Assembly (NCBI GenBank): GCA_035625415.1
Contig: DASPPQ010000070.1
Span: forward strand, 6,052 to 70,051
Source of the DNA: Thermodesulfobacteriota bacterium
Lineage (GTDB): Bacteria; Desulfobacterota; BSN033; UBA1163
DNA length: 64,000 nucleotides
Reading direction: 5' to 3'
In this document: one piece after another, positions 1 through 64,000 of the stretch
How positions within the stretch are numbered: the stretch's first letter is position 1
How the letters are laid out: each line of letters begins with the position of its first letter
Made by a program: the position numbers and the translations under genes
The notes under the pieces: generated by a model
Told to the model about the DNA's origin: nothing
The model's database searches: none
The model's input: only the letters and a program-made list of their open reading frames with translations

Positions 1-71
1 TAATAAAGGCGATGAAGGCAAGGCCGCTTACCAAGCTTGAAATAGTAATCTTTGCGTAGCAATGAAGGTGT

Positions 72-605
72 TTATTCATAAAAAAGGAGTGCCATGATTT
101 TCCAATTGCCTGTCGGTTCCCGATAAAGGATAAACCTGTCGGTCCCAGTGATTACAACGCTGCCTTTGTGCAATTCCCATTGCACCGAAACCGATGCCGC
201 TTTTGGATCTGCATTAGCTGTAAAATTAGTCATTTTTTCATACATAGGCTCGGACGAACTTACATGGGCAAAACTTTGTTGAGTCATGAAGGAGTTCAAG
301 TCTAAACTATCTATTGTATATGGTTTACTACTAATATAAAAAATACGGGCATCTTCATGAAAGTGGGACCTATAGGCTTTTAAATCACGGGCAGACCATG
401 TTGAAAAATATGATTCCAAAAAAGCACGAATGTCAGCAGGAGACGAAGCTTGAACCGTGCAAGACATCCAATAAAAGAGTAATAAAAGTGAGATTATAAG
501 CGTGACACCCGCCAGAATTAGGCCACGACGGAATTTTCGCTGAGGAGGTTTTATCTGGCCATTTTTTTGGTTTTTGCATCTAAAATCATTCGTTGTCAGT
601 TTCAT
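72..605 (-). CDS. membrane-anchored NTF2-like (SnoaL/DUF4440-like) protein, function unknown
   Basis: ORF 72..683. Internal ATG at 605 is preceded by GGAG. Basic N-terminus, one hydrophobic helix (LILAGVTLIISLLLLFYW), then an NTF2-like pattern (FLESYFSTWSARDLKAYRSHF...DRFILYRE..GNWKI). Confidence 0.4.
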   Translation of the reverse strand: MKLTTNDFRCKNQKNGQIKPPQRKFRRGLILAGVTLIISLLLLFYWMSCTVQASSPADIRAFLESYFSTWSARDLKAYRSHFHEDARIFYISSKPYTIDSLDLNSFMTQQSFAHVSSSEPMYEKMTNFTANADPKAASVSVQWELHKGSVVITGTDRFILYREPTGNWKIMALLFYE

Positions 606-798
606 AAAGACAAACTCCAACTGAACCCTTCCCCAATTCAAAGAGTCCAAGTTGCCCTTGGCAATAAATAATATGAACCTCATCCTGTTGTCAAGGCGAA
701 AAACGGGGTGTGCTTATAAAATAGAAGGTCCTTTGCTAGACCGTTACGTGCATGCGACACCATCGGCCAGAGCTAACTTAGACTGAAGATAGGCAGGT

Positions 799-880
799 GG
801 AAGCTGTATTTTTGGTCATTCAATGGAATTGTCTTCTATCTCCTTAAGTTCATTTTCATCTATTAAAAATAAACGTAATT
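799..880. repeat. ~80-nt intergenic repeat, copy A (partner at 11248-11330)
   Basis: ggaagctgtatttttggtcattcaatggaattgtcttctatctcc.. versus ggaagccgtatttttgggccattcaacggaattggtctctgtttcc.. About three quarters of positions are identical by eye. Confidence 0.6.
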
Positions 881-978
881 CTTATGATTGCATTGTAATG
901 AGCACATGCTGGAACTTGCCTAACGGTTGGCGACTTTCATAGCCTTCGATAGACAGTGAAATCGGTGCTGAACGTCCA

Positions 979-1785
979 TCATCTCTTCTCAGTCAGGAAT
1001 TCTATAACCTCACGTAAAAATAACTCTGGAGCAGTGTCCATCGCCGCATGCCGTTGTCCTGGCATCGTTGCGATTCTACTATGGGGAAGAGATCTTTTTA
1101 GAGTTTCGATCGCGGCACTGTAGAACGGAGGACTTTCTCCCCCCAGGAGAAGTAATGTTGGTATTTCCATATGGGAAAACCGTTCAGGGTTGAAGAGGTA
1201 GGAGTCGACACTCGCTTCTTCCCGGGGAATGGTGTGGGCGGTAGCTACCCTTAAGGGCCAACCGGGCATGGATCTCAACCTATTCATTTCACTCGTTGGG
1301 ATTCCGACGATCTCCCGCAGAAAAATGAGCAAAGCTTTCTCGCCTTCTCCAATATGCAGATAGGAGTGGATTCTGTCCATCGCGTCGGGAGGGTAATTTT
1401 TTTTAATAGGAGTGGATATTGGAGGTTCATATAAAATCAGCTTTCGAAGGTTGGGCGTCTTCAGAGAAGCTTCCAAAGCGCATAGGGCGCCAAAGGAATG
1501 CCCGAGTAGGTTCACTGGGCCAGGAATGGAATCGACGGTGGTCGCCACATCTTCGTATTCATGCTCTATGGCATAGGGCTCGGCATCCCCGCTCTGACCG
1601 CGACCTCTACGATCTATCGCATAAACAGTGAAATGTTTTCTCATTTTCTGGAGGATTGGCCTCCAACGTGTATGATCCGCCGCTGAACCGTGGACCAAAA
1701 CGAGGGGTGGTCCCTGGCCGCAACGTTCATAGGCAATGGGGACACCATCTTTCGATGTGACATGCTCCACGCTTACCTCTGCCAA
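979..1785 (-). CDS. alpha/beta-fold hydrolase
   Basis: HGSAADHTRW oxyanion region, nucleophile elbow GHSFGA, C-terminal HAAM histidine region. Length of 268 aa is typical. Confidence 0.8.
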   Translation of the reverse strand: MAEVSVEHVTSKDGVPIAYERCGQGPPLVLVHGSAADHTRWRPILQKMRKHFTVYAIDRRGRGQSGDAEPYAIEHEYEDVATTVDSIPGPVNLLGHSFGALCALEASLKTPNLRKLILYEPPISTPIKKNYPPDAMDRIHSYLHIGEGEKALLIFLREIVGIPTSEMNRLRSMPGWPLRVATAHTIPREEASVDSYLFNPERFSHMEIPTLLLLGGESPPFYSAAIETLKRSLPHSRIATMPGQRHAAMDTAPELFLREVIEFLTEKR

Positions 1786-1865
1786 GCCACAGGATTGGGA
1801 AGGATACCGATCCTCTCAATTTCCGCCAATGGTTTATTGGAGCTTCCCGACCGCAGGCCGGGGTT

Positions 1866-3470
1866 TCACTTCTGAATATATTTAAGATCCCCTTTCACTA
1901 CTTTACCGGCAGGATTTCTGGGCAACGCGTCTAAAAATTCTATGTATTTGGGAATTTTATAATCTGCCAAGTGTTCTGAACAAAAATTCTTAAACTCCTC
2001 CTCGTCTGCAGTTTGTCCAGGTCTCAATACGATCGCGGCTTTCACTGCTTCACCCAAAAATTTATCAGGGACAGCCACAACGGCTACTTCTAACACGTTC
2101 GGATGCTTAGATATGACATTCTCAACTTCGAGAGAAAATATCTTTTCCCCTCCCCGATTAATCATATCCTTCTTGCGGTCAAGGATATAGAGGTAGCCTT
2201 CGTCGTCCAATTTTCCAATATCGCCTGTATGCAGCCAGCCATCGATGATCGTGGCCTTCGTCGCCTCGGGCTTTCCCCAATATCCCTTCGTGACGGTTGG
2301 GCCTCTCAGAATAATCTCACCCACACCGTTGGGGGGCAATTCTTTTCCTTCTTCGTCCACAATTTTTACATCCACCAGCGGGAGAATCTTACCTGCCGCT
2401 TCAATCTTCCGAAGCGTATCCTCATAGGGTGTGGTTGAAGCAATCCCGTCACTCTCCGTTAAACCATAACCGATGCTCAATTTAAGATGAGGAAGTCTAT
2501 TCAGAATCCCTTTGACCATCTCTTCTGTAGCAGGCGACCCACCACACATGGCTACTTTGTAGGAACTAAAATCAAAATGGTCGAACTCAGGGTGATGAAT
2601 CATTAACCAAAGGATAGTAATCACGCTGATGGTCTTGGTAATCTTTTCGGAAGACATGATCTCCAAAAAATCTTTTACCTTGAACGTTCTCACATAGACA
2701 CAAGGGATGCCGCTGAAGATATGGGAGAGCATAATTTGAGCAAGGCCCGTGATATGAAAAAGGGGGACAACACAAATGACTCGATCTTCAGGCTCGTAAG
2801 CGATAAAATCACTGATATGCATGGCCGTTGCGATAAGACTCCGGTGATACAAAACGGCCCCCTTGGGTTTCCCCGTCGTACCCGAAGTATACATAATGAT
2901 CGCATCATCTGTTTCGTCTAAGATTGTTCTTTGAAATGTCCCTTCTTGGCTTTCCTTCAACTCAGCAAAAGGAAGAACGCCCTTGGGAAGACCTGATCCA
3001 TTGAAGAATGTTTTTTCAACGGTTTTTAAGTCATTGTGGACGGCGGCAATCGATGGCCAATATTCTTGATCCACCACGAGCATTTTGCTTCCGGAATCAT
3101 TGATCTCATAAGACAATTCTTCCCCTTTGAATCGTGTATTTAAAGGGACTGCAATCGCACCTAATTTCATTAATGCAAAGAAACATAATGGGAATTCTAA
3201 CCCGATCCCTAAAAGGAGAGAAACACGATCTCCTTTTTTGACATGGTATTTTTGTAACCCTGTTGCAATTCTATTTACGATTTGATTAAATTCCTCAAAG
3301 GTTAATTTTTGATGATCGCAAATGAACCCTATACGGTTGGGGTACCGGGTGACGGTGTTCTCCAACATTTGGACGAGATGCCTTGGCCTATTTTTAAAGA
3401 TTCTCCCTCTAAAATCGGGCCATTCCTCCTCCACGATCTCCCCGCCCATCTTACTCCCCAAGCGTTTCAT
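1866..3470 (-). CDS. AMP-dependent acyl-CoA synthetase (fatty-acid/organic-acid CoA ligase)
   Basis: AMP-binding motif YTSGTTGKPKGA, GYGLTE, TGDIG..DEEGYLYILDRKKD, C-terminal PRNPAGKV. Confidence 0.9.
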   Translation of the reverse strand: MKRLGSKMGGEIVEEEWPDFRGRIFKNRPRHLVQMLENTVTRYPNRIGFICDHQKLTFEEFNQIVNRIATGLQKYHVKKGDRVSLLLGIGLEFPLCFFALMKLGAIAVPLNTRFKGEELSYEINDSGSKMLVVDQEYWPSIAAVHNDLKTVEKTFFNGSGLPKGVLPFAELKESQEGTFQRTILDETDDAIIMYTSGTTGKPKGAVLYHRSLIATAMHISDFIAYEPEDRVICVVPLFHITGLAQIMLSHIFSGIPCVYVRTFKVKDFLEIMSSEKITKTISVITILWLMIHHPEFDHFDFSSYKVAMCGGSPATEEMVKGILNRLPHLKLSIGYGLTESDGIASTTPYEDTLRKIEAAGKILPLVDVKIVDEEGKELPPNGVGEIILRGPTVTKGYWGKPEATKATIIDGWLHTGDIGKLDDEGYLYILDRKKDMINRGGEKIFSLEVENVISKHPNVLEVAVVAVPDKFLGEAVKAAIVLRPGQTADEEEFKNFCSEHLADYKIPKYIEFLDALPRNPAGKVVKGDLKYIQK

Positions 3471-3481
3471 TTGGCCTCCCT

Positions 3482-4186
3482 CTAAATCCCCAAATAAGCC
3501 TTTCTCACATGATCCTCCCCTAAAAGTTTCTCACTCTCTCCTTCCAAAATAATTCTTCCATTCTCGATGACATATCCCCTTTGAGCGGTGGAGAGGGCGA
3601 GATGCATGTTCTGCTCGACCAACAAAATCGTCATCCCTTCTTGGTTAATCCTCTTGATCACCTCAAAGAGGTTCGTGACGATCAAAGGGGCAAGCCCTAA
3701 AGAAGGTTCATCCAACATGAGGATCCGGGGAAGTGTCATTAAGCCTCTGCCGATGGCTAACATCTGTTGCTCTCCGCCACTGAGCGTTCCTGCGAGTTGA
3801 TGCTTCCTCTCCTCGAGGCGGGGAAATATGGCAAACACCTTGACTAAGTTCTCTTTCCGATGTATTTTGGCTGTCCGGATATAGCTTCCCAATTCAAGAT
3901 TTTCGAGTACGGTCATTTCTTGGAAAATCTTTCTCCCTTCGGGGATCCGGACCACTCCTTGTTTAACAATCTGGTGAGGTTCTAAACAATCAACCCGTTT
4001 ATTGAAAAAGTAAATCTCCCCCGCTGTCGGCCGTAGAACTCCAGAAAGAGTGAGGAGCAGCGTCGTCTTCCCTGCTCCATTTGCCCCTAACACGGATACC
4101 ATCTCTCCCCTTTCAATCTTCAGGGAAACGGTATGAAGGATCTGAATGTCGCCGTATCCTGCAGAAATTTGTTTCACATCAAACAA
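3482..4186 (-). CDS. livF: HAAT-family ABC transporter ATP-binding protein (LivF-type)
   Basis: Walker A GANGAGKTT, signature LSGGEQQMLAIGR, Walker B LMLDEPS. 8-nt overlap with the upstream livG-type gene. Confidence 0.9.
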   Translation of the reverse strand: MFDVKQISAGYGDIQILHTVSLKIERGEMVSVLGANGAGKTTLLLTLSGVLRPTAGEIYFFNKRVDCLEPHQIVKQGVVRIPEGRKIFQEMTVLENLELGSYIRTAKIHRKENLVKVFAIFPRLEERKHQLAGTLSGGEQQMLAIGRGLMTLPRILMLDEPSLGLAPLIVTNLFEVIKRINQEGMTILLVEQNMHLALSTAQRGYVIENGRIILEGESEKLLGEDHVRKAYLGI

Positions 4187-4904
4187 AGCGATATTTCTCC
4201 CCTAAATAGGATTTAATGACATCTGGATCCTGGGCAACCTCTCGAGGTCCTCCCTGCGCAATAATCTCTCCGAAGCATAAGACTAATATTCGATCGGATA
4301 TGGTCATTACGATTCGCATCGTGTGTTCAATCACGATGATGGTGACCCCGCCCTCCCTGATCTTGATGACCAACTCGATCATCTGCTTCTGTTCGACAGG
4401 GTTTAGACCAGCCATCACCTCGTCCAGCAGGAGAAATTTGGGTTGGGTGGCCAAACATCTAGCCAATTCTAACTGTTTCCGTTCTGCCAAGGTGAGACTG
4501 CCTGGAAGTTCATTTCTCTTTAACCATAGGCCCACAAATTCAAGGAGGCTTTCTGATTGACGATTTGCTTGCTTGATCTCTTTTCCCCGGTTGAACACCG
4601 CCGCTCTCACATTTCTCATCACACTCAGATGAGGAAAAGGTTTGACGATCTGAAAAGTTCTGCCAATTCCTCTCTTGCAAATCTGATGGGGTTTGAGGCC
4701 GACTAAACTCTCGCCTTCAAAATAAATGCTTCCTGTATCAGGAGGGAGAAAACCAGAGATGAGGTTGAATAGGGTGGTTTTGCCCGATCCGTTTGGACCG
4801 ATTAAACCCAGAATCTCCCCTCCTGCGACCTCGAATGTCACGTGGTTGACCGCCATCAATCCACCAAATGACTTGGACAGATTTTCTATTTTCAAGGATG
4901 GCAT
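4179..4904 (-). CDS. livG: HAAT-family ABC transporter ATP-binding protein (LivG-type)
   Basis: Walker A GPNGSGKTT, GIGRTFQ motif typical of LivG, Walker B LLLDEVMAG. Confidence 0.9.
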   Translation of the reverse strand: MPSLKIENLSKSFGGLMAVNHVTFEVAGGEILGLIGPNGSGKTTLFNLISGFLPPDTGSIYFEGESLVGLKPHQICKRGIGRTFQIVKPFPHLSVMRNVRAAVFNRGKEIKQANRQSESLLEFVGLWLKRNELPGSLTLAERKQLELARCLATQPKFLLLDEVMAGLNPVEQKQMIELVIKIREGGVTIIVIEHTMRIVMTISDRILVLCFGEIIAQGGPREVAQDPDVIKSYLGEKYRFV

Positions 4905-4914
4905 ATTTTTGGTC

Positions 4915-5877
4915 TCAATGTTTTTTCTTTAAACTGCTTAACCATCCGTAGATTCCGTTAGGAAGGAAAATGATCACGCCAACCAAAATGGCCCCGTAAA
5001 TCATCAGATGGACCCCGTGGTAACCACCCAATATTCCCCGGGTCACCTCTCCCAGAGGGCCCAAGACGAATGATCCGATGATGGGACCATAGACGGTCCC
5101 CACGCCTCCGACAATGGGCCTCAAAAAAATTTCAATAGAGGTGTCGACACCGAAGGTGACCGGTGGGTCGATGTAAAGGAAATACTGGGCATAGAAGGTT
5201 CCTCCAAGGGCAGTGAGAAAGCCACTGATCAAAATCGCCAAAAGTTTATATGAAAATGTATTGACCCCTATTGCCTCGGCTGAATCCTCGTCTTCCCGGA
5301 TGGCGGCAAGATAGTCGCCGATCTTTCCCGTGTCAATCCACCGGGCAACCCAGAGAACACCGATGAACATCAGTAAGATCACAAAGTAGTAGAAAATCTT
5401 CGATTCATGCTGAAAAGAGAGGGGGGCATTTCCTTTAAGGGGAATGAGGATGCCCATCGCCTTTCCGGTCACATCCAGATTGAGAGAGATCAAACGCAAC
5501 AATTCAGCGAACGCTAATGTCGCCAGGGCAAAGTAAGGGCCTCTCAGTCCATAATGGAAACAAAGAGAGCCGATCAACAGTCCTAATAACATTCCCAGAA
5601 GACCCCCCAAGACCATTCCAATCCACGGACTGATGTTCCAATTGACGAAGGCCAATGTCGAGGCGTAAGCCCCGATTCCAAAGAAGGCAGCGTGCCCAAA
5701 AGAAAACTGGCCAGCATAACCTCCCAAGATGTTCCAACTCGTTCCCAAATATCCGTAGAAGAGAATCATGATAAGAACATGAACAAAATACGAGGGGAGT
5801 AAAAAGGGCAGCAAAATAGAGATCAAGGTAAGGCCGAACCAAAAGAAAAGTACCTTTGGAATTCCATTTCTAGACAT
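4915..5877 (-). CDS. livM: HAAT-family ABC transporter permease (LivM-type)
   Basis: Polytopic membrane protein with GGYAGQFSFGHAAFFGIGAY and REDEDSAEAIG motifs characteristic of LivM. Confidence 0.85.
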   Translation of the reverse strand: MSRNGIPKVLFFWFGLTLISILLPFLLPSYFVHVLIMILFYGYLGTSWNILGGYAGQFSFGHAAFFGIGAYASTLAFVNWNISPWIGMVLGGLLGMLLGLLIGSLCFHYGLRGPYFALATLAFAELLRLISLNLDVTGKAMGILIPLKGNAPLSFQHESKIFYYFVILLMFIGVLWVARWIDTGKIGDYLAAIREDEDSAEAIGVNTFSYKLLAILISGFLTALGGTFYAQYFLYIDPPVTFGVDTSIEIFLRPIVGGVGTVYGPIIGSFVLGPLGEVTRGILGGYHGVHLMIYGAILVGVIIFLPNGIYGWLSSLKKKH

Positions 5878-6742
5878 GCTTTTTCCCGAACAACCCTTTC
5901 GGTCTGAGCAGAAGCGTGAGAATGAAGATGGAATAGATGGGCACTTGCTTCAAGGAGCCAGGAAGCAAAACTTCGCCAAGAGATTCTGCGATTCCTACAA
6001 TGAGAGCTCCAAAAAATGCTCCCCAAAAACTTCCCAGCCCACCCAGGACGACAATCACAAAGGCTGTAATGACGAAGACCATGCCGACCGTAGGGGTGAT
6101 ATAAAAAAAGGGGGTGATCATGGTGCCTGCAGCAGCGACACAGGCGGCGCCAATTCCAAAGGCGACGGAGTATATGATTTTCCTGTGGATGCCGATCACA
6201 TGTGCTCCTTCTCGATCCTGGGAAATAGCTCGAATTGCTTTTCCAGAATCGGTTTTGGTCAAGAAGAGGTAGAGCAGTAAGGTCATCGTAAGGGCCGCTC
6301 CAAAAGCGATCATCCGGGGAGTACTGAACATCAACTTGTGTATATGCATGGCTCCTGCTAAGGTTGTCACCTGTAACATCCGATAGTTCGGGCTCCATAG
6401 GAATAAAGCTAAGTTCTCGAGGAAGAGGGCGATCCCTAAGGTTAAAAGAAGCTGATTGTGTTCAGGCCCCTCGATGATCCGATTGATCAGACCATACTGG
6501 ATGAGGAACCCAACCACGAAGAGAGCGCACATACTGATAACTAATGAGAAATAGGGATGGATATCCAAGAAGATCGAAACCCAATAAGTGAAATACATAC
6601 CAAGCATCATAAAAGCGCCATGAGCAAAATTGATGATCTTCATCACCCCAAAGATCAAGTTCAGACTGACTGCGACCAATGCATAGACTCCCCCCATGAG
6701 GAGTCCGCTGATGATGGCTTGCGCCAAAATGTTGGTATCCAT
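5870..6742 (-). CDS. livH: HAAT-family ABC transporter permease (LivH-type)
   Basis: The ORF track gives 5870..6874, which would overlap the SBP gene. The ATG at 6742 yields the canonical LivH N-terminus MDTNILAQAIISGLLMGGVYALVA..NFAHG. Confidence 0.85.
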   Translation of the reverse strand: MDTNILAQAIISGLLMGGVYALVAVSLNLIFGVMKIINFAHGAFMMLGMYFTYWVSIFLDIHPYFSLVISMCALFVVGFLIQYGLINRIIEGPEHNQLLLTLGIALFLENLALFLWSPNYRMLQVTTLAGAMHIHKLMFSTPRMIAFGAALTMTLLLYLFLTKTDSGKAIRAISQDREGAHVIGIHRKIIYSVAFGIGAACVAAAGTMITPFFYITPTVGMVFVITAFVIVVLGGLGSFWGAFFGALIVGIAESLGEVLLPGSLKQVPIYSIFILTLLLRPKGLFGKKHV

Positions 6743-6773
6743 CCCTACCCTCTCTGCAGCTAGCCAAACCAGG

Positions 6774-8033
6774 TCATTTACGATCTTTCCACTTGGGCAT
6801 CGGCCAAATCGGTCTGCTGGCAGCATACTCTTCAGGGAAAATGGAACGACGCTTCCCATTTTGAACCTGAGCAATCACCGTCCTCGCATCTTTATTCTGC
6901 CCGTCCTCGCCAAAGAGTATAGCGCAGGGTTGGATGTTCCCTTTTTCTCCTGGCTTCAAATTGGTCTTCGTAAGAGCCTCCCGTATTTTTTCACGATCCG
7001 TTGAGGCTGCTCTCTCAAGGGCATCCTTCAGCACGTAAACACACGTGTAGCACATGGAGGCGACGCAGTCCATTCCAACGCCATTCCTCTTAATAAAATT
7101 CTCATTGGCCTCTTTGACTCCAGGAATCTTCAAGTCATCTTCCCAGTTCTCACAAACAGAGACGTATTCTGTCAATTTCCCCAACGCTTTAATGTAGGCA
7201 TCATCTTGATGTCCTCCACCCATGCCAATGATGGCCTGCGTGTTGAAGTCAAGATCTTTCATCGTTCTTGTTGAGAGAATGGCGTCAGAGATGTAGGCAA
7301 CCGTTAAGGCCACATCCGGGTTCGCCGCTTTTAGCTTTGAAATAATACCCGTAAGGTCTGAGGTGGCATGAGGATAGGGAAGGTCGGCTACAATGGAATA
7401 CCCTTTCTCCGCAGCCAAACCTTTCCAGGCTTTTGCACTGGATTGACCCCAAAGGGTATCTTCATAATATATCCCGATATTCTTTATCTTGATCCCCCTT
7501 TTTTTCTGAATATAGGCCAAATATTCGTATTCATCCCGAATATGCCATGCATCGGTAGCAATGGGTCTGAAGGTATACTTAAACCCGCGCTGTGTGATCG
7601 ACTCGGCTACGCCAACGCCCACGATGAAAGGGGTTTTATACTTTTCAGCTACCTGGGTGGTAGCAAAAACGACGGCACTTTGAAAGGCTCCCATGACGGC
7701 AACGGCACCCCTTTGTATATGTTTTTCTGTCTCTGCCATTCCCACCTCCGGTTTTCCTTCGCTATCCCCGAGCATGATTCTTAATCTCGCACCGCCTAAG
7801 GATTTGATTCCACCGGTTGCGTTGATCTCATCCACTGCCTGTTCATAGCCTCTTCGATCACTCAACCCCAGGGGAGCCAAAGGACCGGTCAGAGGTTCAA
7901 CCACACCAAACTTTACTTCTTCTACAGAATGGGCTAATCGAGGGAATCCAGAGAGGGTAACAACAGCTCCCAATGCGCCCATTCCTTTTATGAATTCTCT
8001 TCGATTTACACCTCTTTTAACCCTCTTCTTCAT
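6774..8033 (-). CDS. periplasmic substrate-binding protein, LivK/type-I PBP family, Tat signal
   Basis: Twin-arginine leader NRREFIKGMGALGAVVTLSG, then the type-I PBP pattern (FGVVEPLTGPLAP..G). Ligand not inferable from sequence. Confidence 0.85.
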   Translation of the reverse strand: MKKRVKRGVNRREFIKGMGALGAVVTLSGFPRLAHSVEEVKFGVVEPLTGPLAPLGLSDRRGYEQAVDEINATGGIKSLGGARLRIMLGDSEGKPEVGMAETEKHIQRGAVAVMGAFQSAVVFATTQVAEKYKTPFIVGVGVAESITQRGFKYTFRPIATDAWHIRDEYEYLAYIQKKRGIKIKNIGIYYEDTLWGQSSAKAWKGLAAEKGYSIVADLPYPHATSDLTGIISKLKAANPDVALTVAYISDAILSTRTMKDLDFNTQAIIGMGGGHQDDAYIKALGKLTEYVSVCENWEDDLKIPGVKEANENFIKRNGVGMDCVASMCYTCVYVLKDALERAASTDREKIREALTKTNLKPGEKGNIQPCAILFGEDGQNKDARTVIAQVQNGKRRSIFPEEYAASRPIWPMPKWKDRK

Positions 8034-8106
8034 ACAAACCTCCTTTCAAAATAGAATGAGTGAGCTAAATGGTATACAGCCTCTTACCCTGTTAAGATGA
8101 TTCCCA

Positions 8107-9282
8107 TCACCCCCTCTCAATCACCATGGCGAACCCCAACCCTCCCCCAACGCAAAGGGTAGCAAGCCCCAGATGAAGATTCCTCTTGGCCATTTCATGA
8201 ATGAGCGTCACGACCAGCCGGCATCCTGTTGCCCCTACAGGGTGGCCCAAGGCAATGCCACTTCCGTTGACGTTGACAATCTCCCTATTTAATCCCAACT
8301 CTTTCTCGCAGGACAAATACTGTGCAGCAAAGGCCTCATTGATTTCTATGAGCTGAATATCCTTGAGGGAAAGACCTACCTTTTTTAATACCTTCTGCGT
8401 GGCAGGAACAGGTCCGATCCCCATATAGGATGGGTCCACCCCGACGATCGCATAACCCAATATCTTGGCCAAAGGCTTTAGCCCCATTTCTTTCGCTTTC
8501 TCTTTCGACATCAATAGAGTCATCGCAGAGGCATCATTGAGTCCTGATGAATTTCCTGCTGTCACGGTTCCACCTTTTTTAAAGGCCGGAGGCAGCTTAG
8601 CCAGCTTCTCCAGCGTCGCATCAGGTCTCGGATGTTCATCGGTATCAACAATCTTTGTCTCTCCTTTTTTCTGAAGGATGGGGACAGGAGTAATCTCGTC
8701 CTTAAACCTTCCCTTTTGAATCGCTTTACAAGCTCTCTGTTGGCTGATCAACGAAAACTGATCCTGTTCTTCCCTCGAAATCCCATACTTCTCCGCCAGA
8801 TTTTCTGCTGTTAGCCCCATTCCAGCACCAATCGGGTACTCCTGCATAGCTCTCCATAGCATATCGATCAATTGCCCATGCTGAAGACGCTGCCCCCAAC
8901 GGGTCGTCGTAAGGATGTAAGGAGCATTGCTCATGCTTTCAACCCCTCCTGTCAGAACCACACCCACATCCCCATCTCGAATCGCCTGGGATCCACAGAT
9001 CATCGCCTGCATTCCGGACGCGCAATTGACCCCAATCGTGAAGCCGGGCGTCTCAAGGGGAAGACCACATTTGACTGCTGCGATTCGCGCAACATTTTGA
9101 TCCAGCGGTTCAAAACAGTTTCCCATGATTACCTGCTCCACGGACCTCTTTTCGATACCAGCCTGCTGAAGAGAGGAGTCAATGACCGCCATCGCCAAAA
9201 AAGTTGCTGGGACATCCTTTAATGACCCGCCAAAATCTCCAATGGGTGTTCTCGTCGCACTCACGATCACAACATCTTTCAT
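8107..9282 (-). CDS. acetyl-CoA C-acetyltransferase (thiolase II family)
   Basis: VNCASGMQA active-site Cys region, NEAFAAQ, GHPVGATGCR and CVGGGLG C-terminal thiolase signatures. Confidence 0.9.
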   Translation of the reverse strand: MKDVVIVSATRTPIGDFGGSLKDVPATFLAMAVIDSSLQQAGIEKRSVEQVIMGNCFEPLDQNVARIAAVKCGLPLETPGFTIGVNCASGMQAMICGSQAIRDGDVGVVLTGGVESMSNAPYILTTTRWGQRLQHGQLIDMLWRAMQEYPIGAGMGLTAENLAEKYGISREEQDQFSLISQQRACKAIQKGRFKDEITPVPILQKKGETKIVDTDEHPRPDATLEKLAKLPPAFKKGGTVTAGNSSGLNDASAMTLLMSKEKAKEMGLKPLAKILGYAIVGVDPSYMGIGPVPATQKVLKKVGLSLKDIQLIEINEAFAAQYLSCEKELGLNREIVNVNGSGIALGHPVGATGCRLVVTLIHEMAKRNLHLGLATLCVGGGLGFAMVIERG

Positions 9283-9340
9283 CGTTTCTCCTTTCTCGAT
9301 CCTTAAAAATAGGTTTTCATTTCTTTAAAAATGCCCTCAG

Positions 9341-10489
9341 TCATAACTTCCCTAATAACTCACGGGCAATCGTATTCTTTTCAATCTCCTTCGTCCCTTC
9401 GTAGATTTCCACAATCTTTGCATCCCTGTAGAAGCGTTCGATATCGTAATCCGCGATATACCCGTATCCACCATGGAGCTGAAGGGCCTCATTGGTCACT
9501 TTGACTCCAATCTCTCCGGCTAAATATTTGGCGATGGAAATCAGTTTGGGATCCACCTTCCCATGATCGAGCATCCATGCTGCTTGATAGCAGAGGATCC
9601 GAGCTGCTTCGACCCAGGTAGCCATCTCCGCGATCTTGAATTGGACTGCCTGAAAAGCGCCAAGGACTTGCCCGAACTGTTTCCTCTTCTTCACATATTG
9701 GGCGGCTTTATCCAGAGCGCCTTGTGCAACGCCGACACCCTGAGAGGCGGCGATCACTCGGTTGATGTTGAAGAGTTGCATGATTTGTGAGAACCCTTCT
9801 CCTTCTTTCATTCCGATGAGGTTTTCCTTCGGAACTCTCACGTCATTGAGCCGAATCTCTGCGGTGTCGGACGCCCTGATACCCATCTTCCCGGTAATCT
9901 TTAAGGCACTGAATCCCGGACGATCTGTCTCCACAAGGATCACCCCGAACCTCTTGAGCCTCGATTCTACCTCCGGATTCACCTGACAGAATACGGCGAG
10001 ATAATTGGCAATACTTCCATTGGTGATGAATTGTTTCGATCCGTTGATCACAAAGAAATCCCCGTCTCTTTTTGCTAAGGTTAAAATGGACAGGATATCG
10101 CTTCCGGCATCCGGTTCTGTGATGGCAGTCCCCATAATCGCTTTTCCCTTTGTAAGAGGCGGGAGGTATCTCCGTTTCTGTTCGTCCGTGCCGTAAAGTT
10201 GAATCAATTCAGAGCCGAAGGCCGTCAGCAAAATATTCCCGCATCCAGGATCCACACGCCAAAATTCTTCCATCACCAGTGCAAATTCAAGGAACCCTAA
10301 ACCAAGGCCTCCATATTCTTTTTTGAGAAAGAGACCGATAAATCCCAGTCCGCAGGCCTTCTCCCAAAGGTCCTTTGGAAACTCCTCCCGGCGGTCATAT
10401 TCGCGAGCAACCCCCGGAAACTCTCCTTCAGCAAACTCACGTGCAGCCGCCCGTATTTGTTTTTGCCGATTTGTCAGTTCAAAATCCAC
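9341..10489 (-). CDS. acyl-CoA dehydrogenase
   Basis: 382 aa. ITEPDAGSD, QFITNG, C-terminal IYEGTKEIEKNTIAREL (catalytic Glu region). Confidence 0.9.
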   Translation of the reverse strand: MDFELTNRQKQIRAAAREFAEGEFPGVAREYDRREEFPKDLWEKACGLGFIGLFLKKEYGGLGLGFLEFALVMEEFWRVDPGCGNILLTAFGSELIQLYGTDEQKRRYLPPLTKGKAIMGTAITEPDAGSDILSILTLAKRDGDFFVINGSKQFITNGSIANYLAVFCQVNPEVESRLKRFGVILVETDRPGFSALKITGKMGIRASDTAEIRLNDVRVPKENLIGMKEGEGFSQIMQLFNINRVIAASQGVGVAQGALDKAAQYVKKRKQFGQVLGAFQAVQFKIAEMATWVEAARILCYQAAWMLDHGKVDPKLISIAKYLAGEIGVKVTNEALQLHGGYGYIADYDIERFYRDAKIVEIYEGTKEIEKNTIARELLGKL

Positions 10490-10505
10490 CGCCTTCTCCC
10501 TTCGC

Positions 10506-11123
10506 TTATGCCATCAACCCTTGGAGCATAATTTTTTCAAATGTATTGACATACGCCCTGCCGTCAATCTGATCCTTGTTCATAGACCACTGGAGCAAGA
10601 TACCGACATGGAATGCGATAATGACCAGTGCAGCAAGATTTTCGTCAATCTCCCTCTTAAAGACCTTTTCTTTTTTCCCCTGAACAATTAAGTTCGACAA
10701 AAATTTCTGATACTTTCTGTAGATCCTTCTAAATTCGGCCTCTATGCCATGATGAGCCCCAATGAGTTCTGCGGCTAATGTTTCAAAGGAAACACACAAT
10801 TCTCGATTGTAGTAAGCAAAACCCGCGTTGTACCGAAAGTATTTCTCAATCTTATCAGGAATGCTTCCTTTCACCTCATTCACGGTCTGAATCATCCCAT
10901 CCAAGAATCGTTTTTCATATTCTTTGACAATTCTTTTGAGCAGATCCTCTTTGCTTTTGAAATGCCAATAAAGAGCTCCTTTGGTCAACTTGGCTGCTCG
11001 AGTGATATCATCGATTGAAGTCCCATGATAGCCCTTCTCCAAAAAGATTCGCATGGCTTGAATCAAAATTCGGTGCGCTGTATCGTTCGGCTGGAGCTTT
11101 TTAGCTGTCGCAAGATTTCTCAT
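10506..11123 (-). CDS. TetR/AcrR-family transcriptional regulator
   Basis: The ATG at 11123 gives an HTH region GYHGTSIDDITRAAKLTKGALYWHFKSKEDLL. The longer ORF-track start (11273) runs through the promoter and operator. Confidence 0.85.
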   Translation of the reverse strand: MRNLATAKKLQPNDTAHRILIQAMRIFLEKGYHGTSIDDITRAAKLTKGALYWHFKSKEDLLKRIVKEYEKRFLDGMIQTVNEVKGSIPDKIEKYFRYNAGFAYYNRELCVSFETLAAELIGAHHGIEAEFRRIYRKYQKFLSNLIVQGKKEKVFKREIDENLAALVIIAFHVGILLQWSMNKDQIDGRAYVNTFEKIMLQGLMA

Positions 11124-11134
11124 CGGCTGTTTCC

Positions 11135-11152
11135 ATACTAAACATTTAGTAT
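11135..11152. promoter_or_regulatory. perfect 8-2-8 inverted repeat ATACTAAA-CA-TTTAGTAT, candidate TetR operator
   Basis: Read directly. Lies 12 nt upstream of the tetR ATG and just downstream of the predicted -10. Confidence 0.5.
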
Positions 11153-11166
11153 AGAGATGGTCATGT

Positions 11167-11195
11167 ATATTATTAAGTTCAAAAAGAAATGTCAA
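11167..11195 (-). promoter_or_regulatory. sigma70-type promoter (TTGACA-17-TAATAT) for the tetR-acd-thiolase-liv-acs operon
   Basis: Minus-strand reading: TTGACA (11195..11190), 17-nt spacer, TAATAT (11172..11167). Confidence 0.45.
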
Positions 11196-11247
11196 GAAAA
11201 AAGGTTGACTTCGACTTTTAGGCGGGGACAAAGACCTAAAAAAGGGG

Positions 11248-11330
11248 GGAAGCCGTATTTTTGGGCCATTCAACGGAATTGGTCTCTGTTTCCTCGAATC
11301 GTATCTTCATCAATCAAAAATTATTTTAAT
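11248..11330. repeat. ~80-nt intergenic repeat, copy B
   Basis: See copy A. Lies between the end of the second Liv operon and the tetR promoter. Confidence 0.6.
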
Positions 11331-11359
11331 TAGGTTTTTCACTGCGGGCACTTAAGCTA

Positions 11360-12064
11360 TTACAATCCTAAAAAGGCTTTCTTGATGATCTCGGCGTTGA
11401 GGAGCTCTTTGCCGGTTCCCTGGTGGATGGTCCGTCCGGTTTGAAGGACATAGCCGCGGTCGGACAATTCGAGGGATTCGCGAACATTTTGTTCGACGAG
11501 GAGAATCGTCTTCCCTGAATCTTTCAATTTGGCCACGGCCTCCAGCATTTCATCCACAAGTTTCGGCATCAGACCTAAGGAGGGCTCGTCGAGCATGAGA
11601 AGCTTCGGGTTGGACATCAATCCCCTTCCAATGGCGAGCATCTGCTGTTCTCCGCCGCTGAGGGTCCCTCCTTGCTGGGGACGTCTCTCGGCCAGCCGGG
11701 GGAAGAGATGATAAACATATTCCAAATTCTTTTTCACCGCCTCATCATCATCGATGATGTAGGCTCCCAATTCCAAATTTTCCTCAACCGTGAGAGGTCC
11801 AAAAATTAAACGCGCCTCCGGGACATAGGTGATTCCCATATGAACGATATCGGATATAGAAAGACGAGAGATCTCTTGATCCTCAAACCGGATGGAACCC
11901 TTGGAGCAATGGACGGCGCCTGCGATGGCCTTGAGAAGCGTCGATTTCCCTGCGCCGTTTGCGCCGACCACGGAGACCAGTTCTCTCTGGTTCACTTCAA
12001 GGGAGACGTTGTGAATGACGGGGACGCCGCTGTATCGGACTTCGATCTCAGAGACCTTTAGCAT
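11360..12064 (-). CDS. livF: HAAT-family ABC ATP-binding protein (LivF-type), second copy
   Basis: GANGAGKST, LSGGEQQMLAIGR, LMLDEPS. Confidence 0.9.
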   Translation of the reverse strand: MLKVSEIEVRYSGVPVIHNVSLEVNQRELVSVVGANGAGKSTLLKAIAGAVHCSKGSIRFEDQEISRLSISDIVHMGITYVPEARLIFGPLTVEENLELGAYIIDDDEAVKKNLEYVYHLFPRLAERRPQQGGTLSGGEQQMLAIGRGLMSNPKLLMLDEPSLGLMPKLVDEMLEAVAKLKDSGKTILLVEQNVRESLELSDRGYVLQTGRTIHQGTGKELLNAEIIKKAFLGL

Positions 12065-12779
12065 ACTTCTCCCCCAGATAGGCTTTAATCACCCGTTCGT
12101 TCTTCACAATATCCTTCGGCAATCCTTCTGCAATTTTTTCACCGCTATCGAGGACGACGACCCTTTGGGAGATAGGCATAACCACCTCCATCACATGCTC
12201 GATGAGAAACAGGGTCGTCTTCCTTTCTTTGTGAATCCTTTTCAAAAGATCCACCATCTCTTCAGTTTCTTTAGGGTTGAGGCCAGAGGCCACTTCATCC
12301 AGCATCAAGAGTTCGGGCTGGGTCGCAACGGCTCTCGCCAGCCCTATTTTTTTCTGGGCTGCGATTGGCAATTCATTAAGATGATAGCTTTTCACGCTAT
12401 CCAACCCCATAAATCCCAGAATGGCAGCGGCCTCCACTTTTGCAAGATTTCGATCATCGGTCCTGCAAAAAGCGCCAACCATCACATTCTCAAGGACTGT
12501 CATTCCTGTGGTTACCTTTGTGATCTGGAACGTCCTCCCAATCCCTTCCCGGTTGGTCATAAAGGGTTTGAATCCAGTGATCTCCTTTCCTTTAAAGATC
12601 ACCTTCCCGGAATCGGGCTTGTGGTAACCAACGATACAATTAAAGAGCGTCGTCTTGCCCGCGCCATTCGGACCGATCAAACCGATCATTTCACCTTCAT
12701 TGATTTGGAAGGAGACATGGTTGTTGGCCACCACACCGCCAAAGTCTTTGACCAGATCGATCACTTCAAGAAATGCCAT
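12048..12779 (-). CDS. livG: HAAT-family ABC ATP-binding protein (LivG-type), second copy
   Basis: The ATG at 12779 gives MAFLEVIDLVKDFGG. GPNGAGKTT, GIGRTFQ, LMLDEVASG. Confidence 0.9.
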   Translation of the reverse strand: MAFLEVIDLVKDFGGVVANNHVSFQINEGEMIGLIGPNGAGKTTLFNCIVGYHKPDSGKVIFKGKEITGFKPFMTNREGIGRTFQITKVTTGMTVLENVMVGAFCRTDDRNLAKVEAAAILGFMGLDSVKSYHLNELPIAAQKKIGLARAVATQPELLMLDEVASGLNPKETEEMVDLLKRIHKERKTTLFLIEHVMEVVMPISQRVVVLDSGEKIAEGLPKDIVKNERVIKAYLGEKYAKGL

Positions 12780-12904
12780 GCCTAAACGCACCTTCTTTAT
12801 CCACCCCGCCACCTCCTTAGAGACTATGTACCAAGAGGGAGAGACTGTCGGGTAGAAAAGTCTTAGAGCGGCAACACAACCTCCGAAGAAGGAATGGTCG
12901 GTTG

Positions 12905-13897
12905 CTATTTTTTCCGAAACTGCTCAATGATGCCCCAGATTCCTTGAGGTTGATAGGCAGAGACAACCATGATCAGCGCAGCGTAAATCATAAAGTCAAC
13001 GCCGATCAACCCTTTCTGAGCACCCAGCCAGCTTCCGAGAAAGCGATCAAGAGGGACTAAAAAACCTGAGCCGATGATCGGTCCCCACATGGAACCCGCT
13101 CCTCCTAACATGGCCATCAAAGCAATTTTAATTGAGAGGTCCAGATCCATCACAGAGTAGGGATCGATGTAGAGGTTGTAAACAGCCATGAATCCGCCTC
13201 CGACAGCCACAAAAGCCGAGGCGATGGAGTAGGCCTTGATCTTGCACCACCGGGCATCTATGCCCAGGCTTTCTGCAGCCTCTTCATCCTCCTTGATCAT
13301 CCGGAGTTGATAACCCAATTTCGATTTCCGAAACCAGTTCATATAGAAAATGGCGGTATAAAAGAGGGCCATGATGAAATAAAAATAATAGGTATCCGAC
13401 TTAAACTGCATATAGAGAAAATCAGGGTGCTCATGGATGGGAAGTTCTATCCCCTTCGCAGCCCCGACCAGCTTCCAGTTGATAAAAATGTCTTGAAGCA
13501 CCAAGGAGGTGCAGATGGTGGCAATGGCAAAGTAATGGCCCTTCAACCTGAAAAGAGGATACCCGATAATGAAGGAGTATCCAATGGCAATGAGGATGCC
13601 GATTGGCATTGCGGCCCAGAAAGGAATCTTCCACCACACCATGGTCAGAGCGACGGTATAGGCTCCGATCCCAACGTACTGAGCTTTGCCCAGCTCCACC
13701 TGACCCCCATAACCACCGATCGTATTCCATCCCATTCCGAAAAGGGAGAAAAGAAGGAACTGGATCGCCACGGCCTTAACAAAGGATCTAACGCCGAGCC
13801 AGGGAAAGATGAGAAGGAGAAGGGTGAAAATGGCAAACCCAACCTTCTCTGGTTTTGAGAAATCTCCGAAGTCGAAGGCGTCCCTTATTTTTTCCAT
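12905..13897 (-). CDS. livM: HAAT-family ABC permease (LivM-type), second copy
   Basis: GGYGGQVELGKAQYVGIGAY, KEDEEAAESLG. Polytopic. Confidence 0.85.
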   Translation of the reverse strand: MEKIRDAFDFGDFSKPEKVGFAIFTLLLLIFPWLGVRSFVKAVAIQFLLFSLFGMGWNTIGGYGGQVELGKAQYVGIGAYTVALTMVWWKIPFWAAMPIGILIAIGYSFIIGYPLFRLKGHYFAIATICTSLVLQDIFINWKLVGAAKGIELPIHEHPDFLYMQFKSDTYYFYFIMALFYTAIFYMNWFRKSKLGYQLRMIKEDEEAAESLGIDARWCKIKAYSIASAFVAVGGGFMAVYNLYIDPYSVMDLDLSIKIALMAMLGGAGSMWGPIIGSGFLVPLDRFLGSWLGAQKGLIGVDFMIYAALIMVVSAYQPQGIWGIIEQFRKK

Positions 13898-14781
13898 CCA
13901 AACAATCCCTGAGGTCTCAAAACAACGATGATGAAATAGGCAAAATAGACAACGGTGAATTTAAAATGGGGACCGAAGAAATCCCAGCCGGTGAAATGAC
14001 CGACCATTGGGAATAACATCTCGATGATCCCGATCAGGATTCCCGCGAAGAAAGCTCCCTTAATACTCCCGAATCCGCCCATGGCCACCGATGCAAAGGC
14101 GATCATCACGAAGAGGAGGCCCACGGTAGGATAGACATACCAGAAATTGACGATCAAACCTCCAGCAATGCCGACGGTTCCTCCGCCAATCACCCAGGCA
14201 AGGGCATTCATCCGATCGGTTTTGATCCCCATGTAATTGGCCGCTTCCTTGTTGAGTGCCGTGGCGCGCAGGGCTTTCCCCAGTTTGGTTCGATGAAGAA
14301 GGTAGTAGACGACCAGAAATGCAATCAGACTCAATATGGCTGCGGAGAGCTTTGTCCAATCAAGTCTGAAGGGGCCCAATGAGAGGGTCTTTCCAACGAG
14401 CAAACCTTTTTGGATGATCCGGTAATCGATGCCAAAAAGGAATTGGGCCAGATATCTTAAGAAGAGCATCAGGCCGAAGGTTCCGAAGAGCTGAGCAATC
14501 ATCGGACCTCGGAGTAAGTATTTTACCAAACAATAATAGGATGCCAATCCAAGAAGCATTCCCACGATGGCGGAAGCCGGAAGGGTGATCAGGGGATCGA
14601 TATGGAGGAGGAGGCTTGTCCAGTAAGTGGTATACATTCCGATCATCAAGAACTCGCCATGGGCAAAGTTGACGATGTCCATCATGCCAAAGATGATCGT
14701 GAGACCGAGGGCAACCAGGGCAAAAAGAAGCCCCATCAAGATTCCCTGAAGAAGCGCGTCGAGAAGAATCATAAGAGCCAA
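13885..14781 (-). CDS. livH: HAAT-family ABC permease (LivH-type), second copy
   Basis: MALMILLDALLQGILMGLLFALVALGL..NFAHGEF. Polytopic. Confidence 0.85.
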   Translation of the reverse strand: MALMILLDALLQGILMGLLFALVALGLTIIFGMMDIVNFAHGEFLMIGMYTTYWTSLLLHIDPLITLPASAIVGMLLGLASYYCLVKYLLRGPMIAQLFGTFGLMLFLRYLAQFLFGIDYRIIQKGLLVGKTLSLGPFRLDWTKLSAAILSLIAFLVVYYLLHRTKLGKALRATALNKEAANYMGIKTDRMNALAWVIGGGTVGIAGGLIVNFWYVYPTVGLLFVMIAFASVAMGGFGSIKGAFFAGILIGIIEMLFPMVGHFTGWDFFGPHFKFTVVYFAYFIIVVLRPQGLFGWKK

Positions 14782-14797
14782 GGTAAAAAATTATTTA

Positions 14798-14926
14798 AAT
14801 CCCAAATTCCAAATCACAAACCCCAAACAAATTCCAAATTTCAAGTATCGATGACGGAAACTTGTTCATTTCGAATCTTGGTGATTGAAATTTATTTGGA
14901 ACTTGGTGCTTGGAATTTGGAATTTC
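14798..14926. repeat. long imperfect inverted repeat (CCAAAT/ATTTGG-rich arms) between the SBP gene and livH2
   Basis: The left arm aaatcccaaattccaaatcacaaaccccaaacaaattccaaatttcaa pairs with the right arm ttgaaatttatttggaacttggtgcttggaatttggaatttc. Confidence 0.6.
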
Positions 14927-14999
14927 ACAGCAACCGAATTCAAGACGAGCTAAGATTTAAAACGGGGGCCCGATTGATCGATAACCCCCGCTGCTCACT

Positions 15000-16304
15000 T
15001 TACTTCCATCCTGGGAAGGGATAGACCATGTTTGCTGTGGCAAGGTCAAAGGGGTAGATGATTTCGAGTTCGACCTTCCCTTCTTTCGACTGATATTGCC
15101 CGATCAAACCCCTGCCTTTGATGTTCTGGCCGGTGGCATCAAATTTGATCCCGTCCCAGGGCATCACCAGCTCGTAACCTGGAATGTCTAGTTGATTGCA
15201 AGCCTTCTGAATGGCCTTCGGGTCCGTTGAACCCGCCCGGCTCAGGACATAGGCCCATGTTTGAACCCCCACTACCGAACGAGCGGTTGCTCCGGTCAGA
15301 TCGTCTCCGTATTTCTTTTTGTAGAGCTCATTAATCTGGCCGGCGACTCGTTTCACCTTCGCTATTTTTGCAATAAACACGGTCCGTGTCAGGACCCCGT
15401 TGGTATCGGTCCCGAGGGTTTTGGTGAAGTCAGCCATTTCAAACCCCGCATCCTGTCCCCAGAAGAAACGCGGGGAAGCCCTCATCCCCTTCAGGGTTCG
15501 AATCATAAGGAGCGAATCTGAAAGATAAGAAGCAAAGAGCATGGCATCCGGGTTGGCTGCAACCAGGGCCTGTGCCTCAGAAGATAGATCAGGAGAGTTC
15601 CCGGCATAGAGGAGTCCCTTGACAATATTGAATCCGTACTCCTTGGCAAACTTCTCAAGATCCTTGGCAACACTGGCCCCCCATTCCGTGTTTTCGCAGG
15701 CATAGACTAAGTTCTTGAGCTGGTCCTTGGGAACAGCCTTCACCCCCTTGACTTTTCCCTCCGTCAAACCCTTTAAAAGTTCAAAGAGGTCTTTGTCAAA
15801 ATATTCGTCGTGGGGAGTGGTGCGCCAGAACCACTTGAATCCTCTTTTTGTGAGATCGGGAGAAGTCGAGGAGTCATTGATCATTGGAATTCCATAACGC
15901 TCAGCCACCGCACTGACGGTCTTGGTCACGGCGCTTTGATAAGCGCCCATTAATCCAACGACTTTATCATCGAGAATGAGACGTTTGGCCAAATCCGCCC
16001 CACGATCCGGCTCTCCTCGGGAGTCGGCAAAGATCAGGTTGATCTTGGCATTCCCTAAGGTTGGAATGCCTCCCCATTTCGACATGAGAACATCGACATT
16101 AGGATTTTTATTGTTTACCAGGTTCTCTGCCGTGAATTCCGCGGCCCTTTGCAGGTCTCTTCCAATCGTTGCCAAGGCCCCGGAAAGAGGATAAATCACA
16201 CCAATCTTGATCTCCTTCTCAGCCGCCAATAGAGGGGAGCAAACCATCAAGATAGATAAGATCAAAACGGATAGAATAATGAGAAATCTCTTGGTTGTTT
16301 TCAT
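15000..16304 (-). CDS. periplasmic substrate-binding protein, LivK/type-I PBP family, Sec signal
   Basis: The ATG at 16304 is preceded by AAGGAGG. Signal peptide MKTTKRFLIILSVLILSILMVCSPLLA, then IKIGVIYPLSGALA. Confidence 0.85.
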   Translation of the reverse strand: MKTTKRFLIILSVLILSILMVCSPLLAAEKEIKIGVIYPLSGALATIGRDLQRAAEFTAENLVNNKNPNVDVLMSKWGGIPTLGNAKINLIFADSRGEPDRGADLAKRLILDDKVVGLMGAYQSAVTKTVSAVAERYGIPMINDSSTSPDLTKRGFKWFWRTTPHDEYFDKDLFELLKGLTEGKVKGVKAVPKDQLKNLVYACENTEWGASVAKDLEKFAKEYGFNIVKGLLYAGNSPDLSSEAQALVAANPDAMLFASYLSDSLLMIRTLKGMRASPRFFWGQDAGFEMADFTKTLGTDTNGVLTRTVFIAKIAKVKRVAGQINELYKKKYGDDLTGATARSVVGVQTWAYVLSRAGSTDPKAIQKACNQLDIPGYELVMPWDGIKFDATGQNIKGRGLIGQYQSKEGKVELEIIYPFDLATANMVYPFPGWK

Positions 16305-16626
16305 ATAAGCCTCCTTATACCAAAGAATGGGAATTTCCAAAATGTTAATTAAAATCCTTGTTCTTCTTCACCTCCTTCTTTCTTAACTGCCTTCCGTTTC
16401 TCAATTGGCCGTAATTTTATCCATTCAGATCCTGTATGTCAATAATTCAATTTGAGAGATTTTCAAAATGTTATGAATTCTCTGATTGCACAGATGTAAA
16501 TACTTTTCGAGAATAAAGAAAAATCAGTGTAATCAAGAGGGTACACTAGTTTCTTCCTGCCGCTCCCAATTTGGAGTTGCCTTTCTTTTCCTTTCTTTGT
16601 AAGATGAGACCGGATAAGGGGAAGCG

Positions 16627-17799
16627 ATGATGAACTTACATCCGTTCATCAGAAAGAAGGAATTAATTGACTTAACCACCCGGTTAGTCCATATCCCTAC
16701 CGAAAACCCACCCGGAAATGAAAAGCCGGCCGCGCAATTTCTGAAACCTCTCCTCGCAAAGATGGACTTCAAAACCAAAATCGTCCTCTCCTCGAAAGGA
16801 AGATGGAATATCGTTGCCGAAAAAAGATGGGGAAAGGGTGGAAGAACGCTAATCTTCAACGGCCACCTGGATGTCGTCCCCGCCGGTAACCCCTCCCAAT
16901 GGAAATATCCTCCTTTCGAGGGGAGGCTTTTTAAAGGGAGGATCTATGGTCGGGGCGCATCGGACATGAAGGGTGGGATTGCCTCTTTCATTCATGCCCT
17001 TTTGATGATGGACCGATCGAAGATCCGTCTCGATCAAGGCGCCGTCGTTCTCCATCTGGTCTCCGACGAAGAATCCCATGGCCATCAAGGCATGGGTTTC
17101 TTGACTCAAAGGGAAGGGATCCGAGGAGATGCCGCTCTTGTTGGGGAGCCCACGGACCTCCAACCCGTAATCGGGCAAAAGGGCGCTCTGTGGCTTAGGA
17201 TTTCCACCCTCGGAAAATCGGCTCACGGCTCGAGACCTCATCTGGGTGTGAATGCAGTGGAAAAAATGATGAAGCTGATGGAACGATTAAATGCAGTCCC
17301 TTTAGAAAAGGAACATCCTTTGCTTGGGAAACCCACCCTCAGCATCGGAACCATTCAAGGTGGAACGAAGATCAACATCGTCCCCGATCGATGTGAGATT
17401 GAGGTGGATCGGCGAATATTACCCGGGGAAAATAGGGAGGAGGTCTTAGGAGAGATGAAAGGCACCCTAGATTTGCTCCAATCCCAGGATCCCCTTTTTC
17501 AATATCGAATCGAGGAGATTGACTTCGCCGAACCCTGTGAAGTCAACCCTGAAGAGGAGATTGTCAAAATGGCTGTGGACGCCATCCAAGAGGTGACGGG
17601 AAGGAAGCCGATGCTGAGAGCCTTCTCCGGGTTCACGGATTCTCGTTTTTATATCAACCAGTGTCACATCCCAACCCTCGTCTTTGGCCCGGGGCAGGCG
17701 GATCAATCCCATACAACGGATGAATCCGTGGAGGTGGAGGCTTTGGTCCAAGCTGCCCGCATCTATGGGCTGATCCTCGTTACCTATTTGTCCCTTTAG
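16627..17799 (+). CDS. M20-family metallopeptidase (ArgE/DapE/ACY1-type deacylase)
   Basis: GHLDVVPAG, GRGASDMKGG, VSDEESHG metal-ligand motifs. 390 aa. Confidence 0.8.
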   Translation: MMNLHPFIRKKELIDLTTRLVHIPTENPPGNEKPAAQFLKPLLAKMDFKTKIVLSSKGRWNIVAEKRWGKGGRTLIFNGHLDVVPAGNPSQWKYPPFEGRLFKGRIYGRGASDMKGGIASFIHALLMMDRSKIRLDQGAVVLHLVSDEESHGHQGMGFLTQREGIRGDAALVGEPTDLQPVIGQKGALWLRISTLGKSAHGSRPHLGVNAVEKMMKLMERLNAVPLEKEHPLLGKPTLSIGTIQGGTKINIVPDRCEIEVDRRILPGENREEVLGEMKGTLDLLQSQDPLFQYRIEEIDFAEPCEVNPEEEIVKMAVDAIQEVTGRKPMLRAFSGFTDSRFYINQCHIPTLVFGPGQADQSHTTDESVEVEALVQAARIYGLILVTYLSL

Positions 17800-17929
17800 A
17801 GTGGGTTTGAAAAAAATGAAACTTGACCTTGAAAAAGTCCTGGGGGAACTGAAACCTTATCGGGAGAGGAAGGGAGAGATCGATCCGAAATTTAAAATCA
17901 AGATGAGAGTCTAAGGGGATAACCCGACA

Positions 17930-19309
17930 TTACTTTCTCTTTGAGACAACGACACGATTTTTTGTTGTCCTCTCAACCTTCTTCAAAACTTCCTCGAAGA
18001 TCGTGAGGGCGGTGTCCGCGTGTTTCCGTGTGATGATCAGGGGCGGGCTGAAACGGATGACATTCTCTCCGGCTCCTAAGATGAGCAGCCCCTTCTCAAA
18101 ACAAGCGCGAATAATCTTGCTTCTCTCTTCGATTGCCTTTTCCTTCGTCTGCCGGTCTTTGACCAACTCTATCCCGATCATCAACCCTTTTCCCCTCACG
18201 TCCCCCATCAGATGGAATCGTTTCTGGAGATCCCGAAGTTTTTCGAGAATGTAGGCCCCGACGCGCCCGGCATTTTCAATGAGACCCTTTTCAAGGAGGT
18301 CGATGGTGGCCAGGGCGGCCCCGCAGCTAATGGGATTTCCGCCAAAAGTGCTGGCATGAGAACCAGGAACCCAATCCATCACCTCACTCTGTGAAACCGT
18401 AGCCCCCAAAGGCATCCCTGAAGCAATTCCCTTTGCCAAGGCGATGATATCCGGTACGACTCCCCAGTGCTCGATCGCCATCATCTTTCCAGTCCTTCCC
18501 ATCCCACTTTGAACTTCATCATCCACAAAGAGGATTCCAAACTCCTTCGCCAGCTCGTAAAGCTTTTGATGAAATTCCGGAGGGGGAACGATATAGCCGC
18601 CTTCACCTTGAATGGGTTCAACGAAGATGGCCGCTACTTCCTCGGGCGGGATACTTCGCTTGAATAAATCTTCTCGAATCCAATCGACACAAGCAGTGCT
18701 ACAGCTGGGATATTGCCGGTGATGATAGGGGCAACGGTAACAATAGGCATAAGGAACGTGGGTAACCCCGGGGACGAGCGGATAGAATCCCTTTTCGTGA
18801 ATCACTTTGCTGGCTGTTAAAGAAAGGGCACCCATGGTCCTCCCATGAAAAGCGCCGAGGAAAGCCAAAATTCGAGGCCGTTTGGTATGATAATGCGATA
18901 ATTTGAGAGCTGCCTCAATGGCTTCGGCGCCTGAATTACCGAAGAAGACCCTCTTTTCTTTTGGCCCGGGGGTGATCTCAGAAAGCCTGCCCGCAAGGCT
19001 CGATTGGAGACTGTAGTAGAAATCGCTGCCAGACATATGGATGAGTTGTCCTGCCTGACGATGGATCGCCTTCACCACGCTCGGATGGCAATGGCCCGTG
19101 TTGCAGACAGCAATCCCTGAGGTAAAGTCGAGGAATCGATTCCCGTCCACATCCTCTACCCAAGCGCCTCTCGCTCTTTTAACAACGAAAGGATAGGCTC
19201 GCGTGTAAGACTGAGATACGAATTTTCGATCCTTTTGCAGGACCTTCTTGGCTTCAGGGCCGGGGAGCTTACCAATAATAGAAGGCGACAAGAACTCTTT
19301 CTTTGTCAT
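17930..19309 (-). CDS. class-III (omega) aminotransferase, GabT/ArgD-like
   Basis: FFGNSGAEAIEAALK, DEVQSGMGRTGKM (PLP-lysine region follows), STFGGNP. Confidence 0.85.
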   Translation of the reverse strand: MTKKEFLSPSIIGKLPGPEAKKVLQKDRKFVSQSYTRAYPFVVKRARGAWVEDVDGNRFLDFTSGIAVCNTGHCHPSVVKAIHRQAGQLIHMSGSDFYYSLQSSLAGRLSEITPGPKEKRVFFGNSGAEAIEAALKLSHYHTKRPRILAFLGAFHGRTMGALSLTASKVIHEKGFYPLVPGVTHVPYAYCYRCPYHHRQYPSCSTACVDWIREDLFKRSIPPEEVAAIFVEPIQGEGGYIVPPPEFHQKLYELAKEFGILFVDDEVQSGMGRTGKMMAIEHWGVVPDIIALAKGIASGMPLGATVSQSEVMDWVPGSHASTFGGNPISCGAALATIDLLEKGLIENAGRVGAYILEKLRDLQKRFHLMGDVRGKGLMIGIELVKDRQTKEKAIEERSKIIRACFEKGLLILGAGENVIRFSPPLIITRKHADTALTIFEEVLKKVERTTKNRVVVSKRK

Positions 19310-19445
19310 ATTTTTTCCTCAAATCTTATTACAATATCGAATAGAAAAAAATCTACTTAAATAGTAGATAGTTTTTACTGACGAGTCAATTAAATGTTTT
19401 ATGACGGCTACGTCACCCTCGAACAATAAAAGTCAACTCCCTTAT

Positions 19446-19565
19446 ACCCTCCCCTTTTAACGGGGGAGGGTGGGGTAGATGTCCAGATCATGTCCCCCCT
19501 CACCTCAATCCTCTCCCCTGCCTTCGCCGAAGCGGCTTCGCACAGGCAGGCTCCGAGGGGAGAGG
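19446..19565. repeat. composite GC-rich palindromic repeat (two hairpins)
   Basis: accctcccc/ggggagggt (19446-19471) and cctctcccc...ggggagagg (19510-19565), with the inner pair tgcc/ggca. The ORF-track ORFs at 19479 and 19490 are read through it. Confidence 0.6.
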
Positions 19566-19720
19566 AGGCACTGGGTGGAGTATTTTCTGAAAAAGAGCCG
19601 CGAAGGTTCTTCTCTTCTGCTCGGGTTAGGACGCATGGTGGATGCCTACCAAAGGCAACACACGGGGAGAATGAGAAGGTTAATAAATATCGATGTATAG
19701 CGTTGGAGGAATAGAAACTT

Positions 19721-20404
19721 TTATTTCTCTTTTGGGGGATCTCCGGTCTCGGTCGATAAAAGGTAAGCTAAGTTGTCTAAGATCGTGGTGAAAAAGACAT
19801 CCTTCACTACAAAACCAGTTGGGACGGCAACTTGTGCCGGCGCGAAGTTAAGAATTCCTCTCACCCCTGCCTCCGCCAAAAGATTGGCTACCCCCTGAGC
19901 CTCTGAAGGAGGGGTTGTGATGACCCCGATCTCAATCTTCCTTTCCTTTACCACCTCTTTGAGCCGGTTGATGTGAAAGATCTCGGCTGGCTTGCCCAAC
20001 TTTTCCGAGACTCTTCCAATCACCCGAGGGGGGTCGATATCGAAGGCCGCAACAATCTTATAATTCTTCTTTAGAAAATCCTTATAAGATAGGAGGGCAG
20101 CGCCCAAATTTCCGATGCCGATCAGCGCCATCTTCCACTCTTTATTCGATCCCAATATCTTCTTAATATTATTGAGCAAATCCTCCACATAATAACCCAC
20201 ACCCCGAATCCCAAATTCACCGAAGTAGGCCAGGTCCTTTCTTACCTGTGCAGCATTCACAACGCATTTCTTGGCCAGTTGAGCAGAAGAAACAACCTTC
20301 TCTCCCCTTTCGTCCATCTCTTCCAAACACCGGGAGTACCTTGATAATCTCCTGATGGTGGCCTCGGGAATTTTCTTGTACTTCAGTTTTGTGACCCCTT
20401 TCAC
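19721..20404 (-). CDS. rex: redox-sensing transcriptional repressor Rex
   Basis: IPEATIRRLSRYSRCLE winged-helix region and Rossmann motif ALIGIGNLGAALL. The start is uncertain: the in-frame GTG at 20404 is preferred over the ORF-track TTG at 20446, because that TTG is part of a TTGACA -35-like hexamer and the operator lies between the two. Confidence 0.8.
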   Translation of the reverse strand: MKGVTKLKYKKIPEATIRRLSRYSRCLEEMDERGEKVVSSAQLAKKCVVNAAQVRKDLAYFGEFGIRGVGYYVEDLLNNIKKILGSNKEWKMALIGIGNLGAALLSYKDFLKKNYKIVAAFDIDPPRVIGRVSEKLGKPAEIFHINRLKEVVKERKIEIGVITTPPSEAQGVANLLAEAGVRGILNFAPAQVAVPTGFVVKDVFFTTILDNLAYLLSTETGDPPKEK

Positions 20405-20406
20405 AA
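20389..20406. promoter_or_regulatory. Rex operator TTGTGA-N6-TCACAA
   Basis: Plus strand reads ttgtga-cccctt-tcacaa, a perfect match to both half-sites of the Rex consensus TTGTGAA-N4-TTCACAA, located at the 5' end of rex. Confidence 0.65.
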
Positions 20407-20574
20407 ATTTTGAGAAAAAAATATTAAATTCTAATGCTTTTGTCAAGCATATCTTGAAGATGCTTTGCCCCTCGTTCTTACGCTCATGGTTTTCGACCGG
20501 CTCGACAGCGCGAAGGCTTCGGCACGAGATCAGGCCGTGAATTCAGACGAACACAACACCTTCGAGGGCTGCCT

Positions 20575-22758
20575 TCACATCCTTCCCTGTGCAATGTCTT
20601 GCTTCCTCCTGGCGATCTGTTCGATTGCCTCGTTCAGCCTGCGATTGGCAAATTCAAATAGCTCTTCCGCATACTCCAGATTGTGGGCTCCCTTTCCATT
20701 CTTGGCCAAATTGTAATTGAACTCCGCTTCTCCATACAACTTTCGATAGACAAAGGTGTGACCTCCCCGGCGATCAATCCGATCAATTTCTTCTTTGACC
20801 TGAGCCAATTTGGGGTCCAGCTCCCTCAGCATCTTCTCGGAGGTTGCCTTCCATCGGACAGCCATCTCCCCATAGCTCTGGTCATGACACTCGATGCAGC
20901 GTTTCTTGATCGCATCGAACGTCCCCTTCTTCTTGGCCAAGACATTCTGGTGACAATCAACACATTCTACCACACCCAGCTTGTTGCTCGGCCTCTCCTT
21001 GACACCGATGCCTCCCTTTCCCTGGATGAGTCTTTTTATGTTCACATGGCAATCTTCGCATTTGATTTTCTTAATCCCCCTCCCGTGGTGGCATCCAGCA
21101 CAAATTTTCATGAAGGTTTTGCCGTGATTTTCGCGCGGAGGGTGGCAATCCAGACACTTCTGCCCGTTACCTACCACGTGGGTCGCATGAGAAAATTTGA
21201 TATCGTTAAAAGGAACGGTCCGTCTCTCTATGCCAACATGACAGAGGCTTGTACAACTCATTCGGGTTTGAAATTCCTGTGGTTTGTAATCCTTATCGAT
21301 AATCGCCAACGCTTGTTCCGTCTTATTGCTCGCTGCGTTGAGGAGCTTGAAGGCATATTCGATATTGTGAACTCCCTTGCCCAGAAGGACGAAGCTATAA
21401 TTATGTCGGGCTTCGTTAAGAAGATTTTGAGCCCTTTTAAAAGGGGGGGTGCTTCCATGCGCCTTTTCAAACTCGTACAGTGCGTTCTGAACATTAAAAA
21501 CCCTCTGGTTCGTTTCATTCTCGGCTCTGGCAAGGAGGGCCTTCCATTGCTTCAGGGTTTCATCGAATCCCTCTCCATGGCAGTCGACACAGGCCTCACC
21601 GATGGCTCTTTCAACATAATTCGAGGTATGAAGTGCAGCCCGGCTTTCATCGCCCCTCCGATGGCAGGCGATACAGTCCACATTCGTCGTAAACATGAGG
21701 CTGGGAGAGTCCGGGACGCCAATCCCTCCGGTCCCGCGGTACAACTCTCTTGGACCGAGATGCATCTCCTTGCTATGGCATTTGTCACAGTTGGAGGGGG
21801 TATGAGTAATGGTGGGAATCTGTCCAATCTCATGGCGAAGAAAAGTATGGCAGCTTGAGCACTCGATCTTATGGTCGGTCACATGCTTCTGATGTATGAA
21901 TTGCGAGGTATACTTGGTCGTCAGTAAGACAGGCTCATTATGGCATTCGACACATTTTCCCTCCGGTACATGGCCGTCTCCCTGAACCACGCTGAGATGA
22001 CATTTCTCACAGGTTACCCCTCTCGCGATATACTTTCTGTGATTGAAGTTCCAACCTTTGACCTGAATATCCCCTTTCGGCTCGACATGGCAGGAAGTGC
22101 AGCCCCCGATGGCACACGAAATACACTCCTCCTCCCCTTTTGGACCCGCCTTATAGTAGTGACAGATGAAGCAGTTGATTTCGTGAACCGTGAGATGCAA
22201 CCCCTGAACGAGTTGGGCGTGGCAGCTTGCGCAGCGGAGGTTCATCCCCCTTCTCAGCTCGCCCAAATGTTTTCCGTGTGAGAAGGCCACATTCTTATAG
22301 ATCATATTCCCCTGGAGGTCATCGATCTTATGACATCCCTTTTGGAGGCAGCTCGTATCGCTAATCTGTGCGTGAGGCGTGCTCGGCCTCTTCCCCGACA
22401 AGAAGTAAGCCAGCGACACCTGGCCGTCCACCCATTTGCCCCTGAGATGGTTAAGAAATCCGGGCTCATAATGGCATTTCGTGCAGGCCACATGCCGATG
22501 ACTGGAGGTCCTCCACGAGTCCATATAGACATTCATCTGGTGACAGAGGCCGCAGAAGGTAGAGCTCTCCGTAAACTTGAGAAGACCTACGAGGATGACA
22601 AGAAAAACAAGGATACAAAAAACGAGGAATACCTTGATCGCCTTGAAATGAGCTTGAGTGCCTTTCTTCGCCTCATTGAAGAAATCGATCCAAAAGATCT
22701 TGACCAAGTCATAAAGATTTCTTATAGTTCCCATATGAACGCTCCCACCAAACCCCAA
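20575..22758 (-). CDS. membrane-anchored multihaem cytochrome c, 16 CxxCH, NapC/NirT-like N-terminal module
   Basis: One TM helix (VFLVFCILVFLVILVGLL), then FCGLCHQM...CTKCH. I counted 16 canonical CxxCH sites plus CLQKGCH and CTSLCH variants. Confidence 0.85.
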   Translation of the reverse strand: MGFGGSVHMGTIRNLYDLVKIFWIDFFNEAKKGTQAHFKAIKVFLVFCILVFLVILVGLLKFTESSTFCGLCHQMNVYMDSWRTSSHRHVACTKCHYEPGFLNHLRGKWVDGQVSLAYFLSGKRPSTPHAQISDTSCLQKGCHKIDDLQGNMIYKNVAFSHGKHLGELRRGMNLRCASCHAQLVQGLHLTVHEINCFICHYYKAGPKGEEECISCAIGGCTSCHVEPKGDIQVKGWNFNHRKYIARGVTCEKCHLSVVQGDGHVPEGKCVECHNEPVLLTTKYTSQFIHQKHVTDHKIECSSCHTFLRHEIGQIPTITHTPSNCDKCHSKEMHLGPRELYRGTGGIGVPDSPSLMFTTNVDCIACHRRGDESRAALHTSNYVERAIGEACVDCHGEGFDETLKQWKALLARAENETNQRVFNVQNALYEFEKAHGSTPPFKRAQNLLNEARHNYSFVLLGKGVHNIEYAFKLLNAASNKTEQALAIIDKDYKPQEFQTRMSCTSLCHVGIERRTVPFNDIKFSHATHVVGNGQKCLDCHPPRENHGKTFMKICAGCHHGRGIKKIKCEDCHVNIKRLIQGKGGIGVKERPSNKLGVVECVDCHQNVLAKKKGTFDAIKKRCIECHDQSYGEMAVRWKATSEKMLRELDPKLAQVKEEIDRIDRRGGHTFVYRKLYGEAEFNYNLAKNGKGAHNLEYAEELFEFANRRLNEAIEQIARRKQDIAQGRM

Positions 22759-22882
22759 TTCTACAATCTTTTAAAATTATTTCAAGTGAAACTTTACCCT
22801 GCTGAGGCTTTTATTTCAGGAAAAAGGAGCGGGGCCTAAAGGGGGGGGATGAGGAACCGCTTCTTTTTCCTCCTCTTCAAAA

Positions 22883-23545
22883 TTGGGAAGCCATTTAGTG
22901 AAAAGATTTCTTGGACTCAACCGAAGATGGGTCTTCTTGTCAATCTCCTCATTGTGTCTGATCCTCTTGCTCGGAAAGCTCGATTCTCTTTTTGCTCAAG
23001 TGGAAGAAAACCCCCTGGAAAAGAGGGAGCAAAAACTAAAGGATTTTCGCGAAAAGAGGGACCGGTTCTTTAAGGAAAACCCTCGATCCCCCTTAAAGGA
23101 GAAGGATCGGAAAGAATTTAATGGCCTTATTTACTACACGGTCGACCTTAAGTATGCGATGACCGGATTCATCGAAAAATACCCTACCGAACCTAAGCCT
23201 CTGTACGTCACGCTTCCCACAAACAAAGAAGCGGGCAGAAAATACGTGAAATACGGCCGATTCAAATTTAAATTGGATGGGAAAGGATACGTGCTCCAAA
23301 TTTACCGACCCTTAGCGAGCGACGAGCTTTTCCTTCCCTTCAAGGATAAGACTTCAGGGATAGAAACCTATGAGAAGGGACGCTATCTCTATATCGAGGC
23401 GATGCCCGGAGGAAGGGTGTTGATCGATTTCAATCGCGCCTACAATCCGTTCTGCCACTTTAATGAGAAATATACCTGCCCCTTTGCCCCGGAGGAGAAC
23501 CGGCTTGACATCGCCATTCGGGCGGGGGAAAAGCGCTTTCGATAA
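22883..23545 (+). CDS. DUF1684-like secreted protein
   Basis: Signal-like N-terminus. C-terminal YNPFCHFNEKYTCPFAPEENRLDIAIRAGEK matches my recollection of the DUF1684 signature. Start uncertain (TTG 22883 or GTG 22898). Confidence 0.5.
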   Translation: MGSHLVKRFLGLNRRWVFLSISSLCLILLLGKLDSLFAQVEENPLEKREQKLKDFREKRDRFFKENPRSPLKEKDRKEFNGLIYYTVDLKYAMTGFIEKYPTEPKPLYVTLPTNKEAGRKYVKYGRFKFKLDGKGYVLQIYRPLASDELFLPFKDKTSGIETYEKGRYLYIEAMPGGRVLIDFNRAYNPFCHFNEKYTCPFAPEENRLDIAIRAGEKRFR

Positions 23546-23674
23546 CGGGTTAAACGCGGAAAATGAATTCCCTGAGAAAAGGCGCGCGCTTTTGAAATCC
23601 GAAAGAATCATCCTTTTGGGAGTAACCAGCCTGGTTTTCAATTTATCTTTATCTTCTTTCTCTTTCTCTTCTCC

Positions 23675-23749
23675 AATAAAGAAAGGATTCAAGGGGTCCA
23701 GCGTTCAAGGGGTCAAGTCGAATGATGGAATCCTCGAACCCTTGAATCC
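23675..23749 (-). terminator. hairpin (ggattcaaggg...cccttgaatcc) followed by a U-rich tract on the minus strand
   Basis: 11-bp perfect outer stem at 23685-23695 / 23739-23749, starting 10 nt past the stop of the 9-haem gene. The minus strand continues TTTCTTTATT. Member of the 'gaatccttgaaccc' repeat family. Confidence 0.5.
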
Positions 23750-23759
23750 CAGAACCCTC

Positions 23760-25730
23760 TCAAACAAGAAATTCCCAAGCAATCAGGAAGACGCAGACAA
23801 GCCCGATGGCCAGCATGGCAAATCCCATGGTTGTTGAGAAGAGGTCTGTTCCCACGCTGGGGTATTTATCTCGATAGGTCTCCAATCTCTTCTCCGCCAG
23901 CAGGCGATGATACTGTTCCTGCCGCTCCTCCACCAGTTCGTATTTTGGGATTCTTCCTGTGAAGATCACCGTATCCATTGGAAACTTCGAAGGCCGAAAA
24001 TGGGTGTTAAAGAAATGGACTGTGAAGATGAAGCCCGAAGCCAGCAGCGCTTCATCCGAGTGAACGATCGTTGCGATATTGAGGATCCATCCAGGCAAAA
24101 AGATGGTGAAGAATTGTGGAAGCCAGAGCATCAATCCTGAGAGCCCGATAGCGAACATTCCCCAGAAGACAGCGAGAAAATCGAATTTTTCCCAATAAGT
24201 CCACCGGTCGAACTGGGGTTTCGGTCCTTTGTTAAAGAACCAACGGATCATCCCGATGATGTCTTGAATGTCTTTCCAACGAGGACAGAGTGAATCCGGG
24301 CCGAAAAGTCTCTGCAAGGGATTGGGATTCCCCGGCAGCTTCTTGAAGAAGAGGAAATAGACGATGTAGGCCATGGTCGTTCCAAAATAGGCAAACGTGA
24401 TGGCGGCACAAGTGCGATGAATCAAACCCGCGCTCCTGGCCCCTCCTAAGAAGTGCATCAGACCAATGGCCCAGGGGGCATGGGAAAATTTTAATGGAAG
24501 ACCGGTCAGGACGAGCCCGATAAAAGTCACCATCATCGTGAAATGGAGCACGATATCAAAAGACCTAAATCGGCGATAGATATGGCCTGCTTCAGCCGGT
24601 TTTACATGCTGCGGGAAGAAAACTCCCTTGGCCCTCAGTTCCCTCTTCTCCCAGAAGTCCTTTCGCCACCAAAGAAGGGTGTGAAACCAAAAGATTCCAA
24701 ACACGGAAACGAGGAGGCCGGTCATCAAAACGAATGTTCCGTAGAGCACGGGCTCCCTCTCCGGATCTTTATGGGTCGCATGGGCAATCCATTTCACGAA
24801 GTTGGCATTGGCCCTTGTGTGGCACTTGCCACAGGTCTCTACCAGCCGCTTTTCCGAGATGAGAGATTTTGGATTATCCGGAGGCAGAATGTTGTGAAAC
24901 CCATGGCAGTCCGCACAACCCGCCACCAATCTCGGGTAACCCAGATGCTCCACCTTTCCATGATAACTTTCGTAGTAGGTTTGAGTGGCAATCAGAAAAA
25001 CCTTGTTTCGCTCCATCATCTCCTTGTCTGCATGACATTTCTGACAGACCTCTGTATGGAACTCCTTCCGGAATTCCACCGTCTTGGGCTCGTCCCCTTT
25101 CAGTAAAGGAATTTTATGGAGGCCGTGGCAATCGCTGCAGGTGGCGGAATCTGGATTTCCGTCGAGGACCGCTTTGCCGTGGACGCTTTGAGAATAACCG
25201 TCATCCGAGTGGCAGGTCGTACATGTCTGGATCACCCGGACTTTATCTTCCTTCCACGGAGTCAACGCGTGGATGTCTTTATGGCAGTCTTTACACTGGA
25301 TGTCGTTAATAAAATGAGCGCTTGCATAATGCTCCGTCCCTTCCTTCTTATGACATCGATGGCAGGTAACCGGTTCTGCATGAATTCTTGCCCCTTTTGT
25401 TCTGGCATGGGCTTTGACGTCTGTGATGTCGTAGTGGCAACTGTTACACGAGTTGGCCCCATGAACGGATTGGGCAAACTTCCTTTCGCTGATCTTAGTG
25501 TGGCAACCCAAGCATTCAGAGTTATCAATACACTCATAGCAAAATTCCCGACCCTTGACGATGAACTTTTCCCCTTTTTTGGCGGGTTCGGAAGGTTTGG
25601 TCACCGCAGCGGGGTTAGCACCTCCTTTTTCTAGACCGGATGTCACTGCCCACAATGCGCCTGAGCCTAAAGAGAACCAAACAGAGATGCTGAGACAAAT
25701 GAGGATTGATCTTTTAAACTTCGCTTTCAT
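23760..25730 (-). CDS. fusion of a 9-haem periplasmic cytochrome c and an integral-membrane b-type-like domain (CbcL-like)
   Basis: Signal peptide from the ATG at 25730. 9 CxxCH in the first ~330 aa, then about 6 hydrophobic helices with conserved His residues ([42 protein letters not shown]). Confidence 0.8.
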
Positions 25731-25887
25731 AATTCCCCGAAAATTCAAAAAATGACTCCGCCCTCTTGAAATGAGAATGAGCGGTATTCCGTCAAAATTT
25801 AAAGAAAATTAAAATTTTGGGATTTTCATTGCGGGAAAAGTGTGATTTTTTTAACACAATCAAGAATTGAAGTCAATATGACCAAAT

Positions 25888-26715
25888 TTAATCGCTTTTG
25901 CAATCTTCGTTCAAGCCAACCAAGGTTGACCAGATCTTCCCTTGTAATCTCTGAACAATCTTCAGAGGCTTCTCTTTCAATCTCCCTTCAATCTCTTCCG
26001 CATCTTTTTCAAAAATCCCTGAGAGGATGATCCATCTTTTTTTCAAGAAAGCCTTTTTCTTTAACAGGGACTCGATGACTTGAAGATGGATGTTGGCGCA
26101 AACCAAATTTGCCTCCTCGTTCGCAAAATCCTCTGCTTTTCCCCTTCTCACCTCAATCCGTTGAGATTCCCCGTTGGACAATACATTTCGTAACGCCGTC
26201 TCTACGGCCAGTTCGTTGCAGTCGATGGCAAGCACCTTCTCGGCTCCCCACTTTGCAGCGCCCAGAGCGAGGATTCCTGAGCCCGTTCCAAGGTCGAGAA
26301 CTTTCTTTGGCTTCTCTTTTTGATAAATATCCCAAATCGCTTGAAGACACGTTCGCGTCGTCGGATGATAACCTGTTCCGAAAACCACGCAGGGATCTAA
26401 GCGAACCAAGACCTGGCCCTCTTCAACCTTTGCACGTTCCCAAGGGGGACAGATGACAAGGTTACCCACCTGAAAAGGTCTCAATTCTTCTCCGGCCTGC
26501 CAGGTCATGTAGTCCAGGGTGTTCTTTGCGAGGAGAGGGTATCCCTTCTTTTTGATCAATAACTCCACCTCCTCATCGTGGGGTTGAGAAAAGAAAAGGA
26601 AGGAGATTTCCCCTTCATTCCAACAGCCGATGAAGTCCTGCTTAAAAACATCCCTTGAATCCGAAATCGGTCCGGAAATTTCGTAGATGTGAAGGTTTTG
26701 GTAGGGAATCTTCAT
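25888..26715 (-). CDS. prmA: ribosomal protein L11 methyltransferase-like SAM-dependent methyltransferase
   Basis: DPCVVFGTGYHPTTRTCL and VLDLGTGSGILALGAAKWGAEKVLAIDCNELAV. The ATG at 26715 is preferred because the upstream part of the ORF is translated repeat DNA. Confidence 0.7.
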   Translation of the reverse strand: MKIPYQNLHIYEISGPISDSRDVFKQDFIGCWNEGEISFLFFSQPHDEEVELLIKKKGYPLLAKNTLDYMTWQAGEELRPFQVGNLVICPPWERAKVEEGQVLVRLDPCVVFGTGYHPTTRTCLQAIWDIYQKEKPKKVLDLGTGSGILALGAAKWGAEKVLAIDCNELAVETALRNVLSNGESQRIEVRRGKAEDFANEEANLVCANIHLQVIESLLKKKAFLKKRWIILSGIFEKDAEEIEGRLKEKPLKIVQRLQGKIWSTLVGLNEDCKSD

Positions 26716-26960
26716 TGATAACTTTAGGTTTAGGTCAAGGTTAAGGTCAAGAAATGCATCTTTTCTCAACCTTAGCCTCAGCCTCAACCTTATCAGGACA
26801 TTTGATCACATTTGACACTGTTCTTGTAACACAAAGCTTTCCCTCTTGACAATTTTGGAGGAAATATTAATTTATATTTTAGGTTCGGACACGGACCCTG
26901 CCTGCCTGCCGGCAGGCCCTAAACCTAGTGTCCTGCGTCAGAAGTCCCTTTACTTTGAAT

Positions 26961-27048
26961 GTCATTCCGGGCTTGACCAAGCTTGCCCCGTGCTTGACAC
27001 GGGGGAATCCAATGATTTCAGCTGGGTTCGTGCTTTTGCAGGAATGAC
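26961..27048. repeat. MITE/REP-like nested-palindrome element, copy 1 (GTCATTCC...GGAATGAC termini)
   Basis: gtcattccgggcttgacc...gggggaatccaa...gcaggaatgac. Confidence 0.7.
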
Positions 27049-27135
27049 AGCTTCTGAACTTATGTAAAGAAGTGTTGGACGCACTACACTGGCATAGTAC
27101 AGGGGAGGCGGGGACGCGGGACACAGGTTTTAATT

Positions 27136-27480
27136 ATGCCGACTTACGAATATAGGGCTATTGACCCGGAAAAGAGCTGCGATGATTGCAGACAGGGTTT
27201 TGAAGTCATCCAGAGGATGGCCGAATCTGCCTTAACCCTCTGCCCAAGATGCAAAAACCCTGTCTCCCGAGTTCTCTTCGCTCCTGCGGTGGTTATCAAG
27301 GGAAACCCGGCTACGGGAGCAGATCGAAAGATTAAGGAATACGAAAAGGAAGGGAAATGGAGTCACGCGGCTGAATTAGCAGATAAGGAAGCGGAGAAAA
27401 CGAAGCGAGAGGATTTGAAAACCCGCGCCTTAGAAAATTATAAGAAAGCGGGTTATAATTTCGATAAATATGATACCTAA
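27136..27480 (+). CDS. FmdB-family zinc-ribbon protein
   Basis: MPTYEYRA...CDDC...CPRCKNP, the CxxC-CxxC 'YEY' N-terminal signature. Confidence 0.75.
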   Translation: MPTYEYRAIDPEKSCDDCRQGFEVIQRMAESALTLCPRCKNPVSRVLFAPAVVIKGNPATGADRKIKEYEKEGKWSHAAELADKEAEKTKREDLKTRALENYKKAGYNFDKYDT

Positions 27481-27605
27481 CTCCTCAGAATCACACCTCC
27501 TTCCTAACCTTAACCGATCAATTGCTTGAAAAAGGCTACTTTATTTTAAGAGGGAACCTTAATTTAATTAGTAATACATTTTTTATATTTCAGCCAAAAA
27601 ATATA

Positions 27606-27634
27606 TTGACTAACATTTTATAAGATAGTATATA
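27606..27634 (+). promoter_or_regulatory. sigma70-type promoter TTGACT-17-TATATA upstream of vapB
   Basis: Read directly. About 35 nt upstream of the vapB ATG, which has an AAGGAGG RBS. Confidence 0.5.
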
Positions 27635-27668
27635 TATTATGTTGGTATAACAAAAAAAGGAGGTTCTC

Positions 27669-27899
27669 ATGGATAAGGCAGTGGTAACATTAAAAGGTCA
27701 GGTTGTTATTCCGTCTAAACTTCGGCGCAAGTTTGGCATTAAGAAGGGAACGCAAGTCTCCCTTTTCGAGAGAGATGGTGAAATCGTTATAAAACCAATA
27801 ACTGACGAATACATTCGGAGTATGGCTGGAATGGCCGGCACGAAGGGAAGGCTACTTAAAGCCTTAAAGGAAGAGGAGGCAAAGGAGCGCGAGCTATGA
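27669..27899 (+). CDS. vapB: AbrB/SpoVT-fold antitoxin (VapB-type)
   Basis: TLKGQVVIPSKLRRKFGIKKGTQV looped-hinge-helix motif. ATGA overlap with the downstream PIN gene. Confidence 0.8.
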   Translation: MDKAVVTLKGQVVIPSKLRRKFGIKKGTQVSLFERDGEIVIKPITDEYIRSMAGMAGTKGRLLKALKEEEAKEREL

Positions 27900-28300
27900 A
27901 GGCAGTCCCTAGGGTCCTAGACTCGTATAGCCTTATCGCTTACCTGGAGAAGGAGGAGGGAGCGGACAAAACGATTGAAGTTTTTAGGGTAGCAAGGGAT
28001 TCTGGAAAAGCCCTCCTTCTCTCTGTAGTGAATTGGGGAGAAGTCTATTATATTACTCTGAGAGAAGCGGGTCGGGAGCGGACGGAAGCCGTAGCTCATC
28101 TCATCTCAACCCTTCCCATCCAAATTATCCCTGCCGATTTGGAACTTACCAGGCAGGCAGCTGAGTTTAAGGCCACTAAAAGAATGTCTTATGGCAATTG
28201 CTTTGCTGCTGCCCTGGCGAAACTTCGAAAAGCTGAATTGGTCACAGGGGATGCCCAGTTTAGGCAGGTTGAAGGTGATGTAAAAATCCTTTGGATATAA
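27896..28300 (+). CDS. vapC: PIN-domain ribonuclease toxin (VapC-type)
   Basis: Acidic residues spaced as in PIN domains: VLDSYSLIAYL, NWGEVYY, VTGDAQF. 134 aa. Confidence 0.75.
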   Translation: MKAVPRVLDSYSLIAYLEKEEGADKTIEVFRVARDSGKALLLSVVNWGEVYYITLREAGRERTEAVAHLISTLPIQIIPADLELTRQAAEFKATKRMSYGNCFAAALAKLRKAELVTGDAQFRQVEGDVKILWI

Positions 28301-28340
28301 TAATAATGGCCCTCTTGTAGATTAGGTTTCAGAAATGCAC

Positions 28341-28707
28341 ATGAGTCGGCAAATTATAAACGGATATCACTGTGTCGATGCAAGAGAGCTCGATACCATT
28401 CACCGCAATGATTTTATCGATGCTACAATTACTTCCCCTCCTTACGGTTCGCAGAAAGATTACGGTTCCTGCAAGGCAAATAGGTCACAGGCAGTCGTAT
28501 GAGGAATATCTGTCTTCGCTTAAGGATATATTTAAACAGGTTTTTTGTTGCACCCGGAATTCCGGCTCATTGTGGATCGTCGCCAACACTTTTAAAAACA
28601 AATCAAAAATTAATGCCCCGGTGACATCGATGCATGAGTTCGTAGATGAAAAAACAAATTTATTCGCACCTAACCTTCTTAGGGTGTTAATAGGAAAATC
28701 TGCGTAG
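28341..28707 (+). pseudogene. frameshifted, truncated N4/N6 DNA methyltransferase remnant
   Basis: The frame from the ATG at 28341 gives MSRQIINGYHCVDARELDTI..FIDATITSPPYGSQKDYG and stops at 28502. The +1 frame (ORF 28372..28707) continues with a typical methylase segment, SYEEYLSSLKDIFKQVF..LRNSGSLWIV, then degenerates. Confidence 0.6.
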
Positions 28708-28812
28708 GAAATCTGCTGTATACTTTGTCGAGTCCATATTTAAATTTCATTATATCTTTTGGCGTATTCTAAGGGGCGGCCTAAACCCAGTGAAGGACGG
28801 ATTGTTAGTTTT

Positions 28813-30777
28813 ATGATCACTCTCAGTCATGTTCAGAAGCAGTTTGGAAGCAAAGTCCTCTTTAAAGATTGCTCGCTTCAGATCGGGGTGAGGGATCGGG
28901 TTGGCCTCATCGGCCCCAATGGATCAGGGAAGACGACCCTCTTTAGGATGATCTTAGGAGAGGAATCGATTGATGAAGGAGAACTTCTCGTTGCCAAAAA
29001 TGTAAAGATCGGATATTTGCCCCAGGAAGTGATTTCCTTCAAGGGCAATTCGGTTTTGGATGAGGTTCTAAAGAGTTTGACAAACATCACCTCCCTCCAG
29101 GATAAGATGACGATCCTCGAGGAGGAGCTTTCATCCATCGAGGATCCGAAAAAACAGGAGAGGTTGGCAAGGGAATACGGGAAACTTCAGGAGCGTTATG
29201 CCCTTCTCGGAGGATATGGCCTAGAGGCTGAGGCAAAGCGCATCCTTCAAGGATTGGGGTTCAAAGAGAGAGATTTCGATCGGCTGACCGATGAGCTCAG
29301 CGGTGGCTGGCTGATGCGAATCGCCCTGGCGAAAATCCTTCTTCAATCTCCTGACCTTCTTCTTCTCGACGAGCCGACCAATCACATGGATCTGGCGTCC
29401 CTGATATGGCTCGAAGAATTCCTGACCAATTATCCCGGAGCCATGGTTATCGTCTCACACGATCGCGTCTTTCTCAACCACCTCATCGATTGGATTGCAG
29501 AGATTGAAGGCCAAAGAATTGACCTCTACTACGGCGACTACGACCACTACCTGGAGGAGAAAGAAGCCCGGGCACAAGTCCTCGAGGCCACGTATAAAAC
29601 TCAGCAGAGAAAAATTGAGCAGACCGAAAGATTTATCGAACGGTTTCGCGCGAAAAACACCAAATCGAGCCAGGTTCAGAGTCGAATCAAGATGCTTGAA
29701 AAAATTGACCGGATCGAACTCCCGGAGAAAAAGAAGGAGATCCGTTTCCATTTCCCCGCCCCCAAACGGAGCGGCCACAAAGTGGCGGAAGTCAAGAATC
29801 TTCACAAAAGCTACGGCGACACGGTCGTCTATCAAGGAATTGATCTCAGCTTTTACCGGGGGGACAAGGTGGCTTTGGTCGGCCCCAATGGAGCGGGAAA
29901 ATCAACCTTGCTTAAGATCCTCGCTGGCGTTCTCGAATTTGAACAAGGGGAGGTCATCTTGGGAAAAGATGTGACCCGCGCGTACTTTGCCCAGCACCAA
30001 TTCGATCTTCTCCGCCCGGAAAATACAGTCTTTGAAGAACTCCTTTCCATTGCGACGGATGAAAGCCAGACCGATCTCCGCACCCTTCTGGGCACTTTTC
30101 TTTTTAGTGAAGACGAGATCGAAAAGAGGGTCTCTGTTTTGAGCGGCGGAGAGAAGAGCCGGTTGGTCCTTGCAAAGATGCTCCTCAAACCGGCCAACTT
30201 CCTTCTATTCGACGAGCCGACCAGTCATCTCGACATCTCTTCCCGGAATGTATTGGAGATAGCTTTGAAGCAGTTTCAAGGAACAATCTGCTTGGTCACC
30301 CACGACCGGCATCTCATCAATCGAATCGCCAACAAGGTGACCGAAATCGACCGCGGAATCCCGAATATTTTTCTGGGAAATTATGACGATTACCTCTATA
30401 AGAGACAGCAGATTCAGTCGGAGGAGGCTCAAAAATCGGAGGCTCCCAAAAGGCAGGAACCCATAAAAAAGAAGTCCCCGTACAAGACCAAGGAAGAGAG
30501 GCGAAAAAGAGCCCAGGAGATGGACCAATTTAAACGGCAACTCTCCCGCCTTGAAAAGCGATTTCAGGAAGTGGAAAAATCCCTACAGGAGGCCACCCAA
30601 AAACTGGATCGTCTGGACCAAAGACTTTCTGACCCCAATCTCTACTTAAATCAGCAAGAAACATACGAAACCGTTCGGACGCATAAACAGGTTAAAGAGC
30701 AGGTGAGAGAACTTACCCAGCTCTGGGAATTCCTCGCCCTGGAGTTGGAGGAGCTGAAAACGACGAGCCTCATGTGA
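28813..30777 (+). CDS. ABC-F family ATPase (Uup/EttA-type, two NBDs plus C-terminal coiled coil)
   Basis: Two Walker A motifs (GPNGSGKTT, GPNGAGKST), two signature motifs (LSGGW, LSGGEKSR), a linker between the NBDs, no TMD. The ATG at 28813 gives MITLSHVQKQFG. Confidence 0.85.
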   Translation: MITLSHVQKQFGSKVLFKDCSLQIGVRDRVGLIGPNGSGKTTLFRMILGEESIDEGELLVAKNVKIGYLPQEVISFKGNSVLDEVLKSLTNITSLQDKMTILEEELSSIEDPKKQERLAREYGKLQERYALLGGYGLEAEAKRILQGLGFKERDFDRLTDELSGGWLMRIALAKILLQSPDLLLLDEPTNHMDLASLIWLEEFLTNYPGAMVIVSHDRVFLNHLIDWIAEIEGQRIDLYYGDYDHYLEEKEARAQVLEATYKTQQRKIEQTERFIERFRAKNTKSSQVQSRIKMLEKIDRIELPEKKKEIRFHFPAPKRSGHKVAEVKNLHKSYGDTVVYQGIDLSFYRGDKVALVGPNGAGKSTLLKILAGVLEFEQGEVILGKDVTRAYFAQHQFDLLRPENTVFEELLSIATDESQTDLRTLLGTFLFSEDEIEKRVSVLSGGEKSRLVLAKMLLKPANFLLFDEPTSHLDISSRNVLEIALKQFQGTICLVTHDRHLINRIANKVTEIDRGIPNIFLGNYDDYLYKRQQIQSEEAQKSEAPKRQEPIKKKSPYKTKEERRKRAQEMDQFKRQLSRLEKRFQEVEKSLQEATQKLDRLDQRLSDPNLYLNQQETYETVRTHKQVKEQVRELTQLWEFLALELEELKTTSLM

Positions 30778-30788
30778 AGCCCCGTTAA

Positions 30789-30944
30789 GGGGCTGCACTT
30801 GCGGGGCACTTCAAGGATGACGTCTTGGAATTTCTCGGGGAGCCTAAGGGAGAATTCATGGCCGTGGTCCCGGTGGGCTATGCGGCCACATCCAGCCACC
30901 AACCCCAAAAACAGCCTTTGGCAGTGAGATACTTGGATCGATGA
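30789..30944 (+). pseudogene. orphan 3' fragment of a nitroreductase-family gene
   Basis: The stop-to-stop frame reads ..HFKDDVLEFLGEPKGEFMAVVPVGYAATSSHQPQKQPLAVRYLDR*. This matches the usual nitroreductase C-terminus (LG.P....vallPvGYpa...) with no upstream body. Confidence 0.4.
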
Positions 30945-30962
30945 ATATTCGGTCTCTCTTGC

Positions 30963-30991
30963 TTGACAGACAAATCCGTTTCTCTTATATT
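30963..30991 (+). promoter_or_regulatory. sigma70-type promoter TTGACA-17-TATATT
   Basis: Read directly. About 200 nt upstream of the enoyl-CoA hydratase ATG. Confidence 0.45.
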
Positions 30992-31192
30992 AAAGCTCCC
31001 CGCCCTAAAGGGCTGGGCTTTCCGGCAAGGTGGTTTAATCAAATTGTGCCCCTTGACCCCGTCCTGAAGGACGGGGCTTGCGGGGCACTTTCCGGTCAAC
31101 CCGTCCAAACATTAGAAAAAAATTCTCAGCTAGATATGTAAGGACCCACTTAAGGGAATGGTTTTTACTGAACGACAGATAGGAGGGTATCT

Positions 31193-31960
31193 ATGAGCTA
31201 CAACAACATCACACTGACGACGAAGGATTTTGTGAGCACCATTACGCTTAACCGTCCCCCGACCAACTCTATAAACTTCGGTATACGCGAAGAGCTGGAT
31301 CGAGCGATCACCGAGTTAGAGAAGAGCAAGGATACCAGGGTGGTGATCATCACCGGTGCGGGTGAAAAGGGCTTCAGCGCAGGCATGGACGTGTCGGACA
31401 TAGCGAACATCGAGAAAGGGCCGAATGGCAATGATGTATTCAACCGCATCGAACGGTTCGGCAAGCCGGTCATCGCTGCCATCAACGGATATGCTCTGGG
31501 CGGCGGATGCGAGCTTGCGCTGGTATGCCATTTCCGGCTTATGACGGACAATCCCAAGGCGGTCATCGGCTGCCCGGAAGTGAATCTGGGCATTACGCCC
31601 GGCTGGGGCGGCATACAGCGCCTCCCGCGGCTTCTGGGCAAGCCGAAGGCGCTCGACATGATATTGTTCAGCAAAAGGTTGTCGGGGCAGGAAGCCTTAG
31701 CGATTGGCCTTGTGGACCGCGTGGTCCCCGCAGCAGAATTGATGAAGGAGGCCATGGCCTTCGCACTGACGCTGACCAAGCGGCCGCCTCTTGCCGTAAA
31801 TGCGGTGCTTACTGGTATGAGCCTGGGACTTGAGAAGGGCCTCGAAGAAGGCATCCGCGTCGACCGGGAGTGGTCAAGAAAGCTCGCCCAGAGTCAGGAT
31901 GCACGGGAAGGATTCACTGCATTCTTTGAGAGGCGTGAACCGGTATTCAAGGGGGAATAG
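31193..31960 (+). CDS. enoyl-CoA hydratase/isomerase (crotonase family)
   Basis: ITGAGEKGFSAGMD, AAINGYALGGGCELALVC, PEVNLGITPGWGG. GC-rich relative to its neighbours. Confidence 0.9.
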   Translation: MSYNNITLTTKDFVSTITLNRPPTNSINFGIREELDRAITELEKSKDTRVVIITGAGEKGFSAGMDVSDIANIEKGPNGNDVFNRIERFGKPVIAAINGYALGGGCELALVCHFRLMTDNPKAVIGCPEVNLGITPGWGGIQRLPRLLGKPKALDMILFSKRLSGQEALAIGLVDRVVPAAELMKEAMAFALTLTKRPPLAVNAVLTGMSLGLEKGLEEGIRVDREWSRKLAQSQDAREGFTAFFERREPVFKGE

Positions 31961-31981
31961 CGTCCCCCTTCATTCGGATGA

Positions 31982-32029
31982 ACGGCCCCGTGCTCGGATC
32001 TGATACTTTTCCGTGGGGCCGTTTTTTTG
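31982..32029 (+). terminator. rho-independent terminator candidate
   Basis: acggcccc (31982-31989) pairs with ggggccgt (32015-32022), followed by a T7 run. The loop is large (25 nt) with an inner cgga/tccg pair. Confidence 0.5.
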
Positions 32030-32050
32030 TAAGGAATGGCATGTTCAATA

Positions 32051-33775
32051 TCATTTTCTGATCAGGAGTCCTTTCACAAATCGGGGCTCCACCTCTTCGC
32101 CCTGCGGGATTTTCCCGTATTGTACTTCAAATAGGTCCAGACAAAAATCCCGAAAAGCAAGAAGATGTTGTCGCCTCATTTCTTCGCCTTTGAATGAATC
32201 TAACCAGTTTTTCAACCCGTTCTTGACCTCCATCTTCATAACCCCTTTCCCTTGGGCATTTCTTTCAAAAACCCTGTCGAGAAAATCTTTCACCTGAGCC
32301 TGTGAAATGGCTTCAAATTGAAAAGTCCCTTTGAGAATTTGATTTGCCATAGCGGTGAGAAAGATCGTAGAGAGGGTCATTTCCCGCCAATCATCGGGAT
32401 AGCAAGCACTCAGATCCATCTCCTTCAGATAAAGGGAAGAGAGATTCAATTCTTTTCCCAGGAAATTGACGATCGTTTTGATGAATTCCAAAAATTCATC
32501 CGCCTCTTTCAAATCCTGAAGGTTTCCAAAATCCTGGTAAATCCAATCTCGATAAAGGGCGGGCCTTCTTCTCAAAATCCCTTCAAACTTTTCGAAATGA
32601 GGGGGATCCAAAAATACGAGGTTCTCCTGGTCATTCGAAAACCACGGTCCTTGTAGGATGGATTCTGCCTTTCTTCTCAGAAGGAGGGTGGTGCTCACAC
32701 CATATTGAAAGAGTTTCTGTATGGGAAGAGATCGAAGGATCTCAAAGGCTTTTCTTTCGTCTCCCTTGCTTAAGTATTGAAGACCCAAATTCAGATAGTG
32801 GTAGACTTTTATTACTACCCTCTCCATGGCGACAATATTGGAGAGATCGATCGTCTCGGCCACAATCGCCTTATTACAGAGGGCGGCTATCTCGTGTTTG
32901 AATCGATCCTGCTCATAAGCGTCATCTATCTTAGAGAGGAGAGAGGAGAAAAAAGGACCTTCATTTTGATAGGTGAGATAGAAAAGAGATTCTTCCTTAC
33001 CGGCTTCGTCTTGACTCAGGACTTGAGAAAAGCCTTTTCCTCCCGTAAAGGAATCCGGGTTGACAAAGCGATAAATCTCCAGTGCCTCCTCAAAATCAGG
33101 AAAACCATAATCCGCCAACCGGCTATTTCTTAGACGGTAGCCTGTCTCCTCAAGCTCTGATTCGAATTCCGCGATGAGGGAATCCATCAATCTCTGATAG
33201 ATTTTTTTGTCCACCCGGTAAAGCATTTGTAAAAAGGGCTCGAAAACCTCTCTGGTCCGCTTCCCCCTGAAATGGATAAAGTAATATTGATCCAAAGTGA
33301 AAAGAGGGATTCTGTCCATCCTTTCCAAGCGTTCCCCGTCCATGGCGGTGACATCGAGGAATTTTTTGAGAAGAAGGGCAATGAACTCAATATCTGTAGA
33401 CTGAATAAACTGGCTGACTTTCTTTTCACCCGCTTCAAGGAGAATCTCCATCCATTGGAGGACTTTCTCCGGGTCTAATTCATCCTTTTTCCAGAAATCG
33501 AGGTCGAGCATATACTGGAATTGTTCTGGAGTGGTCATTGAGATCAGGTCGAGACAATCCTTCTCTCCAGCTTCCTTCACGGTTAAAAAGACCTCCAACT
33601 CTGGAAGTTGTTGAACGATCTGTTCCAGATGGTCTGAAAGGAATAGGTACTGGAGTCGCTCTTTCCCGCGAGCCTGTAAGACAATATCGAGTTGGTTCTT
33701 GACGGAGAGAGAATTGAAGACCTTTTCGGCTTCCTTCTGGTCTTCGGGTAAGGTCAAGAGAGAGGGATCACCCAT
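32051..33775 (-). CDS. large conserved hypothetical cytoplasmic protein (574 aa, acidic, helical)
   Basis: Long uninterrupted ORF with coding-like composition and no TM helix. I recognise no catalytic motif. Possibly the DUF6178 family (weak recollection only). Confidence 0.6.
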   Translation of the reverse strand: MGDPSLLTLPEDQKEAEKVFNSLSVKNQLDIVLQARGKERLQYLFLSDHLEQIVQQLPELEVFLTVKEAGEKDCLDLISMTTPEQFQYMLDLDFWKKDELDPEKVLQWMEILLEAGEKKVSQFIQSTDIEFIALLLKKFLDVTAMDGERLERMDRIPLFTLDQYYFIHFRGKRTREVFEPFLQMLYRVDKKIYQRLMDSLIAEFESELEETGYRLRNSRLADYGFPDFEEALEIYRFVNPDSFTGGKGFSQVLSQDEAGKEESLFYLTYQNEGPFFSSLLSKIDDAYEQDRFKHEIAALCNKAIVAETIDLSNIVAMERVVIKVYHYLNLGLQYLSKGDERKAFEILRSLPIQKLFQYGVSTTLLLRRKAESILQGPWFSNDQENLVFLDPPHFEKFEGILRRRPALYRDWIYQDFGNLQDLKEADEFLEFIKTIVNFLGKELNLSSLYLKEMDLSACYPDDWREMTLSTIFLTAMANQILKGTFQFEAISQAQVKDFLDRVFERNAQGKGVMKMEVKNGLKNWLDSFKGEEMRRQHLLAFRDFCLDLFEVQYGKIPQGEEVEPRFVKGLLIRK

Positions 33776-34085
33776 TTAAGAACCCCTTATTCCCTCCCTT
33801 TCCCCCGTTGAGACTGTGTCATAATAGGACGGGGGGACGAATGGACGGAACAAACGGTCGGGTTCCAAAGCTTTAGAATGCGGACATTTAGAGTTATGGG
33901 TAATTGTCCTCGTTGCTGGAAAGGCCATTCTTTCATGGGCTTGAAACCTCTGAATCTAATTATTTAAAGGTTCCGCTCTAAAGCTTTCTCACCCGCCTGT
34001 CTGTTCCGTTTTTCAGAATCCTCTTTCCCTTGCCCCAATGACTACACGGGCGCTCTGGGGAGAGGGAGTGAGTAACGCGTGTTCG

Positions 34086-35714
<1,629 letters not shown>

Positions 35715-35723
35715 TCAGAACCA

Positions 35724-36011
35724 TCATTCAATGATGGCCAGGATATCATCCTCTTTCATCATGAGATATTCTTCCCCATCAATTTTTACCTCGGTTCCTC
35801 CGTACTTTACAAACAGGACGCGATCGCCTTTCTTAACCACAAGAGGAATCTTGGTTCCATCCTTCTTGATCCTTCCCGCCCCGACGGCGATTACCTTTCC
35901 CTCGATAGGCTTTTCCTTGGCCGTATCGGGGATAATGATCCCTCCTTTTGTCTTCTCTTCCTCCTCCAATCTCTGGACAATCAGCCGGTCGTGAAGTGGC
36001 CTTACCTTCAT
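35724..36011 (-). CDS. groS: co-chaperonin GroES
   Basis: [35 protein letters not shown]. 95 aa from the ATG at 36011, with GAAGGGAGGG upstream. Confidence 0.95.
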
Positions 36012-36048
36012 AGAGACAGCCCTCCCTTCTATTAGGAATTTTTTGGTA

Positions 36049-36077
36049 TAGATAATCATCGAACCCTCGATTGTCAA
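36049..36077 (-). promoter_or_regulatory. sigma70-type promoter TTGACA-17-TATCTA upstream of groES
   Basis: Minus strand: TTGACA (36077..36072), 17-nt spacer, TATCTA (36054..36049). No CIRCE inverted repeat seen. Confidence 0.4.
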
Positions 36078-36159
36078 GGTTCGCATTTGGAATCCACTTC
36101 TTATCAAGGGCTGGCAAAAATTCCCTTGATTTTTTCATAGATTCACCTTATGAAAAGCT

Positions 36160-37110
36160 ATGGAATTTCAATACCCTTTCATCACAACAGGAATCGGGTC
36201 CTTCCCCCATCAGGATGAGAAACAGGTGTTCCGACTCATCCTCAAGAGCTTCCCCGAAATCCCGTTCTGGCCCCAACTGCCAAAACGGTCTTTTCTGGAA
36301 GGTATGGTCGTCCAATACTCTGAGGGATTTCCTTCCTTACGATGGAGCGAAAACGAACAAAGGGTTTGGATAGAGACGTCTCACGGATTTGAGAAGGAAA
36401 TCGAGAAATTTTACCAGCATTTCCAGGAGGGCGATCTTGAGCCTTTTCAAATTACGGAGGATTTTGCAAGGGGGCTCCAGATCTTAAAAGACCTCTCGTC
36501 AAAAGACCACCGAAAGGAAATAAAATTTATCAAGGGCCAGATCACAGGGCCCATCACGTTTGGTCTCGCCTTGGCCGATCAGGACCAGAAACCTGTCTTT
36601 TACGACCCGTCTTTAAGAGACATCCTCGTCAAACACCTTTCGTTGAAAGCCCGGTGGTTGGAAGAGAAGTATAATCACCTTTTCCCAGGGATCCCAACGA
36701 TGATCTTTTTCGATGAACCATCTCTTTCCTCATTCGGCTCTGCCTTTTCAGGCCTGAACAGGGAGGATGTCATCGGTTCATTAAATGAATGCTTTGATAC
36801 AGTGAAAGGACTAAAAGGAATCCACTGTTGCGGAAATACAGACTGGAGTGTGCTTCTCGCGACGCACCTCAATATCCTCAGTTTCGATGCCTACGACTAT
36901 CTGGAGACGCTCTCCCTCTATCCAAAAGACTTAAAAGGGTTTTTGGAAAGAGGAGGCATCCTGGCTTGGGGCATTGTTCCAACGAGTGAAGCGATTGTCA
37001 GAGAGGATGCTCAAAGCCTTGTCAATCGTCTTAAGAAAGGGATTGAAAACCTATCCCAAAAAGGAATCGATCCTGACCTGTTACAAAGAGCCATCCTCAC
37101 CCCGAGCTGA
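36160..37110 (+). CDS. URO-D/cobalamin-independent methionine synthase (MetE C-terminal)-like family protein
   Basis: N-terminal TTGIGSFPH, central FFDEPSL, GIHCCGN metal-ligand-like motif. Family-level call only. Confidence 0.5.
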   Translation: MEFQYPFITTGIGSFPHQDEKQVFRLILKSFPEIPFWPQLPKRSFLEGMVVQYSEGFPSLRWSENEQRVWIETSHGFEKEIEKFYQHFQEGDLEPFQITEDFARGLQILKDLSSKDHRKEIKFIKGQITGPITFGLALADQDQKPVFYDPSLRDILVKHLSLKARWLEEKYNHLFPGIPTMIFFDEPSLSSFGSAFSGLNREDVIGSLNECFDTVKGLKGIHCCGNTDWSVLLATHLNILSFDAYDYLETLSLYPKDLKGFLERGGILAWGIVPTSEAIVREDAQSLVNRLKKGIENLSQKGIDPDLLQRAILTPS

Positions 37111-37221
37111 GGAACTGCCTCTCTTGCCATCCCTTTGGCAGAGAGGGTCTGTCAGTTGACAGCAGAAGTTTCCAAGAGGCTGCGGGACTCTTTGCCGGGT
37201 TCTTATTTTAAGAGGACCTGA

Positions 37222-37731
37222 ATGAAAAGAAAAGGGAAGGGGAAAGTTTGCATCTCCCTCTGTTTGTTTCTATTGATCGGTCTCTCTGTCATGGGCTGTG
37301 CCCAGTCGGGTGGAAGTGGTTTTCTCAGAAAAGAATTCTTAGAATACGAAAACATTGCAGTCCTTCCCTTTGAAGGAGATGATACTGGCGAAGTGGCTAA
37401 GGCCTTTGCCCGGATTTTTCACAAGAGATTCCCACAGATTTCAATTTTGGGCGGGCGGCAGTTCTTGGACAACCCTCAAGAAAAGAAATTCAATCTGAAC
37501 CAACTGGATGATGCGACGAGATTAAAGATTGGCAGGAGGGTAGGCGCTCAGGCCCTGATAACAGGAATTATTACCTCTCGAAGCCTTTTGAATTGGTACC
37601 TTCAGGTGAAGATCATCGATACTGAAACGGGTCGGGTATTAGGCCGTTCGATGGTTGAGATGGATTCCTTATTCTCAACAGATATAGAAAAAGCCACTCG
37701 TTTGGCAGTAGAGAAGCTTTCCTTGTGGTAA
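37222..37731 (+). CDS. lipoprotein of unknown function
   Basis: Signal peptide with lipobox LSVMGC. The mature part resembles CsgG/LpoB-like small lipoproteins (weak). Confidence 0.6.
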   Translation: MKRKGKGKVCISLCLFLLIGLSVMGCAQSGGSGFLRKEFLEYENIAVLPFEGDDTGEVAKAFARIFHKRFPQISILGGRQFLDNPQEKKFNLNQLDDATRLKIGRRVGAQALITGIITSRSLLNWYLQVKIIDTETGRVLGRSMVEMDSLFSTDIEKATRLAVEKLSLW

Positions 37732-37915
37732 GTGGATTTAAGAATTGACAGCCTGCAGATCAGGCCCTTTATATCCTGGAGGTACCACGGGCTTTGTCCG
37801 TGGGGCTCCATATGAAACTGCAAGGGTTTTGTAAAAAAATATAACCGCCCTTGACGACGATGTATTCCTTAATTAAATTTTGGTATCGGTAACATTAAAT
37901 CTGGGATGGTGAAAT

Positions 37916-38506
37916 TTGATTCTCAAGACATTGGTTGTCGGGCCAATTCAGTCAAATTGTTGCATTATAGGCTGTGAGCGAACAAGAGAAGCAGCCGTTA
38001 TCGATCCGGGAGGTGATGCCGACAGGATTCTCATCACGCTCGCTGAGGACAAACTACGCTGCGTTTATATCATCAATACCCATGGCCATTTTGACCATTC
38101 AGCGGATAATAAACGCCTTAAGGAAGTGACAGGGGCTCAGCTCCTCATTCACCAAGCCGATGCTCCCATGATCCTGCATCAAAGCGACTCTCCTCCTCCT
38201 GACCGATATCTCGGAGAAGGGGATATCATCACTTTTGGAGACATCTCACTAAAAGTCCTCCATACTCCAGGTCATTCTCCAGGAGGCATTTCGCTGGTCA
38301 CAGACAAGATCGTATTTGTCGGGGATACTCTCTTCGCGGGCTCCATCGGAAGGACCGACTTTCCTGGAGGAGATTATGAGGGCCTGCTGCGCAATGTGAG
38401 AAAGAAGATCTTCACCCTGGGCGATGATGTCGTCATCTATCCAGGTCACGGTCCTAAAACGACCGTTGGCAGGGAGAGGAAAACAAATCCGTTTTTTACC
38501 ACATAA
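37916..38506 (+). CDS. MBL-fold metallo-hydrolase (glyoxalase II-like)
   Basis: NTHGHFDHSADN (HxHxDH), HTPGHSPG, GRTDFPGGD. TTG start. Confidence 0.85.
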   Translation: MILKTLVVGPIQSNCCIIGCERTREAAVIDPGGDADRILITLAEDKLRCVYIINTHGHFDHSADNKRLKEVTGAQLLIHQADAPMILHQSDSPPPDRYLGEGDIITFGDISLKVLHTPGHSPGGISLVTDKIVFVGDTLFAGSIGRTDFPGGDYEGLLRNVRKKIFTLGDDVVIYPGHGPKTTVGRERKTNPFFTT

Positions 38507-38724
38507 TAATGATCTAAGAAAAACTCAGTTAGATTCAATGACTCTCGACTTTCCGCATTCCGGGCGAAGCCTCCGTCTCGGATCAATCCGCATTCCGTAA
38601 TTGACTGGGCCAACTTTTTTATGGATGCCACCAGAAATCAATATTTAGAAAATTGGCTTGTTGAATGTTGCGGCCTGACCCCGGAGTCCTTTAACGGTTC
38701 CATATAAGGCCGTTTGTTCGTTTT

Positions 38725-38755
38725 ATCTTGAGGTCACAAATTGTGACCTCAAGAT
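38725..38755. repeat. 31-bp perfect palindrome atcttgaggtcacaa-a-ttgtgacctcaagat
   Basis: Read directly. 15-nt arms around a single central base. Lies in a 540-bp non-coding gap. Confidence 0.8.
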
Positions 38756-39043
38756 GACTTTCAGAATGCCGTCGCAATTTGCCAGGTTATGAATCTCACC
38801 CAAAACAAAAAGCCCATTCGTTTTGAGAATAGGCTCTGATTTAGGCGAATTTCTTTGAGAGGCCACCCCTCGCCCCCACTCTCTCCTCCAAGGAAAGAGG
38901 AGTGAAAAGGAATTCAAGGATACCCCAATCTATCAAAAATAGAATAAAAGATCAAATTTCGATGATGTTGAATCGGTCCTGGTGGAATCCGGCCTTGCCC
39001 TTTTCCCTCAGCTTTTTCTCCAATCCCTCCGCGAATCTCCGCA

Positions 39044-39235
39044 TCACGAGTCGATTTTTGAAAGGGGTATGCCGTTCCTGCCGATATTTTCTTTCGGGAC
39101 ATCGTAAAGGAAAATGTGAACCCGTTCCTTCGGAATCCGAAGTGTATCGGCAACGGCATTGGTGACGTTTTTAATCAGTTCTTCCTTCTTTTCCGGAGTC
39201 CTTCCGGAAACCAAGCTGATCTGAACAATAGGCAT
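39044..39235 (-). CDS. 4-oxalocrotonate tautomerase family enzyme
   Basis: 63 aa. MPIVQISLVSGRTPEKKEELIKNVT.., with Pro1 after Met removal. Confidence 0.85.
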   Translation of the reverse strand: MPIVQISLVSGRTPEKKEELIKNVTNAVADTLRIPKERVHIFLYDVPKENIGRNGIPLSKIDS

Positions 39236-39290
39236 CTTTATCTCCTTTCTATTTTAGAAAATAATGTGACTTTAATTTTTCAAATTTTCA

Positions 39291-40169
39291 TCACTTATCG
39301 CCAAGCCATTTTACTTTAGCCGGATTCCGTGCCACCACTCTCAGGAACTCAACATCGGGATATCCGACTGTGAATGTTGCATGAACCTGATGATCATCAG
39401 GAATTTTCAGCACCTTTCTTAGCTCATCCGAACGCTTGAGTGCGGTAACCAAAAAGCCGTTGAGACAGGTTCCCAGGCCCATTGTTTCGGCCATCAAGAC
39501 CATATGCATTGCTGAAAGACCCGTATCGACATCGGCGGACGTCGTCGCCCCTTGCATTGTGTGGATCAGAATTAGCGCAGGGGCATGATAGAACAGCTGG
39601 TCTATTCCTTCTTCCCATTTTCTTGCCATCCGTTCCCAAACCGGCGGATAATTTTGGATGGGAATGAATTCCTCGGGTAAAGGCTCCTTTAATTGATCAT
39701 GCCTTTGGAAGGCTTTTTTCACCGATTCCCCAAGTCTCTGTAATGTCTGAACTGCTAATAGGCCTGCCCGATCTAAAAGTTCTCTTCCCCTGACGACCGT
39801 ATATTCGCAGGGCTGCCGATTTCCTCCCGTAGGAGCAAATCGCCCTGCTTCCAGGATCATTCTTAGTTTTTCAATTTCTACTGGTCTCTTCTTGTAAACC
39901 CTTGTGCTCCGACGTCGGCGAAGGAACCTGAGAAACTCGGATGGATCGGGGAGTTTATCCCCGCTCAGGACGGGTTCAAATTCATTCTCGTCGAGATGAG
40001 AGAAACTCGGCGCATCCGTCGGGCAGACGGCTCTGCAATGCCCACAAAAGATACAAACCTCCGGTTCCGTGACCACAACTTCCTTATCCCCCTCTTCCAA
40101 TATTCGTCTAACACAGACCGGAACACAGAGGCCGCATAACGTGCATCGCTTCGCATCGATCGAGATCAT
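39291..40169 (-). CDS. nitroreductase-family protein with N-terminal 2x[4Fe-4S] ferredoxin domain
   Basis: CTLCGLCVPVC and CIFCGHCRAVCP clusters, then RRRSTRVYKK..GGNRQP, the nitroreductase FMN-binding pattern. Confidence 0.8.
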   Translation of the reverse strand: MISIDAKRCTLCGLCVPVCVRRILEEGDKEVVVTEPEVCIFCGHCRAVCPTDAPSFSHLDENEFEPVLSGDKLPDPSEFLRFLRRRRSTRVYKKRPVEIEKLRMILEAGRFAPTGGNRQPCEYTVVRGRELLDRAGLLAVQTLQRLGESVKKAFQRHDQLKEPLPEEFIPIQNYPPVWERMARKWEEGIDQLFYHAPALILIHTMQGATTSADVDTGLSAMHMVLMAETMGLGTCLNGFLVTALKRSDELRKVLKIPDDHQVHATFTVGYPDVEFLRVVARNPAKVKWLGDK

Positions 40170-40217
40170 TGGTGCTCCTTCCTAAGTGTCGTGGCTCAAA
40201 AGTGCCTCACTTTGATT

Positions 40218-40357
40218 GTCATTCCGGGCTTGACCCGGAATCCAGGCGTCGTCACGGCGAAAGCCGGGACCATTTTATACCCTGGGTCCCGATTTTCATC
40301 GGGAACCCTGGATTCCTGCTGGAGTCTACCCCGTACCTGATACGGGGCAGGAATGAC
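40218..40357. repeat. MITE/REP-like nested-palindrome element, copy 2 (longest)
   Basis: gtcattccgggcttgacccggaatccagg ... ctggattcctgctggagtctaccccgtacctgatacggggcaggaatgac. Confidence 0.75.
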
Positions 40358-40428
40358 GAAAAAGTAATGCCAAAAATTCAAATATCTCTGGCTACAATTT
40401 ATTGGGGTGATAGAGCTTCATACTTGGT

Positions 40429-41424
40429 TTATTCCCCAACAATCTTATTTGCCTTTTTCAATAGCTCAGGGGGGACGATTGCTCCCTGAGCCTTTGCGGC
40501 CTTCTCGTTGATCAGAAGAACCAACTTCTCCCCAAGTTCCCAGGGAATGTCTCCCGCCTGCTCCCCTTTCAGAATCCGCACAGCCTTCCTTCCCGCAGAA
40601 TAGCCGATTTGGGAGTAATCCCATCCATAAGCGGCCATCGCACCTTTTGTGACGCATTTGAGATCACCCCCGAAGAGAGGGATTTTCTTCTCATTACAGA
40701 CCTTCGCGATGGTATCGAAAGAAGAAAGGGCGATATGATCATAGGTGATGTAAATGATCTGGGCCTTTCTTGCAAGAAATTCAGCTGCCGGCAGGATCTC
40801 GTCACCGTTCGAAGTCGTTACTTCGATCAGTTCAACTTTCAACCTGCTGGCAGCCTCCCGGAGCTCTTTGACATAAAGAATAGACCTGGGATCTCCCGCA
40901 TTATAAATCGTTCCCCATTTTTTTGCCCTGGGAAAAAATCTGGAGTACATCTCCAATTGCAGGGTCACAGGCCATCGATCGCTGACACCCGTCACATTGG
41001 TTCCGGTTTTTGTCCCAGCGCGACTCCTTTTGGGTATGAGTCCGGCAAAAACAGGCTCCGTAACAGAGGAGAAGACGATAGGAACATCTTTGATGACCTT
41101 TATCACCGCCCTTGAAGAGGGGGTGCCGATGCTGTGGATCAGGTCCAGATCGGCATTCAAAAACTTATGGGCAATCGTCCGGGTATGATTTATATCTTCC
41201 TGCGCATTTTGTCGGTCATAAATGACATTGGTGCCCTCTTTGAACCCGGCCTCGGCCAAGGCCTTCTCAAACCCCTTGGCGTCTGCATCGAAATCCGAAT
41301 AGGAGACCGTCTGAGCCACGCCGATTCTGCATATGATTTGTTTAGATGCTTTTCCCTGGGCAAAGGAAAGGACCGGGAAGATAACGAGTAACAGGACCGA
41401 AATAAAGTGTAGTTTCTTCGACAT
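40429..41424 (-). CDS. ABC transporter substrate-binding protein (COG2984-type, uncharacterised ligand)
   Basis: Signal peptide, then IGVAQTVSYSDFDADAKGFEKALAEAGFKEG.NV.YD.QNAQ. No cognate permease or ATPase adjacent. Confidence 0.65.
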   Translation of the reverse strand: MSKKLHFISVLLLVIFPVLSFAQGKASKQIICRIGVAQTVSYSDFDADAKGFEKALAEAGFKEGTNVIYDRQNAQEDINHTRTIAHKFLNADLDLIHSIGTPSSRAVIKVIKDVPIVFSSVTEPVFAGLIPKRSRAGTKTGTNVTGVSDRWPVTLQLEMYSRFFPRAKKWGTIYNAGDPRSILYVKELREAASRLKVELIEVTTSNGDEILPAAEFLARKAQIIYITYDHIALSSFDTIAKVCNEKKIPLFGGDLKCVTKGAMAAYGWDYSQIGYSAGRKAVRILKGEQAGDIPWELGEKLVLLINEKAAKAQGAIVPPELLKKANKIVGE

Positions 41425-41801
41425 AGTTCAATGTCTTAATGACGGCACTCACCTCGTAATCCCTTTAATGGATGAACAGGATTCAAGGATTCAAGGGGTT
41501 AAGTTGAGAATTTAAAAACACTTGTATCCTGAAACTCTCAAATCCTCGAAACCTTTCGAACCTTTTTTTCACCCATCGACGGATGAAAGTTGATAAAAAA
41601 ATACCATCTTTTCCCTCACCTGTCAATTTTGATAAGCCACACAGGGCATCCTCCTACGTCCCTCCTTGCGGGACTACGGCGGACAGGTGGCGCTTGCTTG
41701 CGCCAAGAGGCTTCAGCGGGTAAACATGGAGCATAGCGCAAGAATGTTTTGCCAAACACACCACCTTGAAGATCCGTCCGAATTGATATAAATTAACCGA
41801 G

Positions 41802-42659
41802 ATGTTGCGTCTTTACATATTCCTCTCTGTCGGAATCATTGCCATCTCCACCGCTTCAATATTTGTCAAGCTCTGCGATGCGCCGGCTCTGATCATCGCC
41901 ACCTACCGGCTCATGCTTGCCTCCCTGATACTGTCCCCTTTCGCTGGTTATAAAAAACCATGGAGAGGATGGGAGCGAAAGGAATTGGGATGGTTTTTTC
42001 TCTCCGGCCTCTTCCTTAGCCTCCACTTCGCCTTATGGATTGCCTCTTTGAAGTATACTTCGGTAGCCAGTTCAGTGGTCCTGGTGACCACCCACCCCAT
42101 TTTTGTTGGCACTGGAAGCTGGCTCTTATTAAAAGAACGGATGGAGATGGGTTTAGTGTTAGGGATTGCCCTCTCCGTTCTCGGGAGTGGCTTGATCAGC
42201 TATGGGGATATGAGTCTTTCAAAAGAAGCCTTGATGGGAGATGGACTGGCCCTTCTGGGAGCCATCGCCGCATCGGGATACTTGCTTGTCGGAAGAAAGA
42301 TGAGAAAGGATCAGGAACTTTTCTCTTACATCTTCCCTGTTTACTCAATAGCTGGATTGATATTGATCCTCCTTTCCCTTATTTTTCGGCAATCCTTTTG
42401 TGGATATTCGCTTTCTACTTATTTCTATTTCCTTCTCCTCGCCCTTGTCCCTCAATTGATTGGTCATACAACCTTCAATTGGGCGTTGAAGTACCTTCCG
42501 GCATCCATGGTAGCCGTTGCCATTTTAGGAGAACCTATCGGGTCCACGATTTTAGCTTACTTTATTTTGGGGGAAGGGCTGACGGTCTGGAAAATTCTTG
42601 GGGGGATCTCCATTTTTGCCGGAATCTCAATTGCCCTTAGAAGAACCAATAAATTTTGA
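41802..42659 (+). CDS. EamA/DMT-family transporter
   Basis: 10 predicted helices in two EamA repeats. 285 aa. Confidence 0.8.
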   Translation: MLRLYIFLSVGIIAISTASIFVKLCDAPALIIATYRLMLASLILSPFAGYKKPWRGWERKELGWFFLSGLFLSLHFALWIASLKYTSVASSVVLVTTHPIFVGTGSWLLLKERMEMGLVLGIALSVLGSGLISYGDMSLSKEALMGDGLALLGAIAASGYLLVGRKMRKDQELFSYIFPVYSIAGLILILLSLIFRQSFCGYSLSTYFYFLLLALVPQLIGHTTFNWALKYLPASMVAVAILGEPIGSTILAYFILGEGLTVWKILGGISIFAGISIALRRTNKF

Positions 42660-42701
42660 ATACCAATGTTCGTCCAACGCTTCTTTACTTTTGGTTGGGG
42701 T

Positions 42702-42789
42702 GTCATGCCGCGCTTGATGCGGCATCCAGACTCTGTTTTTCTGGATTCCTGCTGGAGTTTACCCCGATGAAAACCGGGGCAGGAATGAC
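42702..42789. repeat. MITE/REP-like element, copy 3
   Basis: gtcatgccgcgcttgatgcggcatccag...ctggattcctgctggagtttaccccgatgaaaaccggggcaggaatgac. Confidence 0.75.
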
Positions 42790-42863
42790 AATCATAGTAA
42801 AGAGAATGGTTACGCACTACGCTAGAATACGTATTAGAATGATAGTGAGGAGGGGATAAGAAC

Positions 42864-43343
42864 ATGAGATTTGTCGTTCATGAACATCATGCAACACGAC
42901 TCCATTACGATTTTCGGCTGGAGATCGCCGAGGTCCTTAAATCATGGGCCATTCCCAAGGGACCTTCTATGAACCCTGCGGATAAGCGGCTCGCTGTCAT
43001 GGTGGACGATCATCCTCTTGAATATGGCGATTTTGAGGGAATCATTCCACAAGGGCAATACGGAGCCGGACCGGTCCTTATCTGGGATTCGGGCGAGTTT
43101 CAACCAGAGGGAGATCCAGAATCTGGTCTAAAAAAGGGCAGGCTGAGTTTTACCCTGAAAGGAAAAAAATTAAAGGGTGGCTTTGCTCTCATTTTGATGA
43201 AAGGTAGAGGGAGGGGTAAGGACTGGCTCCTCATCAAGGGACAAGATTCATTTGCCAAGAAGGACTGGGAGATCAAAGAGGAACTCGCACCGGCCAAGAG
43301 GAAAAAACTTGCTGAGAAGATCCCGCCGTGTAAAACCAGTTAA
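42864..43343 (+). CDS. stand-alone LigD-type 3'-phosphoesterase domain protein
   Basis: FVVHEHHATRLHYDFRLE..LKSWAIPKGPS..YG.GPVLIWD.G, the hallmark of the LigD PE domain. Confidence 0.8.
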   Translation: MRFVVHEHHATRLHYDFRLEIAEVLKSWAIPKGPSMNPADKRLAVMVDDHPLEYGDFEGIIPQGQYGAGPVLIWDSGEFQPEGDPESGLKKGRLSFTLKGKKLKGGFALILMKGRGRGKDWLLIKGQDSFAKKDWEIKEELAPAKRKKLAEKIPPCKTS

Positions 43344-43411
43344 GACGTCCAACAGTCTGGTCGTCGCTTAGTCGGATAGTCAATAGACTATAAGACTGTT
43401 AGACTATAGGA

Positions 43412-44281
43412 TTAAGGGACCTTTATTAGTGCATTCCAATCGGCGGAGAATCGCTCCATCCCTTTGTCGGTCAATTCATGGCGGATGTCATAGGTTTCCC
43501 ATTTTTTTGTAAGGTCAATCTCTTTGAAAGGGATGCCTCTTAAATTAGCTGAATCGTAGACATAGTCGCCTTTGGGTAAAGGCAGTCCCTTTTCGCCCCA
43601 TTCTTTTAAAACGTTGAACGGCGCTGTGATAATGTCCGAACCGAGCCTGAGGGCATAGAGGAGATGATCCAGTTTTCTTACACTGGCCGTCAAGACCATG
43701 ATATGGCCGTCTCCCTTCCGGTACATTTTAAGAATGTGGGAGATCACATCCATCCCATTCTCTCCCCTATCGTCCAGCCGGCCAATAAAAGGAGAGACAA
43801 AGACATCGCCCCTTTTCGCACCCTTGGTCGCTGCATAAACCGCCGCAGCCTGGTCTTGAGTGAAACAGAGGGTCAGGTTGACTCGCATCCCACTCTTGAC
43901 GACCTGCTCTGCCGCTTTCAGTCCCTCTCTTGATACGGGAAATTTAATATGGGCATTCGGAATCCAGGAAAACATCTTTCCGGCCTGCTTCAACATCGCT
44001 TCAGCAAGGGTTGAAAGATCCGAATAGACTTCAATAGAAATCGACCCCTGGGGGATCAGTTTAGAAATTTCTTTCACCGTTTCCCGATAAAAACCGATGA
44101 TCTCTTCTCCGGTGAATTTTTCTCCCTTCTCAAGGCGTTGACGGGCTCTGGGGTTTTTCGAGATGAGGGTTGGGTTCGTTGTCTGTCCGTCAAGGAATCC
44201 GAGAAGGCCGATGATCTTCCTCGTCTCGTCAGGATCTCCTCCATCCAAAAATATTCTTGTCCTGAGATCTTTGGGTTTCAT
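43412..44281 (-). CDS. tal: transaldolase-family protein
   Basis: GQTTNPTLI, IKFPVS (Schiff-base Lys region), SPFIGRLDD. Confidence 0.8.
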   Translation of the reverse strand: MKPKDLRTRIFLDGGDPDETRKIIGLLGFLDGQTTNPTLISKNPRARQRLEKGEKFTGEEIIGFYRETVKEISKLIPQGSISIEVYSDLSTLAEAMLKQAGKMFSWIPNAHIKFPVSREGLKAAEQVVKSGMRVNLTLCFTQDQAAAVYAATKGAKRGDVFVSPFIGRLDDRGENGMDVISHILKMYRKGDGHIMVLTASVRKLDHLLYALRLGSDIITAPFNVLKEWGEKGLPLPKGDYVYDSANLRGIPFKEIDLTKKWETYDIRHELTDKGMERFSADWNALIKVP

Positions 44282-44292
44282 AGAACCTCCTG

Positions 44293-45102
44293 TTATCGTC
44301 TCTTCTTTTCGGTTTCTTTTGCATCGATGGCAAATCGCTCTGTCGCTAAGCCCTTATCCAGAGAGCTGGGAACTGCTTCCTGGTCGATCACAAACAGAAG
44401 ATTTCCAGTTCTCGGTTGAACCATCGATGCCGGCAACGAGCGACCGTCCCCGGCTAATATCTTTTTCAGGACAGGCGCTTTATTCTTCCCTCTCACAAAA
44501 AAAATGACGTGTTCTGCGTGATTGATGACCGGCAGGGTCAGGGTGATCCGATCATGTCTGACCTCGTCAAGCACAACTGCGGCAGTCAGGTGCCTGCGCT
44601 CGCTCAAAGCTCTACTGCCGGGAAAAAGCGAAGCGGTATGACCGTCTTCGCCGATGCCCAAAAGTATAAGACCAAAGGCAGGGCATTGACCTTTTGAAAC
44701 TTTGAAGAATCTCATTAAATCCTTCTCATACTCTCTTGCTGAAGCATCCAAGCTCCCTTTCCCCGTGGAGATTGGATGAATATTTTCTTCAGGGATGGGG
44801 ATTTTCCCAAAAAGTGTTTCCTTCAGCATCCTGTAATTGCTCTCCTTATCATCACGAGATACAAACCTTTCGTCCACAAGGAAGACCTGTGTTTTCGCCC
44901 AAGAGGATTTACTGTCCCATTCAGCCAGCTTCTGATAAAAAATGATAGGCGTTCTCCCTCCTGAAACTCCTACGGTGAAACATCCTCTTTTGTCAATGCC
45001 TTCTCTTGAAATATCTTCCCATTGTTCTACCATGAATTTCAACATTTGATCTTCGCGATCGAAGACCAACACGTTCTTTCCAAACTTTGAATTGGAAATC
45101 AC
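44293..45102 (-). CDS. pgl: 6-phosphogluconolactonase
   Basis: VGVSGGRTP, LLGIGEDGHTASLFPG. Confidence 0.85.
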   Translation of the reverse strand: MISNSKFGKNVLVFDREDQMLKFMVEQWEDISREGIDKRGCFTVGVSGGRTPIIFYQKLAEWDSKSSWAKTQVFLVDERFVSRDDKESNYRMLKETLFGKIPIPEENIHPISTGKGSLDASAREYEKDLMRFFKVSKGQCPAFGLILLGIGEDGHTASLFPGSRALSERRHLTAAVVLDEVRHDRITLTLPVINHAEHVIFFVRGKNKAPVLKKILAGDGRSLPASMVQPRTGNLLFVIDQEAVPSSLDKGLATERFAIDAKETEKKRR

Positions 45103-45285
45103 GCTTTTCAGTCCTGCCTGTCCCTGACCCTATCCGTCAACAAAAAGCCTTTAGGGGATAACTTTTATGCTATCAAAAGTGGCCTGGCGAAGGAATAGGG
45201 TCTCCTCTGTATTTTTGCGGTAAGAAATACGGTATCTTCATGATTGCGCCCGGACCAGCGGAACTCCCTAAGTCGAACTCGCTGC

Positions 45286-46266
45286 TTAGCATCTAAACAA
45301 TGGAAGCTGTGCCAGAGCTTTCTTCCCTAACACAGCTTTCACCCTTCCGGAGCCGCATAAATCTCCCTTCAAGTCCGGGTTCTTACACTGGCAGACCGAG
45401 GCAGTGATCCCGAACCTTTCTGCAATTCCCCTCATCCTTTGATATCCCTTTTCTCTGACGGTCTTGGGAAGAAGTTTTGTCTTAGCAGAAGAACCGATGG
45501 TCTTCCATTCTTGAATCCCAAAACAGGATTCCATCATCTTTCGGTGAAGAGGACAAAGTTCCGTCATCAATTGTTTCTGAATGGCAGGCCGGAGATGGAG
45601 ATAACTGAGAGTCACTCGCTTCATTCCGATTTCCCTCAACCGTCTGAACAGGGCCGTCGCCCCGATTTCTGTATCTGTGACGAAGGGAATGATAGGATCG
45701 ATCCTGACCTCTGGAACAATCCCGATCTCTTTCAGCCTTTGAACATTCTCCAGCCTCTCTTCTGGAAATGGAGTTCCAGGTTCATATTCCCTCCAATATC
45801 GCTCCGAGAAAGAAACCACTCCAATCTGAGCAAGAATTTTGTCAGGAGATCGTTTGAAGAGACTAAAGAACCGATGAGGGATGGACCCTTTCGTTAAGAA
45901 AGAAATTCCAACTCCATGATCAATGAGAATCTGAATGACCTCGTAGGTAGCATTAAGAATATCAGGATGAGGTTGAAAGCAATCGGAAGCGGTATTCAGA
46001 ATCGCCCATTGAGGAAGAACCTTCTTCTTTTCCAACTCCTCTTTCAAAAGGTTGGGCAAATTGACATAAAGATAGACCTCGCCTTGCGGGGGAGCCTGCC
46101 GGTATCCTCTGGCATAACAGTAAGTGCACTGAAAGAGACAACCGTTGGTAATATTGAGGGTGGGGATTCCTTTAAGGCAACCGAACTGAGCCGGGGTGAG
46201 GACCTTACCCTTTCTCTGCCGAGAAATAACCTTATCGCTTTCCAATTCCGTGCTCGCTCTTTGCAT
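45286..46266 (-). CDS. radical SAM protein (SPL/'DNA repair photolyase' COG1533-like)
   Basis: CLFQCTYCYARG (CX3CX2C) near the N-terminus. TIM-barrel-sized 326 aa. Confidence 0.7.
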   Translation of the reverse strand: MQRASTELESDKVISRQRKGKVLTPAQFGCLKGIPTLNITNGCLFQCTYCYARGYRQAPPQGEVYLYVNLPNLLKEELEKKKVLPQWAILNTASDCFQPHPDILNATYEVIQILIDHGVGISFLTKGSIPHRFFSLFKRSPDKILAQIGVVSFSERYWREYEPGTPFPEERLENVQRLKEIGIVPEVRIDPIIPFVTDTEIGATALFRRLREIGMKRVTLSYLHLRPAIQKQLMTELCPLHRKMMESCFGIQEWKTIGSSAKTKLLPKTVREKGYQRMRGIAERFGITASVCQCKNPDLKGDLCGSGRVKAVLGKKALAQLPLFRC

Positions 46267-46693
46267 TGATGGGCTGATAAGGGACGGCTTATTTATGGCG
46301 CCGGCGCTTCAGCTTGTCCCGAGCTGCTTCCAGATAAATGTGAACGACAGGGGTGTAACCGGGATAGGGGCAGAAACGGGTTTTTTGGATTTTTCATTGG
46401 AACAAGCTGAAGAAAAGAAAGTCAAGAATAGCAGCACTAAAATTCCAATGAGAAAAGGTCCCAGATGCGCTCTCATCCGTGTGGCGTGATGAGCCTCAGA
46501 CAATCGATATTTCATCCCCACCTCTACTGTAACCATATTATCTACTAATATTTTGGAAATCTTTTGTCAATTTTCCAAAAAGAAGGCGCGGGAGTCCAAA
46601 AACCAATTGACATTCAATAATCTTTCAGCGATATTGTCTTGGGTTAACATGACGGTACTATTAGGGTATTCGGAACAGGGATGTAAGATAGAG

Positions 46694-48091
46694 ATGAAAA
46701 AAATACTGGTCGTCGATGACGAGAAGGATACCGTGGAGATGATCACCGCGCTCCTGGAACTGGAGGGATATCGAGTCCTGCCCGCCTTCTCCGGGGATGA
46801 GGCGATGAGAATCTTAGAGGCGGAAAGTCAAAAAGTTCCGGAATCGGAAACGCCCGTCGATCTGATCCTCCTCGATATCCTGCTGGGCGATACGGATGGA
46901 AGGGATATCTGTCTCAAAATCAAGGAGGATGAGAAATTAAAATTCATCCCGGTCATCATCCTTACCGTTCGGTCAAGCCTACAGGACAAGATCAACAGCC
47001 TCAACCTGGGAGCGGACGACTACCTCACGAAGCCGTTTATCAACGAGGAATTGCTCGCCAAGGCGCGAGTGATGCTTCGGATTAAAGATCTTCGTGACGA
47101 ACTGAAAAGGGAGCAGGACAAGAATATTCTCCTCACCCAAGCATTGGAAGAACGATACAGTTTCGGAAACATCCTCGGGAAGAATGCCCGGATGCAAGAG
47201 GTTTTCGAATTGATCTCGGACATTGCGAACACGGATTCTACCGCTTTGATTCAGGGTGAAAGCGGTACCGGAAAGGAGTTGATCGCCAGGGCGATTCATT
47301 TCAACAGCCACCGGAAAAACAAACCCTTTGTCGTCGCCAATTGTTCTGCTTATTCTCAGAACCTTCTGGAGAGTGAACTCTTCGGTCATGAAAAAGGTTC
47401 TTTCACCGGGGCCATCCGGCGAAAGATTGGCCGCTTTGAAATGGCCAATGGAGGAACAATCTTCCTCGACGAGATTGGTGAGGTTTCTCCTCCCACTCAG
47501 ATCCTGCTCCTCCGGGTCTTACAAGACCACCGTTTTGAGAGGGTGGGCGGAGAGGAGACGCTGGAGGTCGACGTCAGGGTGATTGCCGCGACGAACAAAA
47601 ATCTGACTGAAGAGATGAAGAATGGGACTTTTAGGGAAGATCTCTACTATCGGCTCAACGTGATTCCCATTTTCGTCCCCCCCCTCCGTGAGAGAAGAGA
47701 TGACATCCCCCTTCTGGCCTCTCATTTCTTACAAAGATTCAGCCAAGAAAGGAAAAAAAAGGTGATCAGTTTTTCTCCTGAAGTCATGGAAATTATCCTT
47801 GCCCACTCTTGGCCCGGAAATGTCCGTGAATTAGAGAATATCATTGACCATGCGATCATCGTCGCCAAACAGGATAAGATTTTGCTTAAGGATCTCCCGC
47901 AGTACCTTCTCCTAAAGCCCTTGCCAACGCAGGAATTCGCAACCCTCCAGGATTACGAGAAGAACTTGATTTTAAGAACTCTGCAAGAAACGAATTGGAA
48001 TAAACATAAGGCAGCAAAAAGACTAAACATTAATCGTTCTACCCTTTATGGAAAGATGAAAAAGTATGGGTTGAAAAGAGTACAGATTTAA
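46694..48091 (+). CDS. sigma54-dependent response regulator (NtrC/Fis family: REC-AAA+-HTH)
   Basis: The ATG at 46694 gives MKKILVVDDEKD. GESGTGKE Walker A, GAFTGA-variant GSFTGA, ESELFGHEKG, C-terminal Fis HTH (AAKRLNINRSTLYGKMKKYG). Confidence 0.9.
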   Translation: MKKILVVDDEKDTVEMITALLELEGYRVLPAFSGDEAMRILEAESQKVPESETPVDLILLDILLGDTDGRDICLKIKEDEKLKFIPVIILTVRSSLQDKINSLNLGADDYLTKPFINEELLAKARVMLRIKDLRDELKREQDKNILLTQALEERYSFGNILGKNARMQEVFELISDIANTDSTALIQGESGTGKELIARAIHFNSHRKNKPFVVANCSAYSQNLLESELFGHEKGSFTGAIRRKIGRFEMANGGTIFLDEIGEVSPPTQILLLRVLQDHRFERVGGEETLEVDVRVIAATNKNLTEEMKNGTFREDLYYRLNVIPIFVPPLRERRDDIPLLASHFLQRFSQERKKKVISFSPEVMEIILAHSWPGNVRELENIIDHAIIVAKQDKILLKDLPQYLLLKPLPTQEFATLQDYEKNLILRTLQETNWNKHKAAKRLNINRSTLYGKMKKYGLKRVQI

Positions 48092-48280
48092 TACAGACCT
48101 GTTTAAAAATAGACATTTTTTTAACTTATTGAAATTTAAATATTTTTTAATCAATGTAATCGAAAAATAAAAATCAACAGTTTAGAATTATACAAATTTT
48201 TCAGCCAATCACCATTTACCTCCGAGCTCTACATTCTTGTAAGCTAATAACTTATTGATATCTTAATAAAATCTTATCAT

Positions 48281-48296
48281 TGGTATAAGAATTGCT
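48281..48296 (+). promoter_or_regulatory. sigma54 (-24/-12) promoter TGGTAT-N5-TTGCT
   Basis: GG at 48282-83 and GC at 48294-95 with exactly 10 nt between. Matches TGGCAC-N5-TTGCW at 9 of the 12 specified positions (TGG, A, TTGC and W). 37 nt upstream of a small ORF with a GGAGG RBS. Confidence 0.6.
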
Positions 48297-48331
48297 AATA
48301 ATTCGGGCATTCTAAGAAACGGAGGTCAATT

Positions 48332-48475
48332 ATGAAGTGTAATCGATGCGGTGGAAAAATGGTTTTTGAAAAATTCTACGGAATTTGTGAAGAGTTTTTC
48401 GGATGGAGATGCATTTTCTGCGGTGAAATCGTTGACAAGGTTATCCTGGAGAATCGCCTCGAACAGAAACGGTAA
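48332..48475 (+). CDS. 47-aa zinc-ribbon protein (not in ORF track)
   Basis: MKCNRCGGKMVFEKFYGICEEFFGWRCIFCGEIVDKVILENRLEQKR. Two CxxC pairs. GGAGG 6 nt upstream. Directly downstream of the sigma54 promoter. Confidence 0.6.
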   Translation: MKCNRCGGKMVFEKFYGICEEFFGWRCIFCGEIVDKVILENRLEQKR

Positions 48476-48527
48476 AGCTCCCTTCCCAAAAGCTAATTGA
48501 ATGAACTCAAGTTGGAAGGGAATAATC

Positions 48528-48893
48528 ATGGTTAGTAAGATTTGTATTGTGGATCACGATCTTGCCAGTCGAGGCTACTTAAGAGAATGTTTGGAGAAAG
48601 AGGGTCACCAGGTTATCACCTTAGTTAGCGGTTACCAAATCAAACCTTACCTTTCTAAAGAACCTCTTAATATCCTCATCTTAAATATTGATAGCCCCGG
48701 GGTTAAAGAAAAGGGGCTATTGTCCGAGATTCAGAACTCCTGCCGGTCAAGAATCCTTCTTGTCGTCTCAGAAAGGGGGGACCCCTTCCTCAAAGAGGCC
48801 ATCGACGCGGGCGTTTATGGTTTTATTCATAAGCCCTTTAATCTCGCCGAGGTCTGTACGATGGTCACCCATTTGACCCGATCATCCGCATAG
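48528..48893 (+). CDS. stand-alone receiver (REC) domain protein
   Basis: ICIVDHD.., ILILNIDSPG (phospho-acceptor Asp position), FIHKPF (conserved Lys). The ATG at 48528 is preceded by GGAAGGG. Confidence 0.7.
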   Translation: MVSKICIVDHDLASRGYLRECLEKEGHQVITLVSGYQIKPYLSKEPLNILILNIDSPGVKEKGLLSEIQNSCRSRILLVVSERGDPFLKEAIDAGVYGFIHKPFNLAEVCTMVTHLTRSSA

Positions 48894-48916
48894 CAGATAA
48901 AGGAGTCTAAACATTT

Positions 48917-49831
48917 ATGGACCAATTATGGGGTGGTGTGCCAGAGTTTCCTCAATTTAAAGATTTGGCCATAGAACACAAATCTCTCTTCCATCAGGTC
49001 TTCGCTCAATTCCCTCCTCAGATTTCAGAATTCACCTTTACCAACCTCTTTATCTGGCGCCATTCTTATCAGATCAAGACCAGTCGTTTTCAGAATTTCC
49101 TGTGCCTCCTTTCGGAGAAGGGGGAAAACTCATTTTTCTTTCCTCCTATTGGAGAGGGAGATGTGATAGAATGTTATCAGGGTCTCCTGCAATATCTCCG
49201 TCGAGAAGCAGCGCTTCCTCAGATTGCCCGCGTTCCTGAGGCGGTGGTGGATCAGAACGATTGGAAGGCCGTGGGTATGAAAGCCGAACTGGATCGAAGC
49301 CAATGCGACTATGTCTATCTCGTTCAAGACTTGGTTGAATTGAAGGGCAGAAAATATCATCGGAAAAGGAATCATATCAAACAATTTCGGGAAAAATATT
49401 CCTATCGGTATATCCCCCTCACTCCCGAGTGGGTTCCGCAATGCCTTCAATTGGAAGCGGAATGGTGTGATCTCCGGCACTGCGAGGCCACCCCGGGTTT
49501 GCACAACGAATCCGTTGCCGTCAAAGAGGCTTTCACCCATTTCGAGGAGTTGGGAATGATGGGAGGAGCGATCCTGATCGACGAAAAAGTGGAGGCCTTT
49601 ACGCTCGGGGAGCCGCTCAACCCGGAAACGGTCGTCATCCACGTTGAAAAGGCCAACCCGGCCTACGACGGACTCTATCCTGCCATCAACCAGGCTTTTC
49701 TCGAACATCAATGGTCAGGGTACACTTATGTCAATCGGGAACAGGATTTAGGAGAGGAGGGTTTGAGAAAGGCGAAAGAGTCTTATTTCCCTCATCACCT
49801 GGTCAATAAATATTCCATTACCTTCCCATAA
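48917..49831 (+). CDS. DUF2156-like (MprF/LysX C-terminal, GNAT-fold) protein
   Basis: N-terminal SEFTFTNLFIWRHSY and the overall size resemble DUF2156 as I recall it. Family-level call, moderate confidence. Confidence 0.5.
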   Translation: MDQLWGGVPEFPQFKDLAIEHKSLFHQVFAQFPPQISEFTFTNLFIWRHSYQIKTSRFQNFLCLLSEKGENSFFFPPIGEGDVIECYQGLLQYLRREAALPQIARVPEAVVDQNDWKAVGMKAELDRSQCDYVYLVQDLVELKGRKYHRKRNHIKQFREKYSYRYIPLTPEWVPQCLQLEAEWCDLRHCEATPGLHNESVAVKEAFTHFEELGMMGGAILIDEKVEAFTLGEPLNPETVVIHVEKANPAYDGLYPAINQAFLEHQWSGYTYVNREQDLGEEGLRKAKESYFPHHLVNKYSITFP

Positions 49832-49847
49832 GGAGAAAGGACGGTAA

Positions 49848-50195
49848 ATGCCAAAGAAGGATTTTCTACCATTTTCTTACAAGCGACTGGCGAAAGAATT
49901 CCCGGAGGTTGAAAAGGAGTATGATCGCCTCGCCAAGAAATGTCATGCCTCCGGACCTCTTAACGAAAAGATGCGCAGGCTGATCAAGCTGGGGATCGCG
50001 ATTGGTTCGGAATCAGAGGGCGCCATCAAGTCCCACGCCCGAAGAGCCTTGGCCATCGGCGTCACTCCGGATGAGATTCGACATGCCGTCCTTCTCGGGC
50101 TGACCACCATTGGGTTTCCAAAAATGATCGCCGCATTGAATTGGGTTCATGAGGCCCTTGAGAAGGGTCCCCTGAGACATCGAAGAGGGGATTAG
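49848..50195 (+). CDS. carboxymuconolactone decarboxylase / AhpD-like family protein
   Basis: 115 aa. Pattern ..LDEKTRRLIKLGIAIG....AIKSHARRALAIG.T.DEI.HAVLL. Confidence 0.65.
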   Translation: MPKKDFLPFSYKRLAKEFPEVEKEYDRLAKKCHASGPLNEKMRRLIKLGIAIGSESEGAIKSHARRALAIGVTPDEIRHAVLLGLTTIGFPKMIAALNWVHEALEKGPLRHRRGD

Positions 50196-50317
50196 AGCAG
50201 AATCTCGTTTCGGCATTCGCCAAAACGCTAAACCTTTTAGAAAGAGTGCGCTCCTTTTAATGGTTGCCCGCAAGCGCATGCGGGAGGCAGAGGAGCAAAA
50301 GAGAAAGGATTTTAGAA

Positions 50318-50530
50318 ATGGGAGAGAAAAAGAGCTACAAGGTCAAAACGTTTACGACAGAACTAAAAATTTTCCAAACGAAAAGAGAGTTGGAGGTCTT
50401 GGATGAAAAGGTCAATCGTTTCATCGCTGAAAACAAAGTGAAGAAAGTTGTCTCGGTCAGCGACACGACGACGACGGACAATACTGGCGCTACGATCGGG
50501 TTGATCCGGGTGTTGACTTATGAAATATAG
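50318..50530 (+). CDS. small hypothetical protein (70 aa)
   Basis: The ATG at 50318 follows AAAGGA. YKVKTFTT...LDEKVNRFIAENKVKKVVSVS is loosely Cse60/DUF2758-like (weak). Confidence 0.4.
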   Translation: MGEKKSYKVKTFTTELKIFQTKRELEVLDEKVNRFIAENKVKKVVSVSDTTTTDNTGATIGLIRVLTYEI

Positions 50531-50698
50531 ATGGAATGAGACAATGTCAAAGCTTAAATTTTGAATTAGAGATCAAGGCTGAGGTTATTCTCAACCTCAT
50601 CCTCAACCTCAGCCTTGGTTTTATTTTTGGCATTCATTTGCCATTTGGTCGCCCGTTACTGGGATTGACGTCCGAGATTTTAGTTTGGAGGGAAATCG

Positions 50699-50953
50699 AT
50701 GACCCAATGGGAATATCAGATCACGATTCACGAACTGCCGGTGCGGCAGGCCGGAACAACTGACCGTACGATTGAATGCGATCAGGACGGCCTCTGCTTT
50801 GTCCACGACATCTTTCCAGGAAGCATTAAATGGCTGGAAGATCTCTTTCGTGAGAAAGGGAACGACGGCTGGGAGTTGGTTCAATCCGGATACCACAGCA
50901 GGGAGCTCCTTTGCATATGGAAGAGGAGAAAAGAGACCGGGGAGAAAGTCTGA
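50699..50953 (+). CDS. DUF4177-like small protein
   Basis: MTQWEYQI....GNDGWELVQ, the pattern typical of DUF4177. Confidence 0.5.
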   Translation: MTQWEYQITIHELPVRQAGTTDRTIECDQDGLCFVHDIFPGSIKWLEDLFREKGNDGWELVQSGYHSRELLCIWKRRKETGEKV

Positions 50954-52119
50954 GAAGATTTATTCTCTCTCGGATTGAGAAAGGGGGTCCCATTCCTTTT
51001 TCTCAATTTATGGAGTGGTGCCTTTATCATCCCGAATTCGGTTATTACCAATCCAAAGGGGTAACCATCGGCAAGCAGGGTGATTACTATACGAGTCCCT
51101 CCGTCAGCCCCCTTTTCGGACATTTGATCGCCAAACAACTCTTCCAGATGGCTGAGATCTTGGGAGGAGAAAGCTTTGATGTGGTCGAGATGGGAGGGGG
51201 CAGAGGATTTCTCTGTGAGGATATTTTAGATTGGGCAAAAAAAAGCTTCCCGGCTTTCTACCAACACCTCCGCTATCACCTCATTGAGCCCTCTCCTCTT
51301 TCCTTAAAAGAGCAGAGGGAAAGGCTCCGTGAAAAAGAAAGAGAAGGAAGAGTTTTTTGGATCGACCCTAAAAAGTTCGTAGAAGGAACGGTCCAAATTC
51401 AAGGATGTTTCCTCTCTAACGAACTCATTGACGCCTTCCCCGTTCACAGAGTTATCCTCGACCGAGGGGTTTTGAAGGAAATCTATGTCACACATCGAAA
51501 CGGCCAATTTGAAGAACAGTGCGGAGAATTGTCGGATTCCAGGATCGCTTCCTATTTCCACTCCATGGATAACCCTCTGGAAGAGGGCCACAAGGCAGAG
51601 GTGAATCTACTGGCATTGGAATGGATGGAAAGAGTGGCTCGGTGCTTGCAACGGGGATTCGTCCTGACGATCGATTACGGCTATCTTGCTGACGAGATCT
51701 ATGGTCCCGGTCGACGGGAGGGAACACTCCACTGTTACTTTCAACATCAGACCTCAGAAAATCCCTACGAACGCTTAGGGGAGCAGGACATCACCTCCCA
51801 TGTCAACTTTACGAGCTTGATTCGAAAGGGAGAAGAGACTGGCCTCCGTTTCACCGGCCTTGTCCCACAATACCGCTTCCTCATCGGGCTTGGCATCCTC
51901 GGGCAGATAGAGACTTTGGGGAAGCAACTATCTGAATTGGACGGGCTAAAATTAAGGCTTTCCTTAAAGAGCCTGATCGAACCGGAGATGGGAATGGGTG
52001 AAGTCTTTAAGGTACTGGTCCAACATAAAGGAATAGATCAGCCCCAATTGGATGGGTTAAGAGATCTCGGCTCGATCCCCTTTCCCGCCTCGGTGGAGGG
52101 AGATCGGAGGTTCCGGTGA
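50917..52119 (+). CDS. MidA/NDUFAF7-family SAM-dependent methyltransferase (DUF185)
   Basis: PIPFSQFMEWCLYHPEFGYYQS, EMGGGRGFL, NELIDAFPVH, DITSHVNF. Confidence 0.8.
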   Translation: MEEEKRDRGESLRRFILSRIEKGGPIPFSQFMEWCLYHPEFGYYQSKGVTIGKQGDYYTSPSVSPLFGHLIAKQLFQMAEILGGESFDVVEMGGGRGFLCEDILDWAKKSFPAFYQHLRYHLIEPSPLSLKEQRERLREKEREGRVFWIDPKKFVEGTVQIQGCFLSNELIDAFPVHRVILDRGVLKEIYVTHRNGQFEEQCGELSDSRIASYFHSMDNPLEEGHKAEVNLLALEWMERVARCLQRGFVLTIDYGYLADEIYGPGRREGTLHCYFQHQTSENPYERLGEQDITSHVNFTSLIRKGEETGLRFTGLVPQYRFLIGLGILGQIETLGKQLSELDGLKLRLSLKSLIEPEMGMGEVFKVLVQHKGIDQPQLDGLRDLGSIPFPASVEGDRRFR

Positions 52120-52694
52120 ACGTCCTGGGGATCTTTGGCAGCCCGCGAAGAGGCGGCAATACAGAAGTCCTTTTGGAAGAGGCCCTCAGGGGGGCCGAAA
52201 CGGAAGGAGCGAAGGTGGAGCGTCTTTATCTCTCCGACTTCACCATCACCCCCTGTAAAGAATGCCACGGATGCGACGCCACCGGGAATTGCGTCATCCT
52301 GGATGACATGCAAAAAATCTATCCCAAACTGCTGGAGGCGGATGTGGTCATTCTGGCCTCGCCAATCTTTTTCTACGGCGTCACTGCGTGGACCAAGGCC
52401 CTGATTGATCGAAGTCAGGCCCTCTGGTCAAGAAAATACCTTCTTAAAGATCCTTCTTTAGGGAAGGAAGGAAAAAAGAGAAAGGGTTTCTTTATTTCTG
52501 TTGGAGCGACAAAAGGACCCAAAGTCTTCGAAGGTGCCATCCTCACGGCCAAATATTTTTTTGATGTCCTCAACGCGGAATATGCGGGCGAACTCGTCTT
52601 CCGGGGCGTTGAAGCCAAGGGCGATATTTTGAAACACCCAGAGGCGCTTCGGCAGGCCCTTGAAGCTGGACGGAGGCTTGTTCAAAATCCATGA
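52116..52694 (+). CDS. iron-sulfur flavoprotein / NADPH-dependent FMN reductase family
   Basis: GIFGSPRRGGNT flavodoxin-like P-loop. Compact Cys cluster CKECHGCDATGNC. GTG start overlaps the MidA stop (GTGA). Confidence 0.75.
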   Translation: MNVLGIFGSPRRGGNTEVLLEEALRGAETEGAKVERLYLSDFTITPCKECHGCDATGNCVILDDMQKIYPKLLEADVVILASPIFFYGVTAWTKALIDRSQALWSRKYLLKDPSLGKEGKKRKGFFISVGATKGPKVFEGAILTAKYFFDVLNAEYAGELVFRGVEAKGDILKHPEALRQALEAGRRLVQNP

Positions 52695-52891
52695 AGCCCA
52701 GACTCCATGTGATCTGGAACGAAATCTATTGTAAAAGGTGCCTTCTCTGCGTGGAGGTCTGTCCGGTCCAAGTTCTCTCTCTCGAGAGGAATGAAATCAC
52801 GGAGAAAGAAGGATGCATCCGTTGTTACCAGTGCGAAGGCTACTGTCCAGACATCGCCATTGAAGTGATGGATGAAAAGGGTAAAGGTTGA
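52691..52891 (+). CDS. 2x[4Fe-4S] ferredoxin, delta subunit of 2-oxoacid:ferredoxin oxidoreductase
   Basis: CKRCLLCVEVCP and CIRCYQCEGYCP. ATGA overlap with the upstream gene. Confidence 0.8.
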   Translation: MKPRLHVIWNEIYCKRCLLCVEVCPVQVLSLERNEITEKEGCIRCYQCEGYCPDIAIEVMDEKGKG

Positions 52892-53934
52892 AACGACTCG
52901 TTTCCGGAAATGAAGCTATCTTTCAGGGAGCGGTACGGGCAGGTGCCAGTTACTTTGCTGGGTATCCCATCAGTCCCACCTCTGAGATATTGCAGCAGGC
53001 GGTCCTCTATTCAGAGGAGAACCCGGGTTTTCAATTTCTCCAGGCTGAGGATGAAATTGCTGCGGCCATTGCCACGATCTCTGCTTCACTGGCCGGAGCT
53101 AAGTCTTTTGCTGCCACCTCGGGACCGGGATTCTCTCTCATGCAGGAAGCCTTGGGATGGGGCCATGTCGTAGAGGCCCCCTGTGTCTTCGTCAATTCAA
53201 TGAGGGTGGGGCCATCGACCGGGATGCCCACTCAGCCGGCTCAATCGGATCTTCTTCAAATCAAGGCAGGAAGCGCAGGAGACTATTATCCCATCGCCTT
53301 CTATCCCAATTCGGTGAAGGAATGTTTCCTACTAACAGCTACTGCCTTTAACGCAGCCGAGGAATCGCTTTCACCGACCATCCTCCTTGCAGACGCGTTT
53401 CTTTCCCACCTGTATGAGATCGTCGATCTTGAAGATATCGCCACAGAAGTTATTCCCCGCTCGAAAGAACCCTTGGGCCGGGGCCAAAGGCTATTTACTG
53501 GAACGGTTCACGATAAGATGGGAAATTTGAAAACCAACGATTCGGAGATCTACCGAGGATGGCTCTGGGAATTGAAGGGCCGTCATCATCGTGCTGCCGA
53601 GAAGTATCCTCTCTTCGAGTATCTTCCGCGTAAGGACTCCGAAACCCTCCTCATCGCCTTTGGAATTGCCTCGAGGATTATCTCATCTTTGAAAGATCGC
53701 TTCTCCATTTTTCGACCTATCCGGATTTATCCTGTTCTGGAGAAGGAATTGAACGAAGTGACCCGATCCTATCGCCACATTATCGTCGTCGAAGGCAACG
53801 ATGGGCAGTATGCAAGTTGGGTGGAATGTGCCATTTGCCGAAAGGTGATGAGAGTCCCCTGCTTGGGAGGAGGGTTCAAGCTCAAATGGATCCAAAGTCA
53901 GATTGAGGAGTGTTTGAGGGGGACGACAAGGTGA
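52888..53934 (+). CDS. 2-oxoacid:ferredoxin oxidoreductase alpha subunit
   Basis: SGNEAIFQGAVRAGASYFAGYPISPTSEIL. TTG start overlaps the delta-subunit stop (TTGA). Confidence 0.85.
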   Translation: MKRLVSGNEAIFQGAVRAGASYFAGYPISPTSEILQQAVLYSEENPGFQFLQAEDEIAAAIATISASLAGAKSFAATSGPGFSLMQEALGWGHVVEAPCVFVNSMRVGPSTGMPTQPAQSDLLQIKAGSAGDYYPIAFYPNSVKECFLLTATAFNAAEESLSPTILLADAFLSHLYEIVDLEDIATEVIPRSKEPLGRGQRLFTGTVHDKMGNLKTNDSEIYRGWLWELKGRHHRAAEKYPLFEYLPRKDSETLLIAFGIASRIISSLKDRFSIFRPIRIYPVLEKELNEVTRSYRHIIVVEGNDGQYASWVECAICRKVMRVPCLGGGFKLKWIQSQIEECLRGTTR

Positions 53935-54968
53935 TGGATCGCTCTTACAAAGAGCTCTTGAAACTGAGACGGTTCCCTCACACCTGGTGCCCGGGTTGCG
54001 GCATTGGCGCCGTATTAAAGAATGTGGCCATGGCCATCAAAGAACTCGGCTGGAATGACAAAAATACCGTTGCCGTGTCCGGAATCGGCTGTTCAGGGAG
54101 GATGTCCGGATACATGAACTTAGATGCGGTTCATACCCCTCATGGTCGAGCATTGACTTCCGCCGAGACCATCAAGACGATCCGCCCAGACCTCAATGTC
54201 ATTGTCCTCTCCGGAGACGGCGATCTAGCAAGCATTGGGGGAAACCACCTCCTCCATACCTCCCGCCGAAATCCTAACATCGCTGTCTTTTGTAATGATA
54301 ATGAGATCTACGGATTGACGGGTGGCCAGGCCGGACCAACCACGCCAAAAGGTGCGAAGACCATCACCTCACCCCGCGGAGAACCTAATTCACCGCTTCG
54401 GTTGGGTCATCTCCTGACCCAGCAAGCTCCCTATTTTTATGCGCGCACAACGGTTTATCACCTCAACCATTTTAAGGGATGTATTCGGGAGGCCCTTCTT
54501 TGGAAGGGGTTCAGCTTTGTGGACATCATCAGTGACTGCATTGAACTGAACGGAAGAAGGCTAGGTTTTAAAACAGCCCATCAGATGTTCAAGTGGTTTG
54601 ATGAAAGATTCCATATCGTCGAAGGCGAACGAGACCATCTCAGGGATGATGAATTGGGAATCGCCAGGGCATCGGAGGAGGAAGTGATCCCGTCGGCAGA
54701 GAGGGTGGAGAAAAAGCCTGAGATCCCGATGGAGAGTTTGAAACCTTTCACCCTCGAAGAGCTCCAGCGTTTTGATGGCACAGCAGGGAAACCCATTTAC
54801 ATCGCCTATAAAGGGAAAGTCTATGACCTTTCCTCAAGCCCCCTCTTTCAGGGAGAGAAAAGGATGCGATGTCATATTGCGGGTAAGGATCTGACGAAGG
54901 ATATCGACGGGGCACCTCATGGAGAAGACCTCGTTTTCAAATTTCCAGTGGTTGGGAGGTTAGCGTGA
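53934..54968 (+). CDS. 2-oxoacid:ferredoxin oxidoreductase beta (TPP) subunit fused to a C-terminal cytochrome-b5-like haem/steroid-binding domain
   Basis: WCPGCGIG, SGIGCSGR, GDGDLASIGGNH (TPP motif). Then a linker and FTLEELQRFDGTAGKPIYIAYKGKVYDLSSSPLF..AGKDLT..APHG (54747-54965). The ATG overlaps the alpha stop (TGATG). Confidence 0.8.
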   Translation: MDRSYKELLKLRRFPHTWCPGCGIGAVLKNVAMAIKELGWNDKNTVAVSGIGCSGRMSGYMNLDAVHTPHGRALTSAETIKTIRPDLNVIVLSGDGDLASIGGNHLLHTSRRNPNIAVFCNDNEIYGLTGGQAGPTTPKGAKTITSPRGEPNSPLRLGHLLTQQAPYFYARTTVYHLNHFKGCIREALLWKGFSFVDIISDCIELNGRRLGFKTAHQMFKWFDERFHIVEGERDHLRDDELGIARASEEEVIPSAERVEKKPEIPMESLKPFTLEELQRFDGTAGKPIYIAYKGKVYDLSSSPLFQGEKRMRCHIAGKDLTKDIDGAPHGEDLVFKFPVVGRLA

Positions 54969-54990
54969 GCAGACAGGCCTGCGCGGGGGT

Positions 54991-55085
54991 GTCATTCCCG
55001 TGCAGACGGGAACCCAGGAGTAGGTATTATAAAACCATGGATTCCCGGCGGAGTTTATCTCGATGAAAATCGAGACAGGAATGAA
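54991..55085. repeat. MITE/REP-like element, copy 4, between the beta and gamma subunit genes
   Basis: gtcattcccgtgcagacgggaacccagg...tggattcccggcggagtttatctcgatgaaaatcgagacaggaatgaa. Confidence 0.7.
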
Positions 55086-55137
55086 GAGAACATGGAAAAA
55101 ATCGTGAGGAAACACGCTTGAGGACACGAGGATTCTT

Positions 55138-55620
55138 ATGAAGCGAATCGTATTTACCGGAGTGGGGGGGCAATCGGTCAGGGTCATCTCCCACGTCCTT
55201 GCCATGGCATTGAAGGAGCTGGGCTATGAGGTCGCCCTTCTCTTTGACTACGATTCCCCCGTTCGCAATACACGGATCAGTGCCTATCTCACTTATGATC
55301 AAAGGCCCATCGAAAATCCGATGACCGACGAGGCGGACATTCTCATCCGGCTGCACGAAAAAGGAGACCGGCTCATCGCCCAGAAGACAATCTGCGATAC
55401 GGGGCTTTGTACGGACGAGGAGGTTCCTTTTGGAATGCTTGGGATTGAAAAGTTCGGCCAAGCGATCTTTGGCAACATGATCGCCCTTGGCAGACTTTTT
55501 CGATTGATCGATGTCGACATCTCTCATATCGAGCTGGAGAAACTCTTGCCCAAATCCTATCTCAAAGAGAATTTGAAGGCGATTCAACTGGGATATGATC
55601 TCAACCTTTATGAAGACTGA
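55138..55620 (+). CDS. 2-oxoacid:ferredoxin oxidoreductase gamma subunit
   Basis: MKRIVFTGVGGQSVRVISHVLAMA, the G-x-GGQG-like N-terminus of gamma subunits. 160 aa. Confidence 0.7.
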   Translation: MKRIVFTGVGGQSVRVISHVLAMALKELGYEVALLFDYDSPVRNTRISAYLTYDQRPIENPMTDEADILIRLHEKGDRLIAQKTICDTGLCTDEEVPFGMLGIEKFGQAIFGNMIALGRLFRLIDVDISHIELEKLLPKSYLKENLKAIQLGYDLNLYED

Positions 55621-55666
55621 GACCAGTGGCATGCATCTAACGGTTGTTGACAGTAGCCACCAGGCC

Positions 55667-55731
55667 GTCATTCCCTCGAAAGGGGGAATCCAGTTCAGAA
55701 ATCCTGGATTCCGGGTCAAGCCCGGAATGAC
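55667..55731. repeat. MITE/REP-like element, copy 5 (shortest)
   Basis: gtcattccctcgaaagggggaatccagttcagaaatcctggattccgggtcaagcccggaatgac. Confidence 0.75.
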
Positions 55732-55876
55732 AATTAAATTATGGGGACGTTTGACGCAATACACCAGGTCCGGGGTCATTGCTCATGACACATCCTTTTT
55801 GCAAAAGACGGGTTGGGGGAACCAAACGAAATGTGGGATAATTTAGTTAAGAAACGGACGGAAGGAGGAGAGTGGT

Positions 55877-56398
55877 ATGAAACTCAAAGGGAAAAAAGTA
55901 GTTCTCCTTGCGGAGAATAACTATGAGGACATGGAGCTCTGGGTTCCTTACTATCGATTGAAAGAGGAGGGCGCTGAGGTCACGATCGTCGGGACAGGAA
56001 GCAGCAAGACCTACACCAGCAAACATGGATATTCTGTCGAAGTGAGTCAAGAGGCAAAAAAGATTAACATCTCTAAATATGACGGCGTCGTCATCCCCGG
56101 AGGTTACGCCCCCGACCTGATGAGGCGTTATCCGGAGATGGTGAGGATTGTCAAGGACGCCCACCAGAAGGGAAAGGTCATCGCTGCCATCTGTCATGCC
56201 GGCTGGATGCTCGCCTCTGCTGGTATTCTGAAGGGAAAGAAAGTGACAGGTTTCTTCGCCATCAAAGATGACTTGATAAATGCTGGGGGAAACTATGTGG
56301 ATGAGGAAGTCGTCAGAGATGGAAACCTGATCACCTCAAGGAAACCGGATGATCTTCCCGCATTCTGTCGAGAGATGATCGAGGCGTTGGCCAAATAG
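55877..56398 (+). CDS. DJ-1/PfpI-family protein (class I glutamine amidotransferase-like)
   Basis: VVIPGGYAPD, nucleophile elbow AAICHAGWML, ITSRKPDDLPAF. Confidence 0.85.
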   Translation: MKLKGKKVVLLAENNYEDMELWVPYYRLKEEGAEVTIVGTGSSKTYTSKHGYSVEVSQEAKKINISKYDGVVIPGGYAPDLMRRYPEMVRIVKDAHQKGKVIAAICHAGWMLASAGILKGKKVTGFFAIKDDLINAGGNYVDEEVVRDGNLITSRKPDDLPAFCREMIEALAK

Positions 56399-56504
56399 TT
56401 CACCCCGCTAGAAAAGGCGAGGCTTCGACCCCGCCCTAAATAAGGAGTTGAAGCATAAATGCTGGGGCTTTCTAACGGGGTAAAGGATAGAAAAGGAGAG
56501 CGAT

Positions 56505-57131
56505 ATGGGGAGTGAAAGAAAGGAAATATTGACCTGCCAGCACTGTGGAGCGGACGCAGACCTGACCATCGAGGGCTTTGAAAAAGTGGAGGATGTTATC
56601 CAAAGGGAGAAGAAACTCCCTTGCAAGACCTGTGGCCAGGGTTTGCCATGGACGGACCGAGAGGATATCAAGGCTGTCAAGGTAGCCATGGGAGCGGAAA
56701 TGAATGCCTATCAGACCTACTCAAAGGCTGCCAAGAAAACGATGAATCCTAAAGGGAGGGATATGTTTCTCCAACTTTCTGAATTTGAGATGAACCATTA
56801 TCAAGAATTGAAAGACCTCCTCAAATCGCTCCAGGAGAAAGGAGAGTGGATTCTCTACGAAGGAACTACCCTCAAGAAGAAGGTGATACCCTTGAAGATA
56901 GGGAAATCCAAAGGTCAGGAGCAGTTGACGGACATGGATGCTTTGAAAATTGCCGTACGAGAAGAGAAGAAGGCGGAGGCCTACTATCGATCCATGGCCG
57001 AGTTGACCAAGGACCCTCGAGGGAAGGATATGTATAAACGGTTAGCGAGTGAAGAGGCCCTTCACGAGAAGTTGCTCAACGACCAGTATTATAGTCTCCA
57101 CAATACGGGTTCATGGAGTTGGGGAGACTGA
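56505..57131 (+). CDS. diiron ferritin-like (rubrerythrin-type) protein with N-terminal Cys4 zinc-ribbon/rubredoxin-like element
   Basis: CQHC..27 aa..CKTC, then two E...ExxH half-sites (EMNAY...EFEMNH; REEKKAE...EEALH). Confidence 0.7.
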   Translation: MGSERKEILTCQHCGADADLTIEGFEKVEDVIQREKKLPCKTCGQGLPWTDREDIKAVKVAMGAEMNAYQTYSKAAKKTMNPKGRDMFLQLSEFEMNHYQELKDLLKSLQEKGEWILYEGTTLKKKVIPLKIGKSKGQEQLTDMDALKIAVREEKKAEAYYRSMAELTKDPRGKDMYKRLASEEALHEKLLNDQYYSLHNTGSWSWGD

Positions 57132-57139
57132 CCCATTTC

Positions 57140-57180
57140 AGATTTTAGATTGCTGATTTCAGATTTAAAATCTAAAATCT
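57140..57180. repeat. hairpin with 12-bp perfect stem agattttagatt / aatctaaaatct
   Basis: Read directly. Lies in the 62-nt gap between the ferritin-like gene and the P-type ATPase. Confidence 0.6.
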
Positions 57181-57193
57181 TAAATCAAAACCG

Positions 57194-59296
57194 ATGGAAG
57201 AAAAGAAGTTCGAAGGCAAGTCGAAGATCATCGTCAACATTGAAAACATCCACTGTGGTGATTGCGCGCTGAATATCGAACGCTCGGTGGAACATGTCCC
57301 CGGAGTCCTCTCTGCAGAGGTCAGTTATGTCCTCTCCTCAGCGACCATTTACTACGACCCCCACCGGGTGGAAGAAGAGCGGATCAAGAAAGCAATTACC
57401 AAACCCGGTTATGCCGTTAGGGAGACCTTCGCAGAACGAACCCGGACTTTCTGGAAGGAGTGGAGATCCTCCATTTTCCTGGGTCTCTCAGGAGTTACGC
57501 TTGGCCTTTCCTGGATTTTCACTTGGATCGGTTTTGCTCCCCTCCACCTCCCGACTGCCCTTGCCATCGCTTCCTTGATTCTTGGCGGCTACCCGATTGT
57601 GAAGAGTGCCGTTCGGACGCTCCTCATCCCCGACTTAAATGTGGATACCCTGGTCTCTATTGCCGCTATTTCAGCCACTGCCGTGGGGGCCTATCGGGAG
57701 GCAGCAACGGTTATTCTCATTATGCTTCTGGGGGAATTCTTGGAAGGCGTGACGGTGGGGAAAACTCGGAAGGCCATCGCCTCCTTGGTTCAACTCTCTC
57801 CGAAAACAGCTTGGGTGAGAAGAGAGAATAACGAAGTTCAGGTTCCCATTGAGGACGTGAAGCCCAAAGAGGTTGTGATTGTCAGGCCCGGCGAAAGAAT
57901 TCCTGTGGATGGAAAAATTATCTCCGGGTGCGGCTCGATCAATCAGTCCACTTTGACCGGGGAGTCGATTCCAGTTGAAAAAGAGGTTGGAGACAAGGTC
58001 TATTGTGGAACTTTCAATGAGTCTGGCTCTTGCGAAGTTGAAGCCACACAGGTGGCTGAGGACACGAAGCTGGCCCAGATCAAACGTCTGATCTTAGAGG
58101 CCCAAGCCGAGAAATCACCCACCCAGAGGGTGATGGACCGTTTTTCACGCTACTTTATTCCGGCCATTATCCTCATTGCCCTTGCTACCTTCCTTGTCAC
58201 AGGGGAGATCATTCGAGCGATCACCATCCTCATCGTGGCCTGTCCATGCGCACTCGTTCTGGGCACACCGACAGCCGTGGTGGCGGCCATTGGAAATGCA
58301 GCCCGGCAGGGGATCCTGATCAAGGGCGGTGCTTATCTGGAACAGATGGGAAGATTGAAGACCCTCTTGATGGATAAGACCGGAACCTTGACCCATGGTA
58401 GGCCAAAAGTCGTTGAGATAAGGGGTTTGGACGGAATGGATGAGAAAGAAGTCCTTTATTGGGCGGCGATTGCGGAGAAACGTTCTGAACACCCGTTGGC
58501 GAGAGCCATCACCGAAAAAACGGAAGAATTGGGCATGAACGTCCCTCATCCCCAGTCCTTTGAGAATTTTAGAGGGAAGGGCGTGAAGGTCCAGTGGAAC
58601 TCCAAGTCGATTCTCGTTGGAAGTTCCGAAATGATGAAAAGCGAAGGGGTTGAAATTCCGGAATCGGCAAAGGCTTTGTTTGAATCAAAGCAATCGGAAG
58701 GGATGACCTCCCTCCTCATCACGGTGGACCGTCGTCCTGCGGGAATCATCTCTATCGCTGATACCCTACGGGAAGGAGCCAAGGAGGCGATCGATCAGAT
58801 CAGGGAGCAAGGGGTATCCGAAATTTGGATGCTGACGGGCGACAGTGCCCTGGTCGCCGACCGTATCGGAAGAGAGTTGGGCATCAGGTATGAGGCCAAA
58901 CTTCTCCCCGAAGACAAAGTGATGAGCGTCAAGGAGTGGAAGAGAAAAGGTCGGGTCGTGGCAATGATTGGCGATGGGGTGAATGATGCCCCAGCCCTTG
59001 CCGCTGCCGACATCGGTATCGCCATGGGAGCGGTAGGAACGGATGTGGCCATCGAAACTGCAGACATTGCCCTGATGACCGACGAGCTCGAGAAGATTCC
59101 CACGGTTGTCCGGCTTTCTCGAAAGGCCCTCCGGGTGATTAAGGAAAATATCATCTTTGCCCTTGCTTTCAATACCGTCCTCATTATTCTATCCGCCCAG
59201 GGATGGGTGACCATGATCCTGGGCGCCGTCCTGCACCAGGCCAGCTCCCTTCTTGTGATCCTCAGCTCCATGCGCCTGCTGAGAAGAGGTAGATAG
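57194..59296 (+). CDS. heavy-metal translocating P1B-type ATPase
   Basis: N-terminal HMA CGDC, TGES, CPC (VACPCALVLGTP), DKTGTLT, GDGVNDAP. C-terminal HQASSLLVILSS resembles Zn/Cd/Co-type more than Cu-type, but the metal is not assignable. Confidence 0.9.
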   Translation: MEEKKFEGKSKIIVNIENIHCGDCALNIERSVEHVPGVLSAEVSYVLSSATIYYDPHRVEEERIKKAITKPGYAVRETFAERTRTFWKEWRSSIFLGLSGVTLGLSWIFTWIGFAPLHLPTALAIASLILGGYPIVKSAVRTLLIPDLNVDTLVSIAAISATAVGAYREAATVILIMLLGEFLEGVTVGKTRKAIASLVQLSPKTAWVRRENNEVQVPIEDVKPKEVVIVRPGERIPVDGKIISGCGSINQSTLTGESIPVEKEVGDKVYCGTFNESGSCEVEATQVAEDTKLAQIKRLILEAQAEKSPTQRVMDRFSRYFIPAIILIALATFLVTGEIIRAITILIVACPCALVLGTPTAVVAAIGNAARQGILIKGGAYLEQMGRLKTLLMDKTGTLTHGRPKVVEIRGLDGMDEKEVLYWAAIAEKRSEHPLARAITEKTEELGMNVPHPQSFENFRGKGVKVQWNSKSILVGSSEMMKSEGVEIPESAKALFESKQSEGMTSLLITVDRRPAGIISIADTLREGAKEAIDQIREQGVSEIWMLTGDSALVADRIGRELGIRYEAKLLPEDKVMSVKEWKRKGRVVAMIGDGVNDAPALAAADIGIAMGAVGTDVAIETADIALMTDELEKIPTVVRLSRKALRVIKENIIFALAFNTVLIILSAQGWVTMILGAVLHQASSLLVILSSMRLLRRGR

Positions 59297-59472
59297 GGAG
59301 ACACGGAGATGGGGGAACACGGAGAATTTTACATTCACACGAACAACCTATCACTCATCACCGATCTAAGAATCACTTTTATCTTGACCCTAAGAAAACG
59401 ATCCCGTAAAATGGCAAATGTTTCAAAAATATAGACAGGTTAGAAAAAGGCCATTGATAGAAAGGAGCCATC

Positions 59473-59919
59473 ATGGACAGGAAAAAATTTGAGGAGATCA
59501 TCCAATTTGCCGTCCAAAGAGAGATCGAATCGGTGAATTTTTATGACAGCGCAAGCAAACTGGTCAAATACTCTGGGACCAAGGATCTCTTTCTGGACTT
59601 TATGAAACAGGAAGAGGGACACAAGAGAAAGCTCGAAGAGTTGCGGGCGGGAAAAATTGCGGTGGGAAAGATCGAGAAAATTCCGAACCTGAAGATCAGT
59701 GACTATATGGTTGAAACGGAATTAAAGCCCGATATTTCCTACGGAGACATTCTCCGAATTGCTATGAAGAGAGAAGAACGTTCGGTAAAGCTTTATACGG
59801 ATTTGAATGAAAATAACCAAGATGAGAATCTTAAGAGTCTCTTCACCTTTCTGATTCAGGAGGAGAGCAAGCACAAATACCACATTGAAAGACTGTACGA
59901 TGATGAAGTATTAAAATAA
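59473..59919 (+). CDS. ferritin-like diiron protein (rubrerythrin family, no rubredoxin domain)
   Basis: QREIESVNFY...QEEGH and KREERSVKLY...QEESKH half-sites. 148 aa. Confidence 0.75.
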   Translation: MDRKKFEEIIQFAVQREIESVNFYDSASKLVKYSGTKDLFLDFMKQEEGHKRKLEELRAGKIAVGKIEKIPNLKISDYMVETELKPDISYGDILRIAMKREERSVKLYTDLNENNQDENLKSLFTFLIQEESKHKYHIERLYDDEVLK

Positions 59920-59924
59920 GCACC

Positions 59925-60040
59925 AAATCCCATGCGCCAAATAACAAATAAATTCCAATGATCCTTAATTCAAATTCAAAACAAAGATAGGTTTGGTCAT
60001 TTGAAATTGGAATTTGGAGCTTATTTGAGATTTGCCTGCC
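59925..60040. repeat. CCAAAT/ATTTGG-rich imperfect inverted repeat (same family as 14798-14926)
   Basis: ..caaataaattccaatg...cattt gaaattggaatttggagcttatttg.. Confidence 0.5.
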
Positions 60041-60133
60041 TGGCCGGTAGGCCGGGAATTTGTGATATGAGATTTTGAAGGCTATGCGCTATGCTCTCTG
60101 CGCTATGCGGTCTTTTAGAAGAGGAGACCAAAA

Positions 60134-60292
60134 ATGCCAAAGTGGAAATGCAAAGTCTGTGGTTACATCTATGATCCAGAAAAAGGCGACCCTGATGGCA
60201 ATATCCCTCCCGGCACACCTTTTGATAAACTGCCTGATGACTGGGTTTGCCCTGTGTGCGGCGCTCCTAAAGATATGTTTGAAAAGGATTAG
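60134..60292 (+). CDS. rubredoxin (52 aa, not in ORF track)
   Basis: [52 protein letters not shown]. Canonical CxxCG...CPxCG. GAGGAG RBS upstream. Confidence 0.9.
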
Positions 60293-60422
60293 GATCGCCA
60301 TCCTGACGTGAAACCGGGTCCGAAGGCCCCATATCCGTGGGATATCCAGGCGCATTTCACACAGAATCTATCCTTACCCTCTTTAGAGAAACGCGTGATC
60401 ATTCTATAAGCAGGGGTGTGAC

Positions 60423-60975
60423 ATGACCGGGACATCTCGCTCTTCCAAACACTTCTTCATATTTTCTATTCTTTCAGCCCTCTTTACCCTATCGATGTTT
60501 TACCGTGTTTCAAGTGCCGTGATCGCTCCCGATCTCATGCGTGATCTGGGGCTTAATGCTGAAAATCTTGGTATGCTTGGCGGAGCGTTCTTCTATTCCT
60601 TTGCCCTCCTTCAGATCCCCATGGGGCCGATGCTTGATCGAATCGGCCCACGCATCGTGATCGCCTCTTTTTCGATGATCGGAGCATTGGGAGCATTGGT
60701 GTCTGCCTGTGATTTACGCCCATGCGAAAGAGCTCTTTCCCGTCGCCATTTCGGACACCGTGATGGCGGCTGTCAATTTCTTTACAATGGCCGGCCAAGC
60801 CTTTTTGATGCCAGCCATAGGGAAAATCATTGAATCCTTCCAACACGAAGGCCGCTCTTACCCAGCGGAAGCCTACCACCTCTCTTTCCTTGTCTTTTTT
60901 TTAGGGATGGCCATCAGCCTGGTCTTTTACGCCTTCTCCAAAAAAGAAAGACGCGGAGACCCGGCGACACGGTGA
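60423..60975 (+). pseudogene. MFS transporter remnant with large internal deletion and frameshift
   Basis: The frame-0 ORF carries TM1-3 with the MFS loop motif GPMLDRIGPR, then turns to nonsense after ..GALGALVSA. The +1 frame from about 60709 reads IYAHAKELFPVAISDTVMAAVNFFTMAGQAFLMPAIGK.., typical of TM11-12. About 200 codons of a normal MFS are missing. Confidence 0.65.
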
Positions 60976-61007
60976 TAGGGAGATAAAAACAATTTCACCT
61001 TATCTCC

Positions 61008-61718
61008 TCATCGGTTTTCAACGGGAAAAGTTAACTGCCCTCCGTAGTAACCCAGAAGGGAAACGATGGGGGTGAGAAGGATCATCATGACAACGTAGAG
61101 GGGATGGGAAATTTGCGGTTGAGAAATTCGCCAGAGGATAAGAATCACTTCTAAGATAAGAAGAAGGATAGAAAGCTGGATCTTTCTTTTCACAAAATAG
61201 TTGAGCTTCAATCGGTAATTGACCCACCAGGTGAGGAGTCCGGTACCCATGGCAAAGGGAGTTGAGACCGCTCCCAAAACAAGAAGGTAGAAACTGGCGA
61301 CCTCGAAAGACCCTTTTTGAAAGAAGAGCGTGAAAAGGATAAAAAGAGAGGCCACCATGAAGAGGGCGATAGGAAAGTGGACAACCATCGGGTGCGGGTG
61401 GCGTCTGGCCATTGGAAATTTCTGAAGGAAGTTCTGGATGAGAGGAGGGAGGTGTTTCAATTCCTCAGGCAGTCCCTTCTTGACCGCTCCTATTCTGGGG
61501 TAACGCTCTAATACCTCTGTCCCATGGGGAGCTGCTGAGATCTCTGCGGTGAGGTCCTTTCCTGGAAGATGCCGATTCATGTGAAGGCCTTTGGCCCAGA
61601 GAGGGCTTTTTGTCACGTCATAAACCTTCCCTTGAAAGGCGATATAGACCGGTTTACCGTCCTTTCCGTTAAAAGATAATAATTCTTCAGCGGTGAGCTC
61701 CTTCATTCTACCTGCCAC
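61008..61718 (-). CDS. cytochrome-b5-like haem/steroid-binding domain fused to a 4-helix membrane domain (DUF2231-like)
   Basis: N-terminal LTAEELLSFNGKDGKPVYIAFQGKVYDVTKSPLW..PGKDLT..APHG, then 4 hydrophobic helices with His residues (HPHPMVVHFPIALF). Confidence 0.7.
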   Translation of the reverse strand: MAGRMKELTAEELLSFNGKDGKPVYIAFQGKVYDVTKSPLWAKGLHMNRHLPGKDLTAEISAAPHGTEVLERYPRIGAVKKGLPEELKHLPPLIQNFLQKFPMARRHPHPMVVHFPIALFMVASLFILFTLFFQKGSFEVASFYLLVLGAVSTPFAMGTGLLTWWVNYRLKLNYFVKRKIQLSILLLILEVILILWRISQPQISHPLYVVMMILLTPIVSLLGYYGGQLTFPVENR

Positions 61719-61919
61719 AATTTCCGGTCAAGGAATTGCCACTCCTTGAATTCCCTAATCCCTCAATCCCTATTCCTCGAATCAATTTCTGCTTCATCCG
61801 TCTAAAATCAAAAAAAATTATACTTTATCCTTTCTGACGAATACAAGCTTTTTCATCCTGAAAATCCTTTTCTTGAATTATTGGCAGTACGATGATACTC
61901 TTTTTATCAGGAGGGTCTC

Positions 61920-62081
61920 ATGATTCCAAAGATTTTACTGGGTATTGTAGTAGGGGGCTCCGTCGGGTTTGGCGTAAGTTATCTTTTTCGTACCCTCGGA
62001 AGCTCCTGAGCCCTTACCTGTAATCCCTACGTCTCCATTCCTATGGGCGCGGTGGTAGGGTTACTCATGGCCTTAGGTTAA
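61920..62081 (+). CDS. small two-helix membrane protein interrupted by an in-frame TGA (codon 30): candidate selenoprotein or pseudogene
   Basis: AGGAGG RBS, then MIPKILLGIVVGGSVGFGVSYLFRTLGSS-TGA-ALTCNPYVSIPMGAVVGLLMALG-TAA. The frame stays open and hydrophobic past the TGA. Confidence 0.35.
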
Positions 62082-62104
62082 GGCCGAATAATTAACATAA
62101 GTTT

Positions 62105-62250
62105 GAGGATACAAGGGGCCAAGGGTTCTAGGGGTCCAGCGCTCGAGAACGGATTTTAGGAAGTAGAACGTGGTCGAGCCTACATTCCACCTTCCGCTTT
62201 CCACATTCGAATCCTGAACCCTTGAATCCTCGAATCCTTGAACCCTTTTG
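62105..62250. repeat. 'caagggg / gaatccttgaaccc' family inverted repeat
   Basis: The left arm ggatacaaggggccaagggttctaggggtccagcg pairs imperfectly with the right arm cgaatcctgaacccttgaatcctcgaatccttgaaccc. Relatives at 23685-23749, about 41478-41565 and about 61725-61785. Confidence 0.6.
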
Positions 62251-62261
62251 AAGGAGATTCT

Positions 62262-63266
62262 ATGCCCCAACTGAGACAGGACCCTACGACGAAGGCATGG
62301 GTCATCATCGCATCAGAGCGTTCAAAAAGACCACGGGAGCTTAAGAGAATTGAACCCCCAATCGAGAAACCTTCTTATAAAGAGGACTGTCCGTTCTGCC
62401 CGGGCAATGAATACCTGACTCCACATGAAACCCTCGCCTATCGAAGCAGTGGCCCGGCAGATAGCAAAGGATGGTGGGTTAGGGTGATCCCCAATAAATT
62501 TCCAGCCCTTTCTCCAGAAGGAAGTTTGGAAAGGAAAGAAGAGAAAGGTTTTTTCCGGATGATGGATGGGGTAGGAATCCATGAGGTGGTGATTGGAAGC
62601 CCCATTCATAATCAACTTTTCCCTCTGATGGATGATAAGCAGGTGGAAGAGGTCCTTCTCGCTTATCGTGAGAGATATCTCGCCATCCGGGACGATCCGA
62701 GGATCAAATTGATCATCATCTTTAAGAATCATGGCCAGGCGGCTGGAACGTCGTTGGAGCATACTCATTCTCAAATCGCAGGAACTGCTGTCGTTCCATC
62801 CAATATCCGGAGGAAATTAGAAGAGGCGGCCCGTTACTATGACGACCACGGATGCTGCGTCTACTGCGATTTGGTCGAGGAAGAACTGAGTGCCGGGAAA
62901 AGGATCGTCATGGATACGGAGAAGTTTGTCGTCTTTCAGCCCTTTGCATCCCGGTTTCCTTTTGAGACCTGGATCATTCCCAAAGACCATCAGGCTTCTT
63001 TCGGCTTAATCTCTATGGCCGATTCTAAAACCTTTGCAAAGGTTCTAAAGACAACCTTGCTGAAACTCTATTCCAAACTGAACGATCCCCCCTATAACTA
63101 CGTTATTCATACTGCTCCCATCAAAGATGAATGGGAAGATTACTATCATTGGCATCTCCAGGTTATTCCGAGGCTGACTACCGCTGCCGGGTTTGAAATG
63201 GGATCCGGCATCTTTATCAACGTTGCCTTTCCCGAGGAAACGGCTCAATTCTTAAGGCAGGAGTGA
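62262..63266 (+). CDS. galT: galactose-1-phosphate uridylyltransferase (HIT superfamily, GalT type 1)
   Basis: CPFCPGNE zinc site, FKNHG..AGTSLEHTHSQI (HxHxQ). The ATG at 62262 follows GAAGGAG. Confidence 0.85.
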   Translation: MPQLRQDPTTKAWVIIASERSKRPRELKRIEPPIEKPSYKEDCPFCPGNEYLTPHETLAYRSSGPADSKGWWVRVIPNKFPALSPEGSLERKEEKGFFRMMDGVGIHEVVIGSPIHNQLFPLMDDKQVEEVLLAYRERYLAIRDDPRIKLIIIFKNHGQAAGTSLEHTHSQIAGTAVVPSNIRRKLEEAARYYDDHGCCVYCDLVEEELSAGKRIVMDTEKFVVFQPFASRFPFETWIIPKDHQASFGLISMADSKTFAKVLKTTLLKLYSKLNDPPYNYVIHTAPIKDEWEDYYHWHLQVIPRLTTAAGFEMGSGIFINVAFPEETAQFLRQE

Positions 63267-63376
63267 CTTATTCCGCCGACAGCTGGCATTCAAGAACGGA
63301 AGGATTCAGGAACACCGGCGGAAGGCGATGGAGAGAAGGCTGACATGAAGCAGGGATCCTTCTAAAGGAGCCGAGG

Positions 63377-64000
63377 ATGGATGCTGTTATTCTTTCCCGG
63401 ATTCAGTTCGCCGTGACCACCATGTTCCACATCCTGTTTCCGGTGTTGACGATTGGCCTCGCCTTCTACCTGGTGGTCGTGGAGCTCCTTTGGCTAATGA
63501 CGAAACAGGAGATCTATTACCGCATGTATCGTTTCTGGGTGAAGATCTTCGCCATCAATTTCGGAGTGGGAGTGGTCTCCGGGGTTGTGTTGGAGTTTGA
63601 GTTCGGCACGAACTTCGCCAATTTTTCCCAGGCGGTAAGCAATGTCTTCTCGCCCCTCCTGGCTTTCGAGGTAATGACCGCTTTCTTTCTTGAGGCCGGT
63701 TTCCTGGGCCTCATGCTTTTCGGATGGGAAAGGGTGAATCGCGGCCTCCATTTTATGGCTACGTGCCTGGTGGCTTCGGGAGCCATCATTTCTGCCTTCT
63801 GGATTTTGGCTGCAAACTCATGGATGCAAACCCCTGCAGGCTACAGACTTGTCGACGGAAAGTTTATGGTTACTGATTTTTCGGCCGCCATCTTCAACTC
63901 CTCGCTTGCCGCCCGGACGAGCCATATGACGATGGCTTCCTTTGAGACATCCGCCTTCGTTGTGGCCGGGATCAGCGCCTACTATCTTCTGAAGAAGAAA
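63377..64000 (+). CDS. cydA: cytochrome bd-type quinol oxidase subunit I (5' partial, runs off window)
   Basis: MDAVILSRIQFAVTTMFHILFPVLTIGLA...GVVLEFEFGTNF...EVMTAFFLEAGFLG..FGWERV, canonical CydA helices 1-4. No stop before 64000. Confidence 0.9.
   Translation, partial: MDAVILSRIQFAVTTMFHILFPVLTIGLAFYLVVVELLWLMTKQEIYYRMYRFWVKIFAINFGVGVVSGVVLEFEFGTNFANFSQAVSNVFSPLLAFEVMTAFFLEAGFLGLMLFGWERVNRGLHFMATCLVASGAIISAFWILAANSWMQTPAGYRLVDGKFMVTDFSAAIFNSSLAARTSHMTMASFETSAFVVAGISAYYLLKKK

What the first reader, a model, noticed from the sequence alone, without database searches (positions are those of the whole stretch)
20575..22758. Single-polypeptide NapC/NirT-type membrane anchor fused to a 16-haem wire with an internally duplicated helical module
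The 727-aa ORF has one N-terminal TM helix followed directly by the NapC/NirT/NrfH-type signature (FCGLCHQM ... ACTKCH). It then carries 14 more canonical CxxCH sites, giving 16 by my count, plus two non-canonical candidates (CLQKGCH, CTSLCH). Two non-haem helical inserts end in near-identical motifs: NYSFVLLGKGVHNIEYAFKLL and NYNLAKNGKGAHNLEYAEELF. The C-terminal half therefore looks like an internal duplication. Classical NapC/NirT quinol dehydrogenases carry 4-5 haems. A 16-haem version would combine a quinol-oxidising head and a long periplasmic electron conduit in one protein. I cannot assign it to a named, characterised family from memory.
Basis: partly seen in the sequence, partly recalled or inferred. 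Interest (0 to 1): 0.7.

Follow-up and report, generated by a model that had tools for sequence, protein, structure and literature searches.

The report
Membrane-anchored 18-haem cytochrome, NrfH-NrfA-like fusion
This gene encodes a membrane-anchored protein that probably takes electrons from the membrane quinone pool and passes them along a built-in chain of 18 haem groups; it belongs to a widespread family that nobody has studied, in uncultured soil and peat bacteria that live by breaking down fatty acids.

Summary
The ORF is on the minus strand. Its likely start is the ATG at 22734, giving 719 aa. It has 18 haem sites, not 16: the CX4CH and CX3CH sites are invariant in 59 relatives of about 30% identity and are plain CxxCH in some of them.

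The N-terminus is an NrfH-type quinol-dehydrogenase module: a signal-anchor helix, CxxCHxM, and a Lys aligned with NrfH Lys82 (Pfam NNT above threshold; Foldseek TM 0.68 over all of NrfH). Three connector haems follow, then two homologous modules (hhalign E 7e-28). These modules are the pentahaem-plus-three-helix-bundle unit of OcwA, NrfA and MccA (profile versus OcwA 6I5B, E 8e-27).

The conserved His, Met and Lys residues exactly balance the haems, there is no CxxCK, and no catalytic residues are conserved. I therefore favour a menaquinol-oxidising electron conduit over an enzyme (confidence about 0.6; nothing biochemical is shown).

The family is large (330 clusters at 50% identity with E<=1e-30) and spans several phyla. 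It carries only generic names, and I found no paper describing it. In this clade the gene always lies between a CbcL-like cytochrome gene and rex.

Verdict: a new variant of a known kind. Interest is moderate.

The parts
20575..22734 (-). CDS of the 719-aa octadecahaem c-type cytochrome (stop codon included). The ORF lister extends it to the TTG at 22758.
   Evidence: (homologues are exactly 719 aa)
22758..22785 (-). Promoter-like element TTGAAA-16-TAGAAT about 24 nt upstream of the ATG. This is only a consensus match and is no more frequent than chance in this region.
   Evidence: 6 sites found, 4.9 expected
22651..22731 (-). Residues 2-28: a charged amphipathic N-terminal helix, presumably cytoplasmic. 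It is absent from the 698-aa paralogue found in relatives.
22579..22638 (-). Residues 33-52, IKVFLVFCILVFLVILVGLL: the single transmembrane signal-anchor helix.
   Evidence: Hydropathy. It aligns with the NrfH TM helix. Relatives have long cytoplasmic extensions in front of it.
22210..22569 (-). Residues 56-175: the NrfH-like tetrahaem module with haems 1-4. Motifs: CGLCHQM (CxxCHxM, Met67), CTKCH, CLQKGCH, CASCH. Lys100 aligns with D. vulgaris NrfH Lys82.
22330..22350 (-). Haem site 3, CLQKGCH (CX4CH).
   Evidence: Invariant Cys/Cys/His. CX4CH in 45 and CxxCH in 14 of 59 relatives. P0112 has CLQCH here.
21970..22209 (-). Residues 176-255: the c7/c3-like trihaem connector, haems 5-7 (CFICH, CTSCH, CEKCH). 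It includes a clade-specific CISCA loop.
21295..21969 (-). Residues 256-480: module 1, an OcwA/NrfA-type pentahaem unit (haems 8-12: CVECH, CSSCH, CDKCH, CIACH, CVDCH) plus a three-helix bundle ending in GKGVHNIEYAFKLL (21340-21381).
   Evidence: phmmer against OcwA 6I5B, E 6e-14. Profile E 8e-27, with NrfA, MccA and HAO hits. Helices H390-426, 430-452 and 454-479 at pLDDT above 90.
20578..21294 (-). Residues 481-719: module 2, a duplicate of module 1 with six haems (13-18: CTSLCH, CLDCH, CAGCH, CEDCH, CVDCH, CIECH) plus a three-helix bundle ending in GKGAHNLEYAEELF (20656-20697). The extra haem CEDCH559-563 sits where module 1 has the invariant His325.
   Evidence: hhalign E 7e-28
21238..21255 (-). 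Haem site 13, CTSLCH (CX3CH). Its position corresponds to CVECH of module 1, OcwA haem 5 and NrfA haem 1.
   Evidence: CX3CH in 41 and CxxCH in 18 of 59
20980..20982 (-). Lys585. It occupies the position of the conserved Met347 of module 1 (PSLM against PSNK). This position is Met in 46 of 59 family members and Lys in all 30 close homologues. It is a candidate His/Lys axial ligand.
23760..25748 (-). Conserved upstream neighbour with CbcL-type architecture: a signal peptide, 9 CxxCH motifs, and a C-terminal cytochrome b domain of about 5 TM helices. It is probably a second quinone-pool/cytochrome c oxidoreductase.
   Evidence: The CbcL architecture is as described in bioRxiv 10.1101/2023.05.03.539133.
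19721..20446 (-). Conserved downstream neighbour: the redox-sensing repressor Rex. The true start is probably about 20 codons inside the listed ORF.
20389..20406 (+). Rex-operator-like palindrome TTGTGACCCCTTTCACAA (1 mismatch), just upstream of rex and downstream of the promoter-like site at 20418-20446. No such site lies upstream of the cytochrome gene.

Best explanation
The gene encodes a type-II membrane-anchored octadecahaem c-type cytochrome that faces the periplasm. It is built from four parts.

1. An NrfH-type menaquinol-dehydrogenase head with haems 1-4. Haem 1 has the CxxCHxM motif, and Lys100 corresponds to NrfH Lys82.
2. A c7/c3-like trihaem connector with haems 5-7.
3. A first OcwA/NrfA-type module with five haems.
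4. A second, homologous module with six haems.

Each module ends in a three-helix bundle whose invariant GxHN histidine probably ligates a haem.

Proposed mechanism: menaquinol is oxidised at haem 1 at the periplasmic face of the inner membrane, and the protons are released to the periplasm. The electrons then hop along a continuous chain of haems, all six-coordinate except haem 1, to periplasmic or extracellular acceptors. The protein is therefore an electron-transfer conduit and not a nitrite-type enzyme. It would be a very long analogue of CymA or ImcH, laid out like a single-chain NrfH-(NrfA)2 assembly.

The host is a fatty-acid-degrading, Syntrophaceae-like Thermodesulfobacteriota bacterium. 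In that setting the protein would give electrons from beta-oxidation that reach menaquinone a downhill exit, alongside the adjacent CbcL-like cytochrome.

Shown: the motifs, the homologies, the duplication, the conservation pattern and the synteny. Inferred: quinol oxidation, direction of electron flow, continuity of the haem chain, haem coordination, and the partners.
For: - Haem count. There are 18 haem sites, conserved as a set: 56 of 59 relatives of about 30% identity have exactly 18.
- NrfH head. Pfam NNT scores 33.3 against a threshold of 24.1. The NCBIfam NrfH model gives E 1e-17. The family profile matches 2J7A_C at E 2e-13, and the match includes the TM helix. Foldseek gives TMt 0.68 and rmsd 3.2 A over 146 columns. 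Met67 is 93% conserved. Lys100 aligns with NrfH Lys82 and is present in 44 of 59 relatives, with 10 gaps.
- Modules. Against OcwA the single sequence gives E 6e-14 and the profile E 8e-27. NrfA matches at 7e-8, MccA at 1e-6 and HAO at 3e-5. The duplication has E 7e-28. The AF2 model has pLDDT 85 and pTM 0.68, with two long three-helix bundles.
- Conduit rather than enzyme. There is no CxxCK motif. Apart from Cys and His, the only invariant residues are W74, F151, G252, G334, N457 and N685, so no catalytic Arg, Tyr or Lys is conserved. The ligand census balances: 15 conserved non-motif His, plus Met347, plus Met or Lys at position 585, give 17 distal ligands for the 17 haems other than the NrfH-type haem 1.
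- Anchor rather than signal peptide. Relatives carry cytoplasmic N-terminal extensions before the helix, for example a cNMP-binding domain in P0189.
- Context. The gene order CbcL-like / 18-haem gene / rex is conserved across about 39 MAG loci. Beta-oxidation genes lie in the same window.
Against: - There is no biochemical or expression evidence of any kind.
- Haem coordination cannot be read from a model without haems. OcwA also has enough histidines for all-bis-His coordination, yet it has two open haems (PMC6703420). The invariant His325 aligns with OcwA His380, which lies near the open haem 5 without binding it. Haem 8 could therefore be high-spin.
- Every structurally characterised relative of the modules is an enzyme or shows some enzyme activity.
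- No outer-membrane conduit or other cytochrome gene lies within the 64-kb window, so the acceptor is unknown.
- The direction of electron flow is not constrained by sequence.
Confidence: 0.6

Rival explanations
1. A fused NrfHA-type enzyme. The NrfH head feeds electrons to one or two catalytic haems with an open coordination site in the OcwA/NrfA-like modules, most likely haem 8 (CVECH) or haem 13 (CX3CH). These occupy the positions of NrfA haem 1 and OcwA haem 5. The enzyme would reduce a soluble periplasmic substrate such as nitrite, hydroxylamine, sulfite or another oxyanion.
For: - The modules are homologous to OcwA, NrfA, ONR, MccA and HAO.
- OcwA reduces nitrite and hydroxylamine through open CxxCH haems without a CxxCK motif (PMC6703420).
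- His325 corresponds to OcwA His380 beside the open haem.
- The unusual CX3CH motif sits exactly at the position equivalent to the catalytic haem in module 2.
- NrfH naturally docks onto a NrfA dimer, and this protein mimics that arrangement in one chain.
Against: - There is no CxxCK motif.
- OcwA's distal non-bonding His381 is Leu326 here.
- No Arg, Tyr or Lys typical of NrfA or MccA active sites is conserved across the family.
- The conserved ligands balance the haems exactly.
- The CX3CH site is a plain CxxCH in 18 of 59 relatives.
- In module 2 the His325-equivalent is used as the proximal ligand of an extra haem.
Confidence: 0.2
2. The same wire running in reverse. The protein would be a menaquinone reductase that collects electrons from periplasmic or extracellular donors (reduced cytochromes, a syntrophic partner, Fe(II), humics) and delivers them to the quinone pool. 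This is what Qrc, Hmc and Tmc do, and it is how CymA-type proteins work in iron oxidisers.
For: - NapC/NirT proteins are reversible in principle.
- A paralogue in relatives sits directly after a Psr/Phs-like molybdoenzyme operon that has its own NrfD anchor. That arrangement fits electron exchange between periplasmic redox modules and the quinone pool in either direction.
- The profile also matches the 16-haem HmcA.
Against: - The host context is fatty-acid oxidation, where the bottleneck is disposing of electrons that have reached menaquinone.
- The NrfH-type CxxCHxM/Lys site is characterised as a quinol-oxidising site.
- Nothing in the sequence fixes the direction.
Confidence: 0.12
3. The hydrophobic helix is a cleaved signal peptide, and the mature protein is a soluble periplasmic 18-haem store ('capacitor') with no quinol-oxidising role.
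For: The protein has a single N-terminal hydrophobic segment. Many large multihaem cytochromes, such as HmcA and GSU1996, are soluble, and the profile matches them.
Against: - The helix starts at residue 33, is about 20 residues long, and has no AxA cleavage site.
- Sequence and fold homology to NrfH includes the TM helix.
- Relatives carry 140-900 aa N-terminal extensions, including a cNMP-binding domain, in front of the helix. That is incompatible with a signal peptide.
- ImcH, a related anchored cytochrome, is not cleaved (bioRxiv 10.1101/2023.05.03.539133).
Confidence: 0.04

Closest known systems
NrfH (Desulfovibrio vulgaris; PDB 2J7A, 2VR0), the NapC/NirT/NrfH family of quinol dehydrogenases
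   Same: A single N-terminal TM helix. Four haems in about 120 residues. Haem 1 with CxxCHxM. A Lys at the position of the essential Lys82. Whole-domain fold match (TM 0.68). Pfam PF03264 above threshold.
   Different: NrfH is 159 aa and works as a separate subunit bound to a NrfA dimer. Here the module is the first fifth of a 719-aa chain. Its third haem site is CX4CH. It scores 64 bits against a cut-off of 134 for the NrfH equivalog model. No nrfA gene is adjacent.
OcwA (Thermincola potens, PDB 6I5B) and OmhA (Carboxydothermus ferrireducens, PDB 6QVM)
   Same: The best solved relative of the haem modules. It shares the five-haem unit, the PSxM(F/Y)...C..CH stretch, and a three-helix bundle with G-V-H-N-x-x-x-A-x-K-L-L. 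OcwA is itself proposed to be an electron-transfer terminal reductase.
   Different: OcwA is a secreted cell-surface nonahaem protein of a Gram-positive bacterium, with a c554-like N-terminal half and two open haems flanked by His-His. The protein here is anchored in the inner membrane, carries the module twice, has only one His of the His-His pair (the other is Leu), and lacks the c554-like half.
NrfA pentahaem nitrite reductase and the octahaem relatives ONR, MccA and HAO
   Same: Remote but significant profile similarity over the last haems and the long helices (E 7e-8 to 3e-5). The domain order NrfH then NrfA-like x2 mirrors the NrfH:NrfA2 complex.
   Different: No CxxCK motif. No conserved catalytic Tyr, His or Arg, and no Ca site residues that I could detect. 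No Pfam Cytochrom_C552 hit. The helices are shorter.
ImcH (Geobacter sulfurreducens GSU3259), CymA, and TorC/DorC
   Same: These are NapC/NirT-type anchors that oxidise menaquinol and pass electrons to periplasmic carriers. ImcH and TorC show that the tetrahaem core can be extended with extra haems in one polypeptide.
   Different: ImcH has three TM helices, seven haems and a His/Gln haem 1. TorC has five haems and CymA has four. None of them contains an OcwA/NrfA-type module or a three-helix bundle.
HmcA, the 16-haem high-molecular-weight cytochrome of Desulfovibrio (PDB 1GWS, 1H29, 2E84, 1Z1N)
   Same: A very large single-chain multihaem cytochrome linked to membrane redox complexes. The profile matches it at c3-like stretches (E about 1e-13).
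   Different: HmcA is soluble, built from repeated c3 domains, has no NrfH head or helical bundles, and is encoded in the hmc operon.

Membership tests
NapC/NirT/NrfH cytochrome c family (Pfam PF03264) | Score above the Pfam gathering threshold for the N-terminal region | tested here: met
   33.3 bits against 24.1, residues 34-100
NapC/NirT/NrfH cytochrome c family (Pfam PF03264) | A single N-terminal transmembrane anchor helix that is not cleaved | tested here: met
   The hydrophobic helix spans residues 33-52 and has no AxA site. It aligns with the NrfH TM helix. Relatives have cytoplasmic extensions in front of it. Cleavage itself cannot be tested in silico.
NapC/NirT/NrfH cytochrome c family (Pfam PF03264) | Four c-type haem sites in a compact periplasmic domain with the NrfH fold | tested here: met
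   Sites at residues 61, 84, 129 (CX4CH) and 168. Foldseek against 2VR0_F/2J7A_C gives TMt 0.68 and rmsd 3.2 A over 146 columns.
NrfH proper (NCBIfam TIGR03153 equivalog) | Score above the equivalog cut-off | tested here: not met
   64.4 bits against a cut-off of 134.2. It is NrfH-like but not an NrfH orthologue.
NrfH proper (NCBIfam TIGR03153 equivalog) | CxxCHxM haem 1 motif and the conserved Lys of the quinol site | tested here: met
   CGLCHQM, with Met67 93% conserved. Lys100 aligns with D. vulgaris NrfH Lys82.
NrfH proper (NCBIfam TIGR03153 equivalog) | Encoded next to nrfA and acting as the small subunit of a NrfHA complex | tested here: not met
   There is no nrfA in the window or in 39 related loci. 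The only other multihaem ORF is CbcL-like.
NrfA cytochrome c nitrite reductase | A CxxCK catalytic haem motif and a Pfam Cytochrom_C552 match | tested here: not met
   No CxxCK motif. No PF02335 hit at E<=0.01. Only remote profile similarity, E 7e-8.
OcwA/OmhA family | A pentahaem C-terminal unit plus a three-helix bundle with the GVHN motif | tested here: met
   phmmer E 6e-14 and profile E 8e-27 against 6I5B, covering haems 5-9 and the bundle. It is present twice.
OcwA/OmhA family | A c554-like N-terminal tetrahaem half, and two open haems each flanked by a His-His pair | tested here: not met
   The match covers only OcwA residues about 250-508. His325 corresponds to OcwA His380, but His381 is Leu326 here. 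Whether haem 8 is open could not be determined.
OcwA/OmhA family | A secreted cell-surface protein of Gram-positive bacteria | tested here: not met
   The protein has an N-terminal membrane anchor and comes from Thermodesulfobacteriota MAGs.
ImcH family | Three TM helices, seven haems, and His/Gln coordination of haem 1 | tested here: not met
   One TM helix, 18 haem sites and a CxxCHxM haem 1. The ImcH features are taken from bioRxiv 10.1101/2023.05.03.539133. No direct sequence comparison was possible.
Any of the above, as a functional quinol dehydrogenase | Menaquinol oxidation and covalent attachment of all predicted haems | not testable with these tools
   This needs expression, haem quantification and a menadiol/HQNO assay.

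The most novel reading that the evidence does not exclude
The protein is a single-chain equivalent of the whole NrfH-(NrfA)2 respiratory complex. Its two tandem modules pack through their helix bundles as an intramolecular pseudo-dimer.

Two readings follow. Either it retains an open haem and is a new kind of quinol-dependent reductase for an unidentified substrate, or it forms a wire long enough to span most of the periplasm. In the second case it would give syntrophic fatty-acid oxidisers a direct route from menaquinol to extracellular acceptors or partner cells without soluble carriers.

In this clade, a Met-to-Lys switch at the ligand position of the terminal haem (Lys585) would retune the exit potential of the wire.
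Probability: 0.25. Interest if true: 0.75.

Novelty: new variant of a known kind. Interest (0 to 1): 0.55.

Why it matters
Inner-membrane quinol:cytochrome oxidoreductases (CymA, ImcH, CbcL, CbcBA) are the gates of extracellular and interspecies electron transfer. Only a few types have been characterised.

This family joins an NrfH-type gate directly to one or two OcwA/NrfA-type haem modules in a single polypeptide of 12 or 18 haems. It is abundant in metagenomes from several phyla and has never been studied.

In syntrophic fatty-acid degraders from soils and peat it could be the missing outlet for electrons that have reached the menaquinone pool. That would bear on carbon turnover and methane production.

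The family also adds to the 'grafting and pruning' picture of multihaem cytochrome evolution. It shows an NrfH-to-NrfA-like fusion, a tandem module duplication, the gain of one haem at a former ligand position, and interchange between CxxCH, CX3CH and CX4CH at fixed sites.

Tried and rejected
- Self-BLAST for the duplication found nothing. A profile-profile comparison was needed.
- The first AlphaFold run, on 30 close homologues, was unusable, with pLDDT 48. The second run, on 59 diverse relatives, gave pLDDT 85. Model coordinates are not exposed, so I could not measure haem-site distances, assign ligands by geometry, or check how the two helix bundles pack.
- Foldseek E-values were all above 0.03. 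I used only the ranking and the NrfH TM-score, as support for the sequence evidence.
- The genome-contig scan with the diverse alignment failed because no conserved stretch was available. The scan with the close alignment reached only the same clade, so I could not look for homologues in model organisms such as Geobacter, or compare directly with ImcH or CbcL.
- Rex regulation of the cytochrome gene: the only good operator lies in front of rex itself, and none lies upstream of the cytochrome gene at 3 or fewer mismatches. Matches across the whole window are no more frequent than chance.
- N-terminal extensions of fused relatives as 'Rosetta stone' clues: they have no Pfam domains except one cNMP-binding domain. 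This says nothing about function but does help with topology.
- Six literature searches found no description of the family (one search failed on syntax). The library holds open-access papers only.
- Considered and rejected: HmcA-type, MtrC-type and c7-polymer assignments. These Pfam and PDB hits come from generic c3/c7 haem-packing stretches.
Full report
**1. The observation**

The ORF at 20575..22758 is real and lies on the minus strand. The ORF lister starts it at a TTG (727 aa). The ATG at 22734 is the better start. It has a GGGAG ribosome-binding site 8 nt upstream. It gives 719 aa, which is exactly the length of the closest homologues. The TTG also falls inside a promoter-like -10 hexamer.

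The translation contains 16 CxxCH motifs plus CLQKGCH (CX4CH) and CTSLCH (CX3CH). Shuffling the protein's own residues gives a mean of 0.14 CxxCH and a maximum of 4. The only strongly hydrophobic segment is residues 33-52.

**2. Haem count**

I aligned 59 family members that share only about 30% identity with the query. Every Cys and His of the 16 canonical sites is invariant, and so are those of the two non-canonical sites. Site 3 is CX4CH in 45 members and CxxCH in 14. Site 13 is CX3CH in 41 and CxxCH in 18. Fifty-six of the 59 carry exactly 18 motifs (and P0112, which has CLQCH at site 3). The protein should therefore bind 18 haems, not 16.

**3. N-terminal module**

- Pfam Cytochrom_NNT scores 33.3 bits against a gathering threshold of 24.1.
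- The NCBIfam NrfH model gives E 1e-17 but stays below its equivalog cut-off, 64 against 134 bits.
- The family profile hits D. vulgaris NrfH (2J7A_C) at E 2e-13, and the match runs through the TM helix.
- Foldseek aligns the AlphaFold model (pLDDT 85.3, pTM 0.68) to the whole of NrfH, with TM 0.68 and rmsd 3.2 A over 146 columns.
- Haem 1 has the NrfH-specific CxxCHxM motif, and Met67 is 93% conserved. Lys100 aligns with NrfH Lys82. The ImcH preprint (10.1101/2023.05.03.539133) cites this lysine as essential for quinol-dependent activity.

The helix is an anchor and not a signal peptide. It begins at residue 33, is about 20 residues long, and has no AxA site. Several relatives carry 140-900 residues in front of it, once including a cNMP-binding domain.

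**4. The two 'helical inserts'**

Profile-profile comparison of residues 225-480 against 481-719 gives probability 99.8%, E 7e-28 and 29% identity over 187 columns. The duplication is real.

The unit is homologous to the C-terminal half of OcwA (PDB 6I5B; E 6e-14 with the single sequence and 8e-27 with the profile). It is more distantly related to NrfA (7e-8), MccA (1e-6) and HAO (3e-5). Foldseek ranks OmhA, octahaem nitrite reductase, NrfA and MccA at the top, although with weak E-values.

According to PMC6703420, that half of OcwA is a NrfA-like pentahaem core (haems 5-9) followed by a three-helix bundle. Its His-Asn pair is invariant in both copies.

Module 1 carries five haems (8-12). Module 2 carries six (13-18). 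The extra CEDCH in module 2 sits exactly where module 1 has the invariant His325.

The overall layout is NrfH (4 haems) + connector (3) + module 1 (5) + module 2 (6). This resembles a single-chain version of the NrfH:NrfA2 assembly.

**5. Conduit or enzyme?**

Several points favour a pure electron-transfer role.

- There is no CxxCK motif.
- Outside the haem Cys and His residues, only W74, F151, G252, G334, N457 and N685 are invariant. No NrfA- or MccA-type catalytic residues are conserved.
- The conserved potential axial ligands balance the haems. There are fifteen non-motif His (79, 153, 156, 180, 232, 281, 284, 301, 325, 456, 516, 519, 537, 550, 684), plus Met347, plus position 585. That gives 17 ligands for the 17 haems other than the NrfH-type haem 1.

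Position 585 is Met in 46 of 59 members. It is Lys in all 30 close homologues of the window protein, which suggests a His/Met to His/Lys change in this clade (inference).

There are also caveats.

- OcwA has enough histidines too, yet it keeps two haems open.
- His325 aligns with OcwA His380, a non-bonding histidine next to the open haem 5. OcwA His381 is Leu here.

I put the conduit at about 0.6 and a fused enzyme at about 0.2.

**6. Distribution and naming**

An exhaustive HMMER search of 1.84 billion cluster representatives finds 1621 hits at E<=1e-3 and 330 at E<=1e-30. They fall into three groups:

- single-module forms of about 450-500 aa with 12 haem sites;
- two-module forms of about 660-745 aa with 18 sites;
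- longer variants with 20-30 sites.

Sources include Thermodesulfobacteriota and Syntrophaceae MAGs, Planctomycetota (including strain ZRK34), Acidobacteriota and Ca. Tectomicrobia. The cultured iron reducer Deferrisoma camini also has one (WP_084319013.1), at 41% identity by HMMER and 38% in the MAFFT alignment. The names are generic: 'cytochrome c3 family protein', 'NapC/NirT family cytochrome c', 'nitrate/TMAO reductase-like tetraheme cytochrome c subunit'.

I found no paper describing the family. I searched. I also read two surveys of multihaem cytochromes, PMC11492766 and 10.1101/2025.05.29.656830, and they do not mention it.

**7. Genomic context**

All 39 related loci in GTDB species representatives come from uncultured Thermodesulfobacteriota, Syntrophaceae or Syntrophorhabdus MAGs. 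Many are from Danish soils and SPRUCE peat.

The gene order is conserved: prmA, then a CbcL-like gene, then sometimes a UshA-like/c554 fusion gene on the opposite strand, then usually a DUF1684 gene on the opposite strand, then the 18-haem gene, then rex, then a class-III aminotransferase gene. The window has this order, without the UshA-like gene.

In about ten loci a 698-aa paralogue lacking the N-terminal extension follows a Psr/Phs-like molybdoenzyme operon (TtrB-like FeS subunit, NrfD, PhsA-like subunit) and a small NrfH-like cytochrome gene. A 34%-identical relative (L005) has the same arrangement. Other distant members sit next to Rieske/cytochrome b genes or c554-like cytochrome genes. 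The family is thus repeatedly embedded in quinone-pool and periplasmic redox modules.

The window itself lacks the molybdoenzyme operon. It contains only one other multihaem gene, the CbcL-like neighbour, which has 9 CxxCH motifs and a cytochrome b domain. Elsewhere the window encodes beta-oxidation enzymes and branched-chain amino-acid transporters, which fits a syntrophic fatty-acid degrader.

A near-perfect Rex operator lies in front of rex. None lies in front of the cytochrome gene.

**8. Mechanism proposed**

Menaquinol binds near haem 1 at the periplasmic membrane surface, as in NrfH. Protons leave to the periplasm, and electrons move through haems 1-4, the trihaem connector and the two modules to an exit haem, and then to soluble cytochromes or extracellular acceptors.

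For an organism that must dispose of electrons from acyl-CoA dehydrogenation that have entered the menaquinone pool, this would be a thermodynamically downhill outlet. It would work in parallel with, or at a different potential from, the neighbouring CbcL-like protein. ImcH and CbcL split the work in this way in Geobacter. All of this is inference from homology and context.

**9. Verdict**

The protein is not a member of any characterised family beyond the NapC/NirT/NrfH superfamily at its N-terminus. It is a new architectural variant of the known class of membrane-anchored multihaem quinol dehydrogenases, and it belongs to a large uncharacterised family. Interest is moderate (0.55).

Noticed in passing
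window 23760-25748 (-): A CbcL-type fusion protein: a signal peptide, nine CxxCH motifs, and a C-terminal cytochrome b561/FdnI-like membrane domain of about five hydrophobic segments. It lies upstream of the 18-haem gene in most related loci that extend that far. Two candidate quinone-pool/cytochrome c oxidoreductases are therefore kept side by side.
   Followed up: partly
window 20389-20406 (+), with promoter-like site 20418-20446 (-): A near-perfect Rex operator, TTGTGACCCCTTTCACAA, sits just upstream of rex. This suggests autoregulation. It also suggests that the listed TTG start of rex (20446) is too far upstream, since the Rex HMM match begins at about residue 21.
   Followed up: partly
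window 22883-23545 (+): A DUF1684 gene is transcribed divergently from the cytochrome gene. It is a conserved neighbour in most related loci. Its function is unknown.
   Followed up: no
L002:4336-9982, and likewise L001, L003, L019, L030, L032, L034, L041, L043, L005: In relatives, a 698-aa paralogue of the 18-haem cytochrome follows an operon encoding a 265-aa unknown protein, a TtrB-like FeS protein, an NrfD-type membrane subunit, a PhsA-like molybdopterin subunit (below all equivalog cut-offs), and a small NrfH-like multihaem cytochrome of 193-273 aa. This operon is absent from the window.
   Followed up: partly
L002:1505-2920 (-), and most close loci; absent from the window: A 471-aa fusion of a UshA-like metallophosphoesterase ('UshA-like (seleno)protein', NF041198, E 3e-127) with a cytochrome c554-like domain lies between the CbcL-like gene and DUF1684 in relatives.
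   Followed up: no
window 22111-22125 (-), residues 204-208: A clade-specific CISCA (CxxC without His) lies in a low-confidence loop just before haem 6. It is present only in close homologues. It could be a disulfide or a degenerate haem site.
   Followed up: partly
window 20980-20982 (-), Lys585: The conserved Met ligand position of module 2 is Lys throughout the window's clade: Met in 46 of 59 distant relatives, Lys in all 30 close ones. The terminal haem may be His/Lys coordinated.
   Followed up: partly
window 1866-10489 (-) and 31193-31960 (+): A beta-oxidation gene set: an AMP-dependent ligase, thiolase, acyl-CoA dehydrogenase, a TetR regulator, and enoyl-CoA hydratase. Two branched-chain amino-acid ABC transporter operons are also present (3482-8033 and 11360-16340).
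   Followed up: partly
window 27896-28300 (+) and 32051-33775 (-): A PIN-domain protein that may be a toxin (the small ORF upstream of it was not examined), and a 574-aa DUF6178 protein (E 2e-148).
   Followed up: no
protein P0189, a 923-aa family member from elsewhere: A relative carries a cytoplasmic cyclic-nucleotide-binding domain (residues 42-121) in front of the NrfH-type anchor. Other relatives have N-terminal extensions of 330-900 aa without any known domain.
   Followed up: partly

Follow-up and report, generated by a model that had tools for sequence, protein, structure and literature searches.

The window, by which we mean the whole 64,000-nucleotide stretch of DNA that was analysed, carries on its minus strand a gene for a nine-haem c-type cytochrome joined to a six-helix membrane domain, referred to below as the cbcL-like gene. 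As the first-pass annotation had mapped it, a 16-haem cytochrome gene lies on the same strand, with one opposite-strand gene (DUF1684) between the two, and is followed by rex. Related loci from other genomes are denoted by L numbers. The features of the locus, in the order of their coordinates, are the following:

19721..20386, minus strand: rex, with a probable TTG start two bases past the Rex box (family match, Rex-box position)
20389..20406, minus strand: candidate Rex operator TTGTGAAAGGGGTCACAA, with one mismatch, overlapping the rex ribosome-binding site (operator search)
20575..22734, minus strand: cytochrome with 16 CxxCH motifs, 719 aa from ATG (Pfam/NCBIfam, motif count, PDB search)
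22883..23545, plus strand: DUF1684 gene between the two cytochrome genes (PF07920, E 6e-42; synteny)
23556..23674, plus strand: remnant of a UshA-like tetrahaem selenoprotein gene, consisting of the 5' end with signal-peptide codons (BLASTN against L001)
23760..25730, minus strand: cbcL-like gene, 656 aa from ATG (aligned homologue starts; nine CxxCH)
23763..24755, minus strand: six-helix membrane domain, aa 326-656, helices 2-5 forming an FdnI/HydC-type dihaem b bundle, with invariant His 350, 396, 438, 557, 572 and 577
24756..25643, minus strand: periplasmic nine-haem c-type domain, aa ~30-325 (PF14537 and PF14522 matches; 8-10 conserved distal His)
25644..25730, minus strand: putative signal peptide, ~aa 1-29, MKAKFKR-hydrophobic-LWA (sequence reading; AlphaFold helix 7-36 in 662-aa numbering)
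25841..25858, minus strand: conserved palindrome TGTGTTAAAAAAATCACA, TGTG-N10-CACA, overlapping the -10 element (upstream-region alignment)
25848..25876, minus strand: promoter-like site of cbcL, TTGACT, 17 nt, TGnTAAAAA (upstream-region alignment of L001-L011)

The mechanically called open reading frame (23760..25748, minus strand) encodes 662 aa from a TTG codon, and an alignment of 23 database homologues, together with sequence upstream of the gene in ten related loci, identifies the ATG six codons further on as the family start. Because the homologues begin at this ATG, we place the gene at 23760..25730 with a product of 656 aa, which coincides exactly with the coordinates assigned to it in the first-pass annotation. 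The N-terminus of the product, MKAKFKR followed by a hydrophobic stretch and LWA, reads as a Sec signal peptide. A regular-expression search counts exactly nine CxxCH motifs in the product (residues 79, 101, 129, 152, 176, 204, 235, 278 and 306 in 662-aa numbering) and none of the variants CxxxCH, CxxxxCH or CxxCK, so that the proposed N-terminal half with a signal peptide and nine haem-binding motifs is borne out by both the reading of the sequence and the motif count.

The multihaem c domains PF14537 and PF14522 match this first half of the protein, and its nine haem motifs align with those of 11 nine-haem homologues. Among 14 diverse homologues, all nine motifs are invariant, as are H90, H139, H154, H184, H205, H257, H279 and H317; thus, eight non-motif His of the periplasmic half are conserved family-wide, and ten are invariant within the close clade. 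No conserved Met was found in the periplasmic half in either the close-clade or the 14-sequence alignment. CbcL has the same number of non-motif His, ten, which has been taken as evidence of bis-His ligation (PMC9129911). A search of PDB sequences with the full-length protein returned a weak multihaem match alone (28pb_A, E 2.5e-5).

In the C-terminal half, hydropathy and the AlphaFold helices delineate six membrane helices (333-373, 396-420, 437-467, 518-542, 553-583 and 632-661), connected by loops that are alternately Arg/Lys-rich (cytoplasmic) and uncharged (periplasmic). These loop charges follow the positive-inside rule and fit a protein whose N-terminal domain lies in the periplasm. All 14 diverse homologues aligned share the six membrane His, and the expectation of about six hydrophobic helices with conserved His was thus confirmed by hydropathy, AlphaFold and the alignments. 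The AlphaFold model is poor, with a mean pLDDT of 54 and a shallow 24-sequence alignment behind it, and was used for helix positions and Foldseek ranking only.

The proposal that this membrane half resembles HydC and FdnI and carries conserved His pairs held up in sequence, profile and fold comparisons. In the Pfam search, PF01292, the prokaryotic cytochrome b561 family to which HydC and FdnI belong, matched residues 393-578 of the full-length protein with 26 bits, below the gathering score, and the isolated membrane half with 31.6 bits against a gathering score of 30.1; among the membrane halves of 31 diverse homologues, 20 were matched. A profile built from the alignment of 31 membrane halves (A2; 46-91% identity, several phyla) and compared with all PDB sequences gave a single match, E. 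coli FdnI (1KQF_C), at a marginal E value of 0.018, and Foldseek likewise ranked 1KQF_C first in the PDB (marginal E 0.044, target TM-score 0.57), with all other matches being noise. The NCBIfam model of FdnI, TIGR01583, scored 22 bits against a curated cut-off of 115.85. The haem ligands of FdnI, H18, H57, H155 and H169, align to H396, H438, H557 and H572 of the window protein (656-aa numbering), and these four His are invariant in all 31 sequences, which span 46-91% identity. Although each single test is marginal, three such tests converge on one template and the ligand His are conserved, and we therefore consider an FdnI/HydC-type dihaem b core in the membrane half to be established. The topology puts H396 and H572 close to the cytoplasmic side of the membrane and H438 and H557 close to the periplasmic side, the same arrangement as in FdnI. 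H350 in helix 1 and H577 at the end of helix 5, likewise invariant and at the cytoplasmic face, may belong to a quinone site.

The four-helix dihaem b bundle of E. coli FdnI, the gamma subunit of formate dehydrogenase-N (1KQF chain C; PF01292), is thus present here as well, at about 13% identity between the two proteins. The window protein has one additional helix on either side of the bundle and a long conserved cytoplasmic loop (FGPDSL...), and the two His of its last bundle helix are 15 residues apart, compared with 14 in FdnI. The b-domains also differ in their connections: whereas FdnI docks onto an Fe-S subunit, the domain in the window protein is fused to a multihaem c domain.

Given the collinear homology and the invariant haem motifs and His, the gene very probably encodes a member of the CbcL/MtrH/MtoC family (PMC6295460), a single inner-membrane polypeptide through which electrons pass between the menaquinone pool and the periplasm. 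Relatives are encoded in at least 592 genomes in a scan that included one genome per species. The closest ones (L001-L011, 75-90% identity) come from uncultured MAGs labelled Thermodesulfobacteriota, delta proteobacterium or Syntrophaceae, and those of Geobacteraceae/Desulfuromonadales are 49-54% identical and collinear over residues 74-661. As CbcL references, we used the genome loci of Geomonas propionica (L021) and Trichlorobacter thiogenes (L049) in place of GSU0274; both species are among the close CbcL homologues in the supplement of PMC9129911, whose alignment was garbled by machine reading and served for shared motifs and the species list only. In the 14-sequence alignment, the c domain is 50% and the membrane domain 54% identical to that of the Geomonas protein.

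Geobacter sulfurreducens CbcL (GSU0274, WP_010940947.1) and its Geobacteraceae/Desulfuromonadales orthologues share with the window protein the signal peptide, nine CxxCH motifs, about ten distal His, six membrane helices, the FdnI/HydC-like dihaem b core and common sequence motifs. The first-pass annotation was therefore right in recognizing the architecture of Geobacter CbcL, given the 49-54% collinear identity and the alignment of all nine haem motifs. In contrast to Geobacter CbcL, the window protein has a Pro/Lys-rich N-terminal extension of about 40 residues, which carries an additional CxxC (CYEC) ahead of the first haem motif; the neighbours of its gene are the 16-haem NrfH-fusion, DUF1684 and rex genes, with a UshA-like selenoprotein gene in relatives; and its host is an uncultured peat Thermodesulfobacteriota bacterium. 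In a rough neighbour-joining tree without support values, the window clade, together with L012-L016 (L013 included) and L029, forms a separate sister group of the Geobacteraceae/Desulfuromonadales clade. The window clade was thus not placed inside the Geobacteraceae clade, a soft result for a tree of this kind, and strict orthology to GSU0274 is accordingly not supported. The surprise implied by a CbcL outside Geobacter is not new, however: 138 CbcL/MtrH/MtoC homologues from 15 phyla have been reported, with Syntrophus sequences in the CbcL clade (PMC6295460). Since the family was already known from so many phyla, the window protein is an ordinary further member, and knowledge of the family is unchanged by it.

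MtrH of Rhodoferax ferrireducens and MtoC of Dechloromonas and Gallionella belong, by the description in PMC6295460, to the same family of c-haem and b-type fusions; they are about 35% identical to CbcL and are located in mtrAB/mtoAB porin-cytochrome clusters (PMC6295460), whereas the 64-kb window contains no mtrAB-like genes. Other inner-membrane quinol:cytochrome c oxidoreductases, namely Geobacter CbcBA, ImcH and CymA/NrfH, occupy the same position in the electron transfer chain. CbcB is also HydC/FdnI-like (bioRxiv preprint 10.1101/2021.04.15.440034), but CbcBA consists of two polypeptides as opposed to one in the window protein, and ImcH, CymA and NrfH have c-haems only, with NapC/NirT-type anchors, a type represented here by the neighbouring 16-haem protein.

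The 16-haem protein combines one N-terminal membrane helix with an NrfH/NapC-like module that has the CxxCHxM signature (CGLCHQM) and matches the NrfH model with 64 bits and PDB entry 2J7A. Its centre resembles OcwA (6I5B, E 7e-14), and its C-terminal haems are c7/c3-like. The order of genes for ABC-F, Zn-ribbon, prmA, cbcL, DUF1684, 16-haem cytochrome, rex, aminotransferase and M20 peptidase is conserved in L001-L011, the exception being L010, which lacks the 16-haem and DUF1684 genes. Beyond the two cytochrome genes, the 64-kb window holds no multihaem genes and no PpcA-like, porin-cytochrome or nanowire genes; the rest of it encodes acyl-CoA synthetase, thiolase, acyl-CoA dehydrogenase, ABC binding proteins, GroEL and similar proteins. 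Because the remaining genes serve fatty-acid and general functions and include no further multihaem genes, the window is ordinary chromosome rather than an electron-transfer island, and the extracellular-electron-transfer role suggested in the first-pass annotation finds no support in it, given the lack of further cytochrome or porin-cytochrome genes. Neither the Rfam scan nor the tRNA scan gave a match in the window.

In L001-L007 and L009, as well as in the distant L013-L016 and L029, a third gene lies between cbcL and the 16-haem gene. All four copies scanned (L001, L013, L014 and L015) match the NCBIfam model NF041198, 'UshA-like (seleno)protein', with 297-420 bits. The encoded protein has a metallophosphoesterase/SoxB-like N-terminal part and four C-terminal CxxCH motifs, and the L001 copy contains an in-frame TGA in the motif EPCG-U. 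PMC13188914 lists the UshA-like family among selenoproteins of unknown function. In the window, BLASTN comparison with L001 detects a 119-nt remnant of this gene, with ATG changed to GCG, which begins 11 nt past the DUF1684 stop codon, and about 1.5 kb of L001 (6597-8106) is missing. Independent contigs from peat metagenomes read across the junction, and in these metagenomes the missing segment has zero depth at >=85% likeness, compared with ~25x over the flanks. We therefore conclude that the deletion is real and reject an assembly artefact as the reason why the selenoprotein gene is absent. It is absent from L008 and L011 too, where the intergenic sequence differs from that of the window. 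The loss of the selenoenzyme in the window strain may be recent, with both membrane cytochromes kept and apparently expressed; as cbcL is intact without the selenoprotein, CbcL is not strictly dependent on it.

The three genes are linked across lineages in which CbcL is only 51-57% identical (Deferrisomatales for L013 and Ca. Tharpella for L014-L016 and L029), in varying order and orientation. Neither the 16-haem NrfH-fusion nor the UshA-like gene was found as a neighbour in the Geobacteraceae loci compared. The recurrence of this linkage in distant lineages suggests a functional module, and we tentatively consider, without regarding it as the likelier case, that a distinct CbcL subfamily, an NrfH-anchored 16-haem cytochrome with an OcwA core and a UshA/SoxB-like tetrahaem selenoprotein could together constitute an undescribed respiratory module.

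Alignment of the upstream regions of L001-L011 reveals a promoter-like site of cbcL that is conserved in relatives and followed by a leader of ~110 nt and a GGGGG ribosome-binding site; a consensus promoter scan did not pick it up. The cbcL gene is predicted to have its own promoter and to be monocistronic. The conserved palindrome TGTGTTAAAAAAATCACA that overlaps the -10 element was considered as a Rex or CRP site, but its TGTG-N10-CACA spacing fits neither (a CRP site being TGTG-N8-CACA). We also searched for the Rex operator consensus TTGTGAA-N4-TTCACAA with <=2 mismatches. The operator before rex, TTGTGAAAGGGGTCACAA, recurs in each of the eight close relatives examined, and neither cbcL nor the 16-haem gene is preceded by a Rex site at this threshold, be it in the window or in those relatives. 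The notion of a redox-tuned module, raised by the first-pass annotation, is thus unsupported as far as Rex is concerned: the adjacency of rex is conserved in relatives, but the sole operator precedes rex and none is present at the cytochrome genes. Control of cbcL or the 16-haem gene by Rex was accordingly rejected, since the only Rex box stands before rex itself and regulation of the cytochromes has no sequence support.

The cbcL gene is well represented in peat, with up to 97% of its 31-mers present in peat metagenomes and 44-61% in three peat metatranscriptomes. Metatranscriptome contigs from peat cover parts of the gene (e.g. 24470-25269) at 99-100% identity, and near-identical contigs also cover the 16-haem and DUF1684 genes. 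These contigs carry no strand information and give a crude measure of abundance only. The adjacent prmA (25908-26441) is covered by no metatranscriptome contigs despite equal DNA depth, which argues for real transcription of cbcL rather than DNA carry-over. Hence, cbcL appears to be transcribed in situ in peat.

Collectively, these features suggest how the protein might work. The N-terminal half, with its nine covalent c-haems and conserved distal His, is exported by the signal peptide, and linker helix 1 takes the chain back to the cytoplasm; the next four helices make up the FdnI/HydC-type bundle, and the sixth closes the protein. The four invariant His lie at the places of the FdnI ligands, H438 and H557 at those of the periplasm-side haem and H396 and H572 at those of the cytoplasm-side haem. 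Menaquinol would be oxidized at the membrane domain, probably near the cytoplasm-side haem and H350 and H577, and electrons would pass through the two b-haems to the nine-haem chain and on to soluble periplasmic cytochromes or partner enzymes. The end acceptors would presumably be low-potential compounds of the peat, Fe(III) or humic substances for example, and the reverse direction would also be possible, as proposed for MtoC. We speculate that charge would move against the membrane potential during quinol oxidation if the quinone site faces the cytoplasm, as it does in FdnI, so that little energy would be conserved, and that such a low-energy outlet could suit use near the thermodynamic limit. 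Members of the family act as quinol oxidases or quinone reductases (PMC6295460, PMC5322298). In Geobacter, CbcL is required for respiring acceptors at or below about -0.10 V (PMC5322298), and its periplasmic domain (about -194 mV) is able to reduce PpcA (PMC5322298, PMC9129911, PMC6295460). Because the clade is separate and the gene neighbours are different, the physiological partner and acceptor of the window protein may differ from those in Geobacter.

How far the partner might differ is the point at which other explanations have to be weighed. A possible but doubtful one is that the protein, although of the same family, serves a dedicated periplasmic enzyme system made up of the UshA/SoxB-like selenoprotein and the 16-haem cytochrome, instead of mineral or electrode respiration, and that this module is partly decayed in the window. 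The clustering of the three genes within a few kb in L001-L007 and L009 speaks for such a system, as do the persistence of the linkage in L013-L016 and L029 at 51-57% identity with varying order and strand, the absence of both neighbours from the Geobacteraceae loci and the OcwA-like centre of the 16-haem protein. Within the close clade, however, the linkage may be mere shared ancestry, and the UshA-like family is without known function (PMC13188914). Moreover, the window strain lost the selenoprotein but has intact, transcribed cbcL and 16-haem genes, and L010 retains cbcL alone, which together indicate that CbcL functions independently of those partners. Far less probable is a role as cytochrome b subunit in a formate dehydrogenase or hydrogenase, a name that the JGI automatic annotation gives to many homologues. 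These names agree with the PF01292 and TIGR01583 domain matches, but no catalytic or fdnGH-like genes adjoin cbcL in the window or the close-clade loci compared, the b-domain comes with two additional helices and with a nine-haem periplasmic cytochrome in the same polypeptide, and the TIGR01583 score lies below its cut-off. For the lack of catalytic neighbours, the nine-haem fusion and this score, we rejected the JGI name 'formate dehydrogenase subunit'.

The direction of electron flow allows a further alternative, namely, that the protein runs in reverse as a quinone reductase and passes electrons from extracellular donors, a syntrophic partner or reduced humics to the menaquinone pool, as proposed for MtoC. 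FdnI (1KQF), the template of the membrane half, is itself a quinone reductase. In addition, the family occurs in both Fe(III) reducers and Fe(II) oxidizers, and no sequence feature separates the two directions (PMC6295460). We nevertheless regard reverse operation as unlikely: the window protein is about 50% identical to Geobacteraceae CbcL, compared with the ~35% reported between CbcL and MtoC/MtrH (PMC6295460), and the beta-oxidation genes of the anaerobic peat Thermodesulfobacteriota host suggest a need for electron sinks, not donors.

With the protein read as a CbcL-type gate from the quinone pool to the periplasm, such a gate is now confidently assigned in a peat lineage of uncultured Thermodesulfobacteriota that carries the label Syntrophaceae, which lends support to the view that fatty-acid-oxidizing anaerobes in peat can pass electrons to acceptors in the periplasm or outside the cell, such as humics, Fe(III) or syntrophic partners. 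The more useful lead, however, is the conserved linkage of cbcL with the UshA-like tetrahaem selenoprotein and the NrfH-fused 16-haem cytochrome in relatives; if these proteins do form a module, the peat strain would be a natural knockout for dissecting it.

The genes for the CbcL-like cytochrome, a UshA-like tetrahaem selenoprotein and an NrfH-anchored 16-haem cytochrome co-occur in close relatives (L001-L007 and L009) and in more distant loci (L013-L016 and L029), a linkage that persists, in varying gene order and strand, across lineages at only 51-57% CbcL identity. In contrast, Geobacteraceae loci lack both the UshA-like selenoprotein gene and the NrfH-anchored 16-haem gene. The features discussed here are as follows (window coordinates, except for the L001 copy).

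19721-20386, minus strand: rex, from its probable TTG start two bases past the Rex box
20389-20406, minus strand: predicted Rex operator with one mismatch, overlapping the rex ribosome-binding site
20575-22734, minus strand: 16-haem fusion protein with an NrfH/NapC-like anchor and an OcwA-like central region
23556-23674, plus strand: remnant of the UshA-like tetrahaem selenoprotein gene (NCBIfam NF041198 family)
6597-8225 of L001, minus strand: L001 copy of that gene (NCBIfam NF041198)
25500-25560, minus strand: extra CxxC motif (CYEC) and Pro/Lys-rich linker, residues ~64-70 of the 656-residue CbcL-like protein
25841-25858, minus strand: palindrome TGTGTTAAAAAAATCACA, overlapping the cbcL promoter's -10 element
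~19480-19570 and ~26890-27100: intergenic GC-rich palindromic repeat elements

In most relatives the UshA-like gene is still complete and lies between the cbcL and 16-haem genes, and the L001 copy carries an in-frame TGA within the motif EPCG-U. The window gene has lost ~1.5 kb together with its start codon, and this deleted form was the sole one seen in the peat metagenomes holding the window strain.

The anchor of the 16-haem protein contains the CxxCHxM motif as CGLCHQM, and its central region resembles OcwA, the Thermincola surface reductase (PDB 6I5B; E 7e-14). Two atypical motifs, CLQKGCH and CTSLCH, are also present, and the gene is covered by peat metatranscriptome contigs. In the CbcL-like protein, CYEC and a Pro/Lys-rich linker of ~40 residues follow the signal peptide and precede the first haem motif. 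This extension, absent from Geobacteraceae CbcL, is restricted to the closest subclade, with more distant homologues in the alignment having YPYEV in place of CYEC.

The cbcL-promoter palindrome is kept, exactly or nearly, in L001, L002, L003, L005 and L011; its TGTG-N10-CACA spacing matches neither a Rex nor a CRP site. The predicted Rex operator over the rex ribosome-binding site is conserved in eight relatives, implying autoregulation of rex, the true start of which is probably the TTG adjoining the box rather than that called by the ORF lister at 20446.

In one peat metagenome, the intergenic repeats reach 360-790x depth, compared with ~25x in their flanks, and many contigs end at them. 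Rfam and tRNA scans of these repeats returned no match; they are probably REP- or MITE-like elements common to many genomes or copies.

Genes for acyl-CoA synthetase, thiolase, acyl-CoA dehydrogenase and branched-chain-type ABC binding proteins (1866-10489; Pfam), along with a possible enoyl-CoA hydratase-like protein read by eye (31193-31960), provide a fatty-acid beta-oxidation context that fits a Syntrophales-like lifestyle. The CbcL-like, UshA-like selenoprotein and 16-haem trio may represent a conserved respiratory module.

Follow-up and report, generated by a model that had tools for sequence, protein, structure and literature searches.

We analysed a 64,000-nucleotide stretch of Thermodesulfobacteriota DNA, referred to here as the window, which carries on its + strand an operon for a four-subunit 2-oxoacid:ferredoxin oxidoreductase (OFOR). 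The first gene of the module (52116..52694) encodes an iron-sulfur flavoprotein, Isf, with a match to FMN_red (PF03358, 80.5 bits) and the compact CX2CX2CX5C cluster motif CKECHGCDATGNC, in agreement with the definition of Isf as FMN_red plus an N-terminal CX2CX2CX4-7C. It is followed by the genes for the 66-aa delta subunit (52691..52891), a 2x[4Fe-4S] ferredoxin-like protein of the Pfam Fer4 families with two CxxCxxCxxxCP motifs, and the 348-aa alpha subunit (52888..53934; POR_N, 164.7 bits). Delta gave OorD/PorD-like NCBIfam matches under the curated cut-offs, and the best NCBIfam match of alpha was the 2-oxoacid:acceptor oxidoreductase alpha profile PRK08659 at 277.6 bits, below its cut-off of 411. 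The next gene (53934-54968) encodes a 344-aa OFOR beta subunit fused to a cytochrome b5-like domain, designated beta-b5. After a spacer (54969..55137) with a hairpin-forming REP-like element at 54991-55018 comes the gene for the 160-aa gamma subunit (55138..55620; POR, 46.5 bits). The POR_N, POR and 2x Fer4 genes were syntenic in all loci, with gamma 79-95% identical throughout.

An initial sequence-only reading had described this operon as tightly translationally coupled and as a functional unit. The overlaps that it reported exist: GTGA between a methyltransferase gene and Isf, ATGA between Isf and delta, TTGA between delta and alpha, and TGATG between alpha and beta. The coupling did not extend to gamma, which lies 169 nt downstream of beta-b5, a distance that varied from 0 to ~300 nt among relatives. 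An RNA contig (54922-55167) bridges this spacer, and further metatranscriptome contigs map across the operon. The conserved synteny, purifying selection and transcription bear out the functional unit. One low-depth contig (X1) skipped 233 nt (54904 to 55138) and had 18 mismatches to the window; it derives from a diverged relative and most likely reflects a strain whose beta-gamma spacer is short or missing, like that of locus L015, and not a deletion in this genome.

The beta subunit and its C-terminal domain

The reading frame of beta-b5 is open to 54968 from either GTG 53910, giving 352 aa, or ATG 53934. Orthologues favoured the ATG, which overlaps the alpha stop codon as TGATG, and this comparison supports ATG 53934 as the probable true start. 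The protein consists of a KorB/OorB-like catalytic core (aa 1-247; 53934..54674), a fast-evolving, flexible, Glu/Lys/Pro-rich linker of 24 aa (aa 248-271; 54675..54746), and a 73-aa Cyt-b5 domain (aa 272-344 plus the stop codon; 54747..54968). The sequence-only reading had placed the domain at exactly these coordinates, and the acidic linker and domain peptide that it quoted were correct when the ORF was read again.

The core contains a TPP-binding domain (TPP_enzyme_C, PF02775, 72 bits in beta-b5) and four Cys residues for the proximal [4Fe-4S] cluster. In the alignment of beta subunits, G94-D95-G96 of the TPP motif was invariant and D122-N123 nearly so, and C19, C22, C53 and C202 were invariant across both KorB-type and PorB-type betas. 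The nearest solved structure was the beta subunit of 2-oxoglutarate:ferredoxin oxidoreductase, 8YS5_C (E 1.5e-53, residues 4-226). The NCBIfam cut-offs were missed for both OorB PRK09628 (210.8 vs 364) and TIGR02177 (201 vs 261.9), with ~50 C-terminal profile positions unmatched in beta-b5, and none of the NCBIfam equivalogs reached its cut-off to assign a substrate to this OFOR. Judged by these alignments, beta-b5 is a divergent member of the OFOR beta subunits. It shares the TPP motif and the four cluster Cys residues with the four-subunit 2-oxoglutarate:ferredoxin oxidoreductase of the KorB/OorB family (8YS5/8YS6), and the delta, alpha and gamma partner genes of such enzymes are also present in the window. 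The two differ at the C-terminus: the last ~47 residues of the 273-aa 8YS5/8YS6 beta fall outside the aligned region, whereas in the window beta the linker and the b5 domain follow residue 247.

The C-terminal domain had been read as a MAPR-type relative of cytochrome b5. In the 352-aa form, Pfam placed Cyt-b5 (PF00173) at aa 281-351 with 31.0 bits, above the gathering score of 23.7, and the isolated domain scored 34.9 bits. The best sequence matches of known structure were the cytb5M proteins 6NZX (E 2.8e-19) and 6VZ6 (E 4.9e-17), ahead of PGRMC1 (6e-4) and bovine b5 (~0.03), and a relative (P0161) is named 'predicted heme/steroid binding protein' by JGI, so that the MAPR-type reading was upheld. 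The alignment to 6NZX covered 76 residues, ungapped, and had no MAPR inter-helical insertion (MIHIR). A Foldseek search with the AF2 model of the domain (pLDDT 85.2) gave TM scores of 0.86 for 6NZX and 0.84 for 6VZ6 vs ~0.65-0.70 for more distant classes; 1SOX was among the matches. The crystal structures of 6NZX (Hadesarchaea KUO41884.1) and 6VZ6 (Methanococcoides burtonii WP_011499504.1) show a bis-His (H42/H61) haem. The window domain shares their fold and length at ~50% identity, with S34, H46, H61 and K68 conserved; they are free-standing proteins of 78 aa, whereas the window domain is fused to an OFOR beta. These comparisons indicate that the domain belongs by descent to the MAPR-like cytb5M proteins of prokaryotes, as a divergent member whose haem site is altered.

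Two other classes were considered and rejected. The HPGG motif of classical cytochrome b5 is absent from the sequence. Eukaryotic MAPR and bacterial cytb5MY proteins are distinguished by tyrosinate haem ligation (PGRMC1 Y113, plus Y107, K163 and Y164); the window loop aligned to PGRMC1 Y107-Y113 is LFQGEKRMRCH, without Tyr.

Conservation, selection and transcription of the fusion

The same fusion was found in at least 120 protein clusters, with 76-92% identity and 100% query cover, and in 29 species-level MAG loci of Thermodesulfobacteriota. Independent contigs from three peat metagenomes run across the core, the linker, the b5 domain and the gamma start with no indels. A 178-bp metatranscriptome contig with 0 differences spans 54639-54816 and thereby joins the core, linker and b5 domain in RNA. 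The sequence-only reading had pointed to a frameshift at about 54700-54750 as the place where the fusion could fail, and both the DNA and the RNA contigs showed the junction intact. An assembly or frameshift artefact that joined two separate genes is practically out of the question: separate genes are seen in some relatives of another OFOR type, as described below, and nothing at this locus supports an artefact, against which stand the same in-frame fusion in all of these clusters and MAG species, the indel-free contigs, the RNA across the junction and purifying selection in frame.

The dN/dS ratio was 0.044 for the core, 0.076 for the b5 domain, and 0.30 for the linker. Thus, selection on the b5 domain is strong and that on the linker mild; only one of the 24 linker columns was invariant, and the linker length was nearly constant. 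The AF2 model of full-length beta-b5 was poor (pLDDT 65.6), with values <50 at residues 203-239 and in the linker (250-263). Going by the model, a linker of constant length that looks disordered and evolves fast has the signature expected of a tethered mobile domain.

The haem site in the window clade

Where 6NZX and 6VZ6 have His42, the window domain and its clade have Arg or Lys, together with invariant Met43 and Cys45. In the ungapped alignment to 6NZX, the altered motif R310-M311-R312-C313-H314 (54861..54875) corresponds to positions 42-46, and His329 (54918..54920), within an APHG motif, corresponds to the axial ligand His61. Position 42 was Arg or Lys in all of the 120 clusters listed (Lys in about 8). 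Met43, Cys45, His46 and His61 were each found in 120/120 of these clusters, and Arg44 in 119/120; His61 was invariant in alignment A2 as well. In the wider family, His42 was kept in 252 of 277 domains. The haem ligands, which the sequence-only reading had singled out for inspection, are therefore retained in part: His61 is present, and the bis-His pair of the cytb5M class (His42 + His61) is broken by the replacement of His42. Of the five polar contacts to the haem, the clade retains four (S34, H46, H61 and mostly K68), and the ligand loop LFQGE(K/R)(R/K)MRCH is the best-conserved stretch of the b5 domain. In the set searched, a haem site with R/K42-Met43-Arg44-Cys45-His46 and His61 was not found in any other context. 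C313 is the single Cys in the linker and b5 domain.

The window-clade variant is predicted from these residues to bind haem. It is very improbable that the domain is a haem-free structural or assembly element, or that it binds some other small hydrophobic molecule, a role put forward for some MAPR proteins. The replacement of His42 and the low model confidence of the ligand loop, which is the lowest in the domain, would fit such an element, but the (near) invariance of His61, His46, S34 and the pocket residues would be difficult to account for if no cofactor were bound, and the closest relatives of the domain bind haem.

Because His42 is lost and His61, His46, Met43 and Cys45 are invariant, the haem would be either re-ligated by His46, Met43 or Cys45 together with His61, or left with an open or labile sixth position. 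The remodelled site could shift the haem potential, or could make the haem reactive with, or responsive to, O2/H2O2. The Arg-x-x-x-His spacing of Arg42 and His46 presumably recalls peroxidase distal pockets. This analogy is only speculation, since the ligand stretch was modelled as a loop of low pLDDT (68) with no clear helix. The clade-specific change of His42 to Arg/Lys beside an invariant Met-Arg-Cys-His offers a natural experiment in b5 haem ligation.

Independent fusions and split genes in PorB-type OFORs

We found that the same domain is also fused to PorB-type beta subunits, in ~35 clusters from Chloroflexota and Brocadiales. These betas are only ~28-32% identical to the window beta, and sequence comparison indicates that the PorB-type fusion arose independently of the KorB-type fusion in the window. 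The fusion was thus acquired independently in two OFOR subfamilies and three phyla. The nearest unfused PorB operons had a separate cytb5M gene of 68-77 aa directly 3' of porB in three of the four examined (L036, L041, L042). This split-gene evidence comes from the PorB-type lineage only, as the KorB-type matches of the window (the best 120) and the genome scan were fused loci throughout. The canonical bis-His site is intact in the PorB-type fusions as well as in the separate cytb5M genes.

The OFOR-cytb5M architecture is already present in public protein databases, unremarked. The sequence-only reading knew of no described OFOR with this fusion, and the literature that we searched likewise contained no published description, which is not proof of absence elsewhere. 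The cytb5M structure preprint does not mention OFOR. A term search of the cytb5M discovery preprint gave no mention of it, and the gene-context section treats only CPR cytb5MY/ferric-reductase operons.

Oxygen-defence genes around the operon

In the window lineage, the syntenic order is AhpD-like ... Isf - delta - alpha - beta-b5 - gamma - DJ-1/PfpI - rubrerythrin. Upstream lies the gene for an AhpD-like protein of the carboxymuconolactone-decarboxylase family (49848..50195, +; CMD, 53.6 bits). A DJ-1/PfpI family gene (55877..56398, +; 190.6 bits) follows gamma in most loci, and the rubrerythrin-family gene (56505..57131, +; Pfam Rubrerythrin), whose product has an N-terminal CxxC...CxxC module, was kept in nearly all loci whose flank reaches that far. 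Farther downstream in the window are genes for a second rubrerythrin/ferritin-like di-iron protein of 148 aa without a rubredoxin domain (59473..59919, +; Rubrerythrin, 48.9 bits), a 52-aa rubredoxin (60134..60292, +; 88.5 bits), and, on the - strand, a second cytb5M protein (61008..61718), in which a canonical bis-His cytb5M domain is joined to a DUF2231 membrane domain (Pfam Cyt-b5 + DUF2231). The latter was 48% identical to the fused domain by tblastn, has the motifs GLH..RH..APH, and is also encoded in locus L027.

The neighbours of the PorB-type loci included Grx/TrxR-like/Rbr, Dfx (SOR), FMN_red, RBDX and IscS/NifU genes. The window Isf was 43-50% identical to the FMN_red proteins beside the PorB-type OFOR-b5 of other phyla, and its Cys motif was present in all full-length FMN_red copies at those loci. 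Orthologous Isf was the commonest shared neighbour of OFOR-b5 operons; rubrerythrin, rubredoxin or superoxide reductase were also shared. All OFOR-b5 operons examined, which are not phylogenetically independent, sit among O2/ROS-defence genes; the comparison covered these operons and close unfused relatives. An unfused PorB operon without a b5 gene (L037) nonetheless had an oxygen-defence neighbourhood. The oxygen-defence context is therefore a property of these OFOR clades and no proof of b5 function.

The cytb5M-DUF2231 protein is a possible membrane partner of the fused domain. Lying 6 kb away and conserved in L027, it could suggest that the cytochrome replaces or supplements ferredoxin as a general catabolic electron outlet, leading to this protein and a respiratory chain with no specific link to oxygen stress; cytb5M-DUF2231 and CxxCH-membrane-cytb5M arrangements occur often among the family members and point to membrane electron transfer. 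We consider such an outlet distinctly unlikely. It is Isf, rubrerythrin, SOR and rubredoxin, rather than respiratory complexes, that steadily neighbour the operons, and the PorB-type loci examined contained no DUF2231 gene. Syntrophic-type anaerobes would also forfeit energy conservation if electrons at -500 mV went through a b5 haem.

Proposed role of the fused domain

In established OFOR chemistry, electrons leave TPP for the [4Fe-4S] cluster of beta and move on to the two delta clusters. In sulfite oxidase and enzymes like it, the tethered electron relay is usually a cytochrome b5 domain. The role that we favour, and hold to be somewhat probable, is that of a tethered haem partner of an oxygen-stress OFOR, by which electrons are relayed to the O2/peroxide-reducing neighbours. 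The swinging haem domain would take electrons at or near the solvent-exposed exit cluster, by analogy perhaps docking at the delta subunit. The electrons would then pass to Isf, rubrerythrin-type di-iron proteins, rubredoxin or superoxide reductase. Rubrerythrin-like peroxidases without a rubredoxin domain require an external electron donor (PMC3317640). Delivery to O2/peroxide-reducing proteins appears most likely because the unit belongs to a conserved oxygen/ROS-defence module. From the gene context, such an electron drain could protect the oxygen-labile OFOR during oxygen intrusion.

A b5-type haem typically has a potential of ~-100 to +50 mV, and OFOR clusters lie at about -500 mV. The haem would therefore sit far above the clusters, so that low-potential electrons would be squandered by permanent coupling; this speaks for gating or sensing. 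The domain may act as an electron outlet and/or an O2-responsive cap. It is possible, if doubtful, that it is purely a sensor or protective cap, in which the haem senses O2, H2O2, NO, CO or the redox state without a catalytic relay. The haem would then be five-coordinate or have a labile ligand, held by His61 and a switchable Cys45, Met43 or His46, and in response the domain would dock on and shield the exposed distal [4Fe-4S] cluster or gate electron exit. A sensor has no problem of mismatched potentials, unlike a permanent relay. The clade-specific loss of His42 and the invariant Cys45 and Met43 beside His46 fit it, as switchable ligation is typical of haem sensors. The thioredoxin-controlled C-terminal occluding switch of the pyruvate:ferredoxin oxidoreductase (PFOR) of Desulfovibrio africanus is a precedent, and Grx/TrxR-like genes occur in several PorB-type operons. 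However, the PorB-type and split versions have the bis-His site, which is classic for an electron carrier and ill suited to ligand sensing. A tether this long and flexible fits a shuttle as well as a cap, and with only one Cys an intramolecular disulfide of the D. africanus type is impossible.

A bolder reading is also conceivable. Isf, the OFOR with beta-cytb5M, and rubrerythrin/rubredoxin might together make up a 2-oxoacid-fuelled O2/peroxide-reducing system in which the remodelled haem is itself reactive, with His61 proximal and Arg42, His46 and Cys45 on an open or labile distal side. We regard this reading as unlikely. If true, the haem would reduce O2/H2O2 at the mouth of the vulnerable exit cluster and the OFOR would be self-protecting. 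It would be a previously unrecognised system of strict anaerobes, and the cytb5M proteins of prokaryotes, ancestors of the MAPR/PGRMC1 family, would gain a physiological function for the first time.

Comparison with known systems

In anaerobic carbon metabolism and CO2 fixation, OFORs have a central place; they are ancient enzymes and notoriously oxygen-labile. The hosts of the KorB-type fusion are Thermodesulfobacteriota that are abundant and transcriptionally active in peat and wetland soils, habitats in which fluctuating oxygen governs the turnover of carbon. For cytb5M proteins, represented by two crystal structures, the fusion and gene-neighbour evidence supplies a concrete partner, and it points to a direct electron route from 2-oxoacids to ROS defence.

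The Euglena and Cryptosporidium pyruvate:NADP+ oxidoreductase is a PFOR with a C-terminal module like NADPH-cytochrome P450 reductase. As in the window, an alternative acceptor is fused to the C-terminus of an OFOR. That module is a flavoprotein which reduces NADP+ in a eukaryotic single-chain PFOR, whereas the window has a haem domain. The tethered-b5 enzymes, namely sulfite oxidase (1SOX), flavocytochrome b2, assimilatory nitrate reductase and the b5-fused desaturases, share with beta-b5 a haem domain of b5 fold on a flexible hinge, where it serves those enzymes as an electron shuttle. Electron transfer from b5 to di-iron centres in the desaturases parallels the possible route from b5 to rubrerythrin. 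These enzymes carry the classical clade-2 HPGG-type b5 and are aerobic and mostly eukaryotic, and none is known to be a TPP/Fe-S oxidoreductase.

The C-terminal extension of D. africanus PFOR (domain VII) stretches as far as the distal Fe-S cluster and occludes it (PMC4257069). Like the window domain, it is a C-terminal appendage on the TPP/beta-equivalent domain and is linked to coping with oxygen. It is a ~60-aa peptide with a thioredoxin-reducible disulfide, without a cofactor and without relation to cytochrome b5, whereas the window extension has C313 alone and thus lacks the Cys pair of that switch. In Campylobacter jejuni, the hemerythrins HerA and HerB protect Por and Oor (PMC4257069). 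They are accessory O2-reactive metalloproteins that keep OFORs working in oxygen, as suggested here for the window domain, but they are separate di-iron proteins, neither haem-containing nor fused, in contrast to the fused and predicted haem domain of beta-b5. Beside the disulfide switch of D. africanus and the hemerythrins of C. jejuni, the haem domain points to a third strategy by which OFORs may cope with oxygen.

The beta-b5 gene and its operon

The plus-strand ORF that ends at 54968 encodes the beta subunit of a 2-oxoacid:ferredoxin oxidoreductase (OFOR). The most likely start is an ATG (53934) that shares bases with the stop codon of alpha (TGATG) and is residue 1 in orthologue alignments. 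The sequence-only reading had placed a C-terminal cytochrome-b5-like domain at 54747-54968. A Pfam scan bore this out: the protein matched TPP_enzyme_C (72 bits) and, at its C-terminus, Cyt-b5 PF00173, which scored 31.0 bits in the protein and 34.9 bits with the domain by itself (gathering score 23.7). The interval corresponds precisely to residues 272-344 with the stop codon. We call this protein beta-b5. Its operon, on the plus strand, comprises Isf, an iron-sulfur flavoprotein of the FMN_red family (52116-52694), delta (52691-52891), alpha (52888-53934), beta-b5 (53934-54968) and gamma (55138-55620). The four overlaps described as coupling these genes (GTGA, ATGA, TTGA and TGATG) are real. 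However, the first lies between Isf and a Methyltransf_28 gene upstream of it, and gamma follows a 169-nt spacer without translational coupling. The four-subunit OFOR is complete, and every cofactor motif is present in beta, whose closest structure is OGOR beta (8YS5). The enzyme is a divergent KorB/OorB-like OFOR that scores under all NCBIfam cut-offs.

The fusion is recurrent, transcribed and under selection

Among 5.8 billion proteins searched, at least 120 clusters matched with 76-92% identity over the full length; for most, PF02775+PF00173 was the precomputed architecture. In GTDB species genomes we found 29 loci, all in MAGs labelled Thermodesulfobacteriota, Syntrophaceae or Syntrophorhabdus. 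The identical in-frame fusion was present at every locus with a complete gene, with one exception, L026. At that locus (4954-7030), frameshifts interrupt both alpha and beta-b5; they could be long-read assembly errors or mark a decaying copy. Two MAGs, VGSS01 (L014 and L022) and JBAVGF01 (L001 and L028), each hold two different copies of the whole operon region, ~81-92% identical to the window, which could be paralogous operons or mixed strains within a bin.

The window comes from peat. Independently assembled contigs from three peat metagenomes spanned the core, linker, b5 domain and gamma start with zero indels. Metatranscriptome contigs of at least 95% identity lay on every operon gene, including Isf, delta and alpha (52550-53222), core, linker and b5 with 0 differences (54639-54816), and b5, spacer and gamma (54922-55167). 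The junction that the sequence-only reading had wished to see confirmed is therefore crossed by both DNA and RNA contigs, with no frameshift. As the same in-frame fusion also recurs across the clusters and MAG loci, an assembly or frameshift artefact is extremely improbable. One low-depth, diverged contig (sequencing run X1) joined 54904 to 55138, leading from the 3' b5 region directly to the gamma start and skipping 233 nt; it most likely came from a related strain lacking the spacer.

Among 26 orthologues, median dN/dS was lowest in the beta core (0.044), followed by the b5 domain (0.076) and then the 24-residue linker (0.30), which was conserved in length but not in sequence and was disordered in the AF2 prediction. 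Together with recurrence and transcription, these results describe a constrained domain on a flexible tether.

The domain is of the cytb5M type with an altered haem site

Of solved structures, the nearest were those of two archaeal proteins of 78 residues, 6NZX (E 2.8e-19) and 6VZ6 (4.9e-17), which aligned without gaps across 76 residues; Arabidopsis and human MAPR proteins and classical cytochrome b5 were far behind. The AF2 domain model (pLDDT 85.2) superposed with TM 0.86 on 6NZX and 0.84 on 6VZ6, against ~0.65 for classical b5 and 0.70 for PGRMC1. According to two preprints, a prokaryotic class that has recently been named 'cytb5M' (MAPR-like) is defined by these structures; in both crystals His42 and His61 ligate the haem, with further contacts from S34, H46 and K68 (bioRxiv 10.1101/2021.11.30.470528, 10.1101/2021.11.17.468889). 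The label 'MAPR/COG4892-type' was thus essentially right. The window's domain has neither the MAPR insertion nor the MAPR tyrosines.

In the ungapped alignment (6NZX numbering), S34, H46, H61 and K68 were kept, whereas the axial His42 was replaced by Arg (R310). As to whether the haem-ligating residues are present, the answer is therefore split. Position 42 was Arg or Lys (Lys in ~8) in 120/120 clusters listed; Met43, Cys45, His46 and His61 were invariant in the same 120, and Arg44 was found in 119. The most conserved stretch of the domain is LFQGE(K/R)(R/K)MRCH. HMMER, run exhaustively against 1.84 billion representatives, gave 1489 relatives. In the 277 domain instances of the best 150 of these proteins, His42 was present in 252 and His61 in 244; only fragments of the window's OFOR clade and one Tyr42 protein lacked His42 while keeping His61. 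The variant site is thus fixed, selected and, within the set searched, confined to the window-type fusion. Although His42 is lost, His46 and His61 are invariant, and a domain free of haem seems very unlikely. The sixth ligand would be His46, Met43 or Cys45, unless the site is open; the AF2 model shows the ligand stretch as a loop of low confidence. Haem potential or coordination must differ in this version, and a sixth position that is labile or open would fit O2/H2O2 reactivity or sensing.

Four other relatives (P0121-P0123 and P0131) were secreted or lipoprotein-like, with 3-6 tandem cytb5M repeats; by eye, the N-termini of P0121, P0123 and P0131 resemble lipoprotein signal peptides. They appear to represent an extracellular multi-haem-b architecture, the haem being predicted. 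Some repeats of similar proteins have lost both histidines.

Independent PorB-type fusions and split versions

One match of the domain search, P0161, was a PorB-type beta subunit with a cytb5M domain. Used as a query, it returned ~35 clusters of such fusions (385-446 aa), named pyruvate ferredoxin oxidoreductase beta, from Chloroflexi MAGs and 'Ca. Wunengus' (Brocadiaceae). His42, His46 and His61 were canonical in all those found. Since their beta parts share just ~28-32% identity with that of the window, this is, judged by sequence, an independent fusion in a different OFOR subfamily. Unfused PorB proteins ~70% identical to these beta parts also exist, and in 3/4 such operons examined a separate cytb5M gene directly followed porB: 77 aa, 56 nt downstream in L036; 68 aa, 55 nt downstream in L042; and an uncalled ORF at about 5440-5667, in a 332-nt gap, in L041. 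That OFOR beta and cytb5M are fused in some lineages and adjacent in others is a classical sign that they work together. The fourth operon, L037, has a flavodiiron protein gene in the cytb5M position, and shows that an oxygen-defence context can occur without b5. The L041 gene was overlooked by the source assembly's gene caller, and small cytb5M genes may be under-annotated beside OFOR operons.

Both operon types lie among oxygen-defence genes

In essentially all window-lineage loci, the gene order was AhpD-like CMD protein ... methyltransferase, Isf, delta, alpha, beta-b5, gamma, DJ-1/PfpI, rubrerythrin and metal P-type ATPase. Further along in the window are a second rubrerythrin-like protein, a rubredoxin and, on the minus strand 6 kb from the OFOR (61008-61718), a canonical bis-His cytb5M with a DUF2231 membrane domain and an HPHP..VHFP motif. 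This common architecture also occurs in L027 (12552-12770, minus strand); no published function for it was found in the literature searched.

PorB-type operons, fused or split, were flanked by glutaredoxin, a TrxR-like flavoprotein and rubrerythrin (L030; L032, with FMN_red and Rbr-RBDX in addition), desulfoferrodoxin and FMN_red (L033, L035), Grx, Rbr, FMN_red and then IscS/NifU (L036), two rubredoxins (L038), Rbr, RBDX-like, FMN_red, Rbr and IscS/NifU (L039), FMN_red and IscS (L040), TrxR-like, Rbr, FMN_red and IscS (L041), or Rbr-RBDX (L042). At 43-50% identity, these FMN_red proteins are orthologous to the Isf of the window, and every full-length copy has the CX2CX2CX5C cluster motif found there. 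Methanosarcina Isf is known to pass electrons from ferredoxin to O2 and H2O2. Where they lack a rubredoxin domain, rubrerythrin-like proteins act as peroxidases dependent on an external donor (PMC3317640). The neighbourhood of both operon types is one of oxygen/ROS defence, across loci that are not independent samples. IscS (Aminotran_5) and NifU genes follow several PorB-cytb5M operons (L036 7237-9300, L039 9141-11638, L040 5896-7410, L041 5758-7094), with TusA likewise downstream in L036 and L039, an indication that the module also includes Fe-S cluster repair or assembly.

Other features of the window's neighbourhood were also observed. Two small ORFs without a Pfam match, at 50264-50530 (88 aa) and 50699-50953 (84 aa), lie upstream of the methyltransferase-Isf-OFOR genes, the second overlapping the methyltransferase start; both are kept in position and sequence (53-93% identity) in most related loci. 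Overlapping ORFs at 60423-60833 and 60709-60975 look like one membrane transporter gene broken by a frameshift; a pseudogene and an assembly error at this place are both possible. Short REP-like repeats able to form hairpins, of the form GTCATTCC(C/G)...GG(G/A)A(A/T)CCAG, occur around gamma (54991-55018, 55666-55695 and, on the minus strand, 55704-55731) and at 40218-40245 (plus strand). Two of the copies share the exact sequence GTCATTCCGGGCTTGACCCGGAATCCAG, where 0 would be expected by chance. The depth of metatranscriptome contigs peaked at 55596-55749 (47x in run X26) with many loose ends, suggesting a multi-copy element present across the community.

Proposed role and comparison with known systems

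OFOR electrons exit via the two clusters of delta, of which the distal, solvent-exposed one is the oxygen-sensitive point; in D. africanus PFOR, a C-terminal extension attached at an equivalent position reaches and occludes it (PMC4257069). We somewhat favour a redox-partner role in oxygen defence. The tethered haem domain would dock at or near the exit cluster, accept electrons and pass them to the co-encoded O2- and peroxide-reducing proteins (Isf, rubrerythrins, rubredoxin/SOR). The OFOR would then be an electron source for oxygen defence, itself drained and protected while exposed to oxygen. In the canonical bis-His versions, the domain is most naturally read as a relay. A sensor, which a labile sixth position would suit, or a cap, for which the D. 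africanus extension offers a precedent, is a lesser but credible possibility. A general respiratory outlet through the nearby cytb5M-DUF2231 protein is unlikely.

The sequence-only reading knew of no described OFOR with this fusion, and we likewise found no published mention of an OFOR-cytb5M fusion in the literature searched, although the architecture is already in public databases under generic names. The fusion offers a testable mechanism for OFOR oxygen handling and a first functional context for cytb5M proteins. By descent, the window's domain is a member of the cytb5M class, but it lacks the bis-His pair, and its haem site is new and specific to the clade. The C-terminal switch of D. africanus PFOR, PFOR-CPR fusions (pyruvate:NADP+ oxidoreductase), tethered-b5 enzymes such as sulfite oxidase and the hemerythrins protecting C. 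jejuni Por and Oor are functional analogues, and in no case among them is a haem b5 domain joined to an OFOR.
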